From positions 65,697-129,696 of the forward strand of contig CAVUQF010000002.1 of assembly GCA_963743615.1 (NCBI GenBank): a stretch of 64,000 nucleotides of DNA. Reading direction: 5' to 3'. Under the pieces are notes generated by a model. It was not told where the DNA came from. It made no database searches and worked only from the letters and a program-made list of their open reading frames with translations. Position 1 is the first letter of the stretch. Every line of letters begins with the position of its first letter. Origin of the DNA: an uncultured Nanoarchaeota archaeon. GTDB taxonomy: Archaea; Nanobdellota; Nanobdellia; Pacearchaeales; GW2011-AR1. Positions 1 through 64,000 of this stretch are shown here, piece by piece. The position numbers were made by a program, and so were the translations under genes.

Positions 1-663
1 AAAAATCTTTGCCGACTTCTCATCAAATATCTCGTCGACATATTGGACCTCTAAAAAATGATTTCCAGATCCGATTGTTCCAAGCTGATTTTTTCCTCTT
101 GCCTTTGCCTTTTGTGAAACTTTTTTTGAATTTGAATTTTCTATACACCCCCCATCTTCTATATTCTTTAGATCTTCCTTTGTAGCGTATCCTTTATTCA
201 AAGCCCATTTTGCACCCTGTTCGAGAATTTCATCTATCTCTTTTTCTGATATCTTTAATTCTCCACCAACTCCGACGCCTGAAGGGATATTCTTGTATAA
301 CTCATTTAGAATCTGCTCTCTTTTTCCTAAGAATTCTTTTTTTGTCAGATCTGCTGAAAGTAGCCGGACTCCACAGTTTATGTCATAACCAACTCCTCCC
401 GGGGAGATGATTCCTTTTTTTATGTCAAATGCAGCAACTCCACCAATTGGGAATCCGTAGCCAACATGAACATCACTCATCACAAGACCATAATTAATTA
501 TTCCTGGAAGTTGGCAAATATTTGAGAGTTGTTTGATACATTCCTCTTCTATATTTTTAAACAACTTATCAGAAGCAAGAATTAATCCCGGGACTAGCAT
601 GCCTCCCTGTTTAGGTAATTCATAAATATTTTCCGCAATTTTCTTCATTTTTTCTTTTAACAT
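1..663 (-). CDS. rtcB: RNA-splicing ligase RtcB, N-terminal part; the gene continues beyond the window start
   Basis: Reverse-strand translation gives MLKEKMKKIAENIYELPKQGGMLVPG...LPGI...MSDVHVGYGFPIGGV...GTIGSGNHFLEVQYVDEIFDE. These are the canonical RtcB metal-binding motifs. The start ATG lies at 661-663 on the complement. Confidence 0.85.
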   Translation of the reverse strand, partial: MLKEKMKKIAENIYELPKQGGMLVPGLILASDKLFKNIEEECIKQLSNICQLPGIINYGLVMSDVHVGYGFPIGGVAAFDIKKGIISPGGVGYDINCGVRLLSADLTKKEFLGKREQILNELYKNIPSGVGVGGELKISEKEIDEILEQGAKWALNKGYATKEDLKNIEDGGCIENSNSKKVSQKAKARGKNQLGTIGSGNHFLEVQYVDEIFDEKSAKIF

Positions 664-697
664 TTTAGTTAATAATTTCCTTTTTTCCGTTCAATTG

Positions 698-913
698 TTA
701 TATATCAAAAGTGTACAAATCTCCAGGTCCTTTCCCGGTACTTTTTATTTTGTTTGGGCTTATCCCCAAAAATTTAGAGAGCATATTCATAAAAAATAGC
801 TTGGCATTCGGATCGTTTTCGTTCATTTTCATATAAACAAGATATCGCCATTCCCCAAAACTTTCTATTCTATCTTTGTTAGAACCAAACTTTATTTTTA
901 CATAAATTTTCAT
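698..913 (-). CDS. small protein, possibly DUF167/YggU-like
   Basis: 71 aa. The segment DPNAKLFFMNMLSKFLGISPNKIK resembles the DUF167 pattern GKANxALIxFLAKxLGVxKSxV. The resemblance is weak. Confidence 0.3.
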   Translation of the reverse strand: MKIYVKIKFGSNKDRIESFGEWRYLVYMKMNENDPNAKLFFMNMLSKFLGISPNKIKSTGKGPGDLYTFDI

Positions 914-945
914 AAGGGAATCACTATCAGACTATTTTTATAAGT

Positions 946-1362
946 TTAGATATCAACAACCGCTTGCGCCCTCCATCCATTCTTGTCCTTTTTAATATAC
1001 ATCTCAGAATAAGTCGCGGCCTTCAAACTTTCAAGATCTTTATAATTTTTTGTCTTGTCTCCATAAGTAACTGCATTAAGACTTATTCTATCTTTCTCTT
1101 TCTCTATTTTAATTTTTGCTTTTGAGCACACAAAATTTTCTGCATCAAGAAGATAAATGAGTTCATCAATAAATTTGTAGAAAAGCTCTTCATTGTCTTT
1201 CGCAGAAATAATAAACTCTTTCTTTATTGAGCTATTTATTTTTTTGGACTTAGATATAAATTCCGAGAGGGCTAATACCGAGTTTTCAAATATTTCATTA
1301 ATCGTTTTGCCTGATACAGCAAATTTAATATCGGCAGTATGGCTCAAGAGTTTATATTTCAT
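946..1362 (-). CDS. archease, an RtcB activator/chaperone
   Basis: The N-terminus reads LLSHTADIKF (the archease HTAD motif). It is 138 aa and lies next to rtcB, which is the known gene pairing. Confidence 0.8.
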   Translation of the reverse strand: MKYKLLSHTADIKFAVSGKTINEIFENSVLALSEFISKSKKINSSIKKEFIISAKDNEELFYKFIDELIYLLDAENFVCSKAKIKIEKEKDRISLNAVTYGDKTKNYKDLESLKAATYSEMYIKKDKNGWRAQAVVDI

Positions 1363-1799
1363 TGTTTTGCCCAGCAGAATAGTTTCAATTGTTTTGGATT
1401 ATAAGAGTTATCGGTCGCGGTTATGAAAATACTTTGTGCGTAAACATCCTTATTTAATTTAGATCCTAATTCGCATGTATCATATGTAAGACATATTTGT
1501 GCTTGGCATACAAGGGAACTAGGAGTTAGGATTTTAATTGTGTTTTCTATGCTTGTGGGAAAATTGGAACTGCTCCAATTAATCGGGAGAAGTGAATTGT
1601 CGATACCAACTACTTCATTTCTCATACTATCATTTAGTTCGATTGTTCTGAGAACATAAATTTCATAATTGCTTACAAGGTTTGTAGTATTGGACTGAGG
1701 ATTATTTTCTTGATTCAAGATTATAATCAGAACTGCTCCAATGAGCAAAATGGCAAGAAATGCTTCTATTATCCTCATCCATCCTTTTTTATCTTTCAT
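1359..1799 (-). CDS. pilin-like protein with a class III (type IV pilin-like) signal peptide
   Basis: The N-terminus MKDKKGWMRIIEAFLAILLIGAVLIIIL has a basic stretch, a Gly, then a hydrophobic helix. It is the last gene of the pilus operon. Confidence 0.45.
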   Translation of the reverse strand: MKDKKGWMRIIEAFLAILLIGAVLIIILNQENNPQSNTTNLVSNYEIYVLRTIELNDSMRNEVVGIDNSLLPINWSSSNFPTSIENTIKILTPSSLVCQAQICLTYDTCELGSKLNKDVYAQSIFITATDNSYNPKQLKLFCWAKQ

Positions 1800-1800
1800 T

Positions 1801-2541
1801 TTACCAGACTCTTATTATTAAATTTCCCTCCTGTAGACTGCTGTTTCCGTAAAAGTATGATACGGGAAATAATTCAGAGTAAACGTTCCCGCTTTTTTTT
1901 GGATCATTCGTTCCGATTGAGGTTAGATTTTGATAAGTAAAAGTAAACCCAAAATTATCTGCAGGGGAAAGACCTAACTGACCTTTTACAGCATTGTAGT
2001 TACTGTCGTACTCTCCTATTAACTGGGCGACATTGAAATCAAGTAAATAACTTGCATTTTGAACTTGTTCAATTGTATAATTATTTTCATTCGCACCTAG
2101 TGTGAGGCTTTGGGAGTCTGGGAGAGTCCCTGATGGGACTGTGCTAAACAAGGGAGAGTAATAAATCTCAAGAAGCATTTGATTCTCTTCTCCTGAAGAT
2201 GTATCTATACAAAGATCCGATCCAGAACTTACCGAATTAAATACACTTCCTGTGGAGTTTGCAACAATAATCTTTAACGGAATTCCCAAGCTGTTTAAAT
2301 TGTCCGCCATTCCTACAAGTTTGAGGCTGTTCTGGCTTCCCTGATAATCCGTTAGCACTGTTATTGTTGTAAGATTGCCTGTCATGTTTTTTATCAGCTC
2401 TTCATGCAAATAATTGAGATCAAGAGATTTATCCTGCTGGACTTTCATAGATGAACTTACTATCGCATAGAAGAATACAAGAAAACTGACAAATATCATA
2501 AAAGAAATTATTACATCTACATTAGAACCTCTTTTGTTCAT
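1801..2541 (-). CDS. pilin-like or minor pilin protein
   Basis: The N-terminus MNKRGSNVDVIISFMIFVSFLVFFYAIV has a KRG prepilin-like cleavage motif. It overlaps the neighbouring operon genes. Confidence 0.45.
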   Translation of the reverse strand: MNKRGSNVDVIISFMIFVSFLVFFYAIVSSSMKVQQDKSLDLNYLHEELIKNMTGNLTTITVLTDYQGSQNSLKLVGMADNLNSLGIPLKIIVANSTGSVFNSVSSGSDLCIDTSSGEENQMLLEIYYSPLFSTVPSGTLPDSQSLTLGANENNYTIEQVQNASYLLDFNVAQLIGEYDSNYNAVKGQLGLSPADNFGFTFTYQNLTSIGTNDPKKSGNVYSELFPVSYFYGNSSLQEGNLIIRVW

Positions 2542-2571
2542 ATGACTACCTACTTCTAGAAATATATAAAA

Positions 2572-3441
2572 TTATCCAAAGATAACCCCTGCCCCTGCAG
2601 AGATAATGAATGAGAAAACCATCATGGCGAAAGAGTGTTTTATTCCCGCTTTTATATTTCCTTCAGATAACTTTCCGATTGTCAACCCAGTAAAGAAACC
2701 TTGTGTTAATATCAGAAATAAGAACGCATTTCCCAGCTGTTGAGTTTGTAATGCTGAATTTCCCACGGTAGCTGCTGCAGCTGTTGTTGTTCCACCAAGG
2801 ACACCACTTATTCCTCCTCCTAGTGAGCCAACATTAAAACTAGATATTAATGGAAGTATTTTATACTGCATGACTAAAACAATAATCAAAAATATAAAGA
2901 AGATTACATAACCTTGTACAACCATTGTAGATGCAGTTGCCTCTCTTTCTTTTGCAAGCTTATCAGACATACTTACTGCCGATGCAACCGCTTCGAGTAT
3001 TCTTCCTATGTCCCCTCCCGCTTTCTCTGCTTCACCAATAAGAATCAAAGCTCGGGAAATTGTTTTGTTATTTACATCTTCGGAGAATGTTTGTAAGGCA
3101 TCCTTAAGGGGAATTCCCAGAGAGATTTGATTTGCAAGCTTTTTTATGTTTATACCCAGTGCTCCATAGGGTTTATCCTTAGAATTGATAATACTCTTAT
3201 TTATAGGAGTTCCACTCTTAACACTTTCTACTAGGTCTCTTGCAAATTCGAGGAACATTTCCTGTTTTTCAGCCTCTATCTTATTCTCTTGAATTACTGA
3301 AAACACAAAAGGGGAGGCTACTATTATTACTCCTATTCCCAGCAGAAAGAAGAAAAAATTTGTTTGGATAAATAACAGGGAAATTAATATTAAAGTCAGT
3401 CCTGCAATGATTCCAATCCAATGAATTCTTTTTATTTCCAT
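2572..3441 (-). CDS. type II secretion F-domain membrane protein (TadB/FlaJ-like platform subunit)
   Basis: It is polytopic and carries a T2SSF-like cytoplasmic domain (GIPLKDALQTF...ISRALILIGEAEKAGGDIGRILE). Confidence 0.7.
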   Translation of the reverse strand: MEIKRIHWIGIIAGLTLILISLLFIQTNFFFFLLGIGVIIVASPFVFSVIQENKIEAEKQEMFLEFARDLVESVKSGTPINKSIINSKDKPYGALGINIKKLANQISLGIPLKDALQTFSEDVNNKTISRALILIGEAEKAGGDIGRILEAVASAVSMSDKLAKEREATASTMVVQGYVIFFIFLIIVLVMQYKILPLISSFNVGSLGGGISGVLGGTTTAAAATVGNSALQTQQLGNAFLFLILTQGFFTGLTIGKLSEGNIKAGIKHSFAMMVFSFIISAGAGVIFG

Positions 3442-3442
3442 T

Positions 3443-4762
3443 TTATTTTCCGGGTTGTTTAAATCTTAAAAACATTAAGAATACAAAATTTATTAATGCC
3501 ACTCCGAATACCATAATAAGCGAAATTGCTGTGGTGCTTAAGGAGATTCCAAGCCCGCTAACCTGTATCATCATAAAAAGCAGCATTAAAATCATTGGTG
3601 CTGCAATAACTACGCTTATGTAGACATCAATGAATGTTTCAGAACTTCTTGTAGATCTCTCTCTTTCAAGTCTATAATCAAGAAGGAGACTCTCCGATCT
3701 CTTATCAAAAAATTCTCCCAAGTCTCCACCAGAAGTTATATTTGTGGCTAAGCTGTTATACAAATCAGTAAGTTTTTTACTTGGGCAGTAATCCGCTGTA
3801 TTCCTAAGGGCAGTAACCAGATCATGTCCGTATATGTTTACTTCATTCATTACCTTAGTAAACTGTTTTTTAAGATTAGGGTATTCTTCTCCCGTTGATA
3901 CTATGATCTTGAAGATGTTCGTTGGCTCTATCTTAGAACCTGCGATAGCAGACATATTTATTGTTGCAAATGGCAATTCCTGATCTATGTTTGTTTCTAA
4001 TGACTTTCTTTCAAGTGAAGGATAAAAGTAAAGGAAGACAAAAGTTAGTATTGGTAGTATAAATAAGATCCAGAATAGTTCCAAAAATCTTGATATTATA
4101 TTTGTTGCAGGGACTATAAAAGGAGGAGTTGCACTTAGGTTAAAGAACAAAAAAAACAGGAATATAACTAGCGCTACTACCAGAGAAATGAATACTGAGA
4201 GAAAAATTATTGAGATATAGACAGGTGGTATAAAACCAAGATTAGTTTTGAGTAAATCATTGACCATTCCTGAAAAATTCTTGCTTTCAACCAAAGGTCT
4301 TGAAAAATCCGAGAACAATCTGCTTGCAACTCCTGCATATTTATTTGGCCCCTTTCCTACTTTTTTTGCTATTTCTTCCTTCTTTTTCTTCTCAATCCTC
4401 TTGATTATATTTTTTTCAGATCTTGAAATTCTATATTCTCTTGTAAGTTTACTTTCTTCCTCCATTTTTTCGAAGAAATTTTTCTTTGGGACTTTTTTCT
4501 CCTTATCTTCGTTCAGAACTTTATCAATAGTTTTTTTGTTATCCTGATGATCAAGAATTTTAGTCAGATTGATATTATTGATAAATTTTGGAGCTTTATC
4601 ATTTTCAATCTTTAGATTTTGCTTCAATGAGTTTATGTGAGAGGATATAATGGAGTCACTATTTTTAGAGTGGACTACGGAGGTCATCTCATTTACTATT
4701 TTTTTCTCTTTAGATATTATTTTTTTAAGCTCTAGGAAATCACTATTTTTTTGAAAAATCAT
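3443..4762 (-). CDS. type II secretion F-domain membrane protein (TadC/FlaJ-like), with a ~150-aa lysine-rich N-terminal extension
   Basis: T2SSF domain: LPFATINMSAIAGSKIEPTNIFKII...YGHDLVTALRNTADYCPSKKLTDLYNSLATNITSGGDLGEFFDKRSE. The N-terminus is K/E-rich and predicted coiled coil. Its stop is adjacent to the start of the previous gene. Confidence 0.7.
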   Translation of the reverse strand: MIFQKNSDFLELKKIISKEKKIVNEMTSVVHSKNSDSIISSHINSLKQNLKIENDKAPKFINNINLTKILDHQDNKKTIDKVLNEDKEKKVPKKNFFEKMEEESKLTREYRISRSEKNIIKRIEKKKKEEIAKKVGKGPNKYAGVASRLFSDFSRPLVESKNFSGMVNDLLKTNLGFIPPVYISIIFLSVFISLVVALVIFLFFLFFNLSATPPFIVPATNIISRFLELFWILFILPILTFVFLYFYPSLERKSLETNIDQELPFATINMSAIAGSKIEPTNIFKIIVSTGEEYPNLKKQFTKVMNEVNIYGHDLVTALRNTADYCPSKKLTDLYNSLATNITSGGDLGEFFDKRSESLLLDYRLERERSTRSSETFIDVYISVVIAAPMILMLLFMMIQVSGLGISLSTTAISLIMVFGVALINFVFLMFLRFKQPGK

Positions 4763-4956
4763 TTTAAAATATCAGAAATTTTGCTGTTTATTTGGAGAAT
4801 AAATTTCTTTGTTTTGTTAAGATCCTCAGGATTGCTTTTTTTATAAAATTCTTCGAGTTTTTTTTCGGAATCATCAAGAGAGCTTATTAGCTGCCTGAGC
4901 TGTAACACTTGCTCCCCAATCTTGTTTTTAGAATTTTTATCATCCTCTTCTTTCAT
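4759..4956 (-). CDS. small coiled-coil hypothetical protein within the pilus operon
   Basis: 65 aa and K/E-rich. It overlaps its neighbours by 4 nt. Confidence 0.3.
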   Translation of the reverse strand: MKEEDDKNSKNKIGEQVLQLRQLISSLDDSEKKLEEFYKKSNPEDLNKTKKFILQINSKISDILK

Positions 4957-4999
4957 CTGAAGAAAAAGTGAATTCTCTTATTAAATATTTTGTTCTTAA

Positions 5000-6568
5000 C
5001 TATGCTGCAATATTAAACTGAGCTAATACTTCCTTTGGTTTTTTGTAATATTCATTTATAACATCTTGAACTTTTTTGAACTCAAATATCTTTCTCTTGA
5101 ACAATTCATAGATAAGTTGGGTTCTTATTCTAAACTCAGACTCAAGGTCCCTAGTATTTATTCCGTATCTATTAGAAATTTTCTCAAAAACTTTGCTATT
5201 TTTTTTAAAGTAAAAGTCATCGTCTGAAGGGTTCCAGACAAAGGGGGTGTTTGTAAGTGCAATTCCTTCGGAACTTACGTCTATAAGCTCAACAATTTCC
5301 CTCAAACGTCTTGTCTCTTGTTTATTGACAATCGCGTGTGTCATAATACAAACACAGTCTAGGACATTAAGAAGAGTTGGAGGAAGTTCTATAGGAGGAG
5401 TTTCTAGTCTTCTGATAACACTTTCAACGGAATCGGAGTGTATCGTACTCATTGAAGAGTGCCCCGAAGCCATACCTTGGAATAGTACAGATGCTTCTCT
5501 CCCTCTGACTTCTCCCACAATGACATAATCAGGATTTTGCCTGAATGAACTTCTTAATAAGTCAAACAAGCTTACAGAGCCTATTCCTCTTATCCCAGAT
5601 GATGATCTTGAAACACTAGGAAGCCAGTTTTCTCTTGGGAGGTTTAGCTCTCTCGTATCTTCAATACTTACAACTCTTGCTTCAGGGGGTATGAAGAATG
5701 CGACTGCGTTTAGCAAAGTTGTTTTTCCAGAGGATGTTCCCCCTGTAATTAGTATATTCATCTTGTACTGTATTAAAAGCCATAAATATGCAACCATTTC
5801 TGGACTTAGTGTATTAAAGGAAACTAATTGAGGGGGAGTCCATGGTTCTTTAGTGAATTTTCTTATAGTAAATGTTGGGCCTCTACTTGTAATATCTTTT
5901 GTGTATGTCGCATTTACTCTGCTTCCATCTGGGAGACTTCCATCAAGAATCGGATTTGCATATGAAATATACTGTCCTGATCTCTGGGCTAGTTTTTCTA
6001 CAAATCCTTCCAATTTGTCCATATCTCTAAATATTATATTTGTCTTCATATTTCTATACAGTCTGTGGACAATGTAAACAGGAGTATCTGCTCCGTTATT
6101 TTCTATATCTTCAATAAAATAATCTCTTAGCAGGGGCTCGATCTCATTAAATCCGATGAAATCTCTGCAAAGATAATAGTAAATTTTTTTATAACTTTCA
6201 TAATTAATATCAATTCCTAATTCAATTAAGAGAAATCTAAATCTCTGATCAATATATCCTAACAGCCCTTCGAGATCGTTCTCTACAATAATATCAAAAT
6301 TTATCATTTCTCTCATTGCATTGAGTATCCTTCTCCTGTAGTCTTCTTCCCTCATATTCAACAAAGGCTCCTCAATCTCATAGACAACTTCGTATATTTT
6401 TGGATCCCAGTATATATGCGCAAATGCAAAGGGGGAGATCAAACAGTACCTTACATCAATTTTACTTTTATCCTCTATCCTACTCATGTGGGGGATCTGA
6501 GGAGAAAAGTCTATATCCACCTTAGGAAAATTTTCTATTCCAATTCTTTTTTGTTCTTGTTCTGGCAT
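5000..6568 (-). CDS. type IV pilus/archaellum assembly ATPase of the FlaI/TadA/VirB11 family
   Basis: Walker A ILITGGTSSGKTTLLNA, followed by SIEDTRELNLP and the His box. The 522 aa length is typical of archaeal FlaI/PilB-like ATPases. Confidence 0.85.
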   Translation of the reverse strand: MPEQEQKRIGIENFPKVDIDFSPQIPHMSRIEDKSKIDVRYCLISPFAFAHIYWDPKIYEVVYEIEEPLLNMREEDYRRRILNAMREMINFDIIVENDLEGLLGYIDQRFRFLLIELGIDINYESYKKIYYYLCRDFIGFNEIEPLLRDYFIEDIENNGADTPVYIVHRLYRNMKTNIIFRDMDKLEGFVEKLAQRSGQYISYANPILDGSLPDGSRVNATYTKDITSRGPTFTIRKFTKEPWTPPQLVSFNTLSPEMVAYLWLLIQYKMNILITGGTSSGKTTLLNAVAFFIPPEARVVSIEDTRELNLPRENWLPSVSRSSSGIRGIGSVSLFDLLRSSFRQNPDYVIVGEVRGREASVLFQGMASGHSSMSTIHSDSVESVIRRLETPPIELPPTLLNVLDCVCIMTHAIVNKQETRRLREIVELIDVSSEGIALTNTPFVWNPSDDDFYFKKNSKVFEKISNRYGINTRDLESEFRIRTQLIYELFKRKIFEFKKVQDVINEYYKKPKEVLAQFNIAA

Positions 6569-7089
6569 TATCCTAGTGAAAAATCCATATTTGTAGGATT
6601 TCCTCCATTATTTGAAATTAAAAGATTGTAGGGGGTGGAAGAGTGCGTTATCTCTCTTACACTGTTTCCTCCGGAATAAGTTATGTTATATATCTTGTTG
6701 TAACTCATGGTCATGTTCACTATATTCAGATTATTTTGTGCTTGTGTATTAACTAAAATATTTCCGTAGCTCACAGGTTGCCCGGGCTCGCTAAATTGAT
6801 AATGACTATTGTCCATACTAAAAATAATGAGATCATTAGTTCCATCAATTGTCAGAGTTCCGGATGTTAAACTAATTTGCAGGCTTCTGGTATTGCCCGC
6901 ACCGTTATCTGCAAGGGACAATAAAATATTATTAATATTATTCAACATTGATACTGATTGTTGCAAAGTAGCTTTATCCTGTAATTCCATTATTTTTGGT
7001 TGAACATAAGAGAGCACTAATCCAATAATCACCAAGGCGATTAGAGTATAAATAACTGTCTCAACCCAAACCTGCCCTCTTTTACTCAT
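6568..7089 (-). CDS. type IV pilin-like protein
   Basis: The N-terminus MSKRGQVWVETVIYTLIALVIIGLVL has Gly, then Glu at +5, then a hydrophobic helix. This is the classic T4 pilin signature. Confidence 0.55.
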   Translation of the reverse strand: MSKRGQVWVETVIYTLIALVIIGLVLSYVQPKIMELQDKATLQQSVSMLNNINNILLSLADNGAGNTRSLQISLTSGTLTIDGTNDLIIFSMDNSHYQFSEPGQPVSYGNILVNTQAQNNLNIVNMTMSYNKIYNITYSGGNSVREITHSSTPYNLLISNNGGNPTNMDFSLG

Positions 7090-7188
7090 TATATTATGAA
7101 TAAAATTTAATTTAAATAATTATCATATACATCAAATTTAATTAGTTCTTAGCATAGAGAGATACAAATAATTCTATGGATCTTTTGA

Positions 7189-7806
7189 TTAATGGATAGA
7201 TAAGTCATGGTAGAAGAATTTTTTTCCTTCCATTAGAACAAAGTCAAGATAGGGATTTCCATTATAAAATAAGATTAAATCTTTGCATATCTGAACGATA
7301 TAATCTCTAAATTCAAAATCAGGAATCTCCGAAAATAGGATTTTATTATTAATAATTGGGACCTTAAATGAAAAATCCGGAGTAAAATCTGTCCCAGATT
7401 TCCTTAGTCCGTTTTTTATATCAATATAAATCGTATTTCCTATCTTAAATGAATGGCCTGTAAAAATAGTATTAGCCTCATTAAATGAGGGACCTATCGA
7501 AAAAATTCTATTTTTTCTGGAAATTCCATCCGCCTCCATCTCTGCATTTAATGATCTTAGAGCAGATTCAATTTCATTTTTATGAATATTAACTCTTCTC
7601 CATCTACCCATTTTGTAGGGGTGATCTGTAATCTTTATTCTGTTATCAGACCCCATAATTAAAATATTTTCTTTTTCTCCAATCTCCTCCAAAAATTCGG
7701 AAGGTATTTCTGAAATAATATTGAAATGAACAAACCTCTCAGGTAAGCCCATCTTCTTTAGTAACAAAACTCCTTGGATATTCATAAAAATATAGTTTAG
7801 AATCAA
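7189..7806 (-). CDS. hypothetical protein embedded in the pilus locus
   Basis: 205-aa ORF with no recognisable motif. Its start is uncertain; MGLPERF is an alternative. Confidence 0.3.
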   Translation of the reverse strand: MILNYIFMNIQGVLLLKKMGLPERFVHFNIISEIPSEFLEEIGEKENILIMGSDNRIKITDHPYKMGRWRRVNIHKNEIESALRSLNAEMEADGISRKNRIFSIGPSFNEANTIFTGHSFKIGNTIYIDIKNGLRKSGTDFTPDFSFKVPIINNKILFSEIPDFEFRDYIVQICKDLILFYNGNPYLDFVLMEGKKFFYHDLSIH

Positions 7807-7900
7807 GTTAAAAAATCTTACTCATAAAAGAATTGTAAATCGGACCAGTAGGGTAAATTTTAATTAAATTTAACTTTTTTAAGAATAACTAATGTAAACT

Positions 7901-8413
7901 TTATGATAAGAGACTACAGTCATCTAGTTTTTGTATTGAATCTGAAGCAGAGCATTGTTGCCCTCCTATCACCGGAGCAACTTGTATTGAATTTGGAGCA
8001 CTTGACCCTGTCCAAGAATAAAGATATGTTGATCCTGAGTTTATGCCCGGTAATATTACTTGCGAACTTCCATCTGGATAATTTGATAAACCCTGAATTG
8101 CCTGAGTTTGTGTTGTTATTGTAAAACTTTTCGATTGGCTTGGGCCAGAAATTGAAACTAAAGCTCCATCTACACTACTGCCACCTATATTCAATGAGAA
8201 TTGAACTTGATTTGAACTGCTATTATAACAAGAATATTCATTGTTTAAGGTGATATCATTGTAAACATTGTAACAAGATGTCGACTGGCTAATTTTAGGG
8301 CTGATAAAATTGTTTATCACAGTCCATACAACCGCAACCAGCACGATTGTTAATACGACAAGAAGCAAAGTTGCTATAATAGTTGAGATGCCTCTCTTAT
8401 TTTTTGAAAACAT
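7901..8413 (-). CDS. archaeal-type pilin (DUF361-like N-terminus)
   Basis: N-terminus MFSKNKRGISTIIATLLLVVLTIVLVAVV. The mature part is S/T/N-rich. Confidence 0.6.
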   Translation of the reverse strand: MFSKNKRGISTIIATLLLVVLTIVLVAVVWTVINNFISPKISQSTSCYNVYNDITLNNEYSCYNSSSNQVQFSLNIGGSSVDGALVSISGPSQSKSFTITTQTQAIQGLSNYPDGSSQVILPGINSGSTYLYSWTGSSAPNSIQVAPVIGGQQCSASDSIQKLDDCSLLS

Positions 8414-8414
8414 T

Positions 8415-8897
8415 TTAACTTAAAGAAATTTTATATTGATTCTGGCTTCCACAGGTATAAACCTGCTCTTGCCCTCCACTTGTGCTTCCCATTAATATTG
8501 GAATTAAGACTAAGCTGCTAGATCCAGATGGCAAGGTGACACTTCCAGAGAACACTCCCCCCTGATTTATTCCTATTTTGGGCCAACTTGAGATTAGACT
8601 GCTCACTGTTTGAGTTTGGTATGCTCCTCCGGCTCCATTAATTTGAACATTAAAGTTATAGATTGGTACATTTCCTGTATTAGAAATTGCTAGAGTTCCT
8701 GAAGTAGTAGACGTTGATGAATAACTCCCCTCAAACTGAACGTTATTACAAACCAATTGAATATTTTCTCCTCCAAATTTAGTCACCGCCTCTTGCGTAA
8801 AGCTTCTGAACCAGAAGAATACAACCAGCCCTAAAGCGATAACAATTCCAATCAGTAAAACTGTTGCTATTACTGGCGAAACCCCCTTTTTGTTCAT
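8415..8897 (-). CDS. archaeal-type pilin (DUF361-like N-terminus)
   Basis: The N-terminus MNKKGVSPVIATVLLIGIVIALGLVVF matches the archaeal pilin N-terminal domain consensus (GVSPVIATVLLI). Confidence 0.65.
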   Translation of the reverse strand: MNKKGVSPVIATVLLIGIVIALGLVVFFWFRSFTQEAVTKFGGENIQLVCNNVQFEGSYSSTSTTSGTLAISNTGNVPIYNFNVQINGAGGAYQTQTVSSLISSWPKIGINQGGVFSGSVTLPSGSSSLVLIPILMGSTSGGQEQVYTCGSQNQYKISLS

Positions 8898-8945
8898 ATT
8901 TTATTAAGTACAAATTAGTTTATAAATATAATGAGATTTTGAAAA

Positions 8946-9515
8946 TTAAGAACAGGTTATTGGGAGATCTATCTTTGCATTATCACACCCTGCAATCACA
9001 TTTCTTCCATTTAATTCCACAAATCTTGTCGGGGTAATCTCCAAACTGTTCAATGTTGTAATAGGGATCACAGGGTTTATCTTTGATAAATCGAAAAAAT
9101 TATCACTACCCCCCGTTATTTCTCCCGGGCTAAATGGGTTCAGGCTTGGATTAAGATTCCCCTCTGTAAGAAGGAAATAATAAACAGCATTGTTTGCTAT
9201 TGTGTAATCTCCCGAATAATATTCCGTAAGATCTATTGTGGCTATCTGTTGATTTGGACTATCCGATCCATGTATGAAGTAACCTGAAATGTTGAAAGTT
9301 CCTGTGTTTTGCAGTGTTAGATTTAGTGTGTTGCTTGCACAGCTGTAATTATAACTAATTACAGATAGAGATACCCCGTCGGGGCAAGATATTGCATCTT
9401 GAGGAACATAAGTTTTAAGCCATTGATATACAAAAATGCTTATTGTTACAACAATTGCAACTAATAAAATATATCCGATGATTTCGCTTACACCTTTTTT
9501 ATTTTTTGTATTCAT
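8946..9515 (-). CDS. archaeal-type pilin-like protein
   Basis: N-terminus MNTKNKKGVSEIIGYILLVAIVVTISI. Confidence 0.55.
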   Translation of the reverse strand: MNTKNKKGVSEIIGYILLVAIVVTISIFVYQWLKTYVPQDAISCPDGVSLSVISYNYSCASNTLNLTLQNTGTFNISGYFIHGSDSPNQQIATIDLTEYYSGDYTIANNAVYYFLLTEGNLNPSLNPFSPGEITGGSDNFFDLSKINPVIPITTLNSLEITPTRFVELNGRNVIAGCDNAKIDLPITCS

Positions 9516-10021
9516 TATCCGCTTACAGTGTAATTCTGTCCCCCGCTTTGACTAGATATAATAAAGAAAAAATTCTCATTTGATAATTGGAAGTTATAGT
9601 TATAATTATTAATCATGACACTTACTGTGCTTCCAGAAGGATTAAAATATTCTGAATATACTTTTTGGAGTGTATTCGTCGGAGAAAAACCATCTATTCT
9701 GACAGTGGCAGGAAAATTTTGATATATCGTAACGTTCATTCCATTTGTTCCATTAAAAATAAAATACCAATCATCTTGGGGTGTGCTATTAATGTATAAG
9801 TTGGCTAGAGAATATAAGCTATTTTCCATTTGTGCATTATCATAGTGGTTAACTATTCCATAATTTATAACTTTTTGGCTTTCAATTGTGAGTTCATCTT
9901 TTAAGTAGGAAGCATCGTAATTTTGTTGTGAAGAAACAGAATTTGAAACTACAAAAAAACCTATTGAAGCAGAAATGATAACTATTGCGGCTATGAGGAA
10001 GAACTGCCCCCTTTTGTTCAT
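9515..10021 (-). CDS. pilin-like protein, first gene of the operon
   Basis: N-terminus MNKRGQFFLIAAIVIISASIGFFV. It shares 1 nt with the next gene. Confidence 0.5.
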   Translation of the reverse strand: MNKRGQFFLIAAIVIISASIGFFVVSNSVSSQQNYDASYLKDELTIESQKVINYGIVNHYDNAQMENSLYSLANLYINSTPQDDWYFIFNGTNGMNVTIYQNFPATVRIDGFSPTNTLQKVYSEYFNPSGSTVSVMINNYNYNFQLSNENFFFIISSQSGGQNYTVSG

Positions 10022-10066
10022 CGGATAAACAACGAAAAAGTGTTTATTAATTTATTGAAAATATCC

Positions 10067-10339
10067 TCAATAAGAAACTGAGTTACTTGTAACAACCAAG
10101 ACAACTCCAATTATCATTAGAACAAGAAGAAGACCACTAATGATCAAGCCTACAATTGCAAATACTTTCCTTTCAGACCTAAGCCCGATTATAGAAAAAA
10201 TTACTCCTAATAAAATTGAAACAACTCCAACAAGCCCAAGCATAGGTACAAAACTAGTTAGTGCTATTAGAATCAAAGAGACTAGCCCAAAGACAAATCC
10301 CATGATCGCGAATTTACTCTTATCGGAACCCTTAGCCAT
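10067..10339 (-). CDS. small two-TM membrane protein
   Basis: 90 aa, with two long hydrophobic segments. Confidence 0.35.
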   Translation of the reverse strand: MAKGSDKSKFAIMGFVFGLVSLILIALTSFVPMLGLVGVVSILLGVIFSIIGLRSERKVFAIVGLIISGLLLVLMIIGVVLVVTSNSVSY

Positions 10340-10373
10340 TCTACGAAAAGCACTTTGGGTTTTATAAATTTTT

Positions 10374-10636
10374 TGTAGACTCGAAGGGTAGCTTTAGAAA
10401 TTGCTAAAAGATTTTCCTGCCCGTTCTCAACTCTGCACTCTATCAAGCACCTTAACAAATGTTTAGGGCTGCTCCGATCAAGGCCTGACCCGTTTCGCAT
10501 CTGCAAGATCGAGACAGACAAAGTCTCAACGTCTGGAACAGGGTCTTTTAACTCTCCCCTAACTTTCCCTTCTTGCAGTCTGCCATAAAGCCCTTTGGCA
10601 ATCAGCGGAGGGCTAACCCGCCAACCTAGTCTACGG
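10374..10636 (-). ncRNA. signal recognition particle RNA (7S/SRP RNA)
   Basis: The reverse strand contains GGGUCAGGCC...GGAGCAGCC, matching the SRP helix-8 motifs GGUCAGG and AGCAGCC. Terminal complementarity (GUAGACU / AGUCUAC) closes a ~260-nt structure. GC content is locally elevated. Confidence 0.55.
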
Positions 10637-10950
10637 AAGTAGATAATTGCTGTATTTTTAAGAGTTATGATTACAACAGTAGATAGGAAAGTACCAAAGT
10701 GGGCAAAACTTCTGGAATTTGACTGTTTAAAGCCTTGTTGATATTATATTCAAACATTCTTAGTGCAAGCACCTTTTGCTGTTCTCTTAAGTTTTTTATT
10801 CTGGATAATGTCTGGTTATTTTGCCTATACAAAGCTTGTTGTGCTAAGATTTTGACTTTTCTCTTGTTGTAATTCTTTCTCTTTTTTTCTAAGAGGTGCT
10901 CGTGATTGCTTGCCCAGTATTCTCTTTTTTGCTGGTTGTAATAATTTCTG

Positions 10951-11085
10951 TTATTTTCCCTCCAATTTGCCTGTGCCTGTTTTGATTATTAAAGCCAATA
11001 ATTCAGCATCGCTCAGCGCTTCCGGCCCCTTTTCTCTCAATCGTTCTCTGGGCCTATTATCTTCAGCAAAAGACTTAATTTTCAT
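10951..11085 (-). pseudogene. RadC (JAB/MPN) N-terminal fragment, truncated after 44 codons
   Basis: [40 protein letters not shown] matches the RadC N-terminal consensus RPRE(K/R)L...G...[11 protein letters not shown](R)TG. A stop follows, and no JAB domain is present in any frame. Confidence 0.45.
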
Positions 11086-11091
11086 AAAAAC

Positions 11092-11175
11092 TGCGGGAGA
11101 CAGGATTCGGACCTGCGCAGGCACTAAGCCACAGGATCTTAAGTCCTGCCCGTTTGACCACTCCGGCACCCCCGC
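11092..11175 (-). tRNA. tRNA-Leu (anticodon UAA)
   Basis: Cloverleaf with a 7-bp acceptor stem GCGGGGG/CCCGCA (one GU pair), anticodon arm CAGGA-CUUAAGA-UCCUG and a long variable arm. CCA is not encoded. Confidence 0.85.
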
Positions 11176-11227
11176 ATGGCTTTCACACATTAATTAGATT
11201 TAAAAAAGTTCTTATATTATTAAGGTA

Positions 11228-12943
11228 ATGTCAGATGATTCTGAAAAAAAAGAGATTATTGCGAGATCAATATTAGAGATTCTTAAGGGGGATAAGATAA
11301 ATTTGAAGGTTGATGAGATCCTGAAAAGAATAGAAACTCCTCCATCTCCAGAACTTGGAGATTTTGCATTTCCCTGTTTTTTTCTTGCTTCATTGTTAAA
11401 GGAAGATCCGAAAGACATAGCTTTGGAAATAAGGGAAGAAATTGGAAGCTTGAATGGGTTTAAGGATATACAAACTGAAGGGTCATACATAAATTTCTTT
11501 CTGGATAGGAAAAAACTTTCTGGAAATTTAATATCTGAAATTTTGTCTAAAAAAGATGATTTTGGTAAGCTAGATATTGGAAAAGGGAAAACAATTATGG
11601 TTGAATTTTCTCAGGCAAACACTCACAAGGCTTTCCATGTGGGTCATATTAGGGGGACATCGCTTGGAGAAAGTCTGTCAAGAATATCTGAATTTTGCGG
11701 AAACAAAGTAGTTAGGGCTAACTATCAGGGAGATAGCGGAATGCATGTAGCAAAATGGATCTGGTGTTATACTAAATACCATTCCCGGGAAAAATTGAAA
11801 GATGATGAGTCTTGGATAGCTTCCATCTATGTGGATGCGGTTAAGCGTCTTGAAAGAAATAAAAAATGGCAAGTGGAAGTTGATGATATCAACAAGAAAC
11901 TAGAATCTGGTGAAGATCAGAAATTAAATGAATTATGGAAAAAAACAAGGGAATTAAGCCTTCACTCTCTGGAAAAGATTTATTCTCAGTTGAATACACA
12001 CTTTGATGAATACTTTTTTGAAAAAGATATGGAAAGTAAGGGAAAAGAAATTGTTGAATCTATGTTAAAGAACAAGATTGCAAAAAAAAGTGAAGATGCT
12101 ATAATAATGGATTTGCAGAAATATAAATTGGGCGTATGGGTTCTTATAAGAAAAGATGGAACGATTTTATACTCTGCGAAAGATCTTGCCCTTGTTGAAA
12201 ATAAAACGGCAAAATATCCCGACTTAGATAAGCTAGTTTATGTAATTGCAAATGAGCAGGACTTGCATTTTAATCAATTAGTAAAAACGTTAGAATTGAT
12301 AGGATCTAAAAATTATAAAAATTTGTATCATGTTTCTTATGGAATGGTGAGGCTCCCAACTGGAAAAATGTCCTCACGTACCGGAAATAATATCCTTTAT
12401 TCGGATTTTTTGGAAGAAGTTGTATCGCATGCCCAAAAGGAGATAAAGAAACGTGAACCAAAAATAAAAAAAGAAAAATTAGAAGAGAGAGCTCTGAAGA
12501 TTTCCATTGCAGCAATAAAATATTCAATGTTGAAGCAGGGGGAGCAGAAAAATATTATCTTTGATGTCAAAGATTCTCTGAACTTTGAGGGAAATTCTGG
12601 AGCTTATATTTTGTACAGCTATGCAAGGGCGAATTCAATTCTTAAGAAGTCGAAGGTTGCAGGAAACCCAAATGTCTCAAGTTTGGAAAAAAAAGAAATT
12701 GATCTTGTAAAGGAACTATCTAAATTTCAGGAAGTATTGCTAAAATCTTATAATGACTTTAGTCCATCATACCTTGCAAATTATTCATACCAGCTTGCGC
12801 AGACTTTTAATGAGTTTTATCATTCTTGTCCCGTAATTAAGTCAAAGAAGGAAAGTTTCAGAATTGCACTTGTAGAAGCGTCCAAACAAATCCTAAAAAC
12901 TTCTCTATCTCTCTTGGGAATTGATGTTGTTGAAGAAATGTAG
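11228..12943 (+). CDS. argS: arginyl-tRNA synthetase
   Basis: HIGH-region FSQANTHKAFHVGHIRGTSLG. The DALR-type C-terminus ends in Met, as in ArgRS. Length is 571 aa. Confidence 0.9.
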   Translation: MSDDSEKKEIIARSILEILKGDKINLKVDEILKRIETPPSPELGDFAFPCFFLASLLKEDPKDIALEIREEIGSLNGFKDIQTEGSYINFFLDRKKLSGNLISEILSKKDDFGKLDIGKGKTIMVEFSQANTHKAFHVGHIRGTSLGESLSRISEFCGNKVVRANYQGDSGMHVAKWIWCYTKYHSREKLKDDESWIASIYVDAVKRLERNKKWQVEVDDINKKLESGEDQKLNELWKKTRELSLHSLEKIYSQLNTHFDEYFFEKDMESKGKEIVESMLKNKIAKKSEDAIIMDLQKYKLGVWVLIRKDGTILYSAKDLALVENKTAKYPDLDKLVYVIANEQDLHFNQLVKTLELIGSKNYKNLYHVSYGMVRLPTGKMSSRTGNNILYSDFLEEVVSHAQKEIKKREPKIKKEKLEERALKISIAAIKYSMLKQGEQKNIIFDVKDSLNFEGNSGAYILYSYARANSILKKSKVAGNPNVSSLEKKEIDLVKELSKFQEVLLKSYNDFSPSYLANYSYQLAQTFNEFYHSCPVIKSKKESFRIALVEASKQILKTSLSLLGIDVVEEM

Positions 12944-12945
12944 TT

Positions 12946-13809
12946 TTATTTTACCGGCTTTAAGTCTTTCCAAGCGAGCTCAAAGAATTGTTCCAATGCC
13001 TGAGCGAAGAATTCTGTATTTATCCAAACACCCACATCATAACTGGGGTGGAACTTTTCATCATCAAGAAGCATAAACATCAGCTGATTTGAATCAATTA
13101 TGACAAATCTTGCTCTTATGTTCTCTAAATTTCTTATTTCTGCTAACTTTTTGAATTCTCTTGCGACGGAAATATTATTGCTGTCAATTGGTGCTGCAAC
13201 TCTTATCTTAATTCCTCTCTTATTTGCTTTCTCAAGACTAGGCATAAGTGCTTCCCATTTCCTATTAATTCCTTCATGTGTTGTTACAATTGTGACACTC
13301 TTTTCTGCGCTTCTAATCATCATATCCAACTGATTGTACAAATTCTCTCTGCCTCTTAAACTTCCGGAAAGTTCGGAAGGTTCAACAAACTTTACTCCTT
13401 TCGTGAAAAGATTATTAAGCTCTCCAAGAACTTCATCATCCTTTAATGTTTCAAGCCTTTGCAATCTTTCTTTAGTATGAGCTGTCAGGTTTCTCTTAAC
13501 TCTCTCAACAACTTCATCTGGTTTTATTGCAACAAATTTAATTGGCTTTCCAAGTTTCATAACAATGAATCCCTTTTTCTCCAGACTCTCTAAAATATCA
13601 TATGTTCTGCTTCTTGGGACTCCAGAAATATTACTTAATTCTCCTGCAGTGCTATTTCCTCTTGAAAGGATGGCCGCCCAGACTTTTACTTCATAAAGAT
13701 TTAGATCAAATATCTTCCTCAGTCTGCTCAAAAATTCATCCTTTACTATCATTATTTTTTCGACACCTTTTTTATTTTTAAATATTGTTATATTAGAGGA
13801 ATGAAACAA
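12946..13809 (-). CDS. trmB: TrmB-family transcriptional regulator
   Basis: N-terminal wHTH LYEVKVWAAILSRGNSTAGELSNISGVPRSRTYDILESLEKKGFV. The likely true start is the internal Met at ~13752. Confidence 0.75.
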   Translation of the reverse strand: MFHSSNITIFKNKKGVEKIMIVKDEFLSRLRKIFDLNLYEVKVWAAILSRGNSTAGELSNISGVPRSRTYDILESLEKKGFIVMKLGKPIKFVAIKPDEVVERVKRNLTAHTKERLQRLETLKDDEVLGELNNLFTKGVKFVEPSELSGSLRGRENLYNQLDMMIRSAEKSVTIVTTHEGINRKWEALMPSLEKANKRGIKIRVAAPIDSNNISVAREFKKLAEIRNLENIRARFVIIDSNQLMFMLLDDEKFHPSYDVGVWINTEFFAQALEQFFELAWKDLKPVK

Positions 13810-13828
13810 TTAAATTACTAATCAGTAG

Positions 13829-16648
13829 TTATTTTTTGATTATCGCAATTTCCCCTTTTTTATCTTTGATTTCAAAGCCCATTTTATTTTTAAATCTTTC
13901 CTTGTCAGTTGTAACAATATTCAGCTCATCTGAATTTGTCCTTTCTTTTATGGTATCTTTCTCGGAATTAAGCATTTTTTTGAATTTTTCATCGGTTATT
14001 ATGTACGTTTTGACTTTATCCCCTTTATTTAACCCCAAATTTTTTCTAAATGACTGGATTTGTCTTGATATTTCTCTTGCAAACCCTTCCGCTTCCAATT
14101 TAGGAGTGATTTTTGTGTCAAATTCTATTTCAATTTGTTTTTTATTCTTAAGTTCAATCTTTTTCACATTCAACTGCCTCAAAATTATTTCCAAAATATC
14201 TTTGTCGAATTTTTCAGGGCAGGAAATTATTGCCTTTGCAAGGGGCCATTTTAATCCGATTTGAATCTTGTCTCTTTCTGAAAGGCCTTTTTCAATTATA
14301 TCAAACATCTTCAGGAACTTCTCTTCAAGTTGAGAATCAATCTTTTCTTTGTCATATTTTGGGAAAGAAGAGAGGTGAACAGACTCCTCTTTGACAATTT
14401 TCTTATCTCTAAACTTCTGCCATACATACTCGGTCATGAATGGCGAGATAGGAGCTAGCATTTTTAGCAAGGTAAGATAGACCTCTTTAACAGCAAATTG
14501 TGCAGATTTATCATCAGAAGACATCCTGTCTCTAACGAATTGGATATATTTTCTGCTAAGATCATTTATCCAAAAATCTTGTAACGCTCTTGTTGCAAGA
14601 TGAGGGTGCAGATTCTCCATTTCTTCAGTGAATTTTTTGATAAGAGAGTTTAATCTAGAGATGATCCATCTGTCCTCTATGCTCTTAGTTTTTGTTTCTT
14701 TGAGGTCTACAACGAGATTGCTAAGATTGTAGAATATGTTAAGATTGTTTGTAGGTTCTTTGACAACATTATATCCAAATCTTAGTTCTTGGCTAGGATC
14801 TTGCAGGCAATAGAGTAGCCTCATCGGATCTGCACCCATTTTTTCAACAGCATCATTGAACCAAATGGCATTTCCTTTGCTTTTGTGCATTTCATTTCCC
14901 TTTTCATCTTTCAAAGTTTCATATCCGAAAAGAGACTTGAATGGAACTTTTCCGGTTATTGCAACACTGGCCCACATCAATGCATTAAACCATCCTCTTG
15001 ACTGCCCGGGCATGCTTTCGGAAATTAAATCTGCAGGGAACCACTTTTTCCAGTATTCTCTGTCATTAAGGTAGTTTAAGGTTGAAAACGGAACAATTCC
15101 CGCATCAAGCCATGCGTCGCCAACGTCTTTTATTCTCTCTACTTCTTTTCCGCAGTTCTTGCATTTTACTTTTATTTCATCTATCCAAGGTCTGTGTATT
15201 TCTTTAAGATTGTCAACTTTCTTTTTATCGATTGCATTTTCTCTCAATTCTTTAAGACTTCCCGCCACAAAAATCTCTCCGCACTTGCATTCCCATATAG
15301 GAAGAGGTAATCCCCAGTATCTTTCTCTTGAGATAAGCCAATCCCCCATGTTCTTGAACCATTCTTCCTGCCTAACCTTACCATATTCAGGATACCATTT
15401 TACTTTTCTGTTCTCTTCGATAAGTGTTTTTCTTATCTCATCACATTTTATATACCACTCGCTAACTAATCTGAAAACTAATTCCTCCCCACATCTCCAG
15501 CAGTGGGGATATCTGTGTTTGTAGGGAACTATCTTGTAGACGAATCCTCTCTTTTCAAGGTCTGCCAGAACTTCTTTGCTAACTTCAGAATATTTTTTGT
15601 CGCTGAAACTCCCAAATCCCAAAGAATAAGTTCCTGCTTCATCTAATGGAGAGATCATATTCAATCCAAGTTCCTTTCCCAGTTCGTAATCTTCTGCTCC
15701 GCATCCTGGAGCTATATGAACAATTCCTGTTCCCTCTTCTTCAGAAGCCAGTTCCCATAATACTACTTTATGAGCCGATTTTTTTTGCTCTGTAAAATTA
15801 TTATAAGGCATTTCATATTTTATTCCTTCAAGCATTTTTCCTTTCTTTTTTTCTATAATTCTTGGACTTTCCGTCAATTCGCTCAGCCTTTTTTCGGCAA
15901 TCCAATAAAATTTGCCTCCTTGCTCAACTTTTACGTAATCAATGTCTTTATTTACCGCAATTGCGACATTTGCGGGAACCGTCCAGGGGGTAGTTGTAAA
16001 AATTAAGAAATATTCTCCTTCCTTTCCCTTTACAGGGAATCTCATAAACAAGGCAGAATGTGTAACTTCCTTGTATCCCTCTGTAACAATATCATGCTTT
16101 GAACTTGCCGTCCCGCATCTCCAGCACCAAGGCACTGCATCTTTTCCCCTGTATAATAATCCCTTGTCATTATAAGTTTTTATTAAAAACCAATTATGAA
16201 GATTATTATTGTCAGTCATGGTATAATAAGAGTTGTTCCAATCCATCCACTGCCCCAGTCTTATTGACTGCTCCATCTGTATCTTCGAGAATTTTTCCAC
16301 TCTTTTTTTGCAGGAATTGACGAAATTTAATATTCCAAATTTCTCAATATCTGATTTATCTTTCAATCCTAGATCTTTTTCCTCTTCCCTCTCGACCCAC
16401 AATCCTTGGCAATCAAAACCATTTTGGAATCTCTGATCGTATCCCTGCATAGCCTTGAATCTCTGGAATAGATCTTTGTAAGTCCTTCCCCATGCATGAT
16501 GAACCCCCATGGGGTTATTTGCAGTTATGGGACCGTCGATAAAGCTGAATCTCTTCCCGCCTTTATTCTTTTCTTTGAGATTTTCAAATGTTTTGTTCTC
16601 CTCCCAAAACTTAAGCGTGTTTTCTTCGACTTCTTTGAAATTATACAT
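13829..16648 (-). CDS. ileS: isoleucyl-tRNA synthetase (compact form)
   Basis: GFDCQGLWVE resembles IleRS GWDCHGLPIE. The editing domain carries TTTPWTVPANVAIAV, and there are Zn-finger CWRCG motifs and KMSKS-like HKSKGN. The HIGH region is atypical (GVHHAW). Valyl-tRNA synthetase (ValRS) is not fully excluded. Confidence 0.75.
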   Translation of the reverse strand: MYNFKEVEENTLKFWEENKTFENLKEKNKGGKRFSFIDGPITANNPMGVHHAWGRTYKDLFQRFKAMQGYDQRFQNGFDCQGLWVEREEEKDLGLKDKSDIEKFGILNFVNSCKKRVEKFSKIQMEQSIRLGQWMDWNNSYYTMTDNNNLHNWFLIKTYNDKGLLYRGKDAVPWCWRCGTASSKHDIVTEGYKEVTHSALFMRFPVKGKEGEYFLIFTTTPWTVPANVAIAVNKDIDYVKVEQGGKFYWIAEKRLSELTESPRIIEKKKGKMLEGIKYEMPYNNFTEQKKSAHKVVLWELASEEEGTGIVHIAPGCGAEDYELGKELGLNMISPLDEAGTYSLGFGSFSDKKYSEVSKEVLADLEKRGFVYKIVPYKHRYPHCWRCGEELVFRLVSEWYIKCDEIRKTLIEENRKVKWYPEYGKVRQEEWFKNMGDWLISRERYWGLPLPIWECKCGEIFVAGSLKELRENAIDKKKVDNLKEIHRPWIDEIKVKCKNCGKEVERIKDVGDAWLDAGIVPFSTLNYLNDREYWKKWFPADLISESMPGQSRGWFNALMWASVAITGKVPFKSLFGYETLKDEKGNEMHKSKGNAIWFNDAVEKMGADPMRLLYCLQDPSQELRFGYNVVKEPTNNLNIFYNLSNLVVDLKETKTKSIEDRWIISRLNSLIKKFTEEMENLHPHLATRALQDFWINDLSRKYIQFVRDRMSSDDKSAQFAVKEVYLTLLKMLAPISPFMTEYVWQKFRDKKIVKEESVHLSSFPKYDKEKIDSQLEEKFLKMFDIIEKGLSERDKIQIGLKWPLAKAIISCPEKFDKDILEIILRQLNVKKIELKNKKQIEIEFDTKITPKLEAEGFAREISRQIQSFRKNLGLNKGDKVKTYIITDEKFKKMLNSEKDTIKERTNSDELNIVTTDKERFKNKMGFEIKDKKGEIAIIKK

Positions 16649-16671
16649 TTTAATTATTGGTATATTGACTT

Positions 16672-17397
16672 TTAAATTTTTTTAATCTGATATTTTTCCA
16701 AAACTTCTTCCTCAATAAAATGAAGTTTTCCCGGAATTATAAAACAAAAAGGGGCTTTTATATTTTTATCAGTTACATCATCTACTTTGCCGTAAATAAT
16801 CTTCGTCTTGTCTGTTCCTAAATTGGAGCAGACCAGAATTCTCACAAGATTTAGTTCATATTCCTCTGCAGATTCTTTCAATTCTTTCAAAGCATCTTCA
16901 AATTTTAATCCAATATCTACAAGAACGAGGCTGTGGGCATCTATGGATAGATTCTGCTTTATATTTTCAACAAAACTTTTGGGTTTAAAGTTTCCGCTCC
17001 ACTTCGGAATGCTTGATATTTTTCCAAATTTGTATAATTGCAGGCCCGTCTCAGCAACAGCGTCGATAATCGAGGCATTGTAAATAATTTTATATTTTAT
17101 CTTTTTCTTCATTGTATCTTGGATCAAAGAGATATGTGTCGTGGCAGTCAGCGGGCTTCCGTAGATTAGCAATGCAATATCATCTTTTTTTGCTTCGTCG
17201 ACTATCTTTAAACTCTCCAAGAATTCTCTGCCTGCGGGTAATATCTTTTTTTTAATTACTTTTTCAAGTTTTTTTATGGAGTATGGAAAGTTAACAGTGT
17301 AATTATCAAGGTAGATTTTTTTACATTTACTGATTATTTCGCTAGACTTTCTTGATATTGAGTTATAATCTAGACCTAATCCGATCAAATACAGCAT
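16672..17397 (-). CDS. dph5: diphthine synthase
   Basis: N-terminus MLYLIGLGL, of the tetrapyrrole-methylase type, 241 aa. It matches the Dph5 consensus. Confidence 0.8.
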   Translation of the reverse strand: MLYLIGLGLDYNSISRKSSEIISKCKKIYLDNYTVNFPYSIKKLEKVIKKKILPAGREFLESLKIVDEAKKDDIALLIYGSPLTATTHISLIQDTMKKKIKYKIIYNASIIDAVAETGLQLYKFGKISSIPKWSGNFKPKSFVENIKQNLSIDAHSLVLVDIGLKFEDALKELKESAEEYELNLVRILVCSNLGTDKTKIIYGKVDDVTDKNIKAPFCFIIPGKLHFIEEEVLEKYQIKKI

Positions 17398-17629
17398 GTT
17401 TTATCGACTAGGTTTATATTTATTAATCTATACATTTTTATTTTTTGGAAAAAAGCGATAAATATAAAAATACTTTTTTATTAGTGTAATAATAAAAACG
17501 AGGTGGAGAATATGCCAGCAAAGAAAAAAAAGAAGAAATAGGATCTCTCTAATATTAGTTCAAGATGGAACTAAAATCCAATTCTAAAAAACATCTTGAT
17601 TTTCAAGTATTTATTAACCATTTTTATTT

Positions 17630-17878
17630 TTACTCTTTCTTATCTTTTTTCAGGCTCCCGTTCGTAACTGTAGTAAAAAACAGGAAGGTGAAGAAGAGAG
17701 CATCATTTCTGAATATCAAAGTTATGACTGCCCCGACGAGGGATACTATAATTATCAACTTAAACCAGAGCTGTCCTCCTTTATTTTCATCTTTTGTCAG
17801 ATTTGAAAGGATAATTCCTATGGGAAAGCCCAAGATTAGAACAAATATTCCAATCAAAATTGTATAAATCTGGTTCAT
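17630..17878 (-). CDS. small membrane protein
   Basis: 82 aa with two TM helices. It lies in a ~540-bp AT-rich intergenic region. Confidence 0.3.
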   Translation of the reverse strand: MNQIYTILIGIFVLILGFPIGIILSNLTKDENKGGQLWFKLIIIVSLVGAVITLIFRNDALFFTFLFFTTVTNGSLKKDKKE

Positions 17879-17939
17879 ATAAACTGTAAGTTCATAATAT
17901 ATTTAAATCTTTAAAGGCAATTTTATCCATAATTTTACA

Positions 17940-18773
17940 ATGGATTATCAAAAATTTTTAATAGTTGCAAGCAAAAAAGATAAAGCGGGGATTAATATCA
18001 CAACCCGCCTTTCTCAGTTCAGGGAGAACCCTATGCTTTCTTCAATGAAGCAGCAGTCTGGATTTGATTTTTATCTGGTTGAGGAGGAAATAATTTATAC
18101 AGAGAACCTAAATCTTGAGAAAATAAATAAATATGATTTTATCATATTTGCTTCAAGGCACAGTTCTGAGAAAAACGAGAAAACTCTTTCAGTTCATGCC
18201 CCGGGAAACTGGAGAAAGGCTGATTTGGGAGGAAAAGAAGGAAAAATTTGCCGAACTTCTGCTCTTTTTGAAAAACAACTGTTTGAGAACTTAAACAAGA
18301 ATACAAAACAATACGGTTTGGATAAGGATTATGCAGTGACTCTTGAAGCTACTCACCATGGTCCTCTCATTGATAAGCCCTGCATTTTTATTGAAATTGG
18401 GGCTACAGAAACAGAATGGAACGATAGAAGAGCGGGTTTTGTGGTTGCAAAAACAATTGATGATACAATAAAGACTTACAAAGAGAATCCATATAATGAA
18501 GTTGCCATTGCAATAGGGGGGCCTCATTACTGCCCTAGTTTCAACAAAATACAATCCAGCTCAAACATTGCCATTTCTCATACAATCCCGAGATATTCTT
18601 TACCTTTATCAGAAGAGATGATAAAAGAGGCAATACAGAAAACAGAGGAAGAGATTGATTTCGTTCTTCTTGATTGGAAAGGGATAGGTAATGAATCTGA
18701 AAGAAAGAGGATACTTGAAATTCTTGAAAGATGGTATCTTCAGTACAAAAAAATAAGCGATATTAAGAAATAA
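17940..18773 (+). CDS. dtdA: D-aminoacyl-tRNA deacylase, archaeal type (DtdA/DTD2)
   Basis: Motifs FASRHSSEK, HAPGNW, EATHHGP and FIEIGATETEW match the archaeal DTD2 family. Confidence 0.8.
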   Translation: MDYQKFLIVASKKDKAGINITTRLSQFRENPMLSSMKQQSGFDFYLVEEEIIYTENLNLEKINKYDFIIFASRHSSEKNEKTLSVHAPGNWRKADLGGKEGKICRTSALFEKQLFENLNKNTKQYGLDKDYAVTLEATHHGPLIDKPCIFIEIGATETEWNDRRAGFVVAKTIDDTIKTYKENPYNEVAIAIGGPHYCPSFNKIQSSSNIAISHTIPRYSLPLSEEMIKEAIQKTEEEIDFVLLDWKGIGNESERKRILEILERWYLQYKKISDIKK

Positions 18774-18799
18774 CTTTTACAAACATTTATATAATTTTT

Positions 18800-19417
18800 T
18801 TGCATAATCTTATAATGGACCCCGTCCCCGATAAGAACTTGAAAGATAAGATTTCTGCGCTAGATCCGCAATTCCGAGAAAAAATAAGCAAGATGTTTGA
18901 AGCTATGCATCAGTCGATTGACCTGCTTTATGATGCTGCGATTCATGATGAAAAGACGGGATTGTATAATCATAAATTCTTTGATACTGTTATTGATATG
19001 GAAATAGAGAAGGCAGAGAGAAAAAAGGAGAAGCTTTCTTTGGTCATGATTGATATAGACCATTTTAAAAAAATAAATGATACTTACGGGCATCTAAAAG
19101 CTGATGAGATGCTTGCCAAGCTTGCAAAAGTTTTGATGAACTGTGCAAGGAAGTCTGATGTTGTTGCAAGATTTGGCGGAGAAGAATTTTTTATACTGCT
19201 TCCCGAAACACAGATAGAAAAAGCAAAAAAATTTGCATCTAGACTAAAAACTGCAATTCACAGAGATGTTTTTCTAAAAAAATACAAGCTCACGGTAAGC
19301 GGGGGCATAACTCAATTTAAAGCAAAGGATGACAAGGCAAGATTTAAGGAGAGGGCGGACAGGGCATTGTACAAGGCAAAAGAGGGCGGTCGTGACAGGT
19401 TCGAGGTTTTGAAATAA
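18800..19417 (+). CDS. GGDEF-domain diguanylate cyclase with an intact GGEEF site
   Basis: KTGLYNHKFFD...LVMIDIDHFKKINDTYGHLKADEMLAKLAKVL...ARFGGEEFFILLPET...TVSGGIT...ADRALYKAKEGGRDRF. A-site and I-site-like motifs are both present. Confidence 0.8.
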   Translation: MHNLIMDPVPDKNLKDKISALDPQFREKISKMFEAMHQSIDLLYDAAIHDEKTGLYNHKFFDTVIDMEIEKAERKKEKLSLVMIDIDHFKKINDTYGHLKADEMLAKLAKVLMNCARKSDVVARFGGEEFFILLPETQIEKAKKFASRLKTAIHRDVFLKKYKLTVSGGITQFKAKDDKARFKERADRALYKAKEGGRDRFEVLK

Positions 19418-19459
19418 TTTTTCAATAAAAATATAAATCCATTTTACGAATATAAATTA

Positions 19460-22000
19460 ATGCAAAAGGGGTCTGAATTAGAATATTGGAATAAGACTGA
19501 GGGAGATTTATTTCGAGTCTTTAAGAGTTCTCGGCAGGGGCTGACAGAAAGTGAAATTGAATCAAGGCATAAAGAGTATGGTTATAATCAGCTAAAAAAG
19601 AAGAAGTCTTTTCTTCTTCTGCTTTTAAGGCAATTCAAGAATCCACTATTATGGCTTCTTATTGTAACAAGTGTACTTTCAATGTATTTTGGAGAGGTAC
19701 TCGGAGGAACAATAATACTTGTTCTTATTTTTCTTTCTGCAATTGTATCCTTTATTCAAGAATATCGTTCTGAAAGAATTGTCGATGATTTGAATAAAAA
19801 AATTTCCCATAAAGCAATTGTAACGAGAAATGGCGAGAAAATTGAGATTGATGTAAAGAACATCGTTCCAGGGGATATTATAAATTTGGATGTAGGGAGC
19901 AAGGTCCCTGCGGACGTAAGGCTTATTGAAGCCGAGAACCTTGAAATAAACGAGTCTATTCTTACAGGAGAATCCGTTCCAGTGCATAAAGTTTCGGATG
20001 TTCTTAAAAAAGCGGACGTGGACAAGAATTATAAGAATTATGCTTTTGCGGGAACAATTATTTCGGACGGTCAGGCCTTGGGAATTGTTCTGTCGATTGG
20101 AAATCAAACTAGGCTTGGGCAGCTTTCAAGGACAGTCATTCAGGAAAAGCCTCAAATTCAATTTCAAAAAGGTATAAGCCAGTTTGTAAATTTCCTGATA
20201 AAGGTTGTTTTGGTCCTAACAGTAATTATCTTTGCTGCAAATGCCGTTCTGAAACAAAATATCCTTGATTCTTTGCTATTTGCGCTTGCTGTTGCAATAG
20301 GGATCGCTCCAGAAATGATGCCTGTAATTATGACTATAAGTATGTCAATAGGTGCAAAAAACATGGCAAAAAAGGAAGTAATTGTGAAAAGGTTAGTCTC
20401 AATTGAGGATTTTGGGAACATGGATATTCTGTGTACAGATAAAACAGGAACAATAACAGAGGGAAATATAGAGTTGCATAACTATTTTGACCTTTCGAAC
20501 AATTTGAATGAAAATATACTGCTATACAGTGTTCTTTGCAATTCTGCAATACGCCACGGGAAAAAAATATCTGGGAATTCTATTGATGCGGCAATTCTTA
20601 AGTATGCCGGAGACAAGGTTATTTCGGAATTGGAATCATACTCTAAAATTGAAGATATCCCCTTTGATTATGATAGAAAAAGAATGTCCGTTGCGGTCAA
20701 GAATGGAAAGGAGCAACTGCTTATAACTAAAGGTGCCGTATTTCCTATACTGAAAGTTTGTTCAAAGATTGATATTAATGGAAGGGTTGGGGGAATTGCA
20801 AATTATAGAGAAAAAATAAAAAAGAAGTTTTTTGATCTGTCAAATGAGGGACTGAGGGTTATAGCCGTTGCATACAAGAATTCCTCAAAAGCTAGCTATG
20901 ATAAGGCTGATGAAAAGGAATTAACTTTCCTTGGATTTATTACTCTCTCCGATCCTCCAAGAAAAACAGTAAAGGGATCCCTTGAAAAATTAAAATCTCT
21001 CGATGTAGCTTTTAAAATACTTACAGGAGACAATGAAATAATAACTCAAAAGATTGCTCAAGAAGTTGGAATTCAGATTACTAGGATTGTTATTGGAGAC
21101 CAGATAGAAAAATTTGATGATAAGAAGCTCAGCGAAGTTGTTGAGAAAGCTAACGTTTTTTGCAGGCTCACACCCTCTCAGAAGCAAAGGATAATAAAAG
21201 TCCTGAAGGAAAACGGGCATGATGTGGGGTATATGGGAGATGGGGTAAATGATATAGAAGCTCTTTATGAAGCAGATGTTGGGATTTCAGTTGATACGGC
21301 TGTGGATGTTGCAAAAGATGCATCAGATATAATCCTTTTGAAGAAAGATCTTGGCATTCTCGCAGGAGGGGTTGCTGAAGGCAGGAAAATCTTTGGAAAC
21401 TCAATGAAATATATTCTCATGGAAGTAAGTTCAAACTTTGGGAACATGCTTAGTTTATCTGTCTCCTCTTTTGTTTTGCCATTTCTTCCAATGCTTCCTA
21501 CCCAGGTTCTGCTTAATGATATGCTCTACGACTTTTCTCAAGTACCCATATCCGGAGATAATGTTGATTCTGAGTATCTGAAAAAACCTAAAAAATTCGA
21601 TTTAAAACTTATTAGAAGATTTATGATTTGGTTCGGACCAATTAGTTCTCTTTATGATTTTCTTACTTATGGGGTTTTGATTTTCTTATTTAAGGCAAGC
21701 CAGGCGACATTCAGGACAGGCTGGTTTATTGAATCAATAGCAACTCAGACGCTTGTTGTTTTTGCAATAAGAACAAGACGTTCCCCTTTCTGGAAGAGCA
21801 AGCCTGGAAAGGGAATTTTAATTAGCTGCTTTACCATAGTTGCAATAGCCTTGATTATTCCATATACCCCTCTGGGGAACTTATTCCAATTCATTCCTAT
21901 GCCTATTTGGTTCTTTGTGTACGTCGTTGCCGCAGTATTAACTTACCTACTTTTAGTCGAGATGAGCAAGAGGATTTTCTACAAGAAATATGAGATTTAG
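19460..22000 (+). CDS. P-type cation-transporting ATPase (MgtA/Ca-ATPase-like)
   Basis: Phosphorylation site ICTDKTGTITEGN. Hinge GDGVNDIEALYEADVGIS. About 10 TM segments and 846 aa. Confidence 0.85.
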   Translation: MQKGSELEYWNKTEGDLFRVFKSSRQGLTESEIESRHKEYGYNQLKKKKSFLLLLLRQFKNPLLWLLIVTSVLSMYFGEVLGGTIILVLIFLSAIVSFIQEYRSERIVDDLNKKISHKAIVTRNGEKIEIDVKNIVPGDIINLDVGSKVPADVRLIEAENLEINESILTGESVPVHKVSDVLKKADVDKNYKNYAFAGTIISDGQALGIVLSIGNQTRLGQLSRTVIQEKPQIQFQKGISQFVNFLIKVVLVLTVIIFAANAVLKQNILDSLLFALAVAIGIAPEMMPVIMTISMSIGAKNMAKKEVIVKRLVSIEDFGNMDILCTDKTGTITEGNIELHNYFDLSNNLNENILLYSVLCNSAIRHGKKISGNSIDAAILKYAGDKVISELESYSKIEDIPFDYDRKRMSVAVKNGKEQLLITKGAVFPILKVCSKIDINGRVGGIANYREKIKKKFFDLSNEGLRVIAVAYKNSSKASYDKADEKELTFLGFITLSDPPRKTVKGSLEKLKSLDVAFKILTGDNEIITQKIAQEVGIQITRIVIGDQIEKFDDKKLSEVVEKANVFCRLTPSQKQRIIKVLKENGHDVGYMGDGVNDIEALYEADVGISVDTAVDVAKDASDIILLKKDLGILAGGVAEGRKIFGNSMKYILMEVSSNFGNMLSLSVSSFVLPFLPMLPTQVLLNDMLYDFSQVPISGDNVDSEYLKKPKKFDLKLIRRFMIWFGPISSLYDFLTYGVLIFLFKASQATFRTGWFIESIATQTLVVFAIRTRRSPFWKSKPGKGILISCFTIVAIALIIPYTPLGNLFQFIPMPIWFFVYVVAAVLTYLLLVEMSKRIFYKKYEI

Positions 22001-22005
22001 AGGTA

Positions 22006-22194
22006 CTACTTGTTTTTCTTTTTAGACCTATTTAATATACCAACTATAATTCCTATAATTAAAATTATTACGCCGAGCCCAATAATGTAATAAAGAAAAT
22101 TTGCAAGGCTATTTCCTTTTCCAAATATATCCATCAAAAGCTCTGGTATTGCTATTGTAATCATTCCAATGAGAATGATTGTTGACATTTTCAT
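22006..22194 (-). CDS. small membrane protein
   Basis: 62 aa and hydrophobic. It lies convergent to the ATPase. Confidence 0.25.
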   Translation of the reverse strand: MKMSTIILIGMITIAIPELLMDIFGKGNSLANFLYYIIGLGVIILIIGIIVGILNRSKKKNK

Positions 22195-22565
22195 ATTGCT
22201 AGATATTTATTGATATTTATAAAATTGCCATAAGTTCAAAGAAGTTATTAGAAAAGAATAAATACTCTAGAATAATTAAAAAAGTATGTATAAAAAGGGG
22301 AAGGGAAATGGCAAAGGCGGAATAATAATTTTTGTCTTGATTATAATTGGACTGCTTATATGGGGATATTTTGGAGGGAAGAATACTACTGACTTAACCA
22401 CATGTAACATCCACTTCGGGATATTCTGCTGGAAGTGGACAGGTGCAGTTAATGCAACTACTAACACAATTGGGCAGGCAGGGGGGACGGTAAGCAACCT
22501 CATTAATGGATCAAGTATTCCGTCATAAATTCTAATTGTAACCTCCTCGTCTTACGAAGAATCAT

Positions 22566-22646
22566 CGCCCAGAGCAGGAATCGAACCTGCGAGCCCTTGC
22601 GGGCCCGGATTAGCAATCCGGTGCAATACCATTATGCGATCTGGGC
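22566..22646 (-). tRNA. tRNA-Ser (anticodon GCU)
   Basis: Acceptor GCCCAGA/UCUGGGC+G. Anticodon arm CCGGA-UUGCUAA-UCCGG. Long variable arm GCCCGCAAGGGCUC. T-arm GCAGG-UUCGAUU-CCUGC. Confidence 0.6.
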
Positions 22647-22736
22647 ATAATACAAATTTCTATGATATATTACTTATAAGCCTTTTTATCCCTCTTATGA
22701 GAATCTTTAAAAACAAGTTCAGATACGTTTTATTAT

Positions 22737-22812
22737 AGCGGGGTAGAGCAGCCTGGAGTGCTCGCGAGGCCCATAACCTCGAGGTCGCGTGGTTCAAATC
22801 CCGCCCCCGCTA
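22737..22812 (+). tRNA. tRNA-Met (anticodon CAU), initiator-like
   Basis: The A1:U72-type acceptor AGCGGGG/CCCCGCU+A is typical of archaeal initiator tRNA. Anticodon arm CGAGG-CCCAUAA-CCUCG. T-loop UUCAAAU. C33 is unusual, and the T-stem has one bulged nucleotide. Confidence 0.7.
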
Positions 22813-22907
22813 TTAAATGATTAAGCAAATCGGAGTTTTGTGGATTTTGAATCCATTTTATTTATAAATCTTAAAGGGTTTACAGTCAAAAGGAGGAAAT
22901 TAGTCTA

Positions 22908-23492
22908 ATGGAAAGGATATACTCAAATAAAACTGCTCTGGTAGTTATAGATTTACAAAATGGAATTATTTCCATGGGCAGGAAGCTTGAGCCTTATTCT
23001 GGAGAGGAAGTCATAGAAAAATCATCCGAGCTTGCCGAAGCATGCAGAAAAAATAACATTCCAGTATTTTTGGTGCATGTTAAACCTTCTAGAGAAACAG
23101 CACTTAATCCTACTGCAGAAATGTCTATGGGTGTGCATGATCTTCCTGGAGATTGGGCGGACTTTGTTGATCAAATTGGACCAAAAGAAGGAGATATTGT
23201 GATAACAAAGCACCAGTGGGGTGCATTTTATGGAACAGACCTAGACTTGCAACTCAGAAGGAGAAAAATAGACACAATAATTCTTTGCGGGATATCAACT
23301 AACGTAGGTGTTGAAAGTACTGCAAGATTTGCATATGAATACGGATATCACCAGATATTTGCTGAAGATGCAATGACCGCCATGAGTGCAGCTGAGCACA
23401 ATATGTCCGTTAATATAATATTCAAGAGGATGGGAATTGTAAGGAAGACCAAAGAAATTATAGAAGCAATTTCACATGGGGGGCAGGATTAA
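22908..23492 (+). CDS. isochorismatase-family cysteine hydrolase
   Basis: TALVVIDLQNGI...ILCGISTNVGVESTARFAYEYGY. Confidence 0.8.
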   Translation: MERIYSNKTALVVIDLQNGIISMGRKLEPYSGEEVIEKSSELAEACRKNNIPVFLVHVKPSRETALNPTAEMSMGVHDLPGDWADFVDQIGPKEGDIVITKHQWGAFYGTDLDLQLRRRKIDTIILCGISTNVGVESTARFAYEYGYHQIFAEDAMTAMSAAEHNMSVNIIFKRMGIVRKTKEIIEAISHGGQD

Positions 23493-23596
23493 AAAGAGTT
23501 CTAGACACAGTCAAATATTTAAGTAATAACCTATTTTAATAAATCTAAAGGGGGAGACAACGTTAAAACAAATTTCCTATTAAAAAAATTCTTCAT

Positions 23597-24283
23597 ATGC
23601 CTATAAATATTAAAAAATTAAGGAAGTACTTGATTATTGTTCTATTAATTATTTACCTAGTAGTGATTATCTTTGAATCTAATTTCAATTTCAATCAGGA
23701 AGTTATTGAGAAACTGCTTTCAAATTATCAAAATTTTACTCAACCGATATACACATTTATCGTTTTAATCACTACCATGACCGGGACAGTATCATCTGCA
23801 TTCATACTTTCTGGATTTTTTATGTTTAATGCACCCACTTTAGTAGTTCTTACTTCCATAGGAATAATTTTAGGCATTATTCTTGTTTTTGTTCTATCAA
23901 GGACAATTGGGCATCAGGCATTTGAGAAGTATATCAATTCAGACAAGAATAATGCAAAAAAACTGAAAAGAATATTCAAGAACGACTCTAACGCAATTAT
24001 AGTTCTATTCAATTTTGTCTTCTTCCTCCCTTCCACGATTGGATGTATACTTGGAGGATTAAGTAAATCTAAAATGACTAAGTGGATAATTATAAGCATA
24101 ATCGGAAGTTTGCTTAATCAAATCGGGCTTATCCTTCTTCTATTAAGCATTCAAGATAACAGCTTAGTCTATCTGGTTCTTACAATATCTGCATTAGTAC
24201 TGATTTCAGTAATACCTATTATAATTTATAGAAAAGATATTAAGGATATTATGAAAATAACGTTTGAAAGGAGATCTAAATAA
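23597..24283 (+). CDS. DedA/VTT-family membrane protein
   Basis: Polytopic, with motifs like SRTIGHQAFEKY and GGLSKSKMTKW resembling the DedA SNARE-associated domain. Confidence 0.5.
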   Translation: MPINIKKLRKYLIIVLLIIYLVVIIFESNFNFNQEVIEKLLSNYQNFTQPIYTFIVLITTMTGTVSSAFILSGFFMFNAPTLVVLTSIGIILGIILVFVLSRTIGHQAFEKYINSDKNNAKKLKRIFKNDSNAIIVLFNFVFFLPSTIGCILGGLSKSKMTKWIIISIIGSLLNQIGLILLLLSIQDNSLVYLVLTISALVLISVIPIIIYRKDIKDIMKITFERRSK

Positions 24284-24284
24284 A

Positions 24285-24593
24285 ATGGTGACAGAAGGCT
24301 TCTTTGCTGAAAGGTGTTACTCTTTTCTTAGGAAAGTTCCATCAGGAAAACTGACAACTTACAAAGCTCTTGCCACCGCAATGGGAACGAAGGCATATCG
24401 AGCTGTTGGAACTGCCATGAACAAAAATCCTTATGCCCCCGAAGTTCCTTGTCACAGAGTTGTCAATAGCAATGGAAAAGTTGGAGGCTATGCCAAAGGA
24501 ACAAAAAAGAAGGTTGAAATTCTCAGGAAGGAAGGGATTCCGATAAAAAATGGTGGAATTGAGAACTTCGAAAGATATTTATACAGATTCTAG
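24285..24593 (+). CDS. ogt: methylated-DNA--protein-cysteine methyltransferase (DNA-binding/active-site domain only)
   Basis: PCHRVV active-site motif. ATG at 24285 is preceded by AGGAG. The ORF track starts the gene at TTG 24264, overlapping the upstream stop. Confidence 0.8.
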   Translation: MVTEGFFAERCYSFLRKVPSGKLTTYKALATAMGTKAYRAVGTAMNKNPYAPEVPCHRVVNSNGKVGGYAKGTKKKVEILRKEGIPIKNGGIENFERYLYRF

Positions 24594-24604
24594 AAAGTCT
24601 TTAT

Positions 24605-25273
24605 ATGTTAAAACTTGGAATTGACGAAGCAGGAAGAGGACCAATTTTAGGCCCTCTAGTAATAGCTGGTTGTCTGATTGATGAAAAATTTGAGAAAGAC
24701 TTGAAGAAATTAGGTGTCAAAGATAGCAAGCAACTCACACGAAAAAAAAGAGATGAACTGGAACCAGAAATAAAAAAACTCACAGAGGCCTTTGAAATAA
24801 TTATAATCCCTCCAATTGAAATAGAAGATAATAACGAACACGGGATAAAACTTAATGAGCTTGAGGCGATTGCGGCAGCGGAAATAATAAATAAGATAAA
24901 CAAGGGATTTAACAAGATAAAAGTTATTATTGATTGTCCAAATCCGACAACAGAGACTTGGAGACAGCTGGTTTTATCAAAAATAAAAGACAAGTCTAAC
25001 ATTGATTTGATATGTGAACATAAGGCAGATGTAAACCATATTGTGACCTCTGCGGCTTCGGTCCTGGCAAAATGTGTTAGGGACAAGGAAATGTCTTTTT
25101 TGAAAGAAAAATATGGTAATGTCGGTTCAGGGTATTGCCATGATCCAGTTACAATAAAATTCGTTGAAGAGAATTTGAAAAAATATGAAGAAGAGGGCAT
25201 TTTCAGGAAAACTTGGGTAACCTGGCGAGTTGCGGTAGCTAAGGCTAATCAGAAAAAACTTGACGAGTTTTGA
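24605..25273 (+). CDS. rnhB: ribonuclease HII
   Basis: N-terminus MLKLGIDEAGRGPILGPLVIAG with DEDD residues; 222 aa. Confidence 0.9.
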   Translation: MLKLGIDEAGRGPILGPLVIAGCLIDEKFEKDLKKLGVKDSKQLTRKKRDELEPEIKKLTEAFEIIIIPPIEIEDNNEHGIKLNELEAIAAAEIINKINKGFNKIKVIIDCPNPTTETWRQLVLSKIKDKSNIDLICEHKADVNHIVTSAASVLAKCVRDKEMSFLKEKYGNVGSGYCHDPVTIKFVEENLKKYEEEGIFRKTWVTWRVAVAKANQKKLDEF

Positions 25274-25312
25274 TCTATAAATCTTTAAAAATTCCTTTTA
25301 CTTTCCTCCGAT

Positions 25313-28171
25313 ATGACCTATATTAAAAAGCTGGTGATCAAGGGGTTCAAGAGTTTTGCCAAGAAAACAGAAATTCCCTTTGTTCCGCAGATAAATGTCA
25401 TTCTTGGTCCAAATGGTTCAGGAAAGAGTAATATCACAGATGCATTATGTTTTGTTTTTGGGAGATTAAGTTCAAAATCTCTTAGAGCAGCTAAATCAAG
25501 CAATTTGATTTTTCAGGGGAATAAATTTGTTGGTGCTGCTGGGGAAGCAATTGTTGAGATAGTATTTGATAATTCTGACAAAACATTTAGTATAGAAAAA
25601 AATGAAATCTCTATAGAAAGAATTGTAAGAAAGAACGGGCAGAGTATCTACAAAATTGATGGTGAAACAAAAAATAGGCAGGATGTATTATCTCTGTTGG
25701 CTCAGGGGGGGATTGATCCCAACGGATTTAACATAATTTTACAAGGAGAAATACAAAATTTTGTTAAAATGCACACAGAAGAAAGAAGGAAAGTAGTGGA
25801 GGAAATAGCGGGGATATCAATATATGAACTGAGAAAAGAAAAGTCTCTGAAGGAACTTGAAAAAACAGATGATAAACTGAAAGAAATTTCAACCATTCTT
25901 AGAGAGAGAACTGCATATATGAATAATCTTGAAAAGGAAAGGCAACAAGCATTAAAGTTCAAAAAGCTTCAAGAGGATGTGAAAAAATTCAAGGCAAGCA
26001 TAATTTATTTCGACTTAGTGAAAAAGGAAAAAGAAGTGGAGGAGGTTAAAGCAAAGATTGAAGGTAAGAATAATGAGAAAGAAAAAGTAAAAAAAGAAAT
26101 ATCAAAAATTCAGATTTCCATAGCAGATCTGGAAGCTAAAATAAATTCTATAAATTCTAATATTCAAACATCTACGGGATTTGAACAGGAAAGGCTTAAT
26201 CAAGAAATTACTAATCTTAGAGCGGATCTCGCTGGATTAAATGCAAGATTAGAGAATAGTGATAAAAGATTGAATGAGGCACTAAAACAAAAAGAGGCTC
26301 TTAATAAGAATTTGTTAGATCTAACTTCTGAGATAGAAAAGTTGAAAAAAGAAAATCCAAAAACAGTCGTAAAAAGAAAAGAAATTGAGCAGAAAAGCGG
26401 CGAGCTTGAAAAGCTGGAATTGCAGAGAAAGAAATTTTACCTAAATAGGTCAGAGTTAAAAACATTGCTGGACCGGTTTGAAGATAAAAAAATAACACTT
26501 CGGGGTTACGAACAGGAATCTTCCTTTTTATTAGAGCAGATAAAATCAATCTCTAAGGATTTATTTGATAGAAATTCAGATAAGTCTAGATTAAATTCTT
26601 TGAAATCTTCTCTGTCTGAAAAAAGGGGATTACTAGAGAAGCTTGAAAATGAAGAGCTAAAACTGGAAAAGATTTCGTATTCAAATGAACATGAGATAGA
26701 CGGTCAAAAATCGTTTATAGTTAAAATATCAAAGATGGATGTCTGTCCTGTTTGCAAGAACAAAATTACGGAAGAACACATTCATACAATAAGTAAAGAG
26801 ACTGCAGAAAAAATTGAATTGCTTAACAGGGAAATAAAAAAGTCTGATGAACAATTGGGAGAGATCTTCAAGAAAAAGAAAATGATTCGGGAAGAAATTG
26901 AGAATATGACCTCTGAGATTTCAAAAAGAGAGTCGGATATTATTTTACTTTCAAATGTAGAAGATAAAAAAAATCAGATAAAATCTCTTCAGGAAAAAAC
27001 TGAATCTCTCAAAATAGAAATTTCAGAAATTGAGAAAAAGAAAAATAACCTGCAGAATTATGTTGATACAGACTTTGATATTGATAAAAGATACGAAGAA
27101 TTAAGATTGAAGATCCAGGAAATTCCTTTAATTAATGAAGAAGATACCGATTCTGAAATAACTTTTAAAAGACGGGACATTGAAAAGATAAAATCTTCAC
27201 TGAGGCAGTTGCTTGGAAGTGAGCAGGAATTAAAAGATGAGATCCTGAAATTTAATGCAACGATTGGTGAGAAAAACAAGAGTTTGGAGGAGAAGAAAAA
27301 GCAGGAGGAGCAGCTTAGCGAGAAATTCAAGAAATTGATCTCGGAGAGGGATGAACTTCAGAAAAATGTTAGAGATAATCAGATTTTAGTTTCACAGCAT
27401 CAAAATAAGACTTATGGAATAGAGCAAGAGATCAATAATTTAAAGATTGAAGATGCAAAATTCAATGCAGAAGCAGAGAATTTGAGACTTGAAATGAATG
27501 AATTTGAAGGAATTGAAAAGATAAAAGCTCCTAAAGAGTCCTTGACAGAAAGACTAGAGAAGGCTCAGGAAATATTGTTGGATCTTGGATCTGTAAATCT
27601 CCGTTCGCTTGAAGTTTACGAATCGGTAAAAAAAGAGTATGATTCTATAAAAGAAAAGATGCAGATCATTGATGGTGAAAAAGAAAGCATAATGAATATA
27701 ATAAAAGAGATAGATTTCAGAAAAAAGAAAACTTTCATGAAAACATTTAATGCTTTGAATGAAATCTTTTCAAGAAATTTCTCGGAGCTGAGTCAGAAAG
27801 GGCAGGTTTACCTTGAGCTTGAGAACCAGAAGGAGCCTTTTGAAGGGGGAGTCAATATAGTCCTTAAGACGGGCCACGGTAAATATTTTGACGTTACTTC
27901 CCTATCTGGGGGAGAGCAGACTCTTGTTGCATTGTCTCTGATTTTTGCTATTCAAGAACTAAAACCATATCCCTTTTATCTTTTGGATGAAATTGATGCG
28001 GCGCTTGATAAAAGAAATTCAGAAAGACTTGCAATGCTTCTCAAGAAATATATGGAGAAGGGGCAGTATATTGTAACATCACACAATGATGAAGTAATAA
28101 TGAATGCGAATAACCTATATGGTATTAGTATGAATGATGGAATAAGTAAAGTAATTAGTTTGAAAGTCTAA
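25313..28171 (+). CDS. SMC-family ATPase with a central CxxC zinc-hook-like motif and no hinge domain
   Basis: The N-terminal head IKGFKSFAKK...ILGPNGSGKSNITDALCFVFG is SMC-type. The C-terminal LSGGEQTLVALSLIFAIQELKPYPFYLLDEIDAALD is also SMC-type. The central coiled coil has its apex at ISKMDVCPVCKNKITEEH. Length is 952 aa. Confidence 0.8.
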   Translation: MTYIKKLVIKGFKSFAKKTEIPFVPQINVILGPNGSGKSNITDALCFVFGRLSSKSLRAAKSSNLIFQGNKFVGAAGEAIVEIVFDNSDKTFSIEKNEISIERIVRKNGQSIYKIDGETKNRQDVLSLLAQGGIDPNGFNIILQGEIQNFVKMHTEERRKVVEEIAGISIYELRKEKSLKELEKTDDKLKEISTILRERTAYMNNLEKERQQALKFKKLQEDVKKFKASIIYFDLVKKEKEVEEVKAKIEGKNNEKEKVKKEISKIQISIADLEAKINSINSNIQTSTGFEQERLNQEITNLRADLAGLNARLENSDKRLNEALKQKEALNKNLLDLTSEIEKLKKENPKTVVKRKEIEQKSGELEKLELQRKKFYLNRSELKTLLDRFEDKKITLRGYEQESSFLLEQIKSISKDLFDRNSDKSRLNSLKSSLSEKRGLLEKLENEELKLEKISYSNEHEIDGQKSFIVKISKMDVCPVCKNKITEEHIHTISKETAEKIELLNREIKKSDEQLGEIFKKKKMIREEIENMTSEISKRESDIILLSNVEDKKNQIKSLQEKTESLKIEISEIEKKKNNLQNYVDTDFDIDKRYEELRLKIQEIPLINEEDTDSEITFKRRDIEKIKSSLRQLLGSEQELKDEILKFNATIGEKNKSLEEKKKQEEQLSEKFKKLISERDELQKNVRDNQILVSQHQNKTYGIEQEINNLKIEDAKFNAEAENLRLEMNEFEGIEKIKAPKESLTERLEKAQEILLDLGSVNLRSLEVYESVKKEYDSIKEKMQIIDGEKESIMNIIKEIDFRKKKTFMKTFNALNEIFSRNFSELSQKGQVYLELENQKEPFEGGVNIVLKTGHGKYFDVTSLSGGEQTLVALSLIFAIQELKPYPFYLLDEIDAALDKRNSERLAMLLKKYMEKGQYIVTSHNDEVIMNANNLYGISMNDGISKVISLKV

Positions 28172-28176
28172 TAATC

Positions 28177-29391
28177 TCAGTAATAGCTTTCACTGAACTC
28201 TTCTGGCTTATTACTACTTGGCTTTCTTGCAATCAATACAAGCAAAACAGCTAGCAATGTTATGAATATCACTGCAAGAACAATTGTTAATATTACTACA
28301 GGATTTGAAACTCCATTCCCCTCTGCATTTAAAGCCAAATTAACATTGCCTGTAAGTTGCCCATCATTTGAGAAAGCGCTAACACTAAGGTTGTAACTTC
28401 CAGCGGAACTTGGAGTTGCGGTCAATGTTATTGTTCTGCTTGAGCCTGCTGGAACCGTAATTATAGAATCTGTTGATATTGCAACACCAGATGCAGTTTG
28501 AGGAACGATATTATAAACAGTTATGCTTGTTGTTGGATTTACAACTTCTAAGTTATAGGTAGCAGATTGTCCCACATTAGATGATTGTACGGGATTATCC
28601 GCAACAATATTACTCTCGAATGAGTTTTCTATATTAAGAGTTGTAGTTTGTACTTCATCAACATACCCATTTCTTACCTCAGCCTGAACAATATATGATC
28701 CGGAGGTCACGTTGTATGAAGGCAACTGAAGGTATACTGTTCCACTTGTAGTATCATTTGATTGAACAACATTATTCAAATCTCCAAAATAAGCTGTTTT
28801 TTCAACATTTAATGCAGGAATGCTTACAATCACATAAAGATCATTTAACTCATTATATCCTGTATTTTTCAAGACAACATTAACAGGCACTAATCCTCCT
28901 GCGTTAACACTGCCTACAGTGTTTAAAGACATAACTTCTACATTATAAGACTGTCTCTGGTATCTAAAATATACTGTCTGTTGTGTTTCAACTACAGAGG
29001 AATCTCCATTCCAAATGGTTACAACAACCGGTAAATTATTACTTTGAATATCCCCATTGTCTGAAGGTATGCTAATGCTTAAAGGTTCTACATAAGTCTG
29101 TCCAGTCTCGATATCACCTACAAAGACCTGACTTTGAATATCTCCATTAATACCCTGAACATTTACACTCAAATATACATTTGATTCATTTGCGTTTGCT
29201 GTGAATGTGACAGTTACAGGCACACTATTACCTGCGAGAACGGCTATGCTTTGCCCGTTGCCAACTCCGTTTAGGCTATTCACATTTAAATTTGTAATAG
29301 TGGCAATTTGGTTAGCAGAGACTACACTAGTCAAAACAAGAACGCTTGCTAATATCAGAAAAGAAACCAAAAATTTCTTTTGTTTGTTCAT
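28177..29391 (-). CDS. cell-surface protein with a signal peptide, Ig/CARDB-like repeats and a C-terminal TM anchor
   Basis: N-terminal signal MNKQKKFLVSFLILASVLVLTSVVSA. Repeated beta-rich T/S/N/V domains. C-terminal TM followed by a basic tail. Confidence 0.5.
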   Translation of the reverse strand: MNKQKKFLVSFLILASVLVLTSVVSANQIATITNLNVNSLNGVGNGQSIAVLAGNSVPVTVTFTANANESNVYLSVNVQGINGDIQSQVFVGDIETGQTYVEPLSISIPSDNGDIQSNNLPVVVTIWNGDSSVVETQQTVYFRYQRQSYNVEVMSLNTVGSVNAGGLVPVNVVLKNTGYNELNDLYVIVSIPALNVEKTAYFGDLNNVVQSNDTTSGTVYLQLPSYNVTSGSYIVQAEVRNGYVDEVQTTTLNIENSFESNIVADNPVQSSNVGQSATYNLEVVNPTTSITVYNIVPQTASGVAISTDSIITVPAGSSRTITLTATPSSAGSYNLSVSAFSNDGQLTGNVNLALNAEGNGVSNPVVILTIVLAVIFITLLAVLLVLIARKPSSNKPEEFSESYY

Positions 29392-29504
29392 TTTAATTCA
29401 ATTTTCATATCTAAAAATTCTTTATAAACTTTATGGTGATAACAAAATAAGGTCATTTTATAGTACTCAATAATTCACCAAGTGTAGTTACAATAAGTGA
29501 ATAG

Positions 29505-30287
29505 TCATTTAGCCCTGTCTTCTTCGTAAATTTTCAGCCCTAAAACCGAATCTTCAACATTTTCTGGGCTTTCGTTGATAACTGTTATATCTTTGTCTTT
29601 AGGTAGATTAGAAACCAGTTCTCTAAGTTCCTTTTCAGTTGTCTTTATATGATGTTTTTCCCCTTTTTCTCCATATACAATACCTGAGAAATGTATATGC
29701 AGTTCTTTGTGGTCCTCAAATTTACTGAGAACTTCCCGAAAATTGTAATTCTTGTATCTTGCTAGTACATGTGCAAAGTCAATGCAGAAAGAGCATCCTG
29801 TCTCTTTTACCAGCTTTCCTATTTCATCAACACTTCCAAAAACATTTACCTTTCCCATAATTTCGGGGGCAATTTTTGGGGTGTAGTGATTCTCCTTTAT
29901 CCTTTCCTGAATATCTAAAATTGCGTTCTTTATATGTTCATAGGTCTCCTCCTTGTTCTTCCCATAAAATCCAGAATGAAAAACAACGGTTTGGGCACCA
30001 AGCCAGGTTCCAACCTTGCAGCATTCTAAAATTCTCTCCTTACTTTTTTCAACCTTATCTTTTTCTTCAGAATTGAGGTTAATCCAATATTGTGCATGAA
30101 TACTCAATTTTATTCCAAGCTCTTTTGCCCTTTCTCCAATCTTCTCAGCATCCTCCTTTTTCTTTATATAGGCACCATAAGAAAATTCTACTTCACATGC
30201 TTTAAGACCAAGCCGATGATACTCTTCAAGATTGGAAATTGCATCTTTTACGGGACCTATTCCTGCGGGACCGAATCTTATTGTCAT
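29505..30287 (-). CDS. xylose-isomerase-like TIM-barrel protein (AP endonuclease family 2 or sugar-phosphate isomerase-like)
   Basis: MTIRFGPAGIG...LGLKACEVEF...HAQYWINL...VVFHSG...IAPEIMGK...FCIDFAH. Confidence 0.6.
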   Translation of the reverse strand: MTIRFGPAGIGPVKDAISNLEEYHRLGLKACEVEFSYGAYIKKKEDAEKIGERAKELGIKLSIHAQYWINLNSEEKDKVEKSKERILECCKVGTWLGAQTVVFHSGFYGKNKEETYEHIKNAILDIQERIKENHYTPKIAPEIMGKVNVFGSVDEIGKLVKETGCSFCIDFAHVLARYKNYNFREVLSKFEDHKELHIHFSGIVYGEKGEKHHIKTTEKELRELVSNLPKDKDITVINESPENVEDSVLGLKIYEEDRAK

Positions 30288-30350
30288 AATTTTGATAGAT
30301 AAAAGATCTTTATAAAAATTAGTTTATAGAAGAGCATTAAGATTTACTAG

Positions 30351-30872
30351 TTAAAAAAGCATTTTCTCTAAATTTTGAGGAAATAAAACATCTGTTCCTT
30401 CTATATTCATTATATCTAAATAAGTAACCCCTTTTCTCATAAAATCTTTGTATCTCATAGCAATTTCAATATCATTTTCTGTTAAACGTCCTTTAAACTC
30501 CCCTTTGCTTATATGCTCTTTAACTTCTTTCTCTGGAATGCCAACAAAATTACCGCATTGTGTAGCTAAGAAACCAAAATAATTTAATGCAGTCTCAACT
30601 TCAATTTTTCCTAAAGAACAATAACCGGTAGAGCGCATAATAGAATCATATTCCTCACTTCCTCTTGGAACTGACTCCCCTTTTAGTCCAAATCTAGAGT
30701 CAATTTCTCGTGTGGCATTATTTTGATAAATATGACTATACCATGCCCCTTTTTCTAAGTTTAAATTATAAATTGTTATTCTTTGTTTATTAACTTTAAT
30801 CTCTCGTCCTTGCATTTGTTCGCTCATAAATTTCCTTAGAAATAGTAATCTTAAAAACATTTCCATATACAA
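30351..30872 (-). CDS. hypothetical protein
   Basis: ORF only. The probable start is MSEQMQGREIK. Confidence 0.3.
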   Translation of the reverse strand: MYMEMFLRLLFLRKFMSEQMQGREIKVNKQRITIYNLNLEKGAWYSHIYQNNATREIDSRFGLKGESVPRGSEEYDSIMRSTGYCSLGKIEVETALNYFGFLATQCGNFVGIPEKEVKEHISKGEFKGRLTENDIEIAMRYKDFMRKGVTYLDIMNIEGTDVLFPQNLEKMLF

Positions 30873-30886
30873 GACTAGAAATAAGA

Positions 30887-32071
30887 TTAGAAACTAAGTA
30901 ATCTTATTTTCGTATCTGTAGAAGTGAAATTCTTTGCAACGAGAACTTTGCACCCTTCCTCTTCTGCTAATTTTATTAGAGTATTGGTTGCCGTTCCGTC
31001 CATTACGATTGCCTTGACTCCTTTTGATCTTCTCAATGAAAGGTTCAAACCTTTTACAGAAAGTTCTTTTATCTCATTCAAATTTTCATCAAAAGTAATA
31101 GCTTTTTCTGTTCCTTTTATTTTGTTGAATATTTCTTCTAATTTTTTTTCATCAAAACTGAACTCTTTTTCTTCTTTCACTACAGGGGTTTCCCTCGCTC
31201 TATACATTGAATTATTTTCGCTATGATTATAAGGAGAATAGGTCTTTTCAGACCTATCTTTGAATAAAAATTCTTTTACAGATACTTTCTTTCTTAATGC
31301 TTGCAGGATTTCCTTGCCTGTCAATTCTTCAACTTCTTTTCCGTCTGGAGCGGTAGTAATATCTTTTATCTTAGCATTTTCAATCACGTTCTGGATAATC
31401 AATTTTCCTCCCCTATCTCCATCAACAAAAAGAGTCAGGTCCTTTTCTTCTCCTAATTTGCTGATATCTCTCGGAAGTTTCGTTCCATTCATGGCGATAA
31501 CATTACTTACCCCATTTCTCATCAGATTGACAACATCAGCTCTTCCTTCAACAACAATTATCTCATTTCCAGATAAGTCTCCACATGGTAGTTTTTCATC
31601 CCCATATTCGCTTATATCTGATGCCCTTGTTGCACTTTTTATTTCCGTAGAGATTTCTCTTGAGTCTGTCATCCCCTGAAGTTCCTTCATGAGCTTCTTT
31701 GCTCTATCAACAATGTATTCTCTTTTACTTCCTCTAACATCCTCAATTCTCTCAACTTCAATTTGTGCATCGCATGGGCCAATTCTTTCTATAGTCTCTA
31801 TAGATGCTGCTATAAGGGCTGTTTCTGACTGGTCTAGAGCGGTGGGAATCTGAATCTTTCCGGTTGTTCTTTTGTCCTTCTTTTCGAGCTCAACTTCAAT
31901 TCTTCCGATTTTCCCCTCTTTCTGAAGTTCTCTCATTTCAAGATCAGAACCAAGCAACCCTTCAGTTTGTCCAAAAAGTGCGCCTATGACATCCGGCTTT
32001 TCCAGAAAGCCTTCCACATTAAAATTTGCATGTATCATATATTTTATTGATACAGGACTTATTTTTGCCAT
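30887..32071 (-). CDS. dnaG: archaeal DnaG-type primase (Toprim)
   Basis: Toprim IIVVEGRADVVNLMRNGVSNVIAMNGT...LFVDGDRGG. The 394 aa length fits archaeal DnaG. Confidence 0.8.
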   Translation of the reverse strand: MAKISPVSIKYMIHANFNVEGFLEKPDVIGALFGQTEGLLGSDLEMRELQKEGKIGRIEVELEKKDKRTTGKIQIPTALDQSETALIAASIETIERIGPCDAQIEVERIEDVRGSKREYIVDRAKKLMKELQGMTDSREISTEIKSATRASDISEYGDEKLPCGDLSGNEIIVVEGRADVVNLMRNGVSNVIAMNGTKLPRDISKLGEEKDLTLFVDGDRGGKLIIQNVIENAKIKDITTAPDGKEVEELTGKEILQALRKKVSVKEFLFKDRSEKTYSPYNHSENNSMYRARETPVVKEEKEFSFDEKKLEEIFNKIKGTEKAITFDENLNEIKELSVKGLNLSLRRSKGVKAIVMDGTATNTLIKLAEEEGCKVLVAKNFTSTDTKIRLLSF

Positions 32072-32240
32072 ATTTTATTATTTTAATTTAATTTGTTGAA
32101 ACCTTATGGTTCCATTAGAAAATACCCAAGCCAAGCCACGCTCTTCTTCGTACCTTGCAACGCAAAATGAGTATAAAGGTGAATGTGAAATAATCCTATG
32201 ATACTTTCTAAATAGCAGAAGAAAATTACTTTTTTAAAGT

Positions 32241-33113
32241 TTATGGAACACTGAGAAAACTCCTCTTGTACTTCGGATCCTGCAGGATGCTAGTTTGTAC
32301 CCCCCAAGGATTAAAAGCTGCTCCATTGATCAGATATGGCTTAACCAAACCTTGAAGTGACTGATTTGGATTTCTTTTGTAGTCTTGAGATATTCCCTTG
32401 ATAGACAAGTTTCCTCTTGAGTCATAGAAATCAAGCGATAGGGCAAGTAAGTTTTTTGGGCCCTCTGAATTACCCTTTTCGGTAAGGAAAGAGGATGGTC
32501 TTCCCAGGCATTTTGCAAAATAAGGGTTGGATGTGTCACATACTAAGACCATTTCGTTTTCTTGCGTTGCATGCAATTTGCCCGATAAGTCATAGGAAGA
32601 AATTTGCCCATCTTCTACGCAAACAACGGGGCTACTTTCTCCATATTCGTCCATGCTTGCTATTGTTACTGGCTTTTCTAAAGGGGCATCCAAAATAAAC
32701 ATATATAACCTCCCCTTTTTAGAGCTCTCCTTTATGCCCTCGAAGATATTTTCCTTTGTTGCCGGCCCAGCCACTTTAACATCTTTTGGGGTCTTGATTT
32801 CATAGGGGTTTGAAAGGAATAATTGAATTCTATCTGGTTTTATTTTTTGAGCCAAAAGGTTGTAAGCTTCAAAAGCAGCCTGGACGGAATCTCTCTGGCC
32901 TTTTTCGGAATAAAAATCTGCATTTCCTATACCATTAAAGATTATTGCATAATCTTCTAGCTTACGTTCTCGGAATGAGTCCATACTCTTTTCAATAGGT
33001 TTTGTAGGAGAGGGTAAGAAATCTTCTATAGCGCCGATCATTGTAGGGACTATCAAGCCAGTGGCTAGAGCTCCTGCCAGAACTCTCACAATTAGATTTT
33101 TATTTTCTCTCAT
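32241..33113 (-). CDS. exported or membrane-anchored hypothetical protein
   Basis: N-terminal signal/TM MRENKNLIVRVLAGALATGLIVPTMIGA. There is only a faint resemblance to clan CD peptidase N-termini, and no catalytic His was found. Confidence 0.35.
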   Translation of the reverse strand: MRENKNLIVRVLAGALATGLIVPTMIGAIEDFLPSPTKPIEKSMDSFRERKLEDYAIIFNGIGNADFYSEKGQRDSVQAAFEAYNLLAQKIKPDRIQLFLSNPYEIKTPKDVKVAGPATKENIFEGIKESSKKGRLYMFILDAPLEKPVTIASMDEYGESSPVVCVEDGQISSYDLSGKLHATQENEMVLVCDTSNPYFAKCLGRPSSFLTEKGNSEGPKNLLALSLDFYDSRGNLSIKGISQDYKRNPNQSLQGLVKPYLINGAAFNPWGVQTSILQDPKYKRSFLSVP

Positions 33114-33604
33114 GACTATCGAGCCCTTTGATCCTTTTTAAACTTTGTGCTTTATAACTACTATAGAAAGACAATAAAACTCATTCTTTTCCAATTTCGC
33201 TGATAATTGTTCTGAGCTCTCTCATTACTTCCCTTAAAATTTCAGAATCGCTTTCAGAAGGATTTTTTTCTTTAAACTTCAAAGCATGGGCAGCCCCTGA
33301 GATTACAGCTCTCTTAATCATCTCTTCATTTGCATTCGCCATAGAATAGATTAACTATTACAATTTAAAAAGATTTATGTAAAAAAAGATTAATGTTGTA
33401 GAATCAGTAATTTTGCTATCCTCTTCCTAGCTTTAATCAAATCATCAAACTACTCTAGATATTATTTTGGTTTATATGTTGATATTTATCCGTTTTGAAG
33501 TTTGAATCCCTTAGCTTACTAACGAAAAACTCCGTTAGATCCTCATCTACCAGACTGTCCAATCCTCTTTCATGGGCTCTCCTTGCCAATCTTTCAACGC
33601 AATC

Positions 33605-34045
33605 CTATATATGAAAACCTGCTATCACTAATTTATTTGTTTCTCCTAATTGGTTAAGGATATAATCCTGATCTGGATAAGGATAACTTCCGTCCGGCCT
33701 TTTTGTTATATGAGTTTTAATATCCATTCCATTTTCAATAATTCTATCTTGCCTTTGAAGTTCAATTACATCCGACATAGAACCATTGTTAAAGATAACA
33801 TAGCTTATCCCGAATCCATTTTTTCTATATCTTGCGTCAATGCAATCATTCAAATTTCTCTTATAAAATTCTTTAAATTCGGATAATAACACCTTAATTG
33901 CTTCTCTATCCTCATTTGATCTTGCTTTCTTTAATCTGCCTAGAAATTCATTCTTTTTATTTCCGCAATCAAAATAACTAGCGCCATTATTTATTTGAGA
34001 ATTAATATATTCTGGAATTGGATATAGAAAAACGAACTGTTTCAT
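33605..34045 (-). CDS. hypothetical protein whose Rossmann-like C-terminal motif is interrupted by an in-frame TAG (see findings)
   Basis: The ORF ends in LVIAGFHI*. The same frame continues as DCVERLARRAHERGLDSLVDEDLTEFF down to ~33465. Confidence 0.4.
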   Translation of the reverse strand: MKQFVFLYPIPEYINSQINNGASYFDCGNKKNEFLGRLKKARSNEDREAIKVLLSEFKEFYKRNLNDCIDARYRKNGFGISYVIFNNGSMSDVIELQRQDRIIENGMDIKTHITKRPDGSYPYPDQDYILNQLGETNKLVIAGFHI

Positions 34046-34047
34046 TA

Positions 34048-35343
34048 CTACTTTTCAGAAAAAGTCTTCGCTTTCAATTCAATGCAAACACCTGCAGCAA
34101 CAGTTTGTCCTGCATCTCTAACTGCAAATCTGCTCATGAATGGATTTGCTTTCTGTGTTTCCAAAGCTAGATTTCCTTGTGGTTTTATCTTAACCTTAGC
34201 AAGATCTCCATTCTTCAGAAAATCAGGATGTTCTTTTATAACCTGGCCTGTTCTTGGATCAATCTGTTCCAAAAGTTCAACAAACTGGCATGGAACCTGT
34301 GCTGTGTGAACGTGGAAGACAGGAGTATAACCCTTTGCCAAAACAGTTGGGTGATTAATTATTGTGATCATAGCAGTGAACTCTTCAACGACGGGAACGG
34401 GATTAGCTGCATCGCAGATAACATCTCCCCTTGCAATATCCTTCTTTCCAACTCCCCTTATATTTATTCCAACATTATCTCCAGCATCAGCGGTTGAAAT
34501 TGCCTCGTGGTGCATTTCAATTGTCTTAACTTCTCCTTCAATTCCTTTTCCTGTTCTTCCCGGTACAATCTTAACTTTTTGTCCAACCTTCATTATTCCT
34601 GTTTCAACCTTTCCAACAGGCACAGTACCTATTCCTGTAATTTCATAAACATCCTGAACAGGCATTCTCATTGGAAGGTTTGTTGGTGCTTCCGGCATTG
34701 GGAACAAATCAAACTGTTCTATAACAGTAGGCCCTGTGTACCAAGGCATATTTTCTGATTTCTTAACAACATTATCTCCCTTTAATCCAGCGCATGCAAG
34801 GAACTGAACCTTGTCAAGTTTATATCCAACAGCACTCAAAAGTTGGCCAACTTCTTCTTTAACCTTTTTGAATCTGTCTTCCTTGTACTGAACCATATCC
34901 ATCTTGTTTATGATAACAGCAACATTCTGAACACCCATTGTTCTCAAAAGCCATAAATGCTCTTTTGTCTGAGGTTCAACACCTGTAGGGGCAGCAACAA
35001 CAAGGAAAGCTGCATCAGCTTGTGAAGCTCCAGTGATCATATTCTTAACGAAGTCTTTGTGTCCTGGTGCATCAATAATTGTAATCTGGAATTTGTTTGT
35101 TAGAATTTTCCTGTAAGCCAAATCAATTGTAACTCCTCTTTCTCTTGATTCTCTAATTTGATCCATTACGTAAGCAAATTCAAACCCGATTTTTCCATGC
35201 TTCTCTGCTTCTTGCCTAAGCTTTGCCATTTCCTGTTCAGATACTGCGCCAGAATCGAACAAGAGTCTTCCAACTACGGTTGATTTTCCAGCATCAACAT
35301 GTCCGACGAAAACAACGTTAAAGTTTGGTTTTTCTTTTGCCAT
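34048..35343 (-). CDS. tuf: translation elongation factor 1-alpha (aEF-1alpha/EF-Tu)
   Basis: GHVDAGKST, DAPGHKDF and NKMD motifs; 431 aa. Confidence 0.95.
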   Translation of the reverse strand: MAKEKPNFNVVFVGHVDAGKSTVVGRLLFDSGAVSEQEMAKLRQEAEKHGKIGFEFAYVMDQIRESRERGVTIDLAYRKILTNKFQITIIDAPGHKDFVKNMITGASQADAAFLVVAAPTGVEPQTKEHLWLLRTMGVQNVAVIINKMDMVQYKEDRFKKVKEEVGQLLSAVGYKLDKVQFLACAGLKGDNVVKKSENMPWYTGPTVIEQFDLFPMPEAPTNLPMRMPVQDVYEITGIGTVPVGKVETGIMKVGQKVKIVPGRTGKGIEGEVKTIEMHHEAISTADAGDNVGINIRGVGKKDIARGDVICDAANPVPVVEEFTAMITIINHPTVLAKGYTPVFHVHTAQVPCQFVELLEQIDPRTGQVIKEHPDFLKNGDLAKVKIKPQGNLALETQKANPFMSRFAVRDAGQTVAAGVCIELKAKTFSEK

Positions 35344-35436
35344 TTTGGTTGATAAATTTTCATAAAGAAAATTTGATATTGTTTAATCAAAAATTACATT
35401 TATAAATTTTTTGGTCTTCTCGGCTTTGCACAATAA

Positions 35437-35649
35437 CTAGACCCCTTTTTGTGCAGGAAGATATTTTACGCAGTCTGAAAAATCAACGTCTATCTTTAGC
35501 TCAAAAATTTCATGAATTAGGCAAGTAATGTTATGAGCCAGAACCTTTGCTAATATTTCATTGTCTTGGGAAATTTCCTTCTTGCATTTCAACCTGTTGC
35601 CAAATCTTCTCTTTATTATTTCTATGGTTTGCTGGAACTCTGAAAACAA
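35437..35649 (-). CDS. hypothetical small protein
   Basis: ORF only. Confidence 0.2.
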   Translation of the reverse strand: MFSEFQQTIEIIKRRFGNRLKCKKEISQDNEILAKVLAHNITCLIHEIFELKIDVDFSDCVKYLPAQKGV

Positions 35650-35695
35650 AAGAGATCAGGTTCATAAATAGTAACCCCACAATCATTAGATAGAA

Positions 35696-35983
35696 TTAGA
35701 TTTTGCAATAGGACGCGGAACAGTAATATCCCTCATAATCTCCATAACCTTTGCTAACTTTTTCTCCAACTAACAAGGCATTTGCTTTTTCCCGAAATCC
35801 CCTTGCCTTTGTTATGTAGATCGGTAATTCAGTGCTAGAATCAAAATTCAGTATTATTGGTTGTTGCTTTGCCATTCTAATGTTTTCCACGGGGATAAAC
35901 TCCTCGGTATCTAATCTCCTGAAATTTGTTTTCCCAGAACTATCTGTCTCCTGAACAACTAAAACTAGTTTTGTTAAGCTCAT
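35696..35983 (-). CDS. hypothetical small protein between fusA and tuf
   Basis: 95-aa ORF with no recognisable motif. Confidence 0.3.
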   Translation of the reverse strand: MSLTKLVLVVQETDSSGKTNFRRLDTEEFIPVENIRMAKQQPIILNFDSSTELPIYITKARGFREKANALLVGEKVSKGYGDYEGYYCSASYCKI

Positions 35984-36027
35984 AAGTTAGGATAAGAATT
36001 TAACTTTATAAGGATTATCAAGAGAAA

Positions 36028-38220
36028 TTACTGATTTTCAGCGAGTCCCTTTCTCTCTCTAATTTTTCTGATCACTTCGGCTTGCATATTCATTGGGATC
36101 CTCTCGAAAAGCTGGTCAGCGAGAGAGGAAGTTCCTCTTCCCTCTGTTGCGCTTCTAAGATCATTGCTCCATCCTATCATTTCTGCTACAGGGATTTTTG
36201 CCCTTATTTCGACCCCATAATCTTCCTGTGAGACATTTATTAGCTGTCCTCTCTTTCCTCCAAGAAGTTTTGTCATTTCTCCGAGGAATTTGTCCGGGCA
36301 TTCTATAACATGAATTTGTAAAGGTTCTAGCAAGGATGAATCTGCCGTCTTCATAGCCTCTGTTATTGCCTCCCTGACCGCAGGATAGACCTGGGCTGGA
36401 CCACGGTGAATTGCATCTTCATGAAGTCTTATATCTGAGAGAGAAACTCTCATTTTGACACAAGGTTCCCTTGCAAGAGGCCCCTGATTCATTACCATCT
36501 CAAATGCATCTAATACCATATCTATTACTTCTCCAATGTGAACCTCCCCCTTTGTTTCATCTAAGAAAATATTTCCTTTGTAAATATCTCTTATGCACTT
36601 AACAGTATCATTATCCCATCCATCAAATCTGGAAAATTTGTTTGATAACTCCTGACTCTTTTTCTTTACTCTTCCTTCGGGAATTTCTCCACTTTTGATT
36701 GCTTCATACAGATCATCTTCGAGAGGTTCTATCTTAATGAAGAAACTATTATGTTTGTTTGGAGATCTTCCCTCAACTTCCTTTGATTCTTTGTTAACCG
36801 TCTCTCTATAAACAACAATTGGAGGGGAAGTCTTCACATCAAGTCCCTTCTCTGTTCTTATTCTGTTTTCTATAATTTCAAGATGAAGTTCTCCCATTCC
36901 AGAAATTAGGCTTTCTCCAGTTTGTTCATTTATCTCAACTTTTACAGACGGATCTTCCTTTCCTACCTGTTTTAATATTTCAATAAGCTTTGGCAGGTCC
37001 ATTAATTTCTTTACTTCAATAGATTTTGTAACAACTGGTTCGAAAATATGTTTCAATTCTTCAAAGGGCGTTTCAGGTTCTACAGTAATTGTCTCTCCAG
37101 CCTCTCCGGTGATTCCAGAAATGGCTAGAACATTTCCAGCTCCAACTTCATCAACCTGTTCAGGTTTTATTCCGTTGTAAACCAATATTTGCTGAACCTT
37201 TTGTTCTTTATTTGCAAGGTTAAGATGAACTTCCATTCCATTTTTTATTGTTCCTGAGAATAATCTTCCTGCAGATATCTCTTTTCCAGAACGTTGGTCA
37301 ATCACAATTCTGGTTATGACAAAACCAACTTTTCCCTTGGGATCACAACTCAATAAATCTTTTCCAAACTGACTGTCCAAATCGCCGTGCCAAATCTTTG
37401 GTATTCTATATTTTTGCGCTTCTAGAGGATTTGGGAGATGTTTTACGGCCATATCTAGGAGAACTTCATATAATGGCGCGTTTTTCCAAACCCAATCTTT
37501 TCTTTCAGTGTCACTCATCTGTTCAAGGTTGAAAATATCTTTGAATGTAATCCCCTTCTTTTTCATAAATGGAATGGACAGCGCCCAATTATCTTTTGCA
37601 CTTCCGAATGCAACACTTCCATCATTAATATTAACAACCCACTTGTCTTTGAATTCAGGCTCGGCTGCTTTGTATACCAAACTATTAAACTCCTCTATAA
37701 TCTTAACAAATCTCTGCTGCATTCCCTCGGGAGTAAGTTTCATTTCTTTTATCAATCTGTCAATCTTGTTTATGAACAAAACGGGTTTTACTCTTTCTCT
37801 AAGTGCTTGCTTGATCACTGTTTCAGTCTGGGGCATTATTCCCTCAACGGCACATACAAGGACGATTGTTCCGTCGATTGCTCTCATAGCTCTTGTAACA
37901 TTCCCTCCAAAATCAACGTGCCCGGGAGTATCTATGAGATTGATCAGATATTCTTCACCCTGATAATCATGAACCATAGAAACATTTGCAGCATCAACAG
38001 TCATAAGCCTCTCCTGTTCATCAGAATGCTGCCAGGTTGCCATACCTTCCTCAAGATTTCCTGCATTCTTCTCGGCCATATATCCAGATGCGGCTAAAAG
38101 ATTATCTGTCAAAGCCGTTTTTCCATGGTGAATGTGTGCACTTGTGGCTATATTTCTAATATTTTTTTGGCTTTTGCTAAGTCTTACTATTCTTCCAGAT
38201 TGTGATTCTTTTTCTGCCAT
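36028..38220 (-). CDS. fusA: translation elongation factor 2 (aEF-2)
   Basis: AHIHHGKTALTDNLL and DTPGHVDF. The diphthamide-region domain IV is present; 730 aa. Confidence 0.95.
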   Translation of the reverse strand: MAEKESQSGRIVRLSKSQKNIRNIATSAHIHHGKTALTDNLLAASGYMAEKNAGNLEEGMATWQHSDEQERLMTVDAANVSMVHDYQGEEYLINLIDTPGHVDFGGNVTRAMRAIDGTIVLVCAVEGIMPQTETVIKQALRERVKPVLFINKIDRLIKEMKLTPEGMQQRFVKIIEEFNSLVYKAAEPEFKDKWVVNINDGSVAFGSAKDNWALSIPFMKKKGITFKDIFNLEQMSDTERKDWVWKNAPLYEVLLDMAVKHLPNPLEAQKYRIPKIWHGDLDSQFGKDLLSCDPKGKVGFVITRIVIDQRSGKEISAGRLFSGTIKNGMEVHLNLANKEQKVQQILVYNGIKPEQVDEVGAGNVLAISGITGEAGETITVEPETPFEELKHIFEPVVTKSIEVKKLMDLPKLIEILKQVGKEDPSVKVEINEQTGESLISGMGELHLEIIENRIRTEKGLDVKTSPPIVVYRETVNKESKEVEGRSPNKHNSFFIKIEPLEDDLYEAIKSGEIPEGRVKKKSQELSNKFSRFDGWDNDTVKCIRDIYKGNIFLDETKGEVHIGEVIDMVLDAFEMVMNQGPLAREPCVKMRVSLSDIRLHEDAIHRGPAQVYPAVREAITEAMKTADSSLLEPLQIHVIECPDKFLGEMTKLLGGKRGQLINVSQEDYGVEIRAKIPVAEMIGWSNDLRSATEGRGTSSLADQLFERIPMNMQAEVIRKIRERKGLAENQ

Positions 38221-38287
38221 TTTTCAATATATAAAGTGAGAATAATTAGTTATATTAAAATTCTTTTTTAAATGTTTTTGTGAGAAT

Positions 38288-38902
38288 TTATCTCGCAGAA
38301 TCGGCTTGCTTCTCAGATTCATTCCTCTTTCTTACGGCAAAACTGTCACCGTTGTTGTCAGCTGCAAGCATTATTTCATCTGCCAATCCCTGGACAATTG
38401 TCTTCTTCTTGTTAAATGCCTTGTCCGAAGCACCTTGTACAAGCCATCTTACTGCAAGATTGACTCTCCTCAAAGGTGAAACATCAACAGATTGGGGATA
38501 TCTTGCCCCGCCATACTCAATTACCGTGATTTCGTCTCTTGGAGCAGAGTTTTCTATAGCTTTTATCAAAACTTCAACAGGATTTTTGCTTGTCTTTTTT
38601 TCAATTAAATCAAGAGCTTCGAGGATTTTCTTCATATACTTGGAATATTTTCCTGTAGATTTGCCAAGTTGTATTCTATGCTTTTTCCCTCTATGCCCTG
38701 CGACAGCGAGTCTGTTCATTAATCTCTCAACAATGTTAACTTTTATCTGACCGAATTTTTGAACATTCCTTCCCTGATTTTTCAGAATTAATCTAGGTTC
38801 AAGTGAAATTACCTGCTTTAATCCAGGATCTTTAACCTCAATTCCTCCTAAATCATACTTGTCAAAGATTTTGAACTTTGGAATTGTTTTTTCTGTTGCC
38901 AT
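38288..38902 (-). CDS. rps7: ribosomal protein S7 (uS7)
   Basis: GQIKVNIVERLMNRL...AIENSAPRDEITVIEYGGARYPQSVDVSPLRRVNLAVRWL matches archaeal S7. The start is taken at MATEK; the ORF track extends it to 38932. Confidence 0.9.
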   Translation of the reverse strand: MATEKTIPKFKIFDKYDLGGIEVKDPGLKQVISLEPRLILKNQGRNVQKFGQIKVNIVERLMNRLAVAGHRGKKHRIQLGKSTGKYSKYMKKILEALDLIEKKTSKNPVEVLIKAIENSAPRDEITVIEYGGARYPQSVDVSPLRRVNLAVRWLVQGASDKAFNKKKTIVQGLADEIMLAADNNGDSFAVRKRNESEKQADSAR

Positions 38903-38903
38903 C

Positions 38904-39104
38904 TTAATTCTGTACTCCTCTTTCCAATTCACTTAAAACTCTTGCATTAGCTTCAACATAATCAAGTCCTTTTCCAATATATTCAGCTCTTTTTTTTTCA
39001 TTGTATCTTGATATGTCTGCTTTTGTAACAACTGTTGCCAACCCTCCTATAAGAGCAGCACCTGTGCATAGGTAAAGAACAGCTAAAGCATTGTTACAAT
39101 CCAT
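38904..39104 (-). CDS. small hypothetical protein wedged between rps12 and rps7
   Basis: 66 aa with an N-terminal hydrophobic segment. It fills the S12-S7 spacer exactly. Confidence 0.3.
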   Translation of the reverse strand: MDCNNALAVLYLCTGAALIGGLATVVTKADISRYNEKKRAEYIGKGLDYVEANARVLSELERGVQN

Positions 39105-39106
39105 AA

Positions 39107-39529
39107 TTATCTTCTACCCTTCTCAATCTTGCCAAGCCATAATCTTTGCAAAGGTTGATCATTTACTTTAATAACTTGGAACCTTATTCCAGGAATATCT
39201 CCCTTCTGTCTTCCGCTTCTTCCGCCTATTCTTTCAATTATAACTTCATCATGTTCATCAATAAATCTTTGCGCCAAATTTCCCGGAATGAAAACTCCTA
39301 CACCAACTCCGTTCTTTGTAAGCTGAACTCTGCAGCACTTTCTCATCGCTGAGTTTGGCTGTCTAGCTTCTTTTTGGAATTTTGAAAGAACAATTCCTTT
39401 TGCCTGGCTTGTGCCTTCAAGAGGATCTGACTTCTGGTAAAGATGCAGGGCTCTGGCTCTGTAAAATTTATTATGCCATCTATCTTTCTTCCTATTCTTG
39501 ATTATTTTTCTTGCGCTGTTTAAACCCAT
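39107..39529 (-). CDS. rps12: ribosomal protein S12 (uS12)
   Basis: PNSAMRKCCRVQLTKNGVGVGVFIPG... Confidence 0.95.
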   Translation of the reverse strand: MGLNSARKIIKNRKKDRWHNKFYRARALHLYQKSDPLEGTSQAKGIVLSKFQKEARQPNSAMRKCCRVQLTKNGVGVGVFIPGNLAQRFIDEHDEVIIERIGGRSGRQKGDIPGIRFQVIKVNDQPLQRLWLGKIEKGRR

Positions 39530-39572
39530 ATTAGTTGTTGATAAAAATAGTTTAAAAATATTGTGTTGAACG

Positions 39573-39595
39573 TACTTTGTTACCTTAAAGGTTGG
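39573..39595. repeat. left terminal inverted repeat (23 bp), preceded by an 11-bp direct repeat at 39564-39574
   Basis: TACTTTGTTACCTTAAAGGTTGG is the exact reverse complement of 43186-43208. Confidence 0.75.
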
Positions 39596-39632
39596 TGGTT
39601 AAGTTTTTAAGTTTCTGAAACATCCTCTTTTT

Positions 39633-40208
39633 ATGAATATTAAAGATGTAAAAACTGCCTTTAAAGTTGCAGATGTAATCCTTGAAAAAGAACATCCGAT
39701 AAGACGTATAAGATTTGTTTTCCTTGATGAAATCTATGATGAACATAGAAAGAGATTAAATAACGATGTTCTAAAGGATAATTCTGGTAGAATTTATCTG
39801 ATTGTTGTGAATGGTCAAATAATGAAAATTGGTGGCTCACAAAGTAAGGGAGGGATAAAAAGCACACTATCCTTTTATCAGGGAGGATTACAAGGCGGTC
39901 CAAGTATCAGGACCTATGGAATTCATATTCTATTGAGCGAAGAACTTGAAAAAGGAAAGAAAGCAGAAATTTATATGATAACTTCTCAAAGAGCAAGGAT
40001 GAAAGTAAAGGGTCTATTTAGTGAAGATGAAACGGAAGTTTCGGCATTTAAGGATATGGAAGATAAATGTAAAAAAGATTATGTTGATAAAGAAGGCACT
40101 TATCCTCCTTGGAATTTTCAGGAGAAGGGAGAACCTTGGAGAGAAGATATAACACGAGGATTAAATATACACGGTAGCAAAAGGAAAGTCTTGAATAAAA
40201 ATAACTAA
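39633..40208 (+). CDS. hypothetical protein, a candidate restriction endonuclease partner of the adjacent MTase
   Basis: 191-aa ORF convergent with the MTase, overlapping it by 4 nt. No motif is assigned, so the call rests on context only. Confidence 0.3.
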   Translation: MNIKDVKTAFKVADVILEKEHPIRRIRFVFLDEIYDEHRKRLNNDVLKDNSGRIYLIVVNGQIMKIGGSQSKGGIKSTLSFYQGGLQGGPSIRTYGIHILLSEELEKGKKAEIYMITSQRARMKVKGLFSEDETEVSAFKDMEDKCKKDYVDKEGTYPPWNFQEKGEPWREDITRGLNIHGSKRKVLNKNN

Positions 40209-41182
40209 TTTCTTGGTGGGCAATAGATTAAAATTTCGTGAGAACCTTTGATATTGCTTTCAGTTCCATTATCAATTCTATTCTTTCCTATCCTTGTTTC
40301 TCCTTGACCCATAGTATATTGCCAAATTGGAAATAATTGCTGAAATTCTTTGTAATATTCTCTTATTGTTGGACAATCATTATAAGACAAGATAAAACCA
40401 CCTTTATGCTGTTTCAATAAATCCCTTAAAACTTCGTGGGGAAATCCTTTATGATGAACAGGAATATTTCTCATAGGATAAATTCCTTTGAACATTTTAG
40501 AATCTGGTCCGATATAGTAAGGTGGGTCCAAATACATAAAATCATTTGGATATTTTTTAAGAGTATCTTGGAAATCTGCCTGTTCAACTTTCAAGTTTCC
40601 TGGTTCAAAATCTCTAATTTTTTCTATTATCTTTTTATATCTCTCTGGTTTTAGATAAATATCAGAACTCCAACCCATAAAACCAGGACCATAAGACAAA
40701 TTAAAATTATAAACATAATAAATAGCAAGGGTTAATGGGTCTAAAGTAATCTCTTTTCTCCAGACCTGATTTAATATTTTTCTTATCCTTTCAAATTCTT
40801 CTTTGGTAGGTTTTAACTCCATTAACTTTTCATAGAGAAGTTTTGGATTTTCTATTTGATATTTCCAATAATTACATAGAATATCAAAAATCTCATAACC
40901 TCGGACTTCAATATCAAGATATTTGCTCATAGCAATTTCAACAGAGCCACCACCAAAAAAAGGGGATATAACTCTTGTTACATTATCTGGCAATAGTTCA
41001 AGAATATGCCCAACAGCTAAACTCTTGCCCCCTGCATATCTTATCGGAGAAACAGGGACTCTCTTGTATTTGTTCATACTCTCTGGGTTTTTACTTCTTA
41101 TGCTTTCCAGAAAATCTCTCCTCTTTTCAGTATCCATATTTATCTCATTCTCTTTTGTCTTTTTAACTTTTCTGACTTGCAT
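40205..41182 (-). CDS. Dam-class (alpha, D12) N6-adenine DNA methyltransferase
   Basis: PIRYAGGKS; motif I ISPFFGGGSVEIAM; motif IV FMYLDPPYY. The likely true start is Met at ~41077. Its 5' end overlaps the transposase gene by 20 nt. Confidence 0.85.
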   Translation of the reverse strand: MQVRKVKKTKENEINMDTEKRRDFLESIRSKNPESMNKYKRVPVSPIRYAGGKSLAVGHILELLPDNVTRVISPFFGGGSVEIAMSKYLDIEVRGYEIFDILCNYWKYQIENPKLLYEKLMELKPTKEEFERIRKILNQVWRKEITLDPLTLAIYYVYNFNLSYGPGFMGWSSDIYLKPERYKKIIEKIRDFEPGNLKVEQADFQDTLKKYPNDFMYLDPPYYIGPDSKMFKGIYPMRNIPVHHKGFPHEVLRDLLKQHKGGFILSYNDCPTIREYYKEFQQLFPIWQYTMGQGETRIGKNRIDNGTESNIKGSHEILIYCPPRN

Positions 41183-42113
41183 TATATATTAACTCCAACC
41201 ATTTATTTTCTGAATTTAATATTAAATCAGTAGCTAATTCATAAGGACAGCAATTCAAACTTTGATGTTTGGTTATGAAATTGTAATAAACTTCCCAACC
41301 TTTCATAATCGCATTTGCAGAATTTACAGAACCGTGAAATCCTCTGAAAGTTTTAGTTCGCTGTCTAATATTATTATGCAATCTTTCAACCATAATATTG
41401 AACCCTTCGCCACGAGAAGCATTAACTTGATTATGGATTACATTTACTTGATGTGTTTTATTTGAATATCCAAAAACTTTCTTTATTGCATTAGGATAAG
41501 CCATAAGTCCATCAGTAGTTATGACTTTGATTTGTTCTCCTGTCTTGATTTTTGTTGCTTTTAGGATTTGCTTAATGTTTCTCTGTTCTCTGTGCTTTAC
41601 AAATTCAGAAGCAACCATATAACGAGTTTCAGTATCTATGGAATCAATAAACCAATTTCTATCTACTCCTCTTTTGTTGTGATATTTTCTTCTGGAATAC
41701 TCCATTTCATCAACTTGCAGTTCGCTACCGACATTCAGCTTTAAGCTGTTTGTAAATTGAGAAATCATCTTGCCATATTTCACAATCCACTTATAGATTG
41801 ACTTATGACTGGAATTATGAGGGTAGAATGCCTTAAAGTGTTCCTGAACCTTTCTGGTGCTAACTCCTCTGTAGAATAAGTCAATAGCACAAGTTATCTT
41901 TTGAGGGGCATTTCTCATTCTCTTGAAGCCATCATCAAGAACAAATGTGTTTAAGCAATCTTTACACTTATATCTTTGAATTAGACCTCTATTTTGGGTT
42001 TTTCTTCTGCACCACTTAATTGTGCTGTTGCTCTTGCATTTTGGACATATCATTTTGTTTTCCATAGTATAATTCGGTATCCGAACTATATATATCTTTC
42101 GGTATCCGAACAT
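41163..42113 (-). CDS. IS6-family-like DDE transposase with an N-terminal zinc-finger extension
   Basis: The C-terminal region (ITTDGLMAYPNAIKKVFG...HNQVNASRGEGFNIMVERLHNNIRQRTKTFRGFHGSVNSANAIMKGWEVYYNFITKH) follows the IS26/IS6 pattern. The N-terminus carries CPKCKS...CKDC. Confidence 0.7.
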   Translation of the reverse strand: MFGYRKIYIVRIPNYTMENKMICPKCKSNSTIKWCRRKTQNRGLIQRYKCKDCLNTFVLDDGFKRMRNAPQKITCAIDLFYRGVSTRKVQEHFKAFYPHNSSHKSIYKWIVKYGKMISQFTNSLKLNVGSELQVDEMEYSRRKYHNKRGVDRNWFIDSIDTETRYMVASEFVKHREQRNIKQILKATKIKTGEQIKVITTDGLMAYPNAIKKVFGYSNKTHQVNVIHNQVNASRGEGFNIMVERLHNNIRQRTKTFRGFHGSVNSANAIMKGWEVYYNFITKHQSLNCCPYELATDLILNSENKWLELIYNASQKS

Positions 42114-42187
42114 ATATTATATACCTACTTAAAGGTATAGTCTTTTAAAATAATAAAGTTTAAAAACATACCTATTTTAAGGTATAT

Positions 42188-42790
42188 ATGCCTAATAGTG
42201 AGTATATATCATTCTGCCATCGTTGTTATCACACTTGGAAGAGAAGACGAGAAGAACTTCCAAAAGTCTGCCCAAAATGTAAAAGTCCTTACTGGAATAA
42301 ACCAAAGAGAATTGCTCAAAGATTAATTCTTCCAACTTCCGAAACTATAATTAAAATCCATGATGAGATAATAAGAAAAAGTGGAGGTGAATTGGGTATA
42401 AGAGAAGATGGAGGAATACATAACTCTATTCTTAAATTACTGAATCATCAACAAAAGAACAGGAAGAATCCTGAAAGTATAGGTGCTTTTGCTTTAAACG
42501 AATTTGCTAAAAGACACTATTTTATAGATGGTAATAAAAGAATAGCTTATGCAGTAGCTAAAATATTTATGCTCATAAATAGATGTCATCTAAAAACAAA
42601 ATATGGTGAAGCTACTGAATTTATTAGAGAGGTAGCTAAATATCAAAGCAAAATAGACCTTCCAGAAATTAGGAATTGGTTTAAAGATAACAGATGTGAA
42701 ATAATTACCGAGAAAGAATTAGAAAACTATTTAAGTAGAAACTACTTTGATTTAGTATTTGAAGAGGAAGGGGGGCAAAATGGAAGATGA
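42188..42790 (+). CDS. Doc/Fic-family toxin (death-on-curing) with an N-terminal Zn ribbon
   Basis: The Doc motif HYFIDGNKRIAYAVAKIFML has the form HxFx(D/N)GNKR. The N-terminal CHRC...CPKC forms the Zn ribbon. Confidence 0.75.
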   Translation: MPNSEYISFCHRCYHTWKRRREELPKVCPKCKSPYWNKPKRIAQRLILPTSETIIKIHDEIIRKSGGELGIREDGGIHNSILKLLNHQQKNRKNPESIGAFALNEFAKRHYFIDGNKRIAYAVAKIFMLINRCHLKTKYGEATEFIREVAKYQSKIDLPEIRNWFKDNRCEIITEKELENYLSRNYFDLVFEEEGGQNGR

Positions 42791-42965
42791 AAAATCTGAA
42801 CTAAAAAATAACGAGATAAAAATAACTAAAAAAATCGTTTATGAATTCTCTAAAAAAGATGACCTTACTGATAAAGATAAGAAATTCTTGAAGTTAGTAA
42901 TGATTGCAGGAGAACTCGTTATAAAGGAAGATGAATTGCTATTCAAAGAATTAGCAAAATATTAA
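42759..42965 (+). CDS. small charged protein overlapping the doc 3' end; a possible cognate antitoxin
   Basis: 68 aa and K/E-rich. It overlaps doc by 32 nt. An alternative start is MEDEKSEL at ~42780. Confidence 0.3.
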   Translation: MKRKGGKMEDEKSELKNNEIKITKKIVYEFSKKDDLTDKDKKFLKLVMIAGELVIKEDELLFKELAKY

Positions 42966-43185
42966 TTATTATTTTTCTTTTTCAATAACTATTTTATCTT
43001 TTTCTATATTAACTTTTAACTCTTTATTTAAAAGATTTGACTCTTCAACTTTCTTTGGGAGATTTATTTTGTATTTATAGTAAGTTGTATTACCTACTTT
43101 CTTATCAACTGACTTCATTATTTTCATAAAATAATTAGGTATCCGAACCTTTTAAATAATTCGGTTTCCGAAGAAAAAGAAGCTA

Positions 43186-43208
43186 CCAACCTTTAAGGTA
43201 ACAAAGTA
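43186..43208. repeat. right terminal inverted repeat (23 bp), followed by an 11-bp direct repeat at 43209-43219
   Basis: CCAACCTTTAAGGTAACAAAGTA is the reverse complement of 39573-39595. Confidence 0.75.
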
Positions 43209-43220
43209 TGTTGAACGTAA

Positions 43221-43637
43221 TTACAAAATTCTCAGCTCTTTGCCAAAAAAGTCCTTTAATATTTTTTTCATTTCTAGGAGCCTTCTCTTCTCTCTACCTA
43301 TAAAAGCTGCTTTGTTTTTTGTTCCCGCATGAATTATTATCTCGTTGTTTCTGATTTCCAGATTCTTGAACTCAAATGGTTCTACTATCTGTTTTACAAA
43401 TCTCTCTGCATCAGCTATTCCCTCTGGAGCTATTATTATCTTGATCTTCTTTCCTATAATATTGCTTAACTGCTTTGAATTTTTTCCATCCTCTCCTATT
43501 GCCTTTGAGACTAAATTCTTTGGAACGCAAAAGAATATTGTATCATTGTATTCAAAACAGAATCTTGTGCTTATTTTGGTAATATCCCTAAAGAGATTAA
43601 GATGTCTCATATCCTGCATATTTATTGTGCTTTCCAT
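43221..43637 (-). CDS. nusA: archaeal NusA-like transcription termination factor (KH domains)
   Basis: KH motif LVSKAIGEDGKNSKQLSNIIGKKIKII. The 138 aa length fits, and the gene lies immediately downstream of rpoA. Confidence 0.8.
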   Translation of the reverse strand: MESTINMQDMRHLNLFRDITKISTRFCFEYNDTIFFCVPKNLVSKAIGEDGKNSKQLSNIIGKKIKIIIAPEGIADAERFVKQIVEPFEFKNLEIRNNEIIIHAGTKNKAAFIGREKRRLLEMKKILKDFFGKELRIL

Positions 43638-43653
43638 TAGGTTGAGTATTGAT

Positions 43654-46600
43654 TTATTTCTTTTCCTTGGACTCTTTCGTCAAAGGTCCAGAAACTTTTA
43701 CAAATAATCCAGGAAGTCCAGTACCAACAGGGATAGGCTGATTCAGAATTATATTTTCAACAACACTTGCAAGTTTGTCTTTGCTTCCTTTTATCGTTGC
43801 ATTTACAAACTGTTTAACTGGAGTCTCAAAAGTTGCCCTTGCTAGTATTGAAGATTTCTGAGAGATAATTCCCATTCTGGTTACCCCTGACACAACTCCC
43901 GTATTTGTCATAGCATCAGCGACCAGTTTCAAATGTCTCTTGTCTATATCTAGACCCTGATTGTTCAAGACTTCGTATATTTCATTCATTATAAGTTTTC
44001 TTGCAGATTCAATTCCGAAAACATCTGCTACTTCATAAGGATCATTTGAAATTAACTTTTCGACATCCACTTCCTTCAACTTTATTATTTCCTTCAAATT
44101 TGTTCCCAGAGTGAGTATAACAAAGTCCTTATCTCTCTTTACAATCAATATCTGGCTGACATTCTTTATTCCCGAGATTATTGTTCTCTTAAGTTTTTCC
44201 TTCAACTGATAAATTTCCTTGAAATTCAATTCTGCTGCGTCTATAACAATGGAATCTTCTTTTTCTTTTATCTTGTACCCAGATTCCTTAAGTTTTTCTG
44301 TAATCTTATCTAAAGAAGTATGAACATGCTTTAATCTTTCTTTGTTAATAATAATTTCAATCTTCTTATCGCTGAAATTTAATTTGATTTCATCCGAAAC
44401 TTCTTCTATCTTTACTTCTTTTATTTTCTCAGCAATAATTCTTGCATCTTTTTCATTGTTGAAGTTCTTGTTCAAGTAAATTTCCATCTTTGGAGATGTT
44501 GGCTTCTTTCTTGCATCAAATATTTCAATTAATCTTGGAAGTCCTTGTGTAACCTGCATTTCGGATACTCCTGCGAAGTGGAATGTTCTCAAAACCATTT
44601 GCGTCGAAGGTTCTCCAAAAGATTGTGCGGTAACTATTCCTATTGCTTCTCCTGGTTCTAACTTTCCATCTTTAAGATGAAGTTTTGAAACATCCAGTCC
44701 ATCTCCACCATACTTGAACTGAATAATGCTACCATTACTGTTTCTTACCGTTCCATCATATTCTTCTCTTAAATCCTGTAGTGCGCTTGCAAGTCTTCTG
44801 TATAAATATCCGGATTTAGGAGTTCTTAATGCAGTATCCATAAGAGAGGATCTTCCAGTCATTGCCTGGAAGAAGAATTCTTCTGGCTTAAGACCATCCA
44901 TAAATGAACTGTTAATGAATCCTCTTGCCTTTGGAGATAAATCTCCCTTTTTGAAGAAAGATAATGTTCTGTCATTAAATCCTATATCAATTCTCTTTCC
45001 TTCTAAATCTTGCTGTCCTACAGAGCAAGCCATTTGGGTAATATTAAGAATATTTCCTCCGCTTCCTGACTTGATCATATATGAAACCGGGTTATCTTCA
45101 GGGAACTCTTCTTTGACTACTTCACTGATCTTTGATCTGACCTCATTTAGTATCTGCAATATCTTAAGTTCTCTTGACTCCTCTCTTGTCTTTCCAGGTA
45201 TTATCTCAAGACTTTTATTGTTGTAAGATTCAATTATTTCTTCTGTTTTCTTTTCAGCATTCTTGATTATCTTATCTTTTTCTTCAAGAACTTTCTTTGA
45301 TACATCAAGGTCTCCTACCGAAATTGTGATTCCTCTATTTGTCAAATATTTTGTTCCTAGAGCATAAGCCTTTTTTAGTGTCTCAAAGATTACATCTCTT
45401 CCAAGTTCTCTATCAATAACTTTTACCAAATCTCCTTCCTCATCGCTGAAAATTGTTTTGTTAAGTATTCCACTAACAACTTTTCCATCCTTAATTTTTA
45501 CAGAATCATTTTCAAAACTTATCTCCTTTGGAAGAACATGTGAGAATATCTCCATCCCTGAAACTTTCTTTCCTTGTGAGCCATTGAAGATTCCACACTT
45601 GTAAAGAAGATCATCCGCAAAATCCTTTGAGAACTGTCCAAGTCCGAGTAGATATCCTCCGGTTATTGCATCCCCTGTGCATCCAATTAAATTGGTATTG
45701 TTCTTTGGGGAAATCAGATTTTTCTTTATATCCAATAGAATTCTTGCTTCTGCTCTTGCCTCTTCAGTCTGAGGAGAGTGAATATTCATTTCATCCCCAT
45801 CAAAATCCGCATTATAAGGAGGTACAGCGGCAGGGTGAACTCTGAATGTTCTTCCCGGAAGAACTCTTACGAAGTGGGCCATCAGGCTTCCCTTGTGAAG
45901 GCTTGGGTGTCTGTTGAATAAAACAACATCTCCGTCCTGAAGGTGTCTTTCGACTTTATATCCTGTAATTATTTCATTTATTATTTCATCCTTTAGCTCC
46001 GGAGTAATCTTTTTTCTCTTCCCGTCTGGTCTTATAACATAATTTGCACCGGGATAATCCTCTCCTTTTAAGATAAGTTTTTTCAAATTATCTATGTTCA
46101 GATCATTAACAGTCTCGCAAACAGTTATCACCTTTGCAATTTCATAAGGAATACCTATTTCATTTATTTCAATGCAAGGATCAGGAGAGATGACGGTTCT
46201 TGCGGAATAATTAACTCTCTTTCCTGCAAGGTTCTTTCTTATTCTTCCCTCTTTTCCTTTGATTCTTTCCGTGATTGTCTTTAATGGTTGTCCGCTTCTA
46301 TGCCTTGCGGGAGGAATTCTTGAAACAGTATTATCAAAGAATGTTGTTATATGGAACTGCAATAAATCCCAAAGATCTTCTATAATAACTTCAGGAGCTC
46401 CGGCATTAAGATTCTCCCATAATCTTTGGTTTGCTCTTATTATATCTGATAGTTTGTGAGTCAAGTCATCTTCACTTCTCTCTCCACTTTCAAGAATAAT
46501 ACTTGGACGCACAGTTACAGGAGGAACAAGAAGGTATGTTAGTATTGCCCACTCAGGTCTTGAGCTTGTAGGATCAACCCCTATCTTTTTTAGCTCTTCA

Positions 46601-47178
46601 TTTGAAATATTTTCAAGAAGTTCTCTTACTTCATTTGGAAATAATCTCTTCTTGCCAATGTAGAAACTAGTTGGCTTATCAACTTTTATCTTCTCATGGT
46701 CAGCTCCGCAGTAAGGGCATTTCTTTACGTCCTTTGCTTTCTTGGCTCTTTCACTTTGAGAATATTTCTTTAGATTTTTATCATCAAGAAGCAACTTTCC
46801 GCATTTATGGCAGAAGCATCTTAGCCCCATTTCAATCAAAGGGACATACTTCAAGTGTACAACCGGTCTTGCAAGCTCAATTCTTCCAGGGTGTCCAAGG
46901 CATTCTTTTAATCTTCCCCCACATGTTCTGCATCTTACACCCGGATCAATTGCTCCAAGTCTTAAGTCCATTAATCCTCCATCAACAGGGTAACCATCGA
47001 CATCATAGAGCTCAGGTGTTACAATCTTCGCAGCCGAGATTTTTTTAATCTCTTCCGGACTAAATAAAGTGAATTTTATCTCTCCAATTTTCTTTCTTAT
47101 TATTTGTGGATACATTTTATTCGTATTTGTTCTTAAGACCAAATTTAGTATGGATATGTAATCCTTGAAGTTCTTCAA
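43654..47178 (-). CDS. rpoA: DNA-directed RNA polymerase largest subunit; the A' and A'' regions are in a single ORF
   Basis: The N-terminal clamp Zn motif RCRTCGGRLKECLGHPGRIELARPVVH and the catalytic NADFDGDEMN are A' features. The C-terminus ...ILNQPIPVGTGLPGLFV is A''-like. The ORF is continuous over 1174 aa. Confidence 0.9.
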   Translation of the reverse strand: MKNFKDYISILNLVLRTNTNKMYPQIIRKKIGEIKFTLFSPEEIKKISAAKIVTPELYDVDGYPVDGGLMDLRLGAIDPGVRCRTCGGRLKECLGHPGRIELARPVVHLKYVPLIEMGLRCFCHKCGKLLLDDKNLKKYSQSERAKKAKDVKKCPYCGADHEKIKVDKPTSFYIGKKRLFPNEVRELLENISNEELKKIGVDPTSSRPEWAILTYLLVPPVTVRPSIILESGERSEDDLTHKLSDIIRANQRLWENLNAGAPEVIIEDLWDLLQFHITTFFDNTVSRIPPARHRSGQPLKTITERIKGKEGRIRKNLAGKRVNYSARTVISPDPCIEINEIGIPYEIAKVITVCETVNDLNIDNLKKLILKGEDYPGANYVIRPDGKRKKITPELKDEIINEIITGYKVERHLQDGDVVLFNRHPSLHKGSLMAHFVRVLPGRTFRVHPAAVPPYNADFDGDEMNIHSPQTEEARAEARILLDIKKNLISPKNNTNLIGCTGDAITGGYLLGLGQFSKDFADDLLYKCGIFNGSQGKKVSGMEIFSHVLPKEISFENDSVKIKDGKVVSGILNKTIFSDEEGDLVKVIDRELGRDVIFETLKKAYALGTKYLTNRGITISVGDLDVSKKVLEEKDKIIKNAEKKTEEIIESYNNKSLEIIPGKTREESRELKILQILNEVRSKISEVVKEEFPEDNPVSYMIKSGSGGNILNITQMACSVGQQDLEGKRIDIGFNDRTLSFFKKGDLSPKARGFINSSFMDGLKPEEFFFQAMTGRSSLMDTALRTPKSGYLYRRLASALQDLREEYDGTVRNSNGSIIQFKYGGDGLDVSKLHLKDGKLEPGEAIGIVTAQSFGEPSTQMVLRTFHFAGVSEMQVTQGLPRLIEIFDARKKPTSPKMEIYLNKNFNNEKDARIIAEKIKEVKIEEVSDEIKLNFSDKKIEIIINKERLKHVHTSLDKITEKLKESGYKIKEKEDSIVIDAAELNFKEIYQLKEKLKRTIISGIKNVSQILIVKRDKDFVILTLGTNLKEIIKLKEVDVEKLISNDPYEVADVFGIESARKLIMNEIYEVLNNQGLDIDKRHLKLVADAMTNTGVVSGVTRMGIISQKSSILARATFETPVKQFVNATIKGSKDKLASVVENIILNQPIPVGTGLPGLFVKVSGPLTKESKEKK

Positions 47179-50100
47179 GCAGCAATTTGAATGCGTATGA
47201 AACTTCTACAGGTTCTGCCTCTTCGCTTCCGCATATTGGGCAGATAATCTTATTCCTTATATTATCCTCAATTGCAATTGAGCCGCATTTTGTGCAAATG
47301 TTTAGTATAATTCTATCAGAGTCATATCTTTCTTTTAACAATAATGCTGCTCCGTGAGCTACAAGTGCTTGCTGTTCCATTTCTCCCAATCTTAATGCTC
47401 CTCCCTTGGATCTTCCTTCTACCGGCTGTCTTGTTAATAATGCAATCTTTCCTGAAGCTCTTGCATGTATCTTGTTTCCAACCATGTACTTCAATTTCAA
47501 ATAATATAAATCTCCAACGAAGATCTTGATATCAAACTTCTTTCCTGTTATTCCATTATACATAGTTTCTTTTCCATCGCATCTGAATCCCAATTTCTTA
47601 AGCTGCAATTCCAAATCTCCCTTGCTCTCCCCAGAGAATGGACTTCCATCAATAGTCTCTCCCTTTAAACATCCAACTTTGCCTGCAAGTAATTCTAACA
47701 AATATCCGACGGTCATTCTGCTTGGCAATCCATGTGGATTAAATATAATATCTGGTCTTATTCCTCTTGATGTAAATGGAATATCTTCTTCAGGGACAAT
47801 TGCCCCTATAACTCCTTTCTGTCCTGATGGTGCTGCAAATTTATCCCCTATCTCTGGAATTCTAGGATCTCTAGTTTTTACCTGAACTATTTTATTACCC
47901 TCAGAATCTTCCGTAATAAAAACAGCTTCAACAATTCCTTTCTCTTCCTGTCTCATAGGGATAGACGACTCTTTCTTGGTCTTGACAGAAATTTCTCTTG
48001 CTTCCGATAAGAATTTTGGAGGAGACATTTTTCCTATTAATACATCTCTTTCGTTTATGTCCGCTTCAGGATAGATTATTCCATCTCCTTCCAATAGTCT
48101 ATAACTTGATTCTATCTTATATCCTGATGCATCTTTTTCAGGAATTGCAATTTCATCCTTTAATCCTCCGGAATAATTCATTTCAACAGCTGAATAGGGT
48201 CTGAAGAAAAAGCTTCTTCCAACACCTCTATCTATACTTCCTTTGTTGAAAACAAGGGCATCTTCCATGTTATAACCATCATAAGTCATAACTGCAACAA
48301 CCAAATTCTGTCCTGCAGGATAAATATTAAGAGTATCATAAATGAAGCTTTTTACAATCGGTTTTTGCGGATATTGAAGGACAGAAACATCTGTATCAAT
48401 TCTTGCAAGATAATTTGCGGCATACAATCCAAGAGCTTGTTTGTAACCCTTACTTCCCTTGATTAATTTAGCGCAAGAATTATGGTTGACGTATGGCAAC
48501 AGACTTGTAACGACTCCAAGCACTCCTATCCCTTCAATTTCTAGATGAGTATGGTCTGGGGTTAAATCTTCTTCCTTTTGTGCAACAAGAGCATTTTCTT
48601 CTTCTGCAGCGTCGAGATATTCAATGACTCCCTTTGAGATCAAATCTTCCCAGCTTAATTCTTCTTGCTCTAATTGGACCAAATGTTCATCTGTTAATCT
48701 TGATATTCCCTTATCTGCGACGATTAAAGGTCTTAGTACTCTTCCAGGCTCAGTTGAAATTAAGACAACCTTAAATTCGGAATAGTCCCTAACACTCATC
48801 TGCAATGGAAGTTCCTTTGTTCTTCTTCTTTCTTTTATATTATTAACAAATTCTTTTCTGTTCTTTATGCTTCCTATAAATATACCATTGAAGAAAACAT
48901 CAGTTCCTTCAGTTTCTTCGATGCTCAATCCTTCTTTTTCAAGATTTTTGACAAACTCTTTTTCATCCAGATCAACTTTTGTTGAGACTCTGCTTAAGAT
49001 TGCGAGATTTTTTCTTAATCCAATTTCAGTTCCCTCTGGAGTTTCAATAGGGCAGAATCTTCCGTAATGAGTGGGGTTCAATGTTCTTGCTTCAAAATTT
49101 TCCTGCTCTGTCTGAAGCATGCTTGAAACTCTCTGTAACTGTGAAATTATTGCAAGATAATTTGTCTTATCCATATTCTGCGTGATTCCGCTTCTTTCAC
49201 CAACCCAGCTACCGGTTGCGATTGCAGACTCAATTCTATGGGAGAATAATGTTGATTTTGAAATAACTTTTAATGAGGAGAATTTTTTTCTCTTCATTGA
49301 TTTCTGCAAGGAATACTGTATATCTCTTATTAAAATCCCAAGATTGACTCTGAATAAGCTTGCAAGCAAATCTCCAGAAAGTCTAACTCTCTTATTTGCA
49401 TAGTGGTCCTTGTATGTTCTTAAGTTGGGGTTTAATTTTGCAATCAGGAATTGTTTTATAAGCTTGCAGAGTGTGACTGCTTTCTTTAGTCTGTCTTCCT
49501 TGTCTTGTCCAATATGTGGGAATAAGAAAGAGTCAATTCTTTGTTTTACTCTGTCCAAGATTTCTTTTTTTGTTCCTTGAAGATTTGTTTTTTCTGCAAT
49601 GTACATCATTGCATCTTCTTTTGTTGCAATATTAACAAATTCATAAAGATTAACAATAAAACTATCTGTTTCAATGCCGATATATCTTGCGATATCTGAC
49701 TCTTTTGTAAGGCCAAGTGCCTTTAGCAAAACCACAGAAGGAATATCTCTAAATCTGCTAAATGAGGTGTTTATCAATCCCTCTTTATTTTCTGAGATTA
49801 ATATCGGAATTCTATAGGTTCCTCTCAAGGAGAATAATCTTAATGTCAGATTTCCATTCTTGTCGTTTTCAATGAATGGCTGATTCTCTGCAAGGTCTTC
49901 GGCCATGACCATGACTCTCTCATTTCCGTTTATTATGAAGTATCCACCAGGATCATTTGGATCCTCATAATTTTTTATAAGATCGTCTTTTGACAAGCCA
50001 TTTGTGTTACAGATGCTGCTCTTTACCATTACAGGAATTCTTCCTATCTCAACTGTTTCAGAGTCAACCTGATCTTCATGTTTAACAGTTAATTCAACAT

Positions 50101-50371
50101 AGACCGGAGCAGAATAAGTTAAGTTCCTGAGTCTTGCTTCATAAGGCATAATCAGGGATGAACTTCCATCGGCTTCAATGATATTTGGTCTTCCTATTTT
50201 TATCCTTCCCAAAGAAATATCAAATTCTCCCTTCTCAATTGTTCTAGAAATTTCTTCCGTAATCTCCTGAACTCTCCCCTCGATAAAATCGTTAAAGGAA
50301 GTTATATTGGACGCAACTAAAGAATGATCTTGCAGGTATCTTTTTACGATTAGGTGATTATTTTTTTCCAT
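47117..50371 (-). CDS. rpoB: DNA-directed RNA polymerase subunit B (unsplit)
   Basis: GDKFAAPSGQKGVIG...GLPSRMTVGYLLELLAGK and a C-terminal Zn motif; 1084 aa. Confidence 0.95.
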   Translation of the reverse strand: MEKNNHLIVKRYLQDHSLVASNITSFNDFIEGRVQEITEEISRTIEKGEFDISLGRIKIGRPNIIEADGSSSLIMPYEARLRNLTYSAPVYVELTVKHEDQVDSETVEIGRIPVMVKSSICNTNGLSKDDLIKNYEDPNDPGGYFIINGNERVMVMAEDLAENQPFIENDKNGNLTLRLFSLRGTYRIPILISENKEGLINTSFSRFRDIPSVVLLKALGLTKESDIARYIGIETDSFIVNLYEFVNIATKEDAMMYIAEKTNLQGTKKEILDRVKQRIDSFLFPHIGQDKEDRLKKAVTLCKLIKQFLIAKLNPNLRTYKDHYANKRVRLSGDLLASLFRVNLGILIRDIQYSLQKSMKRKKFSSLKVISKSTLFSHRIESAIATGSWVGERSGITQNMDKTNYLAIISQLQRVSSMLQTEQENFEARTLNPTHYGRFCPIETPEGTEIGLRKNLAILSRVSTKVDLDEKEFVKNLEKEGLSIEETEGTDVFFNGIFIGSIKNRKEFVNNIKERRRTKELPLQMSVRDYSEFKVVLISTEPGRVLRPLIVADKGISRLTDEHLVQLEQEELSWEDLISKGVIEYLDAAEEENALVAQKEEDLTPDHTHLEIEGIGVLGVVTSLLPYVNHNSCAKLIKGSKGYKQALGLYAANYLARIDTDVSVLQYPQKPIVKSFIYDTLNIYPAGQNLVVAVMTYDGYNMEDALVFNKGSIDRGVGRSFFFRPYSAVEMNYSGGLKDEIAIPEKDASGYKIESSYRLLEGDGIIYPEADINERDVLIGKMSPPKFLSEAREISVKTKKESSIPMRQEEKGIVEAVFITEDSEGNKIVQVKTRDPRIPEIGDKFAAPSGQKGVIGAIVPEEDIPFTSRGIRPDIIFNPHGLPSRMTVGYLLELLAGKVGCLKGETIDGSPFSGESKGDLELQLKKLGFRCDGKETMYNGITGKKFDIKIFVGDLYYLKLKYMVGNKIHARASGKIALLTRQPVEGRSKGGALRLGEMEQQALVAHGAALLLKERYDSDRIILNICTKCGSIAIEDNIRNKIICPICGSEEAEPVEVSYAFKLLLEELQGLHIHTKFGLKNKYE

Positions 50372-50391
50372 TTTGGTTAAATCGTCTCTAA

Positions 50392-50598
50392 CTAAACTAT
50401 AACTCTAAAATAAACTTCAGTTTCATCGCCATCTTTTCTTTCGATTTTTATCACATCTCCGACGCTGCACTCCTGTGGTAACACTGGATCTGTTAAAAGA
50501 ATCTTTGGCAACTGTGCTTTTGTAACATTTAGTTTAGACAATAATTCCTGAACTTCTTTTTCGTTGAGTTTGATGTGTTTAGGTTGGAGTATATGCAT
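50392..50598 (-). CDS. rpoH: RNA polymerase subunit H (Rpb5 homologue)
   Basis: HILQPKHIKLNEKEVQELL...DPV...GDVIKIERKDGDETEVYFRVIV matches RpoH. Confidence 0.85.
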   Translation of the reverse strand: MHILQPKHIKLNEKEVQELLSKLNVTKAQLPKILLTDPVLPQECSVGDVIKIERKDGDETEVYFRVIV

Positions 50599-50739
50599 CG
50601 GTTTTTTTATATTTAAAAACGTTTTGTTTATTTTATTTATAACTTAAGGATAATAAAAGATATAAAAATTTGATTTAAAAAGCTTTTGCTTTTTAACCAA
50701 AATATCAAGTTTCTAATATATTGGGACAATTGAGATAAT

Positions 50740-51477
50740 TTACGGGTTTCTTAACTTTTCAATAAGCCCTTTCGAAATTTGAGTATACCCTATCTCATCT
50801 AAGGCTTCTCCTATTTGCAAGAGAGTATACTTTTCTTCTTTTCTTGAGGCATAGCCTTTTACTCCCCTAATTAAAAGCATTTCCGGGTTAATGCTATTAT
50901 TGCTGCCTATTGCAGATCCTCCATGAAGCCCCATGAGGAGTGCCTGCCTTGCGAATGGCTCCTTCACATCCTTATATGTACTAATTCCAATAGGCATTTT
51001 CCCTATCCTCCGTTGTTCCAAAAATTTACCATAATCTCCTGCAGAATCTCCAAAAGCATATACAGTTACTTCCTCCTCTCCGAATCGGTTTGTTGGGATT
51101 GAAGAATATCCTTTAGGCAACTTTACTGAATTTTTCGAAAAAATTTCAAATTGTCGATCTGTCAAATAGAATTTATTACTCTCTCTAAGAGCCATTCTAA
51201 CTTTATCAGGATAAGATGTTGTTGGAGAATCTCTTACCAAAAAGTTTCCCTCATTTGTGTAAATAATTCCCTCTCCAACCAGATTTTCTTCCATACAAAC
51301 ATCATCCATCGCCATTTGCATTCTCAGATTTGCTACTTCTTCAAAAGAGGGAATATGGTATCCTAATCTCTCCAATTCAGATTTACCTCTCCAAAAATCA
51401 GTCACCACATGGGCCGAACTTATTCCTTCGGGAAGAATATCTTCAATTATATGCATACTTTTCCGTGTAAATATCAC
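50740..51477 (-). CDS. hypothetical protein
   Basis: 245-aa ORF with no assignable motif. Confidence 0.3.
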   Translation of the reverse strand: MIFTRKSMHIIEDILPEGISSAHVVTDFWRGKSELERLGYHIPSFEEVANLRMQMAMDDVCMEENLVGEGIIYTNEGNFLVRDSPTTSYPDKVRMALRESNKFYLTDRQFEIFSKNSVKLPKGYSSIPTNRFGEEEVTVYAFGDSAGDYGKFLEQRRIGKMPIGISTYKDVKEPFARQALLMGLHGGSAIGSNNSINPEMLLIRGVKGYASRKEEKYTLLQIGEALDEIGYTQISKGLIEKLRNP

Positions 51478-51512
51478 TATTTAAAATTTGTGCAGTTAAA
51501 GTTCCAATGAAA

Positions 51513-52154
51513 TTATCCCCCTAATTCAATAGAAATACACCAGTTCTTTTCATAAAATTCTTTGAGCAAAGACTCTATATCTTTCTTAAGTCCCACTATA
51601 AGGTATTTTAGTAAAACTTTTTTCTCTACCCTATTTGCATCAATCTTAAGTATTTTAAAGTTTAAGCAATATTTTGCCAAGATGTTTGTAATCTCTTCTT
51701 TATTTACAAACCCTTTTGTAACAATATTTATTTCCCTCCTGTAGGATCCAACAAATATATTTTCAAGATATCTGTCCACAAAAACCACGGCCCAGACAAG
51801 AATATATATTACTATTCCCACTTCATACATTCCAAGTCCTATAAGCAATCCGAAAATTGCGAAAAGCCAGATACTTGCGGCAGTTGTAAAGCCAAAAATC
51901 CTGTCCGAAGTCCTTATCAGGGCTCCAGCTCCAAGAAAACCAATACCTGTAACGATTCCTCCAAGCAGGTATATACCTAGAGTTAATCCAATCTGATCTG
52001 CAGCAATACCTAAACCCGCTGCGCCCATTGAAACAAGAATGAATGTTCCAAACCCTATGGGTTTGTGTGTTCGCTGCCTTTCTAATCCATATACCGATGC
52101 CAATACAAAAACAACAAGAAGTCTTTCAATGGTAGTTAAATCAAATTGTATCAT
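51513..52154 (-). CDS. mgtC: MgtC/SapB-family membrane protein
   Basis: LASVYGLERQRTHKPIGFGTFILVSMGAAG matches the MgtC N-terminal consensus (GLERE...AGLRTH). A C-terminal ACT-like domain is present. Confidence 0.7.
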   Translation of the reverse strand: MIQFDLTTIERLLVVFVLASVYGLERQRTHKPIGFGTFILVSMGAAGLGIAADQIGLTLGIYLLGGIVTGIGFLGAGALIRTSDRIFGFTTAASIWLFAIFGLLIGLGMYEVGIVIYILVWAVVFVDRYLENIFVGSYRREINIVTKGFVNKEEITNILAKYCLNFKILKIDANRVEKKVLLKYLIVGLKKDIESLLKEFYEKNWCISIELGG

Positions 52155-52259
52155 AGATCAAAAATTTTATTTATCTTTATAATTATATCTTGAACTTCTT
52201 CAGTGACAAAATGTAATATATAGAACATTTTTTAAATTAATTATTTTTATCTAACTGAT

Positions 52260-52333
52260 GGTTCCGTAGCTCAGTTTGGTAGAGCACTAGGCTTTTAACC
52301 TAGGTGTCGGGGGTTCAAATCCCCTCGGGACCA
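52260..52333 (+). tRNA. tRNA-Lys (anticodon UUU)
   Basis: Acceptor GGUUCCG/CGGGACC+A. D-arm GCUC/GAGC. Anticodon arm CUAGG-CUUUUAA-CCUAG. T-arm GGGGG-UUCAAAU-CCCCU. Confidence 0.9.
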
Positions 52334-52346
52334 CTTTGACTCACAT

Positions 52347-52712
52347 CTATTTCGAAGGAACAAGACCAAGATAACGGGGTAAATTCATGACTGAATATGA
52401 CACACGAACACAAACGGCTCTTAAATACTCCTGCCTTTCTTCTGGAAGTTTTGTAAATATTGCGAGATCTTCTGAGAGCGACGATGTTTGTGATCTCACA
52501 TCTTCTATTACTTTGCCTCTCCAATCATTTTTATTTGGCCAAAGGGCTCTAGCCATTTTTACTAAGTATGAAAAATCCCCCTCTCTTGAAATTTCTCCAA
52601 GAGAACTAGCTAAATCTTGGACGTTTTGATACTCTTCTAGTGTAGCTCTTCCTAGAATATGATTGTCTGTCGCTATGGCCGCATCGCAAGCTTCCCACGC
52701 AAGATCTTTCAT
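52347..52712 (-). CDS. hypothetical protein adjacent to tRNA-Lys
   Basis: 121-aa ORF that looks less AT-rich than the local average. Confidence 0.3.
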   Translation of the reverse strand: MKDLAWEACDAAIATDNHILGRATLEEYQNVQDLASSLGEISREGDFSYLVKMARALWPNKNDWRGKVIEDVRSQTSSLSEDLAIFTKLPEERQEYLRAVCVRVSYSVMNLPRYLGLVPSK

Positions 52713-52773
52713 AATTTATCCAAGGAGCAATAACTTTTAAGCATTATGGTGATACTTATATTATTCAGAATAA

Positions 52774-53097
52774 TCAGAGATTTTTCTTCAATTTTTTCTC
52801 AAAATCTTCAAGGTTTACAGCTCCAACGAATCTTTCAGAAGCCTTTCCATCCTTGAACAGAATAAAATTAGGTATTGACATAACATCAAATTTTTGCGCA
52901 AGCTTATTGTTCTCATCAACATTTATCTTCCCAAATTTAACTTTCCCTTTGAATTTGTCAGAAAGCTCTTCAATAATTGGAGCCATCATCAAGCAAGGCA
53001 TACACCACTCCGCAAAGAAATCAATCAAGACATTTCCATTTTTTATGAAACTATCAAACTCCCCGCTTGTTAATTCGGGTACCTTATCATTTGCCAT
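52774..53097 (-). CDS. trxA: thioredoxin
   Basis: WCMPC active site; 107 aa. Confidence 0.85.
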   Translation of the reverse strand: MANDKVPELTSGEFDSFIKNGNVLIDFFAEWCMPCLMMAPIIEELSDKFKGKVKFGKINVDENNKLAQKFDVMSIPNFILFKDGKASERFVGAVNLEDFEKKLKKNL

Positions 53098-53160
53098 CTT
53101 TTGAGTAGAAGAAGATTATTTATAAAATTTTCTTGTGCTAGATTATCGAGCAAAAATTGT

Positions 53161-54198
53161 TTATACATTATTACTTTTTTCAAAGAATTCTATAGCTTTC
53201 AGGGCTTTTTCCTTGGTATTGTTGAAAATTTCAGGGTGGTTTGCTATCTCTTGGGCCAAGAACCACTTAAGTTCTGTTCCTTCATCCGACTTATCTAGGA
53301 TTTTACCTCCGGATATTCTGCCCAAGTATGAAATGTTTATATGATGATGATCTGGCTTGATTATATCTATTTGAATATCAAGGTTTTGTGGCATATTGCT
53401 ATATTGCATCTCTCTTGGATTTATTAATTCAATATCATATCCGGATTCTTCTTTTGCCTCTCTAATTGCACAATCTGAAGGAAGCTCGTTTTTCTCAACA
53501 TGTCCTCCTAGAGGTACAAATTTGTTCACTTTTCTATTCCATGTAAGCAAGACTCGACCCCTGTCTACAACATAAACCGTAGATAAAAACTCTCTTGTTA
53601 TCTCCTTATCTTGTAATTCTTTAAGAGGTTGGGATTCTCCAAAATTAAGGTACATTCTGCTTTCCTGAATCTTTTCTGCACCTAGATATTTACTGTTTAA
53701 TCCTTCGGACCCGTAAGGCTTCTCGCAGTCAGAATCCAGCTCCTCGAATGCTATTTGCGCGATTTTCATTCCAGGATACAGCTTTATTGGTAGAGGGCTT
53801 GCATTATGTAGCTCAAGAGTCAGTTTGAGACAGTTGCCTGGATCCAGAAACCCTGCGGTGGTGTGTATAAGAAGTCCAAGTCTTGCAAGGGAGCTCTTTC
53901 CTTCCAATCTCCCAACATGTCTCTTGTCCACCCCGGTCTTTTCTTTTATCAGCGCCAGTGCAAAGCTTCCGGGATGAAGAACAAAATATCTATCATCTTC
54001 TATATACACTTCTTCCATAAATCCTGTAACAGGTTTCTTTGTATCTATAACTTCTGTTTCATGGGGTTTGTAAATCTTGAATTCATTTCCTAGGTGAAGA
54101 TCATAGCTTGCAGGCTGTAAGTTCTCGGGATTAAACGGTTCAATCATTATTTCACCTGTTTTAACTTTCTCTTTTATCGACCTATCACTAAGTATCAT
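53161..54198 (-). CDS. dcd: dCTP deaminase (Dcd/dUTPase fold) fused to a C-terminal NUDIX hydrolase domain
   Basis: The N-terminal MILSDRSIKEKV...ASYDLHLGNEF...GLLIHTTAGFLDPG is the Dcd signature. The C-terminal GGHVEKNELPSDCAIREAKEESG is a NUDIX box. Confidence 0.75.
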   Translation of the reverse strand: MILSDRSIKEKVKTGEIMIEPFNPENLQPASYDLHLGNEFKIYKPHETEVIDTKKPVTGFMEEVYIEDDRYFVLHPGSFALALIKEKTGVDKRHVGRLEGKSSLARLGLLIHTTAGFLDPGNCLKLTLELHNASPLPIKLYPGMKIAQIAFEELDSDCEKPYGSEGLNSKYLGAEKIQESRMYLNFGESQPLKELQDKEITREFLSTVYVVDRGRVLLTWNRKVNKFVPLGGHVEKNELPSDCAIREAKEESGYDIELINPREMQYSNMPQNLDIQIDIIKPDHHHINISYLGRISGGKILDKSDEGTELKWFLAQEIANHPEIFNNTKEKALKAIEFFEKSNNV

Positions 54199-54241
54199 TT
54201 TCTCAGATACAGTTTAAATTTTATATTCTTTTCCATTATTT

Positions 54242-54514
54242 TTAACCAATCAATGTTGATATGAACTTATATCCGAACCAAACGAGCATGAGATAGTAAA
54301 TGAACGAGGACACGTGGAATATTGCAACAATTATTAAGTATATTCCAAAAACTGCGTCAATACCACTCATTACCTCCCTGAAAATTGCAAATTTGAAAAT
54401 TAAATATGATCCTCCCGCAACAAGAAGATAAGTTGAGTATACTATATTGAATTGCGCAAGTGAAACTGCGGTGAAAGAAATCAGATCAAGTATCATCAAT
54501 ATCCAGACTATCAT
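54242..54514 (-). CDS. small membrane protein
   Basis: 90 aa with 3 TM segments. Confidence 0.3.
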   Translation of the reverse strand: MIVWILMILDLISFTAVSLAQFNIVYSTYLLVAGGSYLIFKFAIFREVMSGIDAVFGIYLIIVAIFHVSSFIYYLMLVWFGYKFISTLIG

Positions 54515-54529
54515 TTGAAAATTGCTTTG

Positions 54530-55063
54530 TTAAAATTCTATTCCTTTTCTTGCAAGAATTCCTTTGTCATAAGGGTGCTTTAGTTTTTTTACTTCAGAAA
54601 CGTAATCTGCTATGTCTTTTAAGGATTGTGGGTAATCTCTTCCAGTAAGAATAAGTTCTGTGTTTTTTGGTTTATTAACTATCAGATCAATTCCCAGAGA
54701 TTCGGGAATAACATCCCAATTGATTCCTGGCCCAAGTTCATCAATAAGAACAACATCATAATCTTTAAGATCAGAAATTGCATCGTTCCAGAATTCCATG
54801 AAATTTTTTGTTAAATCTTCCTTTTGGCTTTGGTCATAGTTTTTGAAGTAAGGATGTAGTGGCTTGAACTGTAAATAGTTTACATTTAATTTTTCAAAGA
54901 AAAACTGTTCTCCAGTATCTCTCTTAAATAACTGTATTATTTTGACTTTTAATCCTCTTCCTAATGCCCTCACAATAAGACCCATCCCTGCAGAAGTCTT
55001 TCCCTTTCCCTCCCCCGTGTAGATATGAACAAGTCCGAGATTTAATCTTTCATTATCTTCCAT
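54530..55063 (-). CDS. CobA/CobO/BtuR-type cob(I)alamin adenosyltransferase
   Basis: GLVHIYTGEGKGKTSAGMGLIVRALGRGLKVKIIQLFK matches the family's P-loop N-terminus. Confidence 0.7.
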   Translation of the reverse strand: MEDNERLNLGLVHIYTGEGKGKTSAGMGLIVRALGRGLKVKIIQLFKRDTGEQFFFEKLNVNYLQFKPLHPYFKNYDQSQKEDLTKNFMEFWNDAISDLKDYDVVLIDELGPGINWDVIPESLGIDLIVNKPKNTELILTGRDYPQSLKDIADYVSEVKKLKHPYDKGILARKGIEF

Positions 55064-55069
55064 ATTTTT

Positions 55070-57553
55070 TCAGCTGCATTTGCTATATCCACAGTCAAAG
55101 CATGTAGGTTCAGAGCATCCTGCAACCATACCTACGTTCGAGCTAAAGCATTTAGGGCAATGAAGTGCAGAGTTATTGTCAATTGTCTTTACAGTCATAT
55201 CATGTCCACCTATCTCTTGATTTATTACTTTTATTTTTCCAGTCTTGACAAGATGATTTCTTAGTGCAACAGAGATAGCATGTGCCACGGAATCAATTTT
55301 ATTCTTTCCAAAACCAAAAGGTCTCTCAGATTTTATTGAATTGAGATGTTTGAGAATTCTTACAGGATCTCCCCCAAGTTCAAAATACTTTGAAAGTAGG
55401 ATTGAGACTGCTGTAGCCATGCCTGAGATTTCTGTTCCTGTTGGAGAAAGATTTGCAAATACTCTTGTCGGACCATTCTCATCATAATTTATGTGTATAT
55501 GCATAGGCCCCTGACCCGTTTCAATGAGGTAATAATCCGCCTTTTCCTCTGTGGATTTTTCCTTCGCTTTCTTTTCCTCCTTCTTATCATTAATATTCAG
55601 AACTTGGAATTGCTTGCTTCCATCTCTATAGACCGTAACACCCTTTGCCCCATTATCAAATGCAAGCATATAAGCATCCTCAACATCTTTTTCTGTTGCA
55701 TCATTTCTCATGTTTACTGTTTTGGAAACTGCATTGTCTGTGTATTTTTGGAATGCACACTGCATTAGTACATGCTCCTTGGGATTTAGATCGTGTGAAG
55801 TCAAAAATAAATTTTGTATCTTTTCCGGAATTTCCTTAATCCCAACAAGAGATTTGTGATTGTCGCTTATCCTTATGTAAAGTTCTTCTTTTCTCATTCC
55901 AAAGTAGTTGTTTTTGTCTGCAATTTTTTCAAATAAAGGATTTACTTCAAAAAATGTATCTTTCTCTGCAGGAGTCTGTCCTTTCTTTAGTGCATCTATT
56001 CCGGCGGCATTGTATCTTACATAAACAACGGCAAAGAATGGTTCAATTCCTGCGCCTTGCAAGCCTGCTGTAATTCCTATTGTTCCCGTTGGGGCTATAG
56101 TTGTTCTTGCAGAATGCCTTGGAAAGAATTCTTGTCCTCTAAAAAACATGCTGTCTTTGTCAAAGATTGAGCCCTTCCATGCTGGGAATACCCCTTTGTT
56201 TTCAGCTAACTCCTCTGATGCATTCAAGCAGGATACGTTGATAAATTCCATTAGTTCTTCAGCTTTTGAAAGTGCTTTTTGGGAATTATAAGGGATACCA
56301 AGCATTACAAGAGATTCTGCCCATCCCATAACTCCGAGTCCTATTCTTCTTGTTTTCTTCGCCATCTCCTCAATCTCGGGTATTGGATAATTGTTTATAT
56401 CAATAACATTATCTAGAAAATGGGTGCATACAAAAACGCATTTCTTAAGTGATTCATAATCGAAATTACTTCCGTCTTCTTTTACAAATTTTGATAGGTT
56501 TATTGACCCAAGATTACAGGGCTCATAAGGAAGAAGTGGTTGCTCTCCACAGGGATTTGTTGATTCTATCTCACCAAGTTGGGGTGTTGCGTTGCTGGAG
56601 GTCATATTTATTCGATCAATCATTATAATCCCCGGATCTCCTGTTTCCCACGCACCCCTTACAAGCTTCTGCCAAACTTCCTTTGCATTTACTCTTCTAA
56701 CAACCTCTTTGGTTCTTGGGTTAAGTAAATCATATTCTCTGTCTTCTTTTACAGCTCTCATAAACTTTTCATCTATTGTTACAGACACATTGAAATTTTC
56801 CATAACCCCTGGGGTTTTCTTCATATCTATAAAGTCTAAAATATTTGGGTGGGTATAATGCATTATTCCCATATTTGCTCCACGTCTTGTCCCTCCTTGC
56901 TTTACAACCTCTGTTGATTTGTCGAATATTTGCATAAACGAAATTGGTCCTGACGAGATCCCCTTTGTCGTTTTTACCTGATCTCCAGAAGGCCTTAATT
57001 TTGAAAAGGAAAATCCAGTCCCGCCACCGCTCTTATGGATTAAAGCCATATTTTTTACAGATTCATAAATATCTTCTATTGAATCTCCTACAGGTAGGAC
57101 ATAACACGCACTCAGCTGTTGCAGTTCTCTACCAGCATTCATGAGTGTTGGAGAATTTGGAAGGAATTTGAATGTGGACAATAATTCGTAAAACTCCTCC
57201 TCCGTCCTGGAAACTAATTCTGGATTTTTAGTGTAGATTTCTTCAAGATTCTTTACAAATCTCTTGAAATTTTCATCCCGTTTATTATGATTAATTAGCC
57301 CATAGTGAAGAAGGTACATGTGCGCATTTTTTCCATGTGAGTCATAGTTTACATCCTTATAATTTATTCCCGCAAAAATTTCGTCGCTGCTTGCATTACC
57401 GGAACTTAGAATATCTGCAAGGGCAATGTTGTGGCAAATAGTTCTAAACCAAGATTCAACGGTTGGAGAATCTTTCAGGTATTTATTCTTTATTACTTTA
57501 AGCTGATTTTCTGTAAGGTTTAGTTTTGTAAGCTGCTGAAGTTCTGGAATCAT
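55070..57553 (-). CDS. nrdJ: adenosylcobalamin-dependent (class II) ribonucleotide reductase
   Basis: 827 aa with the RNR barrel motifs and a C-terminal Cys-rich tail CPKCFSS...CSEPTCFDCGYSKCS. Its start overlaps the nrdR stop. Confidence 0.85.
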   Translation of the reverse strand: MIPELQQLTKLNLTENQLKVIKNKYLKDSPTVESWFRTICHNIALADILSSGNASSDEIFAGINYKDVNYDSHGKNAHMYLLHYGLINHNKRDENFKRFVKNLEEIYTKNPELVSRTEEEFYELLSTFKFLPNSPTLMNAGRELQQLSACYVLPVGDSIEDIYESVKNMALIHKSGGGTGFSFSKLRPSGDQVKTTKGISSGPISFMQIFDKSTEVVKQGGTRRGANMGIMHYTHPNILDFIDMKKTPGVMENFNVSVTIDEKFMRAVKEDREYDLLNPRTKEVVRRVNAKEVWQKLVRGAWETGDPGIIMIDRINMTSSNATPQLGEIESTNPCGEQPLLPYEPCNLGSINLSKFVKEDGSNFDYESLKKCVFVCTHFLDNVIDINNYPIPEIEEMAKKTRRIGLGVMGWAESLVMLGIPYNSQKALSKAEELMEFINVSCLNASEELAENKGVFPAWKGSIFDKDSMFFRGQEFFPRHSARTTIAPTGTIGITAGLQGAGIEPFFAVVYVRYNAAGIDALKKGQTPAEKDTFFEVNPLFEKIADKNNYFGMRKEELYIRISDNHKSLVGIKEIPEKIQNLFLTSHDLNPKEHVLMQCAFQKYTDNAVSKTVNMRNDATEKDVEDAYMLAFDNGAKGVTVYRDGSKQFQVLNINDKKEEKKAKEKSTEEKADYYLIETGQGPMHIHINYDENGPTRVFANLSPTGTEISGMATAVSILLSKYFELGGDPVRILKHLNSIKSERPFGFGKNKIDSVAHAISVALRNHLVKTGKIKVINQEIGGHDMTVKTIDNNSALHCPKCFSSNVGMVAGCSEPTCFDCGYSKCS

Positions 57554-57554
57554 C

Positions 57555-57989
57555 TTATAATTCTTTCAACTCCTCCTTAAAATCTTTTATATCTTGGAAA
57601 TCTCTATATACAGATGCGAATCTTATGTATGCAACATGATCTAGTTTTTTTATTTTCTTCATTGTCAATTCTCCAATAAATGAACTTTTCACTTCCTTAC
57701 CTTTTTTTCTAACCTGTTCTTCAATCTCTGTTATCATATTGTCGATTTTTTCCTTTGGTACTGGACGTTTTTCAAACGCTTTATCAATACCGTGCTCAAG
57801 TTTTTCCCTGCTGAATTTTTCTCTCCTTCCATCTTTTTTTACAACGTAAAAGTCTTCTCTCTCAATTCTTTCATACGTTGTAAATCTCTTCTTGCACTTA
57901 AGACACTCTCTCCTCCTCCTTATTCCCCCAGGAGACCCTCTCTTATTGGTCACCTTCGACTCTTCACTCAAGCAGTATGGGCACTTCAT
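57555..57989 (-). CDS. nrdR: NrdR transcriptional repressor (Zn ribbon plus ATP-cone)
   Basis: MKCPYCLSEESKVTNKR...CLKCKKRFTTYERIE, followed by an ATP-cone. The ORF track begins at TTG 58007; the MKCPYC start is preferred. Confidence 0.8.
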   Translation of the reverse strand: MKCPYCLSEESKVTNKRGSPGGIRRRRECLKCKKRFTTYERIEREDFYVVKKDGRREKFSREKLEHGIDKAFEKRPVPKEKIDNMITEIEEQVRKKGKEVKSSFIGELTMKKIKKLDHVAYIRFASVYRDFQDIKDFKEELKEL

Positions 57990-58003
57990 AAATATGAACG
58001 TAT

Positions 58004-58017
58004 ACAATATATTGTAC
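58004..58017. promoter_or_regulatory. NrdR-box-like palindrome upstream of nrdR-nrdJ
   Basis: TACAATATATTGTA is a perfect 14-bp palindrome matching the NrdR-box core acaCwAtATaTwGtgt. It sits ~15 bp upstream of the nrdR ATG. Confidence 0.5.
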
Positions 58018-58174
58018 TTTTATCTTTTTATATTACTACAGGTTGTATAATAGAGTATCTTATTTAGAACTATTATTTAAACATTCATAATTACTTTAGA
58101 ATAAATACATCCTTGGGCTTTGCACGATAAGTAAGGCTCCTGAAAATCAATGAACGAGAAGTGCTAAGGTTTCT

Positions 58175-58543
58175 TCAAAGAACAAGTCCTTCTACTTTTG
58201 ACGGGTCTAGCTTGCTTCCATTCTTTGGAAATAAGACTGTTGTTTCCCCAAGAATTGGAGAATTGAGACAAATTCTCTCTTCTCCAACATCAATAAGATT
58301 ATAAATCTGTAGGTTCGCAACGTACTCTAGGTGCCCGTCATTAATCCATTTGTGGGGTATTGGTGATTTTGCTGAAAATCCTTCACCCTTTGCATTCCAA
58401 GATAGTCTAACTCTTAGTTCATTATATTCAAAAGATGCATCGGCTATCTCCCCCTGATAAAGATACCCTTCATTAGCATTTTGAACTTCGAGTTGTCCCC
58501 CAGTATATGCTTTTCTTAAGAGTCTCGTATCCAATCCTGTCAT
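58175..58543 (-). CDS. hypothetical protein
   Basis: 122-aa ORF with a somewhat higher GC content than its surroundings. Confidence 0.3.
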   Translation of the reverse strand: MTGLDTRLLRKAYTGGQLEVQNANEGYLYQGEIADASFEYNELRVRLSWNAKGEGFSAKSPIPHKWINDGHLEYVANLQIYNLIDVGEERICLNSPILGETTVLFPKNGSKLDPSKVEGLVL

Positions 58544-58834
58544 AGAGATAGTTCCTTCTGAACATATTTAAGGATTTCTTTAATGAAAAGTATATATCAT
58601 AAATTGTTACAATACTTCTTGTTCAAAACTAAACAAATAATTTGATTTTCCTTACTTATCGTTCAAAAAATAGCTAAAATTTATAAGTCTAGACTTTCCA
58701 TGCAACGCAACATTCTTAAGGAAGAATTAAATGTAAAAAACAATGGAAACGTTCAAACAAAGAATAGTTCAGGTTAGGTATGATCTGTTAATTTAGAATC
58801 TCTTCCAAAAGATGATAAGACAATCTATGTTCAT

Positions 58835-59116
58835 TTGTTTAAAACTGCTGATGGGAAAAATTTAGAGGGAGTTGCGACATCAAATTTCTTATTTAACATT
58901 TTGTCCAAGGGGCGGGCAAAAAGATCTTCTTTACCTTATTCACAACATCTTATCTTACCACTTATTAAACAGTTAGCTCAGACTAATAATGCAGAAATTG
59001 ATTACGAACCGGCAATTGTACAAGGTTTAGAAGCTTATATTTCGATGGAGTCTGAAAAGGGTCGCGGTTATTCCAGTACTGAAGGAGTTTATGTTAAAGC
59101 CACTTCTAGTGCTTAA
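58835..59116 (+). CDS. hypothetical protein
   Basis: 93-aa ORF. Confidence 0.2.
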   Translation: MFKTADGKNLEGVATSNFLFNILSKGRAKRSSLPYSQHLILPLIKQLAQTNNAEIDYEPAIVQGLEAYISMESEKGRGYSSTEGVYVKATSSA

Positions 59117-59156
59117 ACAATAATCAGTCAATTTAGATTATAATCTTACAAAGATA

Positions 59157-59468
59157 TTACATATGGCCAGTATGTGTTCTCTTTTCATTACTTTCAATAA
59201 TTTTGCTAAGAACCTCTTCACCACTTACTCCTATCATCGAGCATAAACCCAAGCAATAAACCATTAGATCTCCGATAGCATCAATTATCTCTTCTTTGTT
59301 GTTAATCTCGGCAGCTGGTTTCTTATTGCTATTTTTGTAAGCTTTTGCCAATTCACCAAGCTCTTCAGTCATTAGAATAATTTCTTTACTAATATCGGTT
59401 ACATTAAATCCTCTATTAACTTTGTTATTGAAGATTTTCTTCTGCAAATCATCCATAGACATGATCAC
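59157..59468 (-). CDS. MazG-like all-alpha nucleotide pyrophosphohydrolase
   Basis: EExxE-type motif LMTEELGELAKA, plus AIGDLMVY; 103 aa. Confidence 0.6.
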   Translation of the reverse strand: MIMSMDDLQKKIFNNKVNRGFNVTDISKEIILMTEELGELAKAYKNSNKKPAAEINNKEEIIDAIGDLMVYCLGLCSMIGVSGEEVLSKIIESNEKRTHTGHM

Positions 59469-59562
59469 TAAAAGAATACGCGAAATTTAAATTCTTCTAA
59501 AGTCCGCAGAAGACTCTTAGCATACTAAAAATTAAAAAAAATAAAAAAATAAGGAAAAGGTT

Positions 59563-59751
59563 TTACCCGTGATACTTGTGTGGCATTGCTAACTTTGATA
59601 TCCCTGCAAGAACAAGTAAAATACCGATGAATGTACCCCAGTCCAAGAAAGGCCAGTAAACATTTGCAAGAACTAGCAATCCGACAACAATCATCCCCCA
59701 CCCTTTCATCTTATGCATCATGCAACACCCCATCATTTCTTTTTTTGGCAT
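59563..59751 (-). CDS. small membrane protein
   Basis: 62 aa with 2 TM segments. Confidence 0.25.
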   Translation of the reverse strand: MPKKEMMGCCMMHKMKGWGMIVVGLLVLANVYWPFLDWGTFIGILLVLAGISKLAMPHKYHG

Positions 59752-59812
59752 TTTTCACCTCCTCTTAATTATATTATTTTTCTTCTATTTAAATGTTTTT
59801 TATTACAATTTT

Positions 59813-60472
59813 TCAAATTTTATATTCGTAATATTTGTTGTAATCAATTGTCCATCCAACAACTTCTTTTTTTGGCTTATTTTCCATAATTTTCCTGAAC
59901 AGTCTTATAGAGTTGCCTGATGCCGAAATTGCGATGTTGGCTTTTTCCCTCTTAGAAAGTTTTTTGATATATTCTATGAATCTTCTAACCCTTTTTTCAA
60001 CATCCGCAAAAGATTCTCCATGAGGGGGAGCAACGTCATATCCCCTGTGAATAAGATTATACTCTTTTTCCCCAAGGAACTTTTCAACATCTTTTCTCTC
60101 CCTTATGGAAAGATCTGATATTGCATCTCCTTCTTTCATTAGGTTATATTCTTGTCTTCCAATTCTTTTAACAAATTCATTGTGTGAAGTTCCTTCTAAA
60201 TCCCCATAGCTTCTTTCAATCATCCTTTTATCACTAATTACTTTCCTGCATTCCGGATGATATTTTAAAACTTCTTTAAGAGTTTGTCTTGATCTCCAGA
60301 GGGTATTATCAAATGCTATATCAATTCTTTTGTCTTTAAGCTGGCGTGCAATTCCTTGCGCCTGTCTTATTCCAAGGGGGGTAAGCTTTGATTCTTTCCA
60401 TCCTGTGAATATGCCTTTTTTGTTAAAATAAGTCTGACCATGCCTAAACAAATAAATGTGATACTTTTTCAT
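59813..60472 (-). CDS. histidine phosphatase (phosphoglycerate-mutase family)
   Basis: IYLFRHGQTYFNKKGIFTGW carries the RHG catalytic motif. Confidence 0.8.
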   Translation of the reverse strand: MKKYHIYLFRHGQTYFNKKGIFTGWKESKLTPLGIRQAQGIARQLKDKRIDIAFDNTLWRSRQTLKEVLKYHPECRKVISDKRMIERSYGDLEGTSHNEFVKRIGRQEYNLMKEGDAISDLSIRERKDVEKFLGEKEYNLIHRGYDVAPPHGESFADVEKRVRRFIEYIKKLSKREKANIAISASGNSIRLFRKIMENKPKKEVVGWTIDYNKYYEYKI

Positions 60473-60494
60473 TTTACCTCTTTAGTTTATTGTT

Positions 60495-61703
60495 CTATAA
60501 CTTCTGGAATTTTCCCAGAATCTTTTTCATTTTTTCGATGAAATAATCAATTTCTTCCTCTGTTGTAAATCTGCTTATACTTACTCTTATTGAATTGCTT
60601 GCCTTTTCATCTGATAATCCTATTGCTTTCAATACATGACTTATCCCGCTAGTTGAATGGGACATGCACGCGCTTCCTGCGGAGGTTAGTATTCCAGAAT
60701 TCTCAAGATATCCTCCTACAACCTCTCCATCAACATTTTCAAATGAGATGTTAATGTTGTTGCATAACCTTCTTTCCCTTGGGCCATTTAATTTTATTCC
60801 CGGGATTCTAAGAAGCTCATTTATCGTTTTGTCTCTGAGTATTATCATTTTTTCAACATCTTTTTTGTTTGAAATGTCTGCGGCTTTCGCAAATCCAACA
60901 ATGCCAGAAATATTTTCTGTTCCACTCCTTAATCCTCTTTCATGTCCTCCTCCGTGAAGCAAGGGGGTTATTTCAATTCCCTTCCTTATGTATAACGCAC
61001 CAACCCCTTTGGGCCCGTGAATTTTATGAGAGTTCAAGGTGACCAAATCAAGATTTTGTTTTTTTACGTCGATAGGAACTTTCGTAAAGCTCTGGCAGGC
61101 GTCAGTATGAAATAGTACATTTTTTGCTTTGCAAATTTTTGTTATCGCTTCCAAATCTTGGATGGTCCCTATTTCATTGTTTCCATGAATAATCGAAACT
61201 ACAATTGTTTTGTCTGTTATCTCTTTTTCAATATCTTTTGGATTTACAAAACCATCCTTATCAACACTAAGATAAGTTACCTTTGCGCCCTGTTTTTCAA
61301 GCCATTTGCATGTGTTCAAGACGCAATCATGCTCTATTTTCGTGGTTATAATATGATTTTTTTTAGGAAAATTTGAGAAGAATAAACCCTTTAGCGCAAA
61401 ATTATTAGATTCTGTTCCTCCAGAGGTAAAATAAATCTCTTCTTTATTTGCATTTATTGACTTTGCAATTGCGTGCCTGCTATCCTCAAGTGCGTTTTTT
61501 GCTTCCTTCCCTTTTTCGTGGATTGAAGAAGCATTTCCATACTTCTCTGTAAAGTAAGGAAGCATTTCTTTTACAACTCTTTCATCAACTTTTGTTGATG
61601 CTGCATTATCAAAATATATCTGCTTGTCCATACCAATCCCATAATTGTTAAATATAAAAATCTTGTGAGTTACATCTCGGAGGCTATCCCCTCTTTCGAA
61701 CAT
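60495..61703 (-). CDS. iscS: cysteine desulfurase (class V aminotransferase, IscS/NifS-like)
   Basis: IYFDNAASTKV; PLP-Lys SHKIHGPKGVGALYIR; active-site Cys GSACMS. Confidence 0.9.
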   Translation of the reverse strand: MFERGDSLRDVTHKIFIFNNYGIGMDKQIYFDNAASTKVDERVVKEMLPYFTEKYGNASSIHEKGKEAKNALEDSRHAIAKSINANKEEIYFTSGGTESNNFALKGLFFSNFPKKNHIITTKIEHDCVLNTCKWLEKQGAKVTYLSVDKDGFVNPKDIEKEITDKTIVVSIIHGNNEIGTIQDLEAITKICKAKNVLFHTDACQSFTKVPIDVKKQNLDLVTLNSHKIHGPKGVGALYIRKGIEITPLLHGGGHERGLRSGTENISGIVGFAKAADISNKKDVEKMIILRDKTINELLRIPGIKLNGPRERRLCNNINISFENVDGEVVGGYLENSGILTSAGSACMSHSTSGISHVLKAIGLSDEKASNSIRVSISRFTTEEEIDYFIEKMKKILGKFQKL

Positions 61704-61904
61704 CCTTTACTTATTCTCTATCGTTTGATTTTGTTAGATCCAATCCGGCATTCAAGTCAACAAGCTCTAGAATAAAATTATCATCTTGAGAGTTATCGCT
61801 TGTATTTTCTTTGTTCTTTACAATAGGCTTATTTTTCATAGAATTAGTATGTATCTCTACTTTATAAATTCTACTATTTGTTATTACTATTAAGTTACAT
61901 AGAA

Positions 61905-61975
61905 TGGGCACGGAGGGAATCGAACCCCCATCTGGCGGTCTGGAGCCGCCGAGTCTGCCATTAGCCTACGCACCC
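61905..61975 (-). tRNA. tRNA-Trp (anticodon CCA)
   Basis: Acceptor GGGUGCG/CGUGCCC+A with GU pairs. Anticodon arm GGCGG-CUCCAGA-CCGCC. T-arm GGGGG-UUCGAUU-CCCUC. The D-stem is poorly paired. Confidence 0.55.
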
Positions 61976-62051
61976 ATGCTATTCCTTTAACTTTTTGATT
62001 AATAAATATTCCTTAACAAATATTTTTATAGTTCTTTATTCTTATAAAAAA

Positions 62052-62423
62052 ATGAAACAGGTGTTGCTGGATACTAATTTTATAATAAGTTGCGTGAGGC
62101 AGAAAATAGATTTCTTTGAAGAAATTCCATTAATGGGTCTGGAAATCCTTATTCCAAGACAAGTATTTAATGAGATAAAAAAACTTTCAAAGTCAAGGGA
62201 AGGCGCAAATATAAGAGAGGAAGCTGATCTCGCGTTAAAGTTGCTTAATCGGAATAAATTTACCCTCATGAAATTGAAATATAACTATGTTGACAAAGGA
62301 ATAGAAAAAATGGCAGATGAAAACAAGGATCTTATCATTGCAACTTTAGATAAGGAGCTAAAAGAAAAAATTCAAAACAGAAAAATGATCATTAGGGGAA
62401 TGAAAAAGTTGGAGATTATCTAA
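62052..62423 (+). CDS. PIN-domain protein (Fcf1/Nob1-like) upstream of rpoE
   Basis: MKQVLLDTNFII is a PIN N-terminal Asp motif, and DLIIATLD is a distal acidic motif. This is the conserved archaeal position before rpoE. Confidence 0.55.
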   Translation: MKQVLLDTNFIISCVRQKIDFFEEIPLMGLEILIPRQVFNEIKKLSKSREGANIREEADLALKLLNRNKFTLMKLKYNYVDKGIEKMADENKDLIIATLDKELKEKIQNRKMIIRGMKKLEII

Positions 62424-62512
62424 AATTTCTCTAATAATTTTTGTTTCTTTAATAATGATTTATCCTTATTGAAATAATAAGCTTTAAAAACCAAATTCAC
62501 TAACTTTTTTCA

Positions 62513-63127
62513 ATGTTCTATATAACTGAAGTCGAAGATCATGTAAGAGTTGAACCAAAGCTGTTTGGCCTATCTACAAGGGATGCTGTGGAGAACCAGT
62601 TAAAAGAAACTTACAAGGATTATTACGAGAGAGATTTAGGAAAAGTAATCACAGTGGTTGAGGTAATGGAAATAGGGGATGGTATTATAATCCCGGGTGA
62701 TGGAGCAGTTTACTACGCTTCAAGATTCAAACTTCTTGTATGGAAACCAGAATTGCAGGAACTTGTTTATGGCTCAATTGCGGAAATAACAAATTTTGGA
62801 GCTTTCATAGATTTGGGTGTTATGAGAGGGATGATTCATATAAGTCAGACAATGAATGATTATGTCACTTTTTCAAAGACAGACAGTCTTACTGGGAAGG
62901 TTTCAAAAAGGGCATTGAAAAGTGGGGATCTTTGCCTTGCAAGGATTGTTGCAATAAGTCACAAAGGTGGAGCACCAAAAATTGGCATAACTATGAGACA
63001 GCCTGGACTTGGAAAGTTAGAATGGATCAAAGAAGATAATGCAAAGAAAGACAGAGACGCCAAGAGAGCTGCAAAAGAAGGATCTGACGAAAAGAAAGGA
63101 AAAGGAAAAAAGGAGAAGAAGAAATAA
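62513..63127 (+). CDS. rpoE: RNA polymerase subunit E (Rpb7 homologue, S1 domain) with a Lys-rich tail
   Basis: MFYITEVEDHVRVEPKLFG...GSIAEITNFGAFIDLGVMRGMIHISQ. Confidence 0.85.
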   Translation: MFYITEVEDHVRVEPKLFGLSTRDAVENQLKETYKDYYERDLGKVITVVEVMEIGDGIIIPGDGAVYYASRFKLLVWKPELQELVYGSIAEITNFGAFIDLGVMRGMIHISQTMNDYVTFSKTDSLTGKVSKRALKSGDLCLARIVAISHKGGAPKIGITMRQPGLGKLEWIKEDNAKKDRDAKRAAKEGSDEKKGKGKKEKKK

Positions 63128-63132
63128 GGAAG

Positions 63133-63318
63133 ATGTCTAAATCAAAAGCATGTAAGATTTGCAAGAAGATTTATGAAGGAGATAAGTGCCCAAATTGCGG
63201 CTCTAAAGAGTTTAGCGATAGCTTCAAAGGGAGGATAGTTGTTATTGATCCAGAGAAGTCAGAAATCGCCCCAAAGATTGGGATTAAAGATAAAGGAAAC
63301 TTTGCAATAAAATTATAA
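63133..63318 (+). CDS. spt4: Spt4/RpoE'' transcription elongation factor (Zn ribbon)
   Basis: CKICKKIYEGDKCPNCGS; 61 aa, adjacent to rpoE. Confidence 0.8.
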   Translation: MSKSKACKICKKIYEGDKCPNCGSKEFSDSFKGRIVVIDPEKSEIAPKIGIKDKGNFAIKL

Positions 63319-63599
63319 TGGAACAAATAAAGGAAAAGCACAATTTTTTATTGAACAGAAAAGAAGTTAGTTTTAAGGTTACAGAATTGCAGTCCCCTCC
63401 TAGCATGGAAAATGCAAAAAAGATGGTTGCTGAAAAACTTTCTGTTCCTGAAGATTTGGTTCATATAGAAAAAGTTATGGGTAAATTTGGGACAGATGAT
63501 TTTACTATAACTGCAAAAATCTATAGCACATCCGCAGAAAGAGAGAGATTTCATGTTGTAAATAAAAAGGCAAAAAAGCCGAAGAAAGGTAAAAAGTAA
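63318..63599 (+). CDS. rps24e: ribosomal protein S24e
   Basis: HNFLLNRKEVSFKV...HIEKVMGKFGTDDFTITAKIYST. Confidence 0.85.
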   Translation: MEQIKEKHNFLLNRKEVSFKVTELQSPPSMENAKKMVAEKLSVPEDLVHIEKVMGKFGTDDFTITAKIYSTSAERERFHVVNKKAKKPKKGKK

Positions 63600-63604
63600 A
63601 CAAA

Positions 63605-63811
63605 ATGGCCGGAAAGAAAGATGCAAAAAAAGGTAAGAAACCTCATAAGAACAAGCCTACAAGCAAAAAATATTCAAAGTATAAAATAGAAGGGACTAAG
63701 GTTGTAAAGGCAGCCCACTGTCCTAGATGTGGTCCAGGAGTATTCCTTATGGACACAAAGGATAGATTATATTGTGGCAAGTGCCATTATTCTGAATTTA
63801 AGAAGAAATAA
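63605..63811 (+). CDS. rps27ae: ribosomal protein S27a (eS31, Zn ribbon)
   Basis: The basic N-terminus is followed by CPRCGPGVFLMDTKDRLYCGKCHY. Confidence 0.85.
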   Translation: MAGKKDAKKGKKPHKNKPTSKKYSKYKIEGTKVVKAAHCPRCGPGVFLMDTKDRLYCGKCHYSEFKKK

Positions 63812-63814
63812 AGC

Positions 63815-64000
63815 TTACAAGGATCTGCTAAGGAGGTCTTGAGCTCTCTTACGATTTATTAAATAAGACATTGTCTCTTCTTCAAGATCTCCAGATATTT
63901 CTATAGCTCCGGCAGGGAGACCTTTTTCTTGGGTATACGCTCTCTGGAGAGAGAGTATTGTCCTAAATAGTTCACTACCATCTCCATTTACATCACTAAC
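63815..64000 (-). CDS. C-terminal 61 codons of an unidentified gene that continues beyond the window end
   Basis: An open reverse-strand frame ending in ...RKRAQDLLSRSL, with its stop at 63815-63817. Confidence 0.25.
   Translation of the reverse strand, partial: VSDVNGDGSELFRTILSLQRAYTQEKGLPAGAIEISGDLEEETMSYLINRKRAQDLLSRSL

Follow-up and report, generated by a model that had tools for sequence, protein, structure and literature searches.

Does the 191-aa open reading frame (ORF191) that converges on a DNA methyltransferase (MTase) gene in a Nanoarchaeia (DPANN) archaeon encode the nuclease of a compact restriction-modification (R-M) system, and does the pair travel on a mobile element? An earlier note on this DNA had raised both possibilities, had suggested that the nuclease might represent a small and possibly new family of restriction endonucleases (REases) and had offered an orphan MTase as the alternative. 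These points were analyzed in the window, that is the whole 64-kb stretch of DNA under study. The features of the locus are collected in Table 1, in which R denotes the proposed endonuclease, M the proposed cognate MTase, TIR a terminal inverted repeat and TSD a target site duplication.

Table 1. Positions of the R-M pair and of the features of the surrounding element in the window
Feature	Position	Strand	Remarks
Left TSD copy TGTTGAACG, 9 bp	39564..39572	.	direct repeat of 43209-43217
Left TIR TACTTTGTTACCTTAAAGGTTGGT	39573..39596	+	perfect 24/24 inverted match to 43185-43208
ORF191	39633..40208	+	proposed GIY-YIG restriction endonuclease, R.HpyAORF481P branch of Hpy188I family
Alpha-class (D12) DNA methyltransferase, proposed cognate M	40205..41182	-	PF02086
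DDE transposase, N-terminal zinc ribbon, IS6/IS240-like	41163..42113	-	PF13610
Two copies of palindrome TTCGGTATCCGAA, operator-like	42073..42110	.	upstream of transposase start
Doc/Fic-family toxin, N-terminal zinc ribbon	42188..42790	+	TIGR01550, PF02661
68-aa ORF, overlaps Doc 3' end	42759..42965	+	ORF call
52-aa ORF, read inward from right TIR	42969..43127	-	ORF call
Second pair of TTCGGTATCCGAA-like palindromes	43135..43172	.	upstream of 52-aa ORF
Right TIR	43185..43208	-	inverted match to left TIR
Right TSD copy TGTTGAACG	43209..43217	.	3 nt beyond nusA-KH stop codon

Conservation of ORF191

Both ORFs were recovered in the convergent arrangement that the earlier note had described, with an overlap of 4 nt in which ORF191 (191 aa) ends with TAA at 40206-40208 and the MTase ORF (325 aa) ends with TAG, read from 'cta' at 40205-40207. 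Its conservation indicates that ORF191 is a real gene. Homologues of ~190 aa numbered 236 at E<=0.01 in a 90%-identity database, 367 clusters were matched in a 50%-identity representative library, and 20 columns were invariant in an alignment of 43 family members. ORF191 itself was full length and 100% identical across independent samples. Judged by sequence matches, well-conserved members of the family occur widely among the ultra-small DPANN archaea and the CPR bacteria; ORF191 also matched the phage family PHROG 1111 ('endonuclease', E 1.3e-14), while a search of a plasmid collection gave no match. No match to ORF191 was found among the Pfam, NCBIfam and PADLOC models, and a single-sequence phmmer search against the PDB returned a spurious designed protein only, so that profile and structure searches were needed.

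Predicted fold and active site of ORF191

When the PDB was searched with an ORF191 profile, Hpy188I (E 0.002) and T4 endonuclease II (EndoII; E 0.024) were recovered. The AlphaFold (AF2) model of ORF191 (pLDDT 92.9, pTM 0.88) contains two strands (residues 53-59 and 62-69) and, after them, a helix (residues 74-83), and Foldseek matched this model to Hpy188I (E 5e-7) and EndoII (E 3e-6) with a probability of 1.0 each. The top seven entries of the Foldseek PDB ranking were all Hpy188I or EndoII chains with probability 1.0, and UvrC GIY-YIG domains came next. EndoII gave the best structural superposition on the model (TM 0.72 on target, rmsd ~4 A). For Hpy188I the sequence match was weak (E 0.002, ~18% identity) and the Foldseek rmsd was high (12 A), which may reflect the way the Hpy188I active site is built, with a glutamate that the partner subunit contributes in trans (PMC3045582). 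According to the model and its Foldseek matches, ORF191 adopts the alpha/beta fold of GIY-YIG nucleases, in which the GIY and YIG half-motifs lie on a beta-hairpin. The profile and structure searches that the earlier note had proposed thus brought up a GIY-YIG core.

The proposed catalytic residues of ORF191 are Y55, K65, Y82, R93, E143 and N161, all of them invariant or at least 90% conserved among 43 homologues. Y55, E143 and the stretch K65-I66-G67 are invariant, and for R93 and N161 conservation is at least 90%. The profile alignment pairs these residues with positions of Hpy188I (Y55/Y63, K65/K73, Y82/Y88, R93/T104 and E143/E149); T78 aligns to Hpy188I R84, and G84/G85 and P90 occupy the positions of Hpy188I Cys90/Cys101. 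Hence K65 replaces the tyrosine of the YIG motif, an arginine is found at the alternative 104/105-equivalent position (R93) with none at position 84, and the Cys pair is absent. N161 is aligned to the C-terminal PPWN motif that ORF191 shares with T4 EndoII. The GIY-YIG catalytic set (Tyr, Arg, Glu and C-terminal Asn/Gln) is intact in ORF191, with positions assigned by alignment only, and together with the modelled fold it bears out the suggestion that ORF191 is a nuclease as a prediction. In the model and by Foldseek, ORF191 is a single compact domain that can be aligned with Hpy188I and EndoII over its whole length, and it lacks an additional DNA-binding domain such as homing endonucleases carry.

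Placement of ORF191 in the Hpy188I family

The R.HpyAORF481P branch of the Hpy188I family was predicted bioinformatically by Kaminska in 2008 (PMC2630997), with the HP0482 orthologues and a protein of cyanophage S-PM2 among its named members. As described there, the branch is marked by a Lys in the YIG motif, an alternative Arg, the absence of the Cys pair and alpha-class PF02086 partners (PMC2630997), and all of these marks are present in ORF191 and its partner MTase. ORF191 is 42% identical to the H. pylori HP0482 orthologue (177 aa, E 5e-45), represented here by the R gene that H. pylori HUP-B14 carries in its typA-M-R-m5C locus, near typA/HP0480, and ORF191 matched S-PM2 p241 in tblastn (E 4e-13). 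On the strength of its catalytic pattern and its identity to the HP0482 orthologue, we assign ORF191 to the R.HpyAORF481P branch. The earlier statement that ORF191 has no recognisable family thus holds for the Pfam, NCBIfam and PADLOC models and gives way before these two homologues. By this assignment the nuclease is not a new family, since both the branch and its pairing with PF02086 had already been noted in 2008.

The methyltransferase

Motif I (FFGGGS, residues 74-79; FGGGS in the earlier note) lies N-terminal to motif IV (DPPY, residues 218-221) in the MTase, which is the alpha-class order. The full PF02086 (MethyltransfD12) profile was matched (E 3.5e-33, 115.8 bits against a cut-off of 22), as was the PADLOC Type II MTase model PDLC03281 over its full length (E 2.4e-113). 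The protein shows 54% identity with the HP0481 orthologue of H. pylori (E 2e-122) and 50% with S-PM2 Dam. Its true start is probably M16 (ATG at 41137), because 41155-41182 belongs to the transposase module common to a variant element and homologues align from about residue 12 onwards.

The closest solved relative of the MTase is M.CbeI (7M6B), a distant one (E 5.5e-15, 58 bits). Since M.CbeI is an alpha-class N4-cytosine MTase and also carries DPPY, to call the enzyme unambiguously an N6-adenine MTase is too strong. Similarly, the label 'Dam-class' stands at the level of the PF02086 superfamily and fails at that of Dam itself: the MTase scored 52.7 bits against the cut-off of 114.85 of the Dam (GATC) equivalog TIGR00571, and the E. 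coli and T4 Dam structures were absent among its PDB sequence matches. Judged by these scores, it is Dam-class in the superfamily sense only.

Linkage of the two genes and distribution of the pair

A homologous MTase gene was adjacent at 78 of the 80 genomic loci of ORF191 homologues. These loci span DPANN archaea, CPR bacteria, Campylobacterota and Bacteroidota, and their gene orders vary: the pair is convergent in DPANN and CPR, tandem with M before R in most other bacteria, notably the Campylobacterota, and tandem with R before M, a third order, in cyanophages. The partner MTases are 50-82% identical to the MTase of the window. Both copies in Paceibacterota are similar to the window's pair (69% identity for R, 70% for M), and the M found there bears an N-terminal fusion of a LexA HTH and an S24 peptidase which, if true, could tie modification to the SOS response. 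Separate, adjacent endonuclease and MTase genes with a conserved linkage, the arrangement of a Type II R-M system, were thus found. Functional coupling of ORF191 to the MTase is supported by this adjacency, which persists despite the differing gene orders and extends to the cyanophages, and given the same linkage the orphan MTase put forward in the earlier note is unlikely.

Other genomes carry the R-M pair without the transposon of the window, and no similar TIRs were found around it at L003, L014 and L016. The transposon context of the pair is specific to the lineage of the window.

The transposon that carries the pair

A 3,636-bp element (39573-43208), inserted between nusA and rps12, carries the R-M pair as cargo; it has perfect 24-nt inverted ends and a 9-bp, nearly palindromic target duplication. 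Within the 64-kb window the 24-nt TIR occurs at two places only, compared with 0 expected by chance. TIRs, a flanking TSD and an empty-site allele, the hallmarks of a DNA transposon, were all found. The R-M cassette of ~1.6 kb (roughly 39580-41154) occupies one end of the element, where a TATA-like TTTTTAAG box follows the left TIR and the ATG of ORF191 lies 36 nt beyond the TIR. A reading of the ends as a 48-nt imperfect inverted repeat was dropped, as the comparison of empty and occupied sites shows a 24-nt TIR and a 9-bp direct TSD. Likewise, the 24-mer was rejected as a mere shared promoter or operator on account of its sharp outer boundary, the TSD, the empty-site allele and the identical copies at unrelated cargo; it may still contain a promoter-proximal element.

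The transposase, intact in the copy of the window, matched PF13610 (DDE_Tnp_IS240; E 1.9e-8, 35 against a gathering score of 27), remained below the cut-off of the NCBIfam IS6 model NF033587 (E 1.8e-22, 80.1 bits against 125) and had weaker NCBIfam matches to IS256, IS1 and IS481. Its true start is likely M17 at 42065, giving 300 aa, since the cluster representative has 300 aa. The palindrome TTCGGTATCCGAA had five matches (<=2 mismatches) on four sites in the window, compared with 0.77 expected, and all of them fall within 42073-42110 or 43135-43172.

The Doc protein matched TIGR01550 (DOC_P1; E 1.9e-12, 47.5 bits, cut-off 38.65) and PF02661 (Fic; E 6.9e-9). Its partner is possibly the 68-aa ORF, and HMM searches gave no antitoxin family match for either the 68-aa or the 52-aa ORF beside Doc. 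The 52-aa ORF was kept in all element variants and might encode a small regulator that binds DNA, or an antitoxin; its resemblance to AbrB/MazE was noted by eye only. The equivalent ORF in L095 had a weak MazE match (E 0.015). The 52-aa ORF itself had no HMM match and no BLASTP support against the MazE-like protein of L003, and its AbrB/MazE identity, unsupported in both kinds of search, is kept as an impression only.

Alleles of the site in sister strains

Variants of the nusA-rps12 site were observed among strains with identical S12 and NusA proteins. The population is represented in the samples ENA ERZ25039466, ERZ25039473, ERZ25039479 and ERZ25039486 and Logan ERR11523654, ERR11523660 and ERR11748453, and L100, L106 and L107 have the full element. 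L098 and L101 have an empty site at the insertion position, and in L098 this site holds a single TSD-related copy, TGCTCAACA, in the opposite orientation. L097 carries a deletion derivative at the same position, from which R, M and Doc were lost together in one event and in which the C-terminal part of the 68-aa ORF survives. The element of L099, also at the same position, has a different MTase, a lone PF01555 protein, with R lost and the transposase split. The 24-mer of the TIR also bounds other cargo in three other contexts (L094-L096), and in L096 an MvaI/BcnI REase and an SPPY MTase lie next to the identical TIR. Three cargo states were therefore seen: the GIY-YIG/D12 pair of the window, the MvaI/BcnI REase with its SPPY MTase (L096) and the lone PF01555 MTase (L099). 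L099 is not simply an R-deleted copy of the L096 cargo, as the MTases of the two are unrelated.

These observations suggest, tentatively and as a reading that taken as a whole we hold at somewhat less than even weight, that the element with the 24-nt TIR belongs to a DPANN transposon family in which a dedicated slot at one end takes up interchangeable R-M cassettes as cargo. Within this reading, R may be transcribed inward, its promoter lying immediately internal to the TIR, the transposase and the small regulator may share the TTCGGTATCCGAA operators, and the R-M pair may have crossed the boundary between archaea and bacteria recently, as suggested by the identity of both genes to the Paceibacterota copies.

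Recognition site and literature on the branch

No avoided palindrome stood out in the 64-kb window (no |z| above ~3.6), the lowest values being those of GTAC (0.72), GATC (0.77) and GANNTC (0.80). The pooled flanks of carriers, the comparison being within carriers only, had GATC as the most depleted palindrome or nearly so (O/E 0.44-0.55), and GATC, GGCC, CTAG and others were all depleted in them. GATC is thus a lead only as the recognition site. In H. pylori F57, just 5% of GATC is methylated (PMC3983042).

Our literature search found no study on the specificity of HP0481, HP0482, jhp0433, jhp0434 or HpyAORF481P, and no biochemistry or methylome study of any member of the HpyAORF481P branch; the suffix 'P' denotes a putative enzyme in REBASE. 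The methylome paper on H. pylori 26695 and J99 never names hp0481, jhp0433 or jhp0434, credits most of the detected motifs to other loci and leaves CGRAT unassigned. Since they are unnamed in that paper and no specificity study was found, the H. pylori orthologues of the pair may be silent or redundant. The same paper shows that a reading of the branch as a TCNNGA enzyme (Hpy188III) is wrong, as this specificity is that of jhp1012/1013, whose MTase is of the gamma class.

A probable Type II R-M system and its alternatives

We consider it very likely that ORF191 and the D12 MTase form a Type II R-M system of the HpyAORF481P type. The MTase, SAM-dependent and of the alpha class, would modify a short, presumably palindromic site in the host DNA, and ORF191, a predicted one-metal GIY-YIG nuclease acting as a dimer, would cut this same site when unmodified. 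By analogy with Hpy188I, for which the roles of the residues have been described (PMC3045582), Y55 would activate the attacking water, K65 and R93 would hold the scissile phosphate, Y82 would relay a proton and E143 would anchor the metal ion. The TATA-like box next to the inner end of the TIR would serve as the promoter of R, M would be co-transcribed with the transposase, and the system may act in defence and/or in an addiction-type stabilisation of the element. The compact R-M system on a mobile element that the earlier note had envisaged is thus supported with respect to the TIR- and TSD-bounded cargo and the linkage of the two genes, with the R-M activity itself as a prediction.

The benefit of the pair could lie primarily in post-segregational killing, so that it would stabilise the transposon alongside Doc as an addiction module and would not be antiviral. 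Two toxin-type modules, R-M and Doc, are present on the element, and the removal of R, M and Doc by one deletion is as expected if losing M alone is lethal; the deletion derivative nevertheless persists as an element without these modules. As this proposal has the same mechanism as the Type II system favoured above and differs in selective benefit only, the data fit both, and we regard addiction as the primary role as unlikely, though with an appreciable chance of being right. The pair might also retain the architecture of an R-M system while being functionally decayed or silent, with the MTase perhaps a solitary enzyme in an epigenetic or anti-restriction role and the nuclease inactive or unexpressed. 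Such a loss of function is consistent with HP0481/jhp0433 going unnamed in the methylome paper and with the lack of specificity studies in the literature, with the decay of the element in sister strains (split transposase and lost R in L099, large deletion in L097) and with the absence of clear site avoidance in the 64-kb window. However, all proposed catalytic residues of ORF191 and both MTase motifs are intact, ORF191 is full length and identical in independent samples, the transposase is intact here, and the conserved length and the 20 invariant positions of the family argue for purifying selection; we therefore consider decay improbable.

It is highly improbable that the MTase is an orphan and that ORF191 is an unrelated GIY-YIG nuclease (homing, repair or transposon accessory) that merely adjoins it. 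Homing endonucleases and repair proteins often contain GIY-YIG domains (PMC3045582) and ORF191 lies at the extreme end of a mobile element, but the same MTase family accompanies it at 78 of 80 loci and in cyanophages with the gene order rearranged, the protein is without the extra DNA-binding domain of the homing type, and the pair occurs without the transposon of the window in other genomes.

The Type II R-M system favoured here is of an ordinary kind in a notable setting, since it is documented as the passenger of a TIR- and TSD-defined transposon in the core rpo-nusA-rps12 cluster of a tiny archaeal genome. As Pfam, NCBIfam and PADLOC are without a model for REases of the ORF191 type, censuses of defence systems miss such enzymes. 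The many intact family members in DPANN and CPR are candidates for determining the recognition site, and the sampled population offers natural near-isogenic controls (full element, deletion derivative, swapped MTase and empty site), with which the motif could be assigned directly from a long-read methylome.

Comparison with known systems

With R./M.HpyAORF481P (HP0482/HP0481) the pair shares direct homology, the Lys in place of the YIG Tyr, the alternative Arg, the absence of the Cys pair and an alpha-class PF02086 MTase as partner. It differs in gene order, as R and M are convergent with a 4-nt overlap in the window and tandem with M before R in H. pylori, and in its setting, a TIR-bounded transposon of a DPANN archaeon as opposed to a member of the Campylobacterota. 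R.Hpy188I (TCNGA; PDB 3OQG/3OR3) resembles ORF191 in its GIY-YIG fold, the Tyr as general base, the Lys for the YIG Tyr, a second Tyr (Y88, Y82 in ORF191), the Glu metal ligand and a size of ~170-190 aa. In contrast, the identity is ~18%, R84 of Hpy188I corresponds to T78 in ORF191, where R93 takes over, and Hpy188I has intercalating cysteines and a gamma-class MTase partner.

The same two families form the endonuclease and 'Dam' pairs of cyanophages (S-PM2 p241/p001, Syn30 CPRG_00032/31 and Sf-CH11 gp45/46), in which R is 31-47% and M 43-50% identical to the proteins of the window and the genes are adjacent and overlapping. These pairs differ in that R precedes M in tandem and that the genome is that of a lytic T4-like phage, and they might degrade host DNA rather than defend. 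T4 endonuclease II (DenA; PDB 2WSH) gave the best superposition and has the C-terminal PPWN in common with ORF191; its site preference is loose and it is not known to have an MTase partner, and T4 relies on hydroxymethylcytosine for its own protection. M.CbeI is like the MTase in its D12 fold and DPPY motif and itself methylates cytosine N4. Finally, the element resembles IS6/IS240 elements in its PF13610 DDE transposase, its terminal inverted repeats and its short target duplication, but differs from IS6 in the score of the transposase (80 against the cut-off of 125), the 9-bp TSD (typically 8 bp in IS6), the 24-nt TIRs, the zinc ribbon at the N-terminus and the passenger genes (R-M, Doc and small ORFs), which amount to ~2.6 kb.

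Predicted nuclease encoded by ORF191

No match to ORF191, the 191-aa gene of the pair, was found in Pfam, NCBIfam or PADLOC, and for these scans the statement of the earlier note that it has no recognisable family stood; profile, structure and homology to the R.HpyAORF481P branch of the Hpy188I restriction-enzyme family all spoke against it. The gene has 236 homologues, each of about 190 aa, with 20 invariant columns in a 43-sequence alignment, and matched 367 clusters of a 50%-identity representative library. Judged by this conservation, it is clearly a real gene.

The profile and structure searches proposed in the earlier note revealed a GIY-YIG nuclease core. The only informative PDB sequences retrieved with the homologue-built profile were two GIY-YIG nucleases, Hpy188I (E 0.002) and T4 endonuclease II (E 0.024). 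The AlphaFold2 model was confident (pLDDT 92.9, pTM 0.88), and its seven best Foldseek matches in the PDB were Hpy188I/EndoII chains (probability 1.0), with UvrC GIY-YIG domains ranking lower. PHROG 1111 "endonuclease" was the sole library family to capture ORF191 (E 1.3e-14). Residue equivalences with Hpy188I were taken from the HMM alignment, and the roles in that enzyme are documented (PMC3045582). The invariant residues Y55, Y82 and E143 correspond to Y63 (general base), Y88 (proton relay) and E149 (metal ligand), while the invariant K65-I66-G67 aligns with K73, a Lys in place of the YIG tyrosine. The orthodox arginine position (R84 in Hpy188I) is T78 in ORF191 and is not conserved; the nearly invariant R93 occupies the alternative arginine position (T104 in Hpy188I).

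The gene pair and its methyltransferase

ORF calls confirmed the convergent pair as previously described, with stop codons overlapping by 4 nt. The methyltransferase (MTase) was covered by the full profile of Pfam PF02086 (D12-class MTase, E 3.5e-33), showed FFGGGS followed by DPPY, the alpha-class order already noted, and was matched end to end by the REBASE-derived PADLOC "Type II MTase" model (E 2.4e-113). Its D12 alpha-class assignment was thus upheld, but "unambiguous" N6-adenine activity was an over-statement because DPPY likewise occurs in the nearest solved relative, M.CbeI (7M6B, E 5.5e-15), an alpha-class enzyme acting on cytosine N4. The Dam label was not sustained either, since the TIGR00571 Dam equivalog scored 52.7 bits, below its cut-off of 114.85.

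In CPR/Patescibacteria the MTase of the pair has about 511 aa (for example L009:1975-3510, minus strand) and combines in frame a LexA DNA-binding domain (PF01726, E 3e-15), an S24 self-cleaving peptidase (PF00717, E 7e-30) and the D12 domain. This fusion, also present in L007/L008/L015, L017, L019-L024, L028, L029, L034 and L036, recurs with 54-73% identity in no fewer than 12 distinct genomes, and its domain content suggests a restriction-modification (R-M) system under SOS-linked control; no description of a LexA-S24-MTase fusion was found in the literature searched. The window MTase is without the LexA and S24 domains and keeps the linker alone (residues about 16-45).

Positions of the features in the window
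Feature	Position	Strand	Remarks
66-aa ORF	38904-39104	-	between rps12 and rps7
rps12	39107-39529	-	
9-bp direct repeat TGTTGAACG	39564-39572 and 43209-43217		directly outside inverted repeats
24-nt inverted repeat TACTTTGTTACCTTAAAGGTTGGT	39573-39596 and 43185-43208		perfect; island ends
ORF191	39633-40208	+	191 aa; stop TAA at 40206-40208
D12-class MTase ORF	40205-41182	-	325 aa; "cta" at 40205-40207, TAG on the other strand
13-nt palindrome TTCGGTATCCGAA, first pair	42073-42110		upstream of transposase; 25 nt start to start
Doc/Fic toxin	42188-42790	+	TIGR01550 above cut-off
13-nt palindrome TTCGGTATCCGAA, second pair	43135-43172		upstream of 52-aa ORF; 25 nt start to start
nusA-type KH gene	43221-43637	-	
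RNA polymerase largest subunit	43654-47178	-	Rpb1 domains 1-5

The transposon and its insertion site

The pair lies inside a 3.6-kb island between rps12 and the nusA-type KH gene, surrounded by a cluster of archaeal rpoB, rpoA, nusA, S12, S7, EF-2 and EF-1alpha genes. A protein that groups with its S12 in a sequence cluster is annotated as Candidatus Nanoarchaeia. The 24-mer of the terminal inverted repeats (TIRs) of the island was not found elsewhere in the 64-kb window; three unrelated metagenome contigs contain it, with an identical outer limit. Contigs from strains with identical encoded S12 and NusA proteins were compared at this site, which is empty in L098 and L101 (nusA to rps12 spacing 46 nt) and holds the full element in L100, L106, L107 and L110. 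L097 and L105 carry a deletion derivative, about 470 bp long, in which both TIRs, the target-site duplication (TSD) and the 52-aa gene remain; a single event removed about 3.2 kb, so that the opening codons of ORF191 now run into the end of the 68-aa ORF. The diverged allele in L099 is 91% identical through the transposase end (about window position 41155), past which there is a PF01555 MTase in place of the D12 MTase, of ORF191 and of most of the TIR. Comparing the alleles sets the limits of the R-M cassette at about 39580-41154. With TIRs, TSD, empty site and allelic variants, the proposal that the pair is cargo of a mobile element is well supported, in more detail than originally put forward.

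The site, polymorphic in this Nanoarchaeia population, has also received at least two further unrelated inserts: L103 has a 115-aa ORF there, and an ERZ1426829 contig has a longer string of genes. On the metagenome contig L096 (526-1335) the 24-mer is followed by an MvaI/BcnI-family REase (PF15515, E 1e-50) convergent with an SPPY MTase, a second, unrelated R-M pair at the equivalent end of what seems to be one and the same transposon family.

The DDE transposase of the element has a zinc ribbon and a PF13610 match (NCBIfam IS6, 80 bits versus a cut-off of 125). At its N-terminus the Doc/Fic toxin is extended by about 45 aa that form a CxxC...CxxC zinc ribbon, matched weakly by DZR and Zn_ribbon, and an overlapping 68-aa ORF follows its gene; no recognisable Phd-type antitoxin was found upstream. 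The 68-aa and 52-aa ORFs are the two small ORFs of the element. Five matches to TTCGGTATCCGAA on four sites were found in the window (0.77 expected), and these palindromes look like shared candidate operators, possibly with the 52-aa protein as their putative binder; no confirmation of a fold family for this protein was found. In the neighbourhood, a single ORF of 1153-1174 aa (also at L097:1583-5044) encodes the largest subunit of RNA polymerase, which most archaea divide into A' and A'', and the conserved 66-aa ORF, with a hydrophobic N-terminus and no family match, was called in all sister contigs.

Linkage of nuclease and methyltransferase

A homologous MTase directly adjoined the nuclease homologue in 78 of the 80 genome loci. 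Genome loci were scored in one run with earlier metagenome and phage loci for the layout of nuclease (R) and MTase (M) genes. R and M were convergent in 32 loci of DPANN archaea and CPR bacteria, while M preceded R in tandem mostly in Campylobacterota, but also in Bacteroidota, other bacteria and some CPR (Saccharibacteria, Patescibacteria; 53 adjacent, two separated by about 2 kb), and R preceded M, again in tandem, in T4-like cyanophages. A linkage that persists when genes are rearranged, between domains as well as in viruses, is expected of a cognate pair and is the strongest evidence for an R-M system; with the GIY-YIG fold and the TIR/TSD-bounded element it supports the compact R-M cargo that the earlier note had considered possible. 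The same linkage counts against the alternative of an orphan MTase that merely adjoins an unrelated nuclease.

Only L026 (Methanosarcinales MAG) and L085 (Helicobacter sp.) showed no homologous MTase in the 5 kb around the gene for the nuclease homologue, and their nucleases could be solitary or partnered by another MTase class; one marine family member is paired with a different MTase class (PMC2630997). In some convergent loci (L031, L057, L072, L050, L027, L023 and L034) the MTases are 73-82% identical to that of the window and the REases just 41-47%, which points either to much quicker divergence of the nuclease than of the MTase or to a swapping of nucleases inside the family.

Specificity and proposed mode of action

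The literature searched gave no recognition sequence for any R.HpyAORF481P branch member. In the methylome paper on H. pylori 26695 and J99 the orthologues are never named, and the majority of the motifs detected there are attributed to different loci; in H. pylori the genes may be silent or redundant. Within the 64-kb window the avoidance of palindromes was unremarkable. GATC was the most depleted motif in pooled carrier flanks (O/E 0.44-0.55) and, as these comprised carriers only with no non-carrier controls, is only a lead as a candidate recognition site.

M would modify a short site, and R, probably a homodimer like Hpy188I, would use one-metal GIY-YIG chemistry to cleave this site when unmodified. 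The probable promoter of R is a TATA-like TTTTTAAG box that lies about 10 nt inward of the left TIR, an arrangement also seen at the other TIR copies; the M gene, first called as overlapping the transposase, lies just downstream of it. Convergent transcription may balance expression of both genes. The R-M pair and Doc could stabilise the element through post-segregational killing, and the sole loss event seen takes R, M and Doc together.

Relationship to known systems

Kaminska et al. recognised two branches within the Hpy188I family and set the one named after R.HpyAORF481P apart by Arg at the alternative position 104/105, no Cys90/Cys101 pair and alpha-class PF02086 MTase partners (PMC2630997), and ORF191 shares all of these features. 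A tblastn search with ORF191 recovered p241 of cyanophage S-PM2 (E 4e-13), a listed member of that branch (PMC2630997), and Helicobacter loci appeared by the dozen in the scan of species-representative genomes. In H. pylori HUP-B14, typA is followed by M (309 aa), R (204 aa) and an m5C MTase, an order that identifies the HP0480-HP0483 region. ORF191 shares 42% identity with the HUP-B14 R (E 5e-45), and the window MTase shares 54% with its M (E 2e-122) and 50% with the S-PM2 "Dam". The spread of the pair across domains is reflected in 69% identity between ORF191 and the R of Paceibacterota copies.

Because of the branch features and direct homology to branch members, the nuclease is of a known family, one outside current HMM libraries, and the idea of a small, possibly new REase family falls. 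Interest is moderate and comes mainly from the uncharacterised specificity, the cross-domain spread, the side observations and the natural allelic series at nusA-rps12, which would allow motif assignment. By these comparisons, the pair, archaeal and borne on a transposon, very probably belongs to an already known Type II R-M family that is biochemically uncharacterised.

Follow-up and report, generated by a model that had tools for sequence, protein, structure and literature searches.

A dCTP deaminase-NUDIX fusion in a dNTP-synthesis gene cluster of a DPANN archaeon, with a possible role in deoxypyrimidine nucleotide metabolism

Why would a dCTP deaminase be fused to a NUDIX hydrolase? Without a supply of dUMP and the removal of dUTP, cells could neither make thymidylate nor exclude uracil from their DNA, and a recognisable dUTPase is missing from many prokaryotes (PMC5122711). 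Often, too, no source has been assigned for the dCMP that dCMP deaminase uses. In a 64-kb stretch of DNA from a DPANN archaeon (the window, 64,000 nucleotides at its full length), a sequence-only reading had noticed a single gene with a Dcd N-terminal half and a NUDIX domain. It suggested that the NUDIX domain might carry out the step from dUTP to dUMP. We asked if the fusion is genuine, if both halves look like working enzymes, and which nucleotides the NUDIX half might act on.

The two domains are indeed encoded by one in-frame ORF of 345 amino acids (Table 1), and TIGR02274 and PF00293 both match it above their cut-offs. The linker between the domains is about 11 amino acids long. Its limits come from stand-alone proteins: stand-alone Dcds stop 4-5 amino acids after ...LNF, and stand-alone NUDIX proteins begin with M-KITREFLSTVY.

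Table 1. Features of the Dcd-NUDIX gene and its surroundings (positions are those of the window)
Feature	Position	Strand	Basis or remark
Dcd-NUDIX ORF, 345 aa + stop	53161..54198	-	single ORF, ATG start
Dcd-family dCTP deaminase domain, aa 2-182	53653..54195	-	TIGR02274; alignment to M. tuberculosis and E. coli Dcd
Linker, about aa 187-198, GESQPLKELQDK	53605..53640	-	between Dcd and NUDIX homology
NUDIX hydrolase domain, aa 199-345, 3F6A-like subfamily	53164..53604	-	PF00293, 3f6a, AF2, Foldseek
Nudix box GHVEKNELPSDCAIREAKEESGY, aa 232-254, with R246, E247, E250, E251	53437..53505	-	regex match
Subfamily signature D-H-H-H-I-N, aa 283-288	53335..53352	-	family alignments
Thioredoxin, 63 nt downstream of Dcd-NUDIX	52774..53097	-	PF00085 E 3e-29
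Predicted membrane ORF, 90 aa, 43 nt upstream of Dcd-NUDIX	54242..54514	-	
ATP:corrinoid adenosyltransferase CobA/BtuR	54530..55063	-	PF02572 E 2e-49
Ribonucleotide reductase (RNR) large chain and TSCPD C-terminal domain	55070..57553	-	PF02867 E 4e-127, PF12637
NrdR (Zn ribbon and ATP-cone)	57555..58007	-	Pfam; gene callers give 144 aa
14-bp perfect palindrome TACAATATATTGTA, NrdR-box-like, 13 nt upstream of nrdR ATG	58003..58016	.	
MazG/PRA-PH-type all-alpha NTP pyrophosphohydrolase, about 99-103 aa	59157..59468	-	EELGE...EEIIDAIGD motifs

The fusion is real and under selection. An identical 345-aa protein is encoded on at least 10 contigs, which come from at least six different runs or assemblies, and a variant that differs at one residue is whole even on a contig full of indels, where the genes around it are broken up. 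The same fusion exists in a related lineage: a JGI sample contains an ortholog of 345 amino acids (P0002) that is 75.9% identical, has the same architecture, and retains every catalytic residue of both halves. When P0002 is aligned to the window protein, the sole gap falls in the linker, and the frame is kept despite many substitutions there. Also, there is no homopolymer at the junction between the domains, and the other two frames are crowded with stops. The alternative is that a sequencing or assembly error merged two adjacent genes. L169, the locus with the closest Dcd relative (83% identical), has a NUDIX gene of its own in this slot, directly behind dcd. The two genes overlap by one base (TAATG), so one indel could join such a pair. 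But the NUDIX protein of L169 belongs to a different, TM1382-like subfamily, so this pair is not the split form of the window gene. Given the lack of a homopolymer at the junction, the identical proteins on many contigs, P0002, and the one-residue variant, an artefact is scarcely credible and we ruled it out; the premise that no frameshift had joined two ORFs held up. The fusion is rare, and apparently no one has described it before. In a scan of JGI metagenomes, the matches listed included two close NUDIX loci and no further Dcd-NUDIX fusion.

Profile matches and aligned residues show that the Dcd half is an entire enzyme of the Dcd family, with a deaminase's catalytic residues in place. TIGR02274 (dCTP_deam) matches amino acids 2-182 along the entire model (positions 1-180 of 180; 182.1 bits vs. 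a cut-off of 92.8), and Pfam's DCD family (PF22769) matches amino acids 2-154 (E = 2.7e-48; 164.4 bits vs. a cut-off of 27). S102, R106, and E129 align with S111, R115, and E138, the catalytic Ser, Arg, and Glu of E. coli Dcd, and all three are conserved in P0002. The motif-III-like stretch is A115-G-F-L-D119. The C-terminal lid segment is intact: it ends in ...SKYLGAEKIQESRMYLNF, which agrees with stand-alone relatives, and the alignment to the Mycobacterium tuberculosis enzyme reaches residue 188 of 190. Models for dUTPases fit poorly, with scores of 16.5 bits for TIGR00576 (Dut; cut-off 102.55), 28.5 bits for NF002598 (archaeal dUTPase; cut-off 130), and just 22.3 bits for PF00692 (dUTPase; cut-off 22). 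The motif V arm of Dut (RGxxGFGS) is absent from the window protein.

The C-terminal half is, by its conserved residues and modelled fold, a complete MutT-like small NUDIX hydrolase whose metal-binding and catalytic Nudix box is intact and strongly conserved. PF00293 matches amino acids 210-327 (52.1 bits vs. a cut-off of 21.1), and the Nudix box that the sequence-only reading had quoted is present and fits GX5EX7REUXEEXGU exactly. On closer alignment, the catalytic Glu residues are there as well. None of our three family alignments (16, 18, and 69 sequences) has any substitution at R246, E247, or E250; E251 is invariant in the two smaller alignments and at least 90% conserved among the 69 family members. 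H284 and H286 of the subfamily signature are also invariant (the counterpart in 3F6A is HSHID). An AF2 model of this half (pLDDT 93, pTM 0.88) shows the alpha/beta/alpha NUDIX fold and has 542 NUDIX matches in PDB at E ≤ 1e-3 by Foldseek. The top match is 3f6a (TM 0.82), which is also matched by sequence (E = 1e-19); after 3F6A and 1JRK come MutT, MutT2, the 5-Me-CTPase 3GWY, NudI, and Ap4A hydrolases. The curated NCBIfam models that we compared (MutT 8-oxo-dGTPase, NudB, YtkD/RppH, YffH/AdpP ADP-ribose pyrophosphatase, and Deinococcus Nudix) reach 16-22 bits at best, against cut-offs of 80-200, and match the Nudix box only.

The fusion lies in a conserved cluster, NrdR-RNR-CobA-small ORF-Dcd/NUDIX-Trx, that adjoins rpoH-rpoB. 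Pfam matches bear out that the neighbours are thioredoxin, a CobA-like adenosyltransferase, RNR, and NrdR, as in a cluster for dNTP synthesis; they share the minus strand and are spaced 1-63 nt apart. We saw no gene for a small subunit of RNR in the cluster, and its RNR is consistent with a B12-dependent class II enzyme. The position of thioredoxin is syntenic in L169, in another related locus (L170), and in the P0002 contig. The predicted membrane ORF has no match in Pfam; L169 and L170 each have a homolog at the equivalent place, and 23 residues are invariant among them. The true start of nrdR is likely the ATG at 57989. Across the window, the NrdR-box pattern is no more common than expected by chance, so the palindrome upstream of nrdR is suggestive by its position alone. 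(Scans of the window for sigma-70 promoters and terminators also gave results at the chance level; the sigma-70 model is unsuited to an archaeon.) The MazG-type gene, 1.1 kb from nrdR, is a candidate for a second (d)NTP pyrophosphatase near the cluster: it matches Pfam's PRA-PH (29.7 bits vs. a cut-off of 21.3) and MazG-like (25.5 bits) families and has weak PDB matches to YpjD and 4qgp. Within the 64-kb window, we found no second copy of NUDIX or Dcd, and no Dut, ThyA, ThyX, Tmk, or dCMP deaminase.

Relatives of the NUDIX half have other fusion partners. The 3F6A-like family has 231 representatives at E < 1e-10. In P0059 and P0085, a NUDIX domain that is 70-76% identical to the window's is attached to a classical trimeric dUTPase, about 5 residues past the motif V arm of Dut. 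L003 has the same NUDIX subfamily (64% identical) fused to a YedJ/YpgQ-type HD hydrolase. In the wider NUDIX family (35-40% identical), P0171, P0157, P0210, P0213, and P0266 are fusions to MazG or a MazG-like protein. The NUDIX domain is C-terminal to its Dut, MazG, or HD partner, except in P0266, where it is N-terminal. We found no characterised member among these fusions. (We also considered that P0190 and P0001 might lie on one 20,205-bp contig, but these are two distinct contigs of equal size.) The Dut of the Dut-NUDIX fusions has an unusual Glu in motif III. This Glu is present in 83 of the 130 sequences we checked. Since almost all of these 83 are stand-alone Duts from the clade of the fused Dut, it is a lineage trait, and the fused Dut is probably active. 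With a functional Dut as its partner, a dUTPase-type NUDIX would be redundant.

The genomic neighbourhoods of these relatives bear on the substrate. Dut-NUDIX sits between a kinase-dCMP deaminase gene and Tmk/ThyA, three assemblies show translational coupling between a NUDIX paralog and a Cmk-like kinase, and in one bacterial clade of the family the position beside dCMP deaminase is conserved. Because of these ties, dCTP fits at least as well as dUTP. Two other loci of the family (L016 and L059) adjoin RNR. The slot after dcd is empty in L170, which has no NUDIX there. In L169 it is filled by another subfamily, so the argument from the slot covers NUDIX enzymes generally and not the 3F6A-like subfamily.

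Our preferred explanation is that adjacent dcd and NUDIX genes were joined within the conserved NrdR-RNR-Dcd-(NUDIX)-Trx cluster of DPANN archaea. The Dcd half would form the usual homotrimer and deaminate dCTP under feedback by dTTP. Its product would be dUTP, or directly dUMP if it works in the same way as the M. tuberculosis enzyme, the characterised Dcd nearest to it. The NUDIX half would cleave dUTP and/or dCTP (and possibly deoxypyrimidine diphosphates) at the alpha-beta bond, with dUMP or dCMP and PPi as the products. Together, the two halves would drive dCTP made by RNR to the monophosphate precursors of thymidylate and hold free dUTP low. Since the NUDIX domain is joined about 11 residues past the C-terminal lid of the Dcd active site, the trimer might have three NUDIX sites at the mouths of its three Dcd sites. 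That geometry is read from the sequence alone: the full-length AF2 model, with low pLDDT in the Dcd half and the linker, is too poor for inter-domain geometry. We see an even chance that the protein works in deoxypyrimidine nucleotide metabolism as two linked enzymes, with dUTP and/or dCTP as the substrate of its NUDIX half.

Speaking for this explanation are the genuine, selected fusion, the completeness of both halves, the alpha-beta cleavage by 3F6A, the range of partners of the NUDIX subfamily, which are Dcd (in the window and in P0002), Dut, MazG-type proteins, and an HD hydrolase, the placement of Dcd-NUDIX between RNR and Trx, the neighbourhoods of the relatives, and the dcd-NUDIX gene pair of L169. 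Several observations speak against it. The nearest tested homolog, 3F6A, preferred guanine nucleotides, although weakly. Most of the stand-alone orthologs in Woesearchaeota (GTDB genomes) have no dNTP-pathway neighbours. In the Dut fusions, a NUDIX that hydrolysed nothing but dUTP would be redundant beside a probably active Dut, and a dCTPase would draw on one and the same substrate as the dCTP deaminase it is attached to. Lastly, house-cleaning is a classic role of all the fusion partners too, and our main alternative accounts for that equally well.

That alternative is that the NUDIX half sanitises the nucleotide pool, as a MutT-like house-cleaner of a non-canonical (d)NTP such as an oxidised or damaged purine or pyrimidine. 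The fusion and the co-location would then serve only to co-express synthesis and quality control in a streamlined genome, with no reaction in sequence with Dcd. The partners (Dut, Dcd/Dcd:dut, MazG, MazG-like, and HD proteins of the YpgQ/YedJ type) all belong to superfamilies with house-cleaning (d)NTP pyrophosphatases, and the structural neighbours after 3F6A and 1JRK, such as MutT and MutT2, fit as well. So do the scatter of stand-alone orthologs among unrelated contexts and the facultative nature of the slot after dcd. The biochemistry of 3F6A bears on both sides. This enzyme hydrolyses (d)NTPs at the alpha-beta bond, and its best substrates were 3'-dGTP, dGTP, and GTP (4e3-1.6e4 M-1 s-1), which its authors judged to be non-physiological (PMC5158307). 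Weak activity on dGTP analogues is in line with sanitising, but the screen of 74 compounds included 8-oxo-dGTP, 8-oxo-dATP, and other damaged nucleotides, and none was a good substrate; dCTP was in the screen without standout activity, and dUTP goes unmentioned in the main text (PMC5158307). Also, the recurrent ties to Cmk-like kinase, dCMP deaminase, and Dcd exceed generic co-expression, and the NCBIfam models for MutT and other equivalogs score far under their cut-offs. We view sanitising as a real possibility, if a somewhat unlikely one.

In a stricter version of the sequence-only reading, a monofunctional Dcd converts dCTP to dUTP and the NUDIX half, in place of Dut, is the organism's dUTPase (dUTP to dUMP and PPi). 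What stood of that reading is a real Dcd-NUDIX fusion in a dNTP cluster. Dcd is followed by NUDIX in fusions (the window and P0002) or in abutting genes (L169), the window lacks Dut and the other thymidylate genes listed above, and NUDIX enzymes with activity on dUTP exist, such as NudI. Even with a bifunctional Dcd half, extra dUTPase capacity could be useful, as the bifunctional enzyme from M. tuberculosis is a poor dUTPase (0.4% of Dut; PMC5519681). However, five results weaken the assignment of the dUTP to dUMP step to the NUDIX half: the fusion of the same subfamily to a probably active Dut, the likeness of the Dcd half to a dUMP-forming enzyme with the same AGF(I/L)DPG motif, the MazG-type pyrophosphatase nearby, the substrates of 3F6A, and the cytidylate-kinase and dCMP-deaminase neighbours of the relatives. 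Furthermore, 64 kb covers too little of the genome for a claim that it lacks dut. Strict replacement of Dut is unlikely, in our view.

Defensive dCTP deaminases are fused to a kinase. Relatives of the Dcd half are fused to an AAA_18 kinase, and the kinase-dCMP deaminase beside Dut-NUDIX matches PADLOC's "dCTPase" model (188 bits), so we considered that the window protein might be an anti-viral enzyme that depletes dCTP during infection, in the manner of kinase-dCTP deaminase and AvcD systems. This is very unlikely, and we ruled it out on the PADLOC result and core-genome synteny: the window protein does not match the dCTPase model (its sole match is an 18.7-bit hit of the Nudix box to PDC-S07), it has no kinase or sensor domain, and the core cluster NrdR-RNR-Trx-rpoH-rpoB is syntenic across lineages and is not a defence island. 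A viral origin was rejected as well, as there are no close relatives in IMG/VR.

More broadly, one orphan NUDIX subfamily has been joined in different proteins with Dcd, Dut, MazG, or an HD hydrolase, and its genes have Cmk-like kinases and dCMP deaminases as neighbours. Such partners are a Rosetta-stone pointer to a missing or auxiliary deoxypyrimidine activity in ultra-small archaea and bacteria. Dcd-NUDIX is a concrete and easily assayed candidate, and it offers a substrate hypothesis for PDB 3F6A and 1JRK. The entire 3F6A-like family might consist of pyrophosphatases dedicated to deoxypyrimidine triphosphates (dCTP and/or dUTP to dCMP/dUMP) that provide thymidylate precursors in many DPANN archaea, CPR bacteria, and other bacteria, and that are tethered to the active-site lid in the Dcd and Dut fusions for direct hand-over. 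We think that this wider claim is rather unlikely. If true, it would add a NUDIX-based branch to the supply of dUMP, and it would explain the source of dCMP for dCMP deaminase where there is no known dCTPase. If instead the NUDIX half is just a generic sanitiser, then this is a routine gene fusion of streamlined genomes.

How does the fusion compare to known systems? Among solved structures, the Dcd half scores highest against Dcd from M. tuberculosis (141 bits), followed by E. coli (101), 4xjc (88), and Methanocaldococcus jannaschii (66), but with respect to the type of Dcd, the known bifunctional enzymes (M. tuberculosis and M. jannaschii) form no single similarity group, and open-access papers offer no sequence rule that tells mono- from bifunctional Dcds. 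M. tuberculosis Dcd (Rv0321; PDB 2QLP, 2QXX, 4A6A) is a bifunctional dCTP deaminase:dUTPase that forms dUMP (PMC4827122, PMC5519681). Its residues 1-188 align with the Dcd half, without gaps up to residue 103, and S102, R106, A115, D119, and E129 have the same numbering in both proteins. It is a single domain of 190 amino acids, while the window protein adds a NUDIX domain of 150 amino acids after the C-terminal lid. The monofunctional E. coli Dcd (PDB 1XS1 and others) belongs to the same family, and its catalytic Ser, Arg, and Glu align; however, its similarity is lower, it has no NUDIX domain, and the Gly-Phe that precedes the conserved Asp in the window protein and in M. tuberculosis Dcd is His-Arg here (AHRIDPG).

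For the NUDIX half, the closest relatives by sequence and structure are Q0TS82_CLOP1 from Clostridium perfringens (3F6A) and the Nudix protein of Pyrobaculum aerophilum (1JRK, 1K2E). Like it, both have the GGH...REAKEE(S/A)G box and an H-x-H-I motif, but they are stand-alone proteins and just 30-39% identical. E. coli NudI (YfaO) is a NUDIX enzyme that acts on dUTP, dTTP, and dCTP (PMC5389931, PMC5158307). NudI shows that the NUDIX chemistry of dNTP to NMP and PPi is feasible, and its structure (3OGA) is among the Foldseek matches, but it is distant (TM 0.63, 20% identity) and has low efficiency on canonical dNTPs. Other routes to dUMP go through dCTP pyrophosphatases, such as the dCTPase-dUTPase gp56 of phage T4 and human DCTPP1, which feeds dCMP deaminase. 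These are not NUDIX proteins, and they are functional analogies alone (a deoxypyrimidine NTP is converted to NMP and PPi, which feeds thymidylate synthesis). Human DCTPP1 also features in PMC13139568. Finally, the Dut-, MazG-, and HD-NUDIX fusions share the NUDIX domain with Dcd-NUDIX and differ in their partner, a different (d)NTP pyrophosphatase.

The Dcd-NUDIX fusion is a single unbroken ORF of 345 amino acids. The dCTP deaminase equivalog model TIGR02274 matches residues 2-182 over its full length (182.1 bits; cut-off 92.8), Pfam's DCD model also matches this half (E = 2.7e-48), and Pfam's NUDIX model covers residues 210-327 (52.1 bits; cut-off 21.1). The Nudix box, which the sequence-only reading had described as intact, is indeed so: GHVEKNELPSDCAIREAKEESGY, at residues 232-254, fits GX5EX7REUXEEXGU exactly. 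The junction between the halves has no homopolymer, and the other two frames there are stop-rich throughout. At least 10 contigs encode the identical protein (P0350); on six of these, which represent different runs and assemblers (ERR11523660, ERZ25039473, ERZ25039486, SRR28003155, ERR11523656 and ERR11571142), the gene order is unchanged. A variant with one different residue (P0001) is unbroken though CobA, RpoB and RpoA are frameshifted on its contig. A search for the same fusion in relatives found P0002, a JGI protein of 345 amino acids that is 75.9% identical, with a single 1-residue gap (in the linker), and that retains all catalytic residues of both halves. With its clean junction, identical copies and ortholog, the proposed one-ORF fusion is genuine: one polypeptide holds a Dcd-family deaminase and a conserved NUDIX hydrolase, both of them complete. 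It is rare, since Dcd and this NUDIX occur together in just two clusters among the 5.8 billion cluster representatives searched.

The fusion gene lies within a conserved dNTP-synthesis cluster (see table). The neighbors that had been read from the sequence (thioredoxin, CobA, RNR and NrdR) are all present and co-directional, with gaps of 1-63 nt from NrdR to thioredoxin. The surrounding window is a core archaeal region (rpoH, rpoB, a single-ORF rpoA, S12, S7, EF-2 and EF-1alpha; GC about 35%). PADLOC made no defence assignment for the fusion protein, and IMG/VR held no close relative of it. The rpoA ORF encodes 1174 amino acids with Rpb1 domains 1-5 and no A'/A'' split, and three inserted genes separate the rpo genes from S12. 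Between RNR/CobA and dcd, all syntenic loci have a small hydrophobic ORF (84-93 amino acids, 23 invariant residues, no Pfam match). A perfect 14-bp palindrome that resembles an NrdR box, TACAATATATTGTA, is located 13 nt upstream from the probable nrdR start (ATG at 57989, not TTG at 58007). Because such patterns occur across the whole window at chance level, only its placement is suggestive.

Coordinates of the fusion gene, its neighbors and related loci
Feature	Location	Coordinates	Strand	Remark
MazG/PRA-PH-type all-alpha NTP pyrophosphohydrolase	window	59157-59468	minus	about 100 aa; metal motifs EELGE...EEIIDAIGD intact
Palindrome	window	58003-58016		
NrdR	window	57555-58007	minus	
RNR	window	55070-57553	minus	
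CobA/BtuR	window	54530-55063	minus	
Small hydrophobic (membrane) ORF	window	54242-54514	minus	90 aa
Its homolog	L169 (P0003 locus)	4409-4675		
Its homolog	L170 (P0012 locus)	4689-4970		
Dcd-NUDIX fusion	window	53161-54198	minus	
Thioredoxin	window	52774-53097	minus	
rpoA/insertion region	window	40205-42790 and 43654-47178		
Dam-like N6-adenine methyltransferase	window	40205-41182		rpo-S12 insertion
DDE/Mutator-type transposase	window	41163-42113		rpo-S12 insertion
Fic-domain protein	window	42188-42790		rpo-S12 insertion
Separate NUDIX gene	L169	5247-5906		219 aa
Multi-domain fusion upstream of P0002	JGI 3300075153	3059-5521		820 aa
HD hydrolase-NUDIX fusion	L003	7701-8795		364 aa
AAA_18 kinase-dCMP deaminase fusion	L001	2953-3978		
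AAA_18 kinase-dCMP deaminase fusion	L002	2-322		
P0190/kinase pair	L182	3546-4540		

P0003, the nearest Dcd that stands alone (83% identity), is in the same cluster, ordered NrdR-RNR-88-aa ORF-Dcd-NUDIX-Trx-RpoH-RpoB. There, NUDIX is a separate gene between dcd and trx that overlaps the dcd stop (TAATG). It belongs to a different, TM1382/3E57-like subfamily; its N-terminus is extended by 70 residues and its Nudix box is atypical. In the cluster of P0012, from a Pacearchaeota MAG (73% identical), Dcd is followed directly by Trx, without NUDIX. A NUDIX after dcd is thus recurrent but facultative. Two distinct NUDIX lineages occupy this slot, and in the lineages that gave the window protein and P0002 the post-dcd NUDIX has fused with Dcd. 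The P0002 fusion lies between NrdD/NrdG and thioredoxin, with rpoH-rpoB nearby. The gene upstream of it, in the same dNTP cluster, encodes a fusion of thioredoxin, pyridine-nucleotide disulfide reductase and Glu/Leu/Phe/Val dehydrogenase domains.

The NUDIX half belongs to a tight subfamily: an exhaustive search gave 1610 matches with E < 1e-3 and just 5 with E < 1e-30. Members are mainly stand-alone proteins of 145-157 amino acids from Woesearchaeota/Pacearchaeota-type archaea and some Patescibacteria. Among the Nudix-box residues, R246, E247 and E250 never vary in any of three family alignments, whereas E251 is constant in two of them and conserved to at least 90% in the third. A D-H-x-H-I signature (H284, H286) is likewise invariant. 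The half matches no curated NCBIfam NUDIX family. Its AF2 model is confident (pLDDT 93), and the structures nearest to this model are 3F6A (TM 0.82) and the Pyrobaculum Nudix protein 1JRK/1K2E; after these come small MutT-like enzymes of a generic kind (an Ap4A hydrolase, BdRppH, the 5-Me-CTPase 3GWY, MutT2, YfaO/NudI and MutT).

In other fusions, the partners of this NUDIX vary. P0059 and P0085, which we considered as further Dcd-NUDIX proteins and rejected, have a classical trimeric dUTPase (PF00692, E = 1e-31 to 1e-34) as their N-terminal half, joined to the same NUDIX subfamily (70-76% identity to the window's NUDIX). A Woesearchaeota MAG encodes a YedJ/YpgQ-type HD hydrolase (PDB matches 2pq7, 3gw7 and 5dqv) fused to a NUDIX of the same subfamily (64% identical). 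MazG-type domains recur as partners: MazG-like PF12643 (YpjD/5IE9-like) in P0171 and P0157, and MazG PF03819 in P0210, P0213 and P0266. DUF1653 or a second NUDIX are additional partners, and more distant architectures include radical SAM (P0320), GNAT (P0307) and AdoHcyase-like (P0304) domains. Overall, every recurrent partner whose function is known processes (d)NTPs. In P0059 and P0085, the Dut half has Glu at the site of the motif III catalytic Asp, which is Asp in every solved dUTPase aligned. Because this Glu (GVIE[HY]TYRGE) is shared by 83 of 130 dUTPases from the Pacearchaeota/Nanoarchaeota/CPR clade (P0364-P0483, P0059 and P0085 among them), nearly all of them stand-alone, we regard it as a lineage trait, so the fused Dut is probably active. 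NUDIX is attached about 11 residues past the Dcd lid, or about 5 past motif V in the Dut fusions, which suggests that the two active sites may be close together in both.

The gene order at L001, a Dut-NUDIX locus, is NrdR-RNR-(AAA_18 kinase + dCMP deaminase)-Dut/NUDIX-Tmk-ThyA-Trx, and L002 is similar. The kinase-deaminase fusion, directly upstream of Dut-NUDIX, matches PADLOC's anti-phage "dCTPase" model (188 bits), yet the cluster around it (RNR/Tmk/ThyA) is a housekeeping one; possibly the protein is a metabolic relative of AvcD-type defence deaminases. A stand-alone NUDIX paralog, P0190 (49% identical), is translationally coupled to an upstream cytidylate-kinase-like AAA_18 gene, overlapping it by 4 nt, in three independent assemblies (L182, L183 and L184). 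Another, unrelated NUDIX gene is found 1.6 kb away. A dCMP deaminase is conserved beside one bacterial clade of the wider NUDIX family, which keeps H-x-H-I; as this is one clade with 68-89% internal identity, we do not count several independent events. RNR adjoins NUDIX genes at two more loci (L016 and L059).

We infer, with about an even chance of being right, that the NUDIX half works in the dCTP-to-dUMP branch as a deoxypyrimidine nucleotide pyrophosphatase, cleaving the alpha-beta bond of dUTP and/or dCTP. In the Dcd fusion it would clear dUTP after deamination, and in Dut, dCMP-deaminase and Cmk contexts it would turn dCTP into dCMP for deamination, so this activity would accommodate both. 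The main alternative, which we consider less likely, is that NUDIX is a general sanitiser of the nucleotide pool, tied to dNTP synthesis by co-expression alone. Stand-alone Woesearchaeota orthologs mostly lack dNTP-pathway neighbors. The closest characterised relative, 3F6A (Q0TS82_CLOP1), was screened against 74 compounds; its top substrates were 3'-dGTP (1.6e4 M-1 s-1), dGTP, ddGTP and GTP, cut at the alpha-beta bond, and its authors deemed none of the substrates physiological (PMC5158307). The main text of that paper does not mention dUTP.

A special case, from the sequence-only reading, has a monofunctional Dcd with NUDIX as the dUTPase. There is no Dut, ThyA, ThyX motif, Tmk or dCMP deaminase within the 64-kb window. 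A MazG/PRA-PH-type gene that shares its strand with nrdR and lies 1.1 kb upstream of it could encode the organism's dUTPase or dCTPase. Because of this gene, the Dut-NUDIX fusions and the M. tuberculosis-like Dcd half, we consider the strict model improbable.

Among solved structures, the M. tuberculosis enzyme (2QXX, 4A6A, 2QLP) is the top relative of the Dcd half (141 bits, residues 1-188 aligned), ahead of E. coli Dcd (101 bits), 4XJC (88) and M. jannaschii DCD-DUT (66). The known bifunctional enzymes (from M. tuberculosis and M. jannaschii) form no single similarity group. The M. tuberculosis enzyme is bifunctional and yields dUMP (PMC4827122; PMC5519681); it is a poor dUTPase (2.75e3 M-1 s-1, or 0.4% of Dut), and its main role is to set the dCTP:dTTP ratio (PMC5519681). 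S102, R106 and E129 of the Dcd half align with S111, R115 and E138 of E. coli, and A115 and D119 are numbered as in the M. tuberculosis enzyme. The motif AGFLDPG resembles AGFIDPG from M. tuberculosis, while the E. coli counterpart is AHRIDPG. The same DPANN Dcd clade includes other fusions: an N-terminal AAA_18 kinase with Dcd (P0034, P0039 and P0043-P0053; about 390-400 amino acids), a thymidylate-synthase-like fragment with PterinBD-DUF4346 and Dcd (P0054, on a partial contig), and Dcd behind an N-terminal stretch of about 270 amino acids that is Cys-rich and zinc-ribbon-like (P0111).

Searches of the literature on dCTP deaminase with Nudix, and on Nudix with dUTPase, dCMP deaminase and thymidylate, turned up no account of such a fusion. 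Each domain comes from a familiar family, and there is precedent in principle for fused house-cleaning pyrophosphatases; the chief value of the Dcd-NUDIX fusion is as a functional clue to an orphan NUDIX family.
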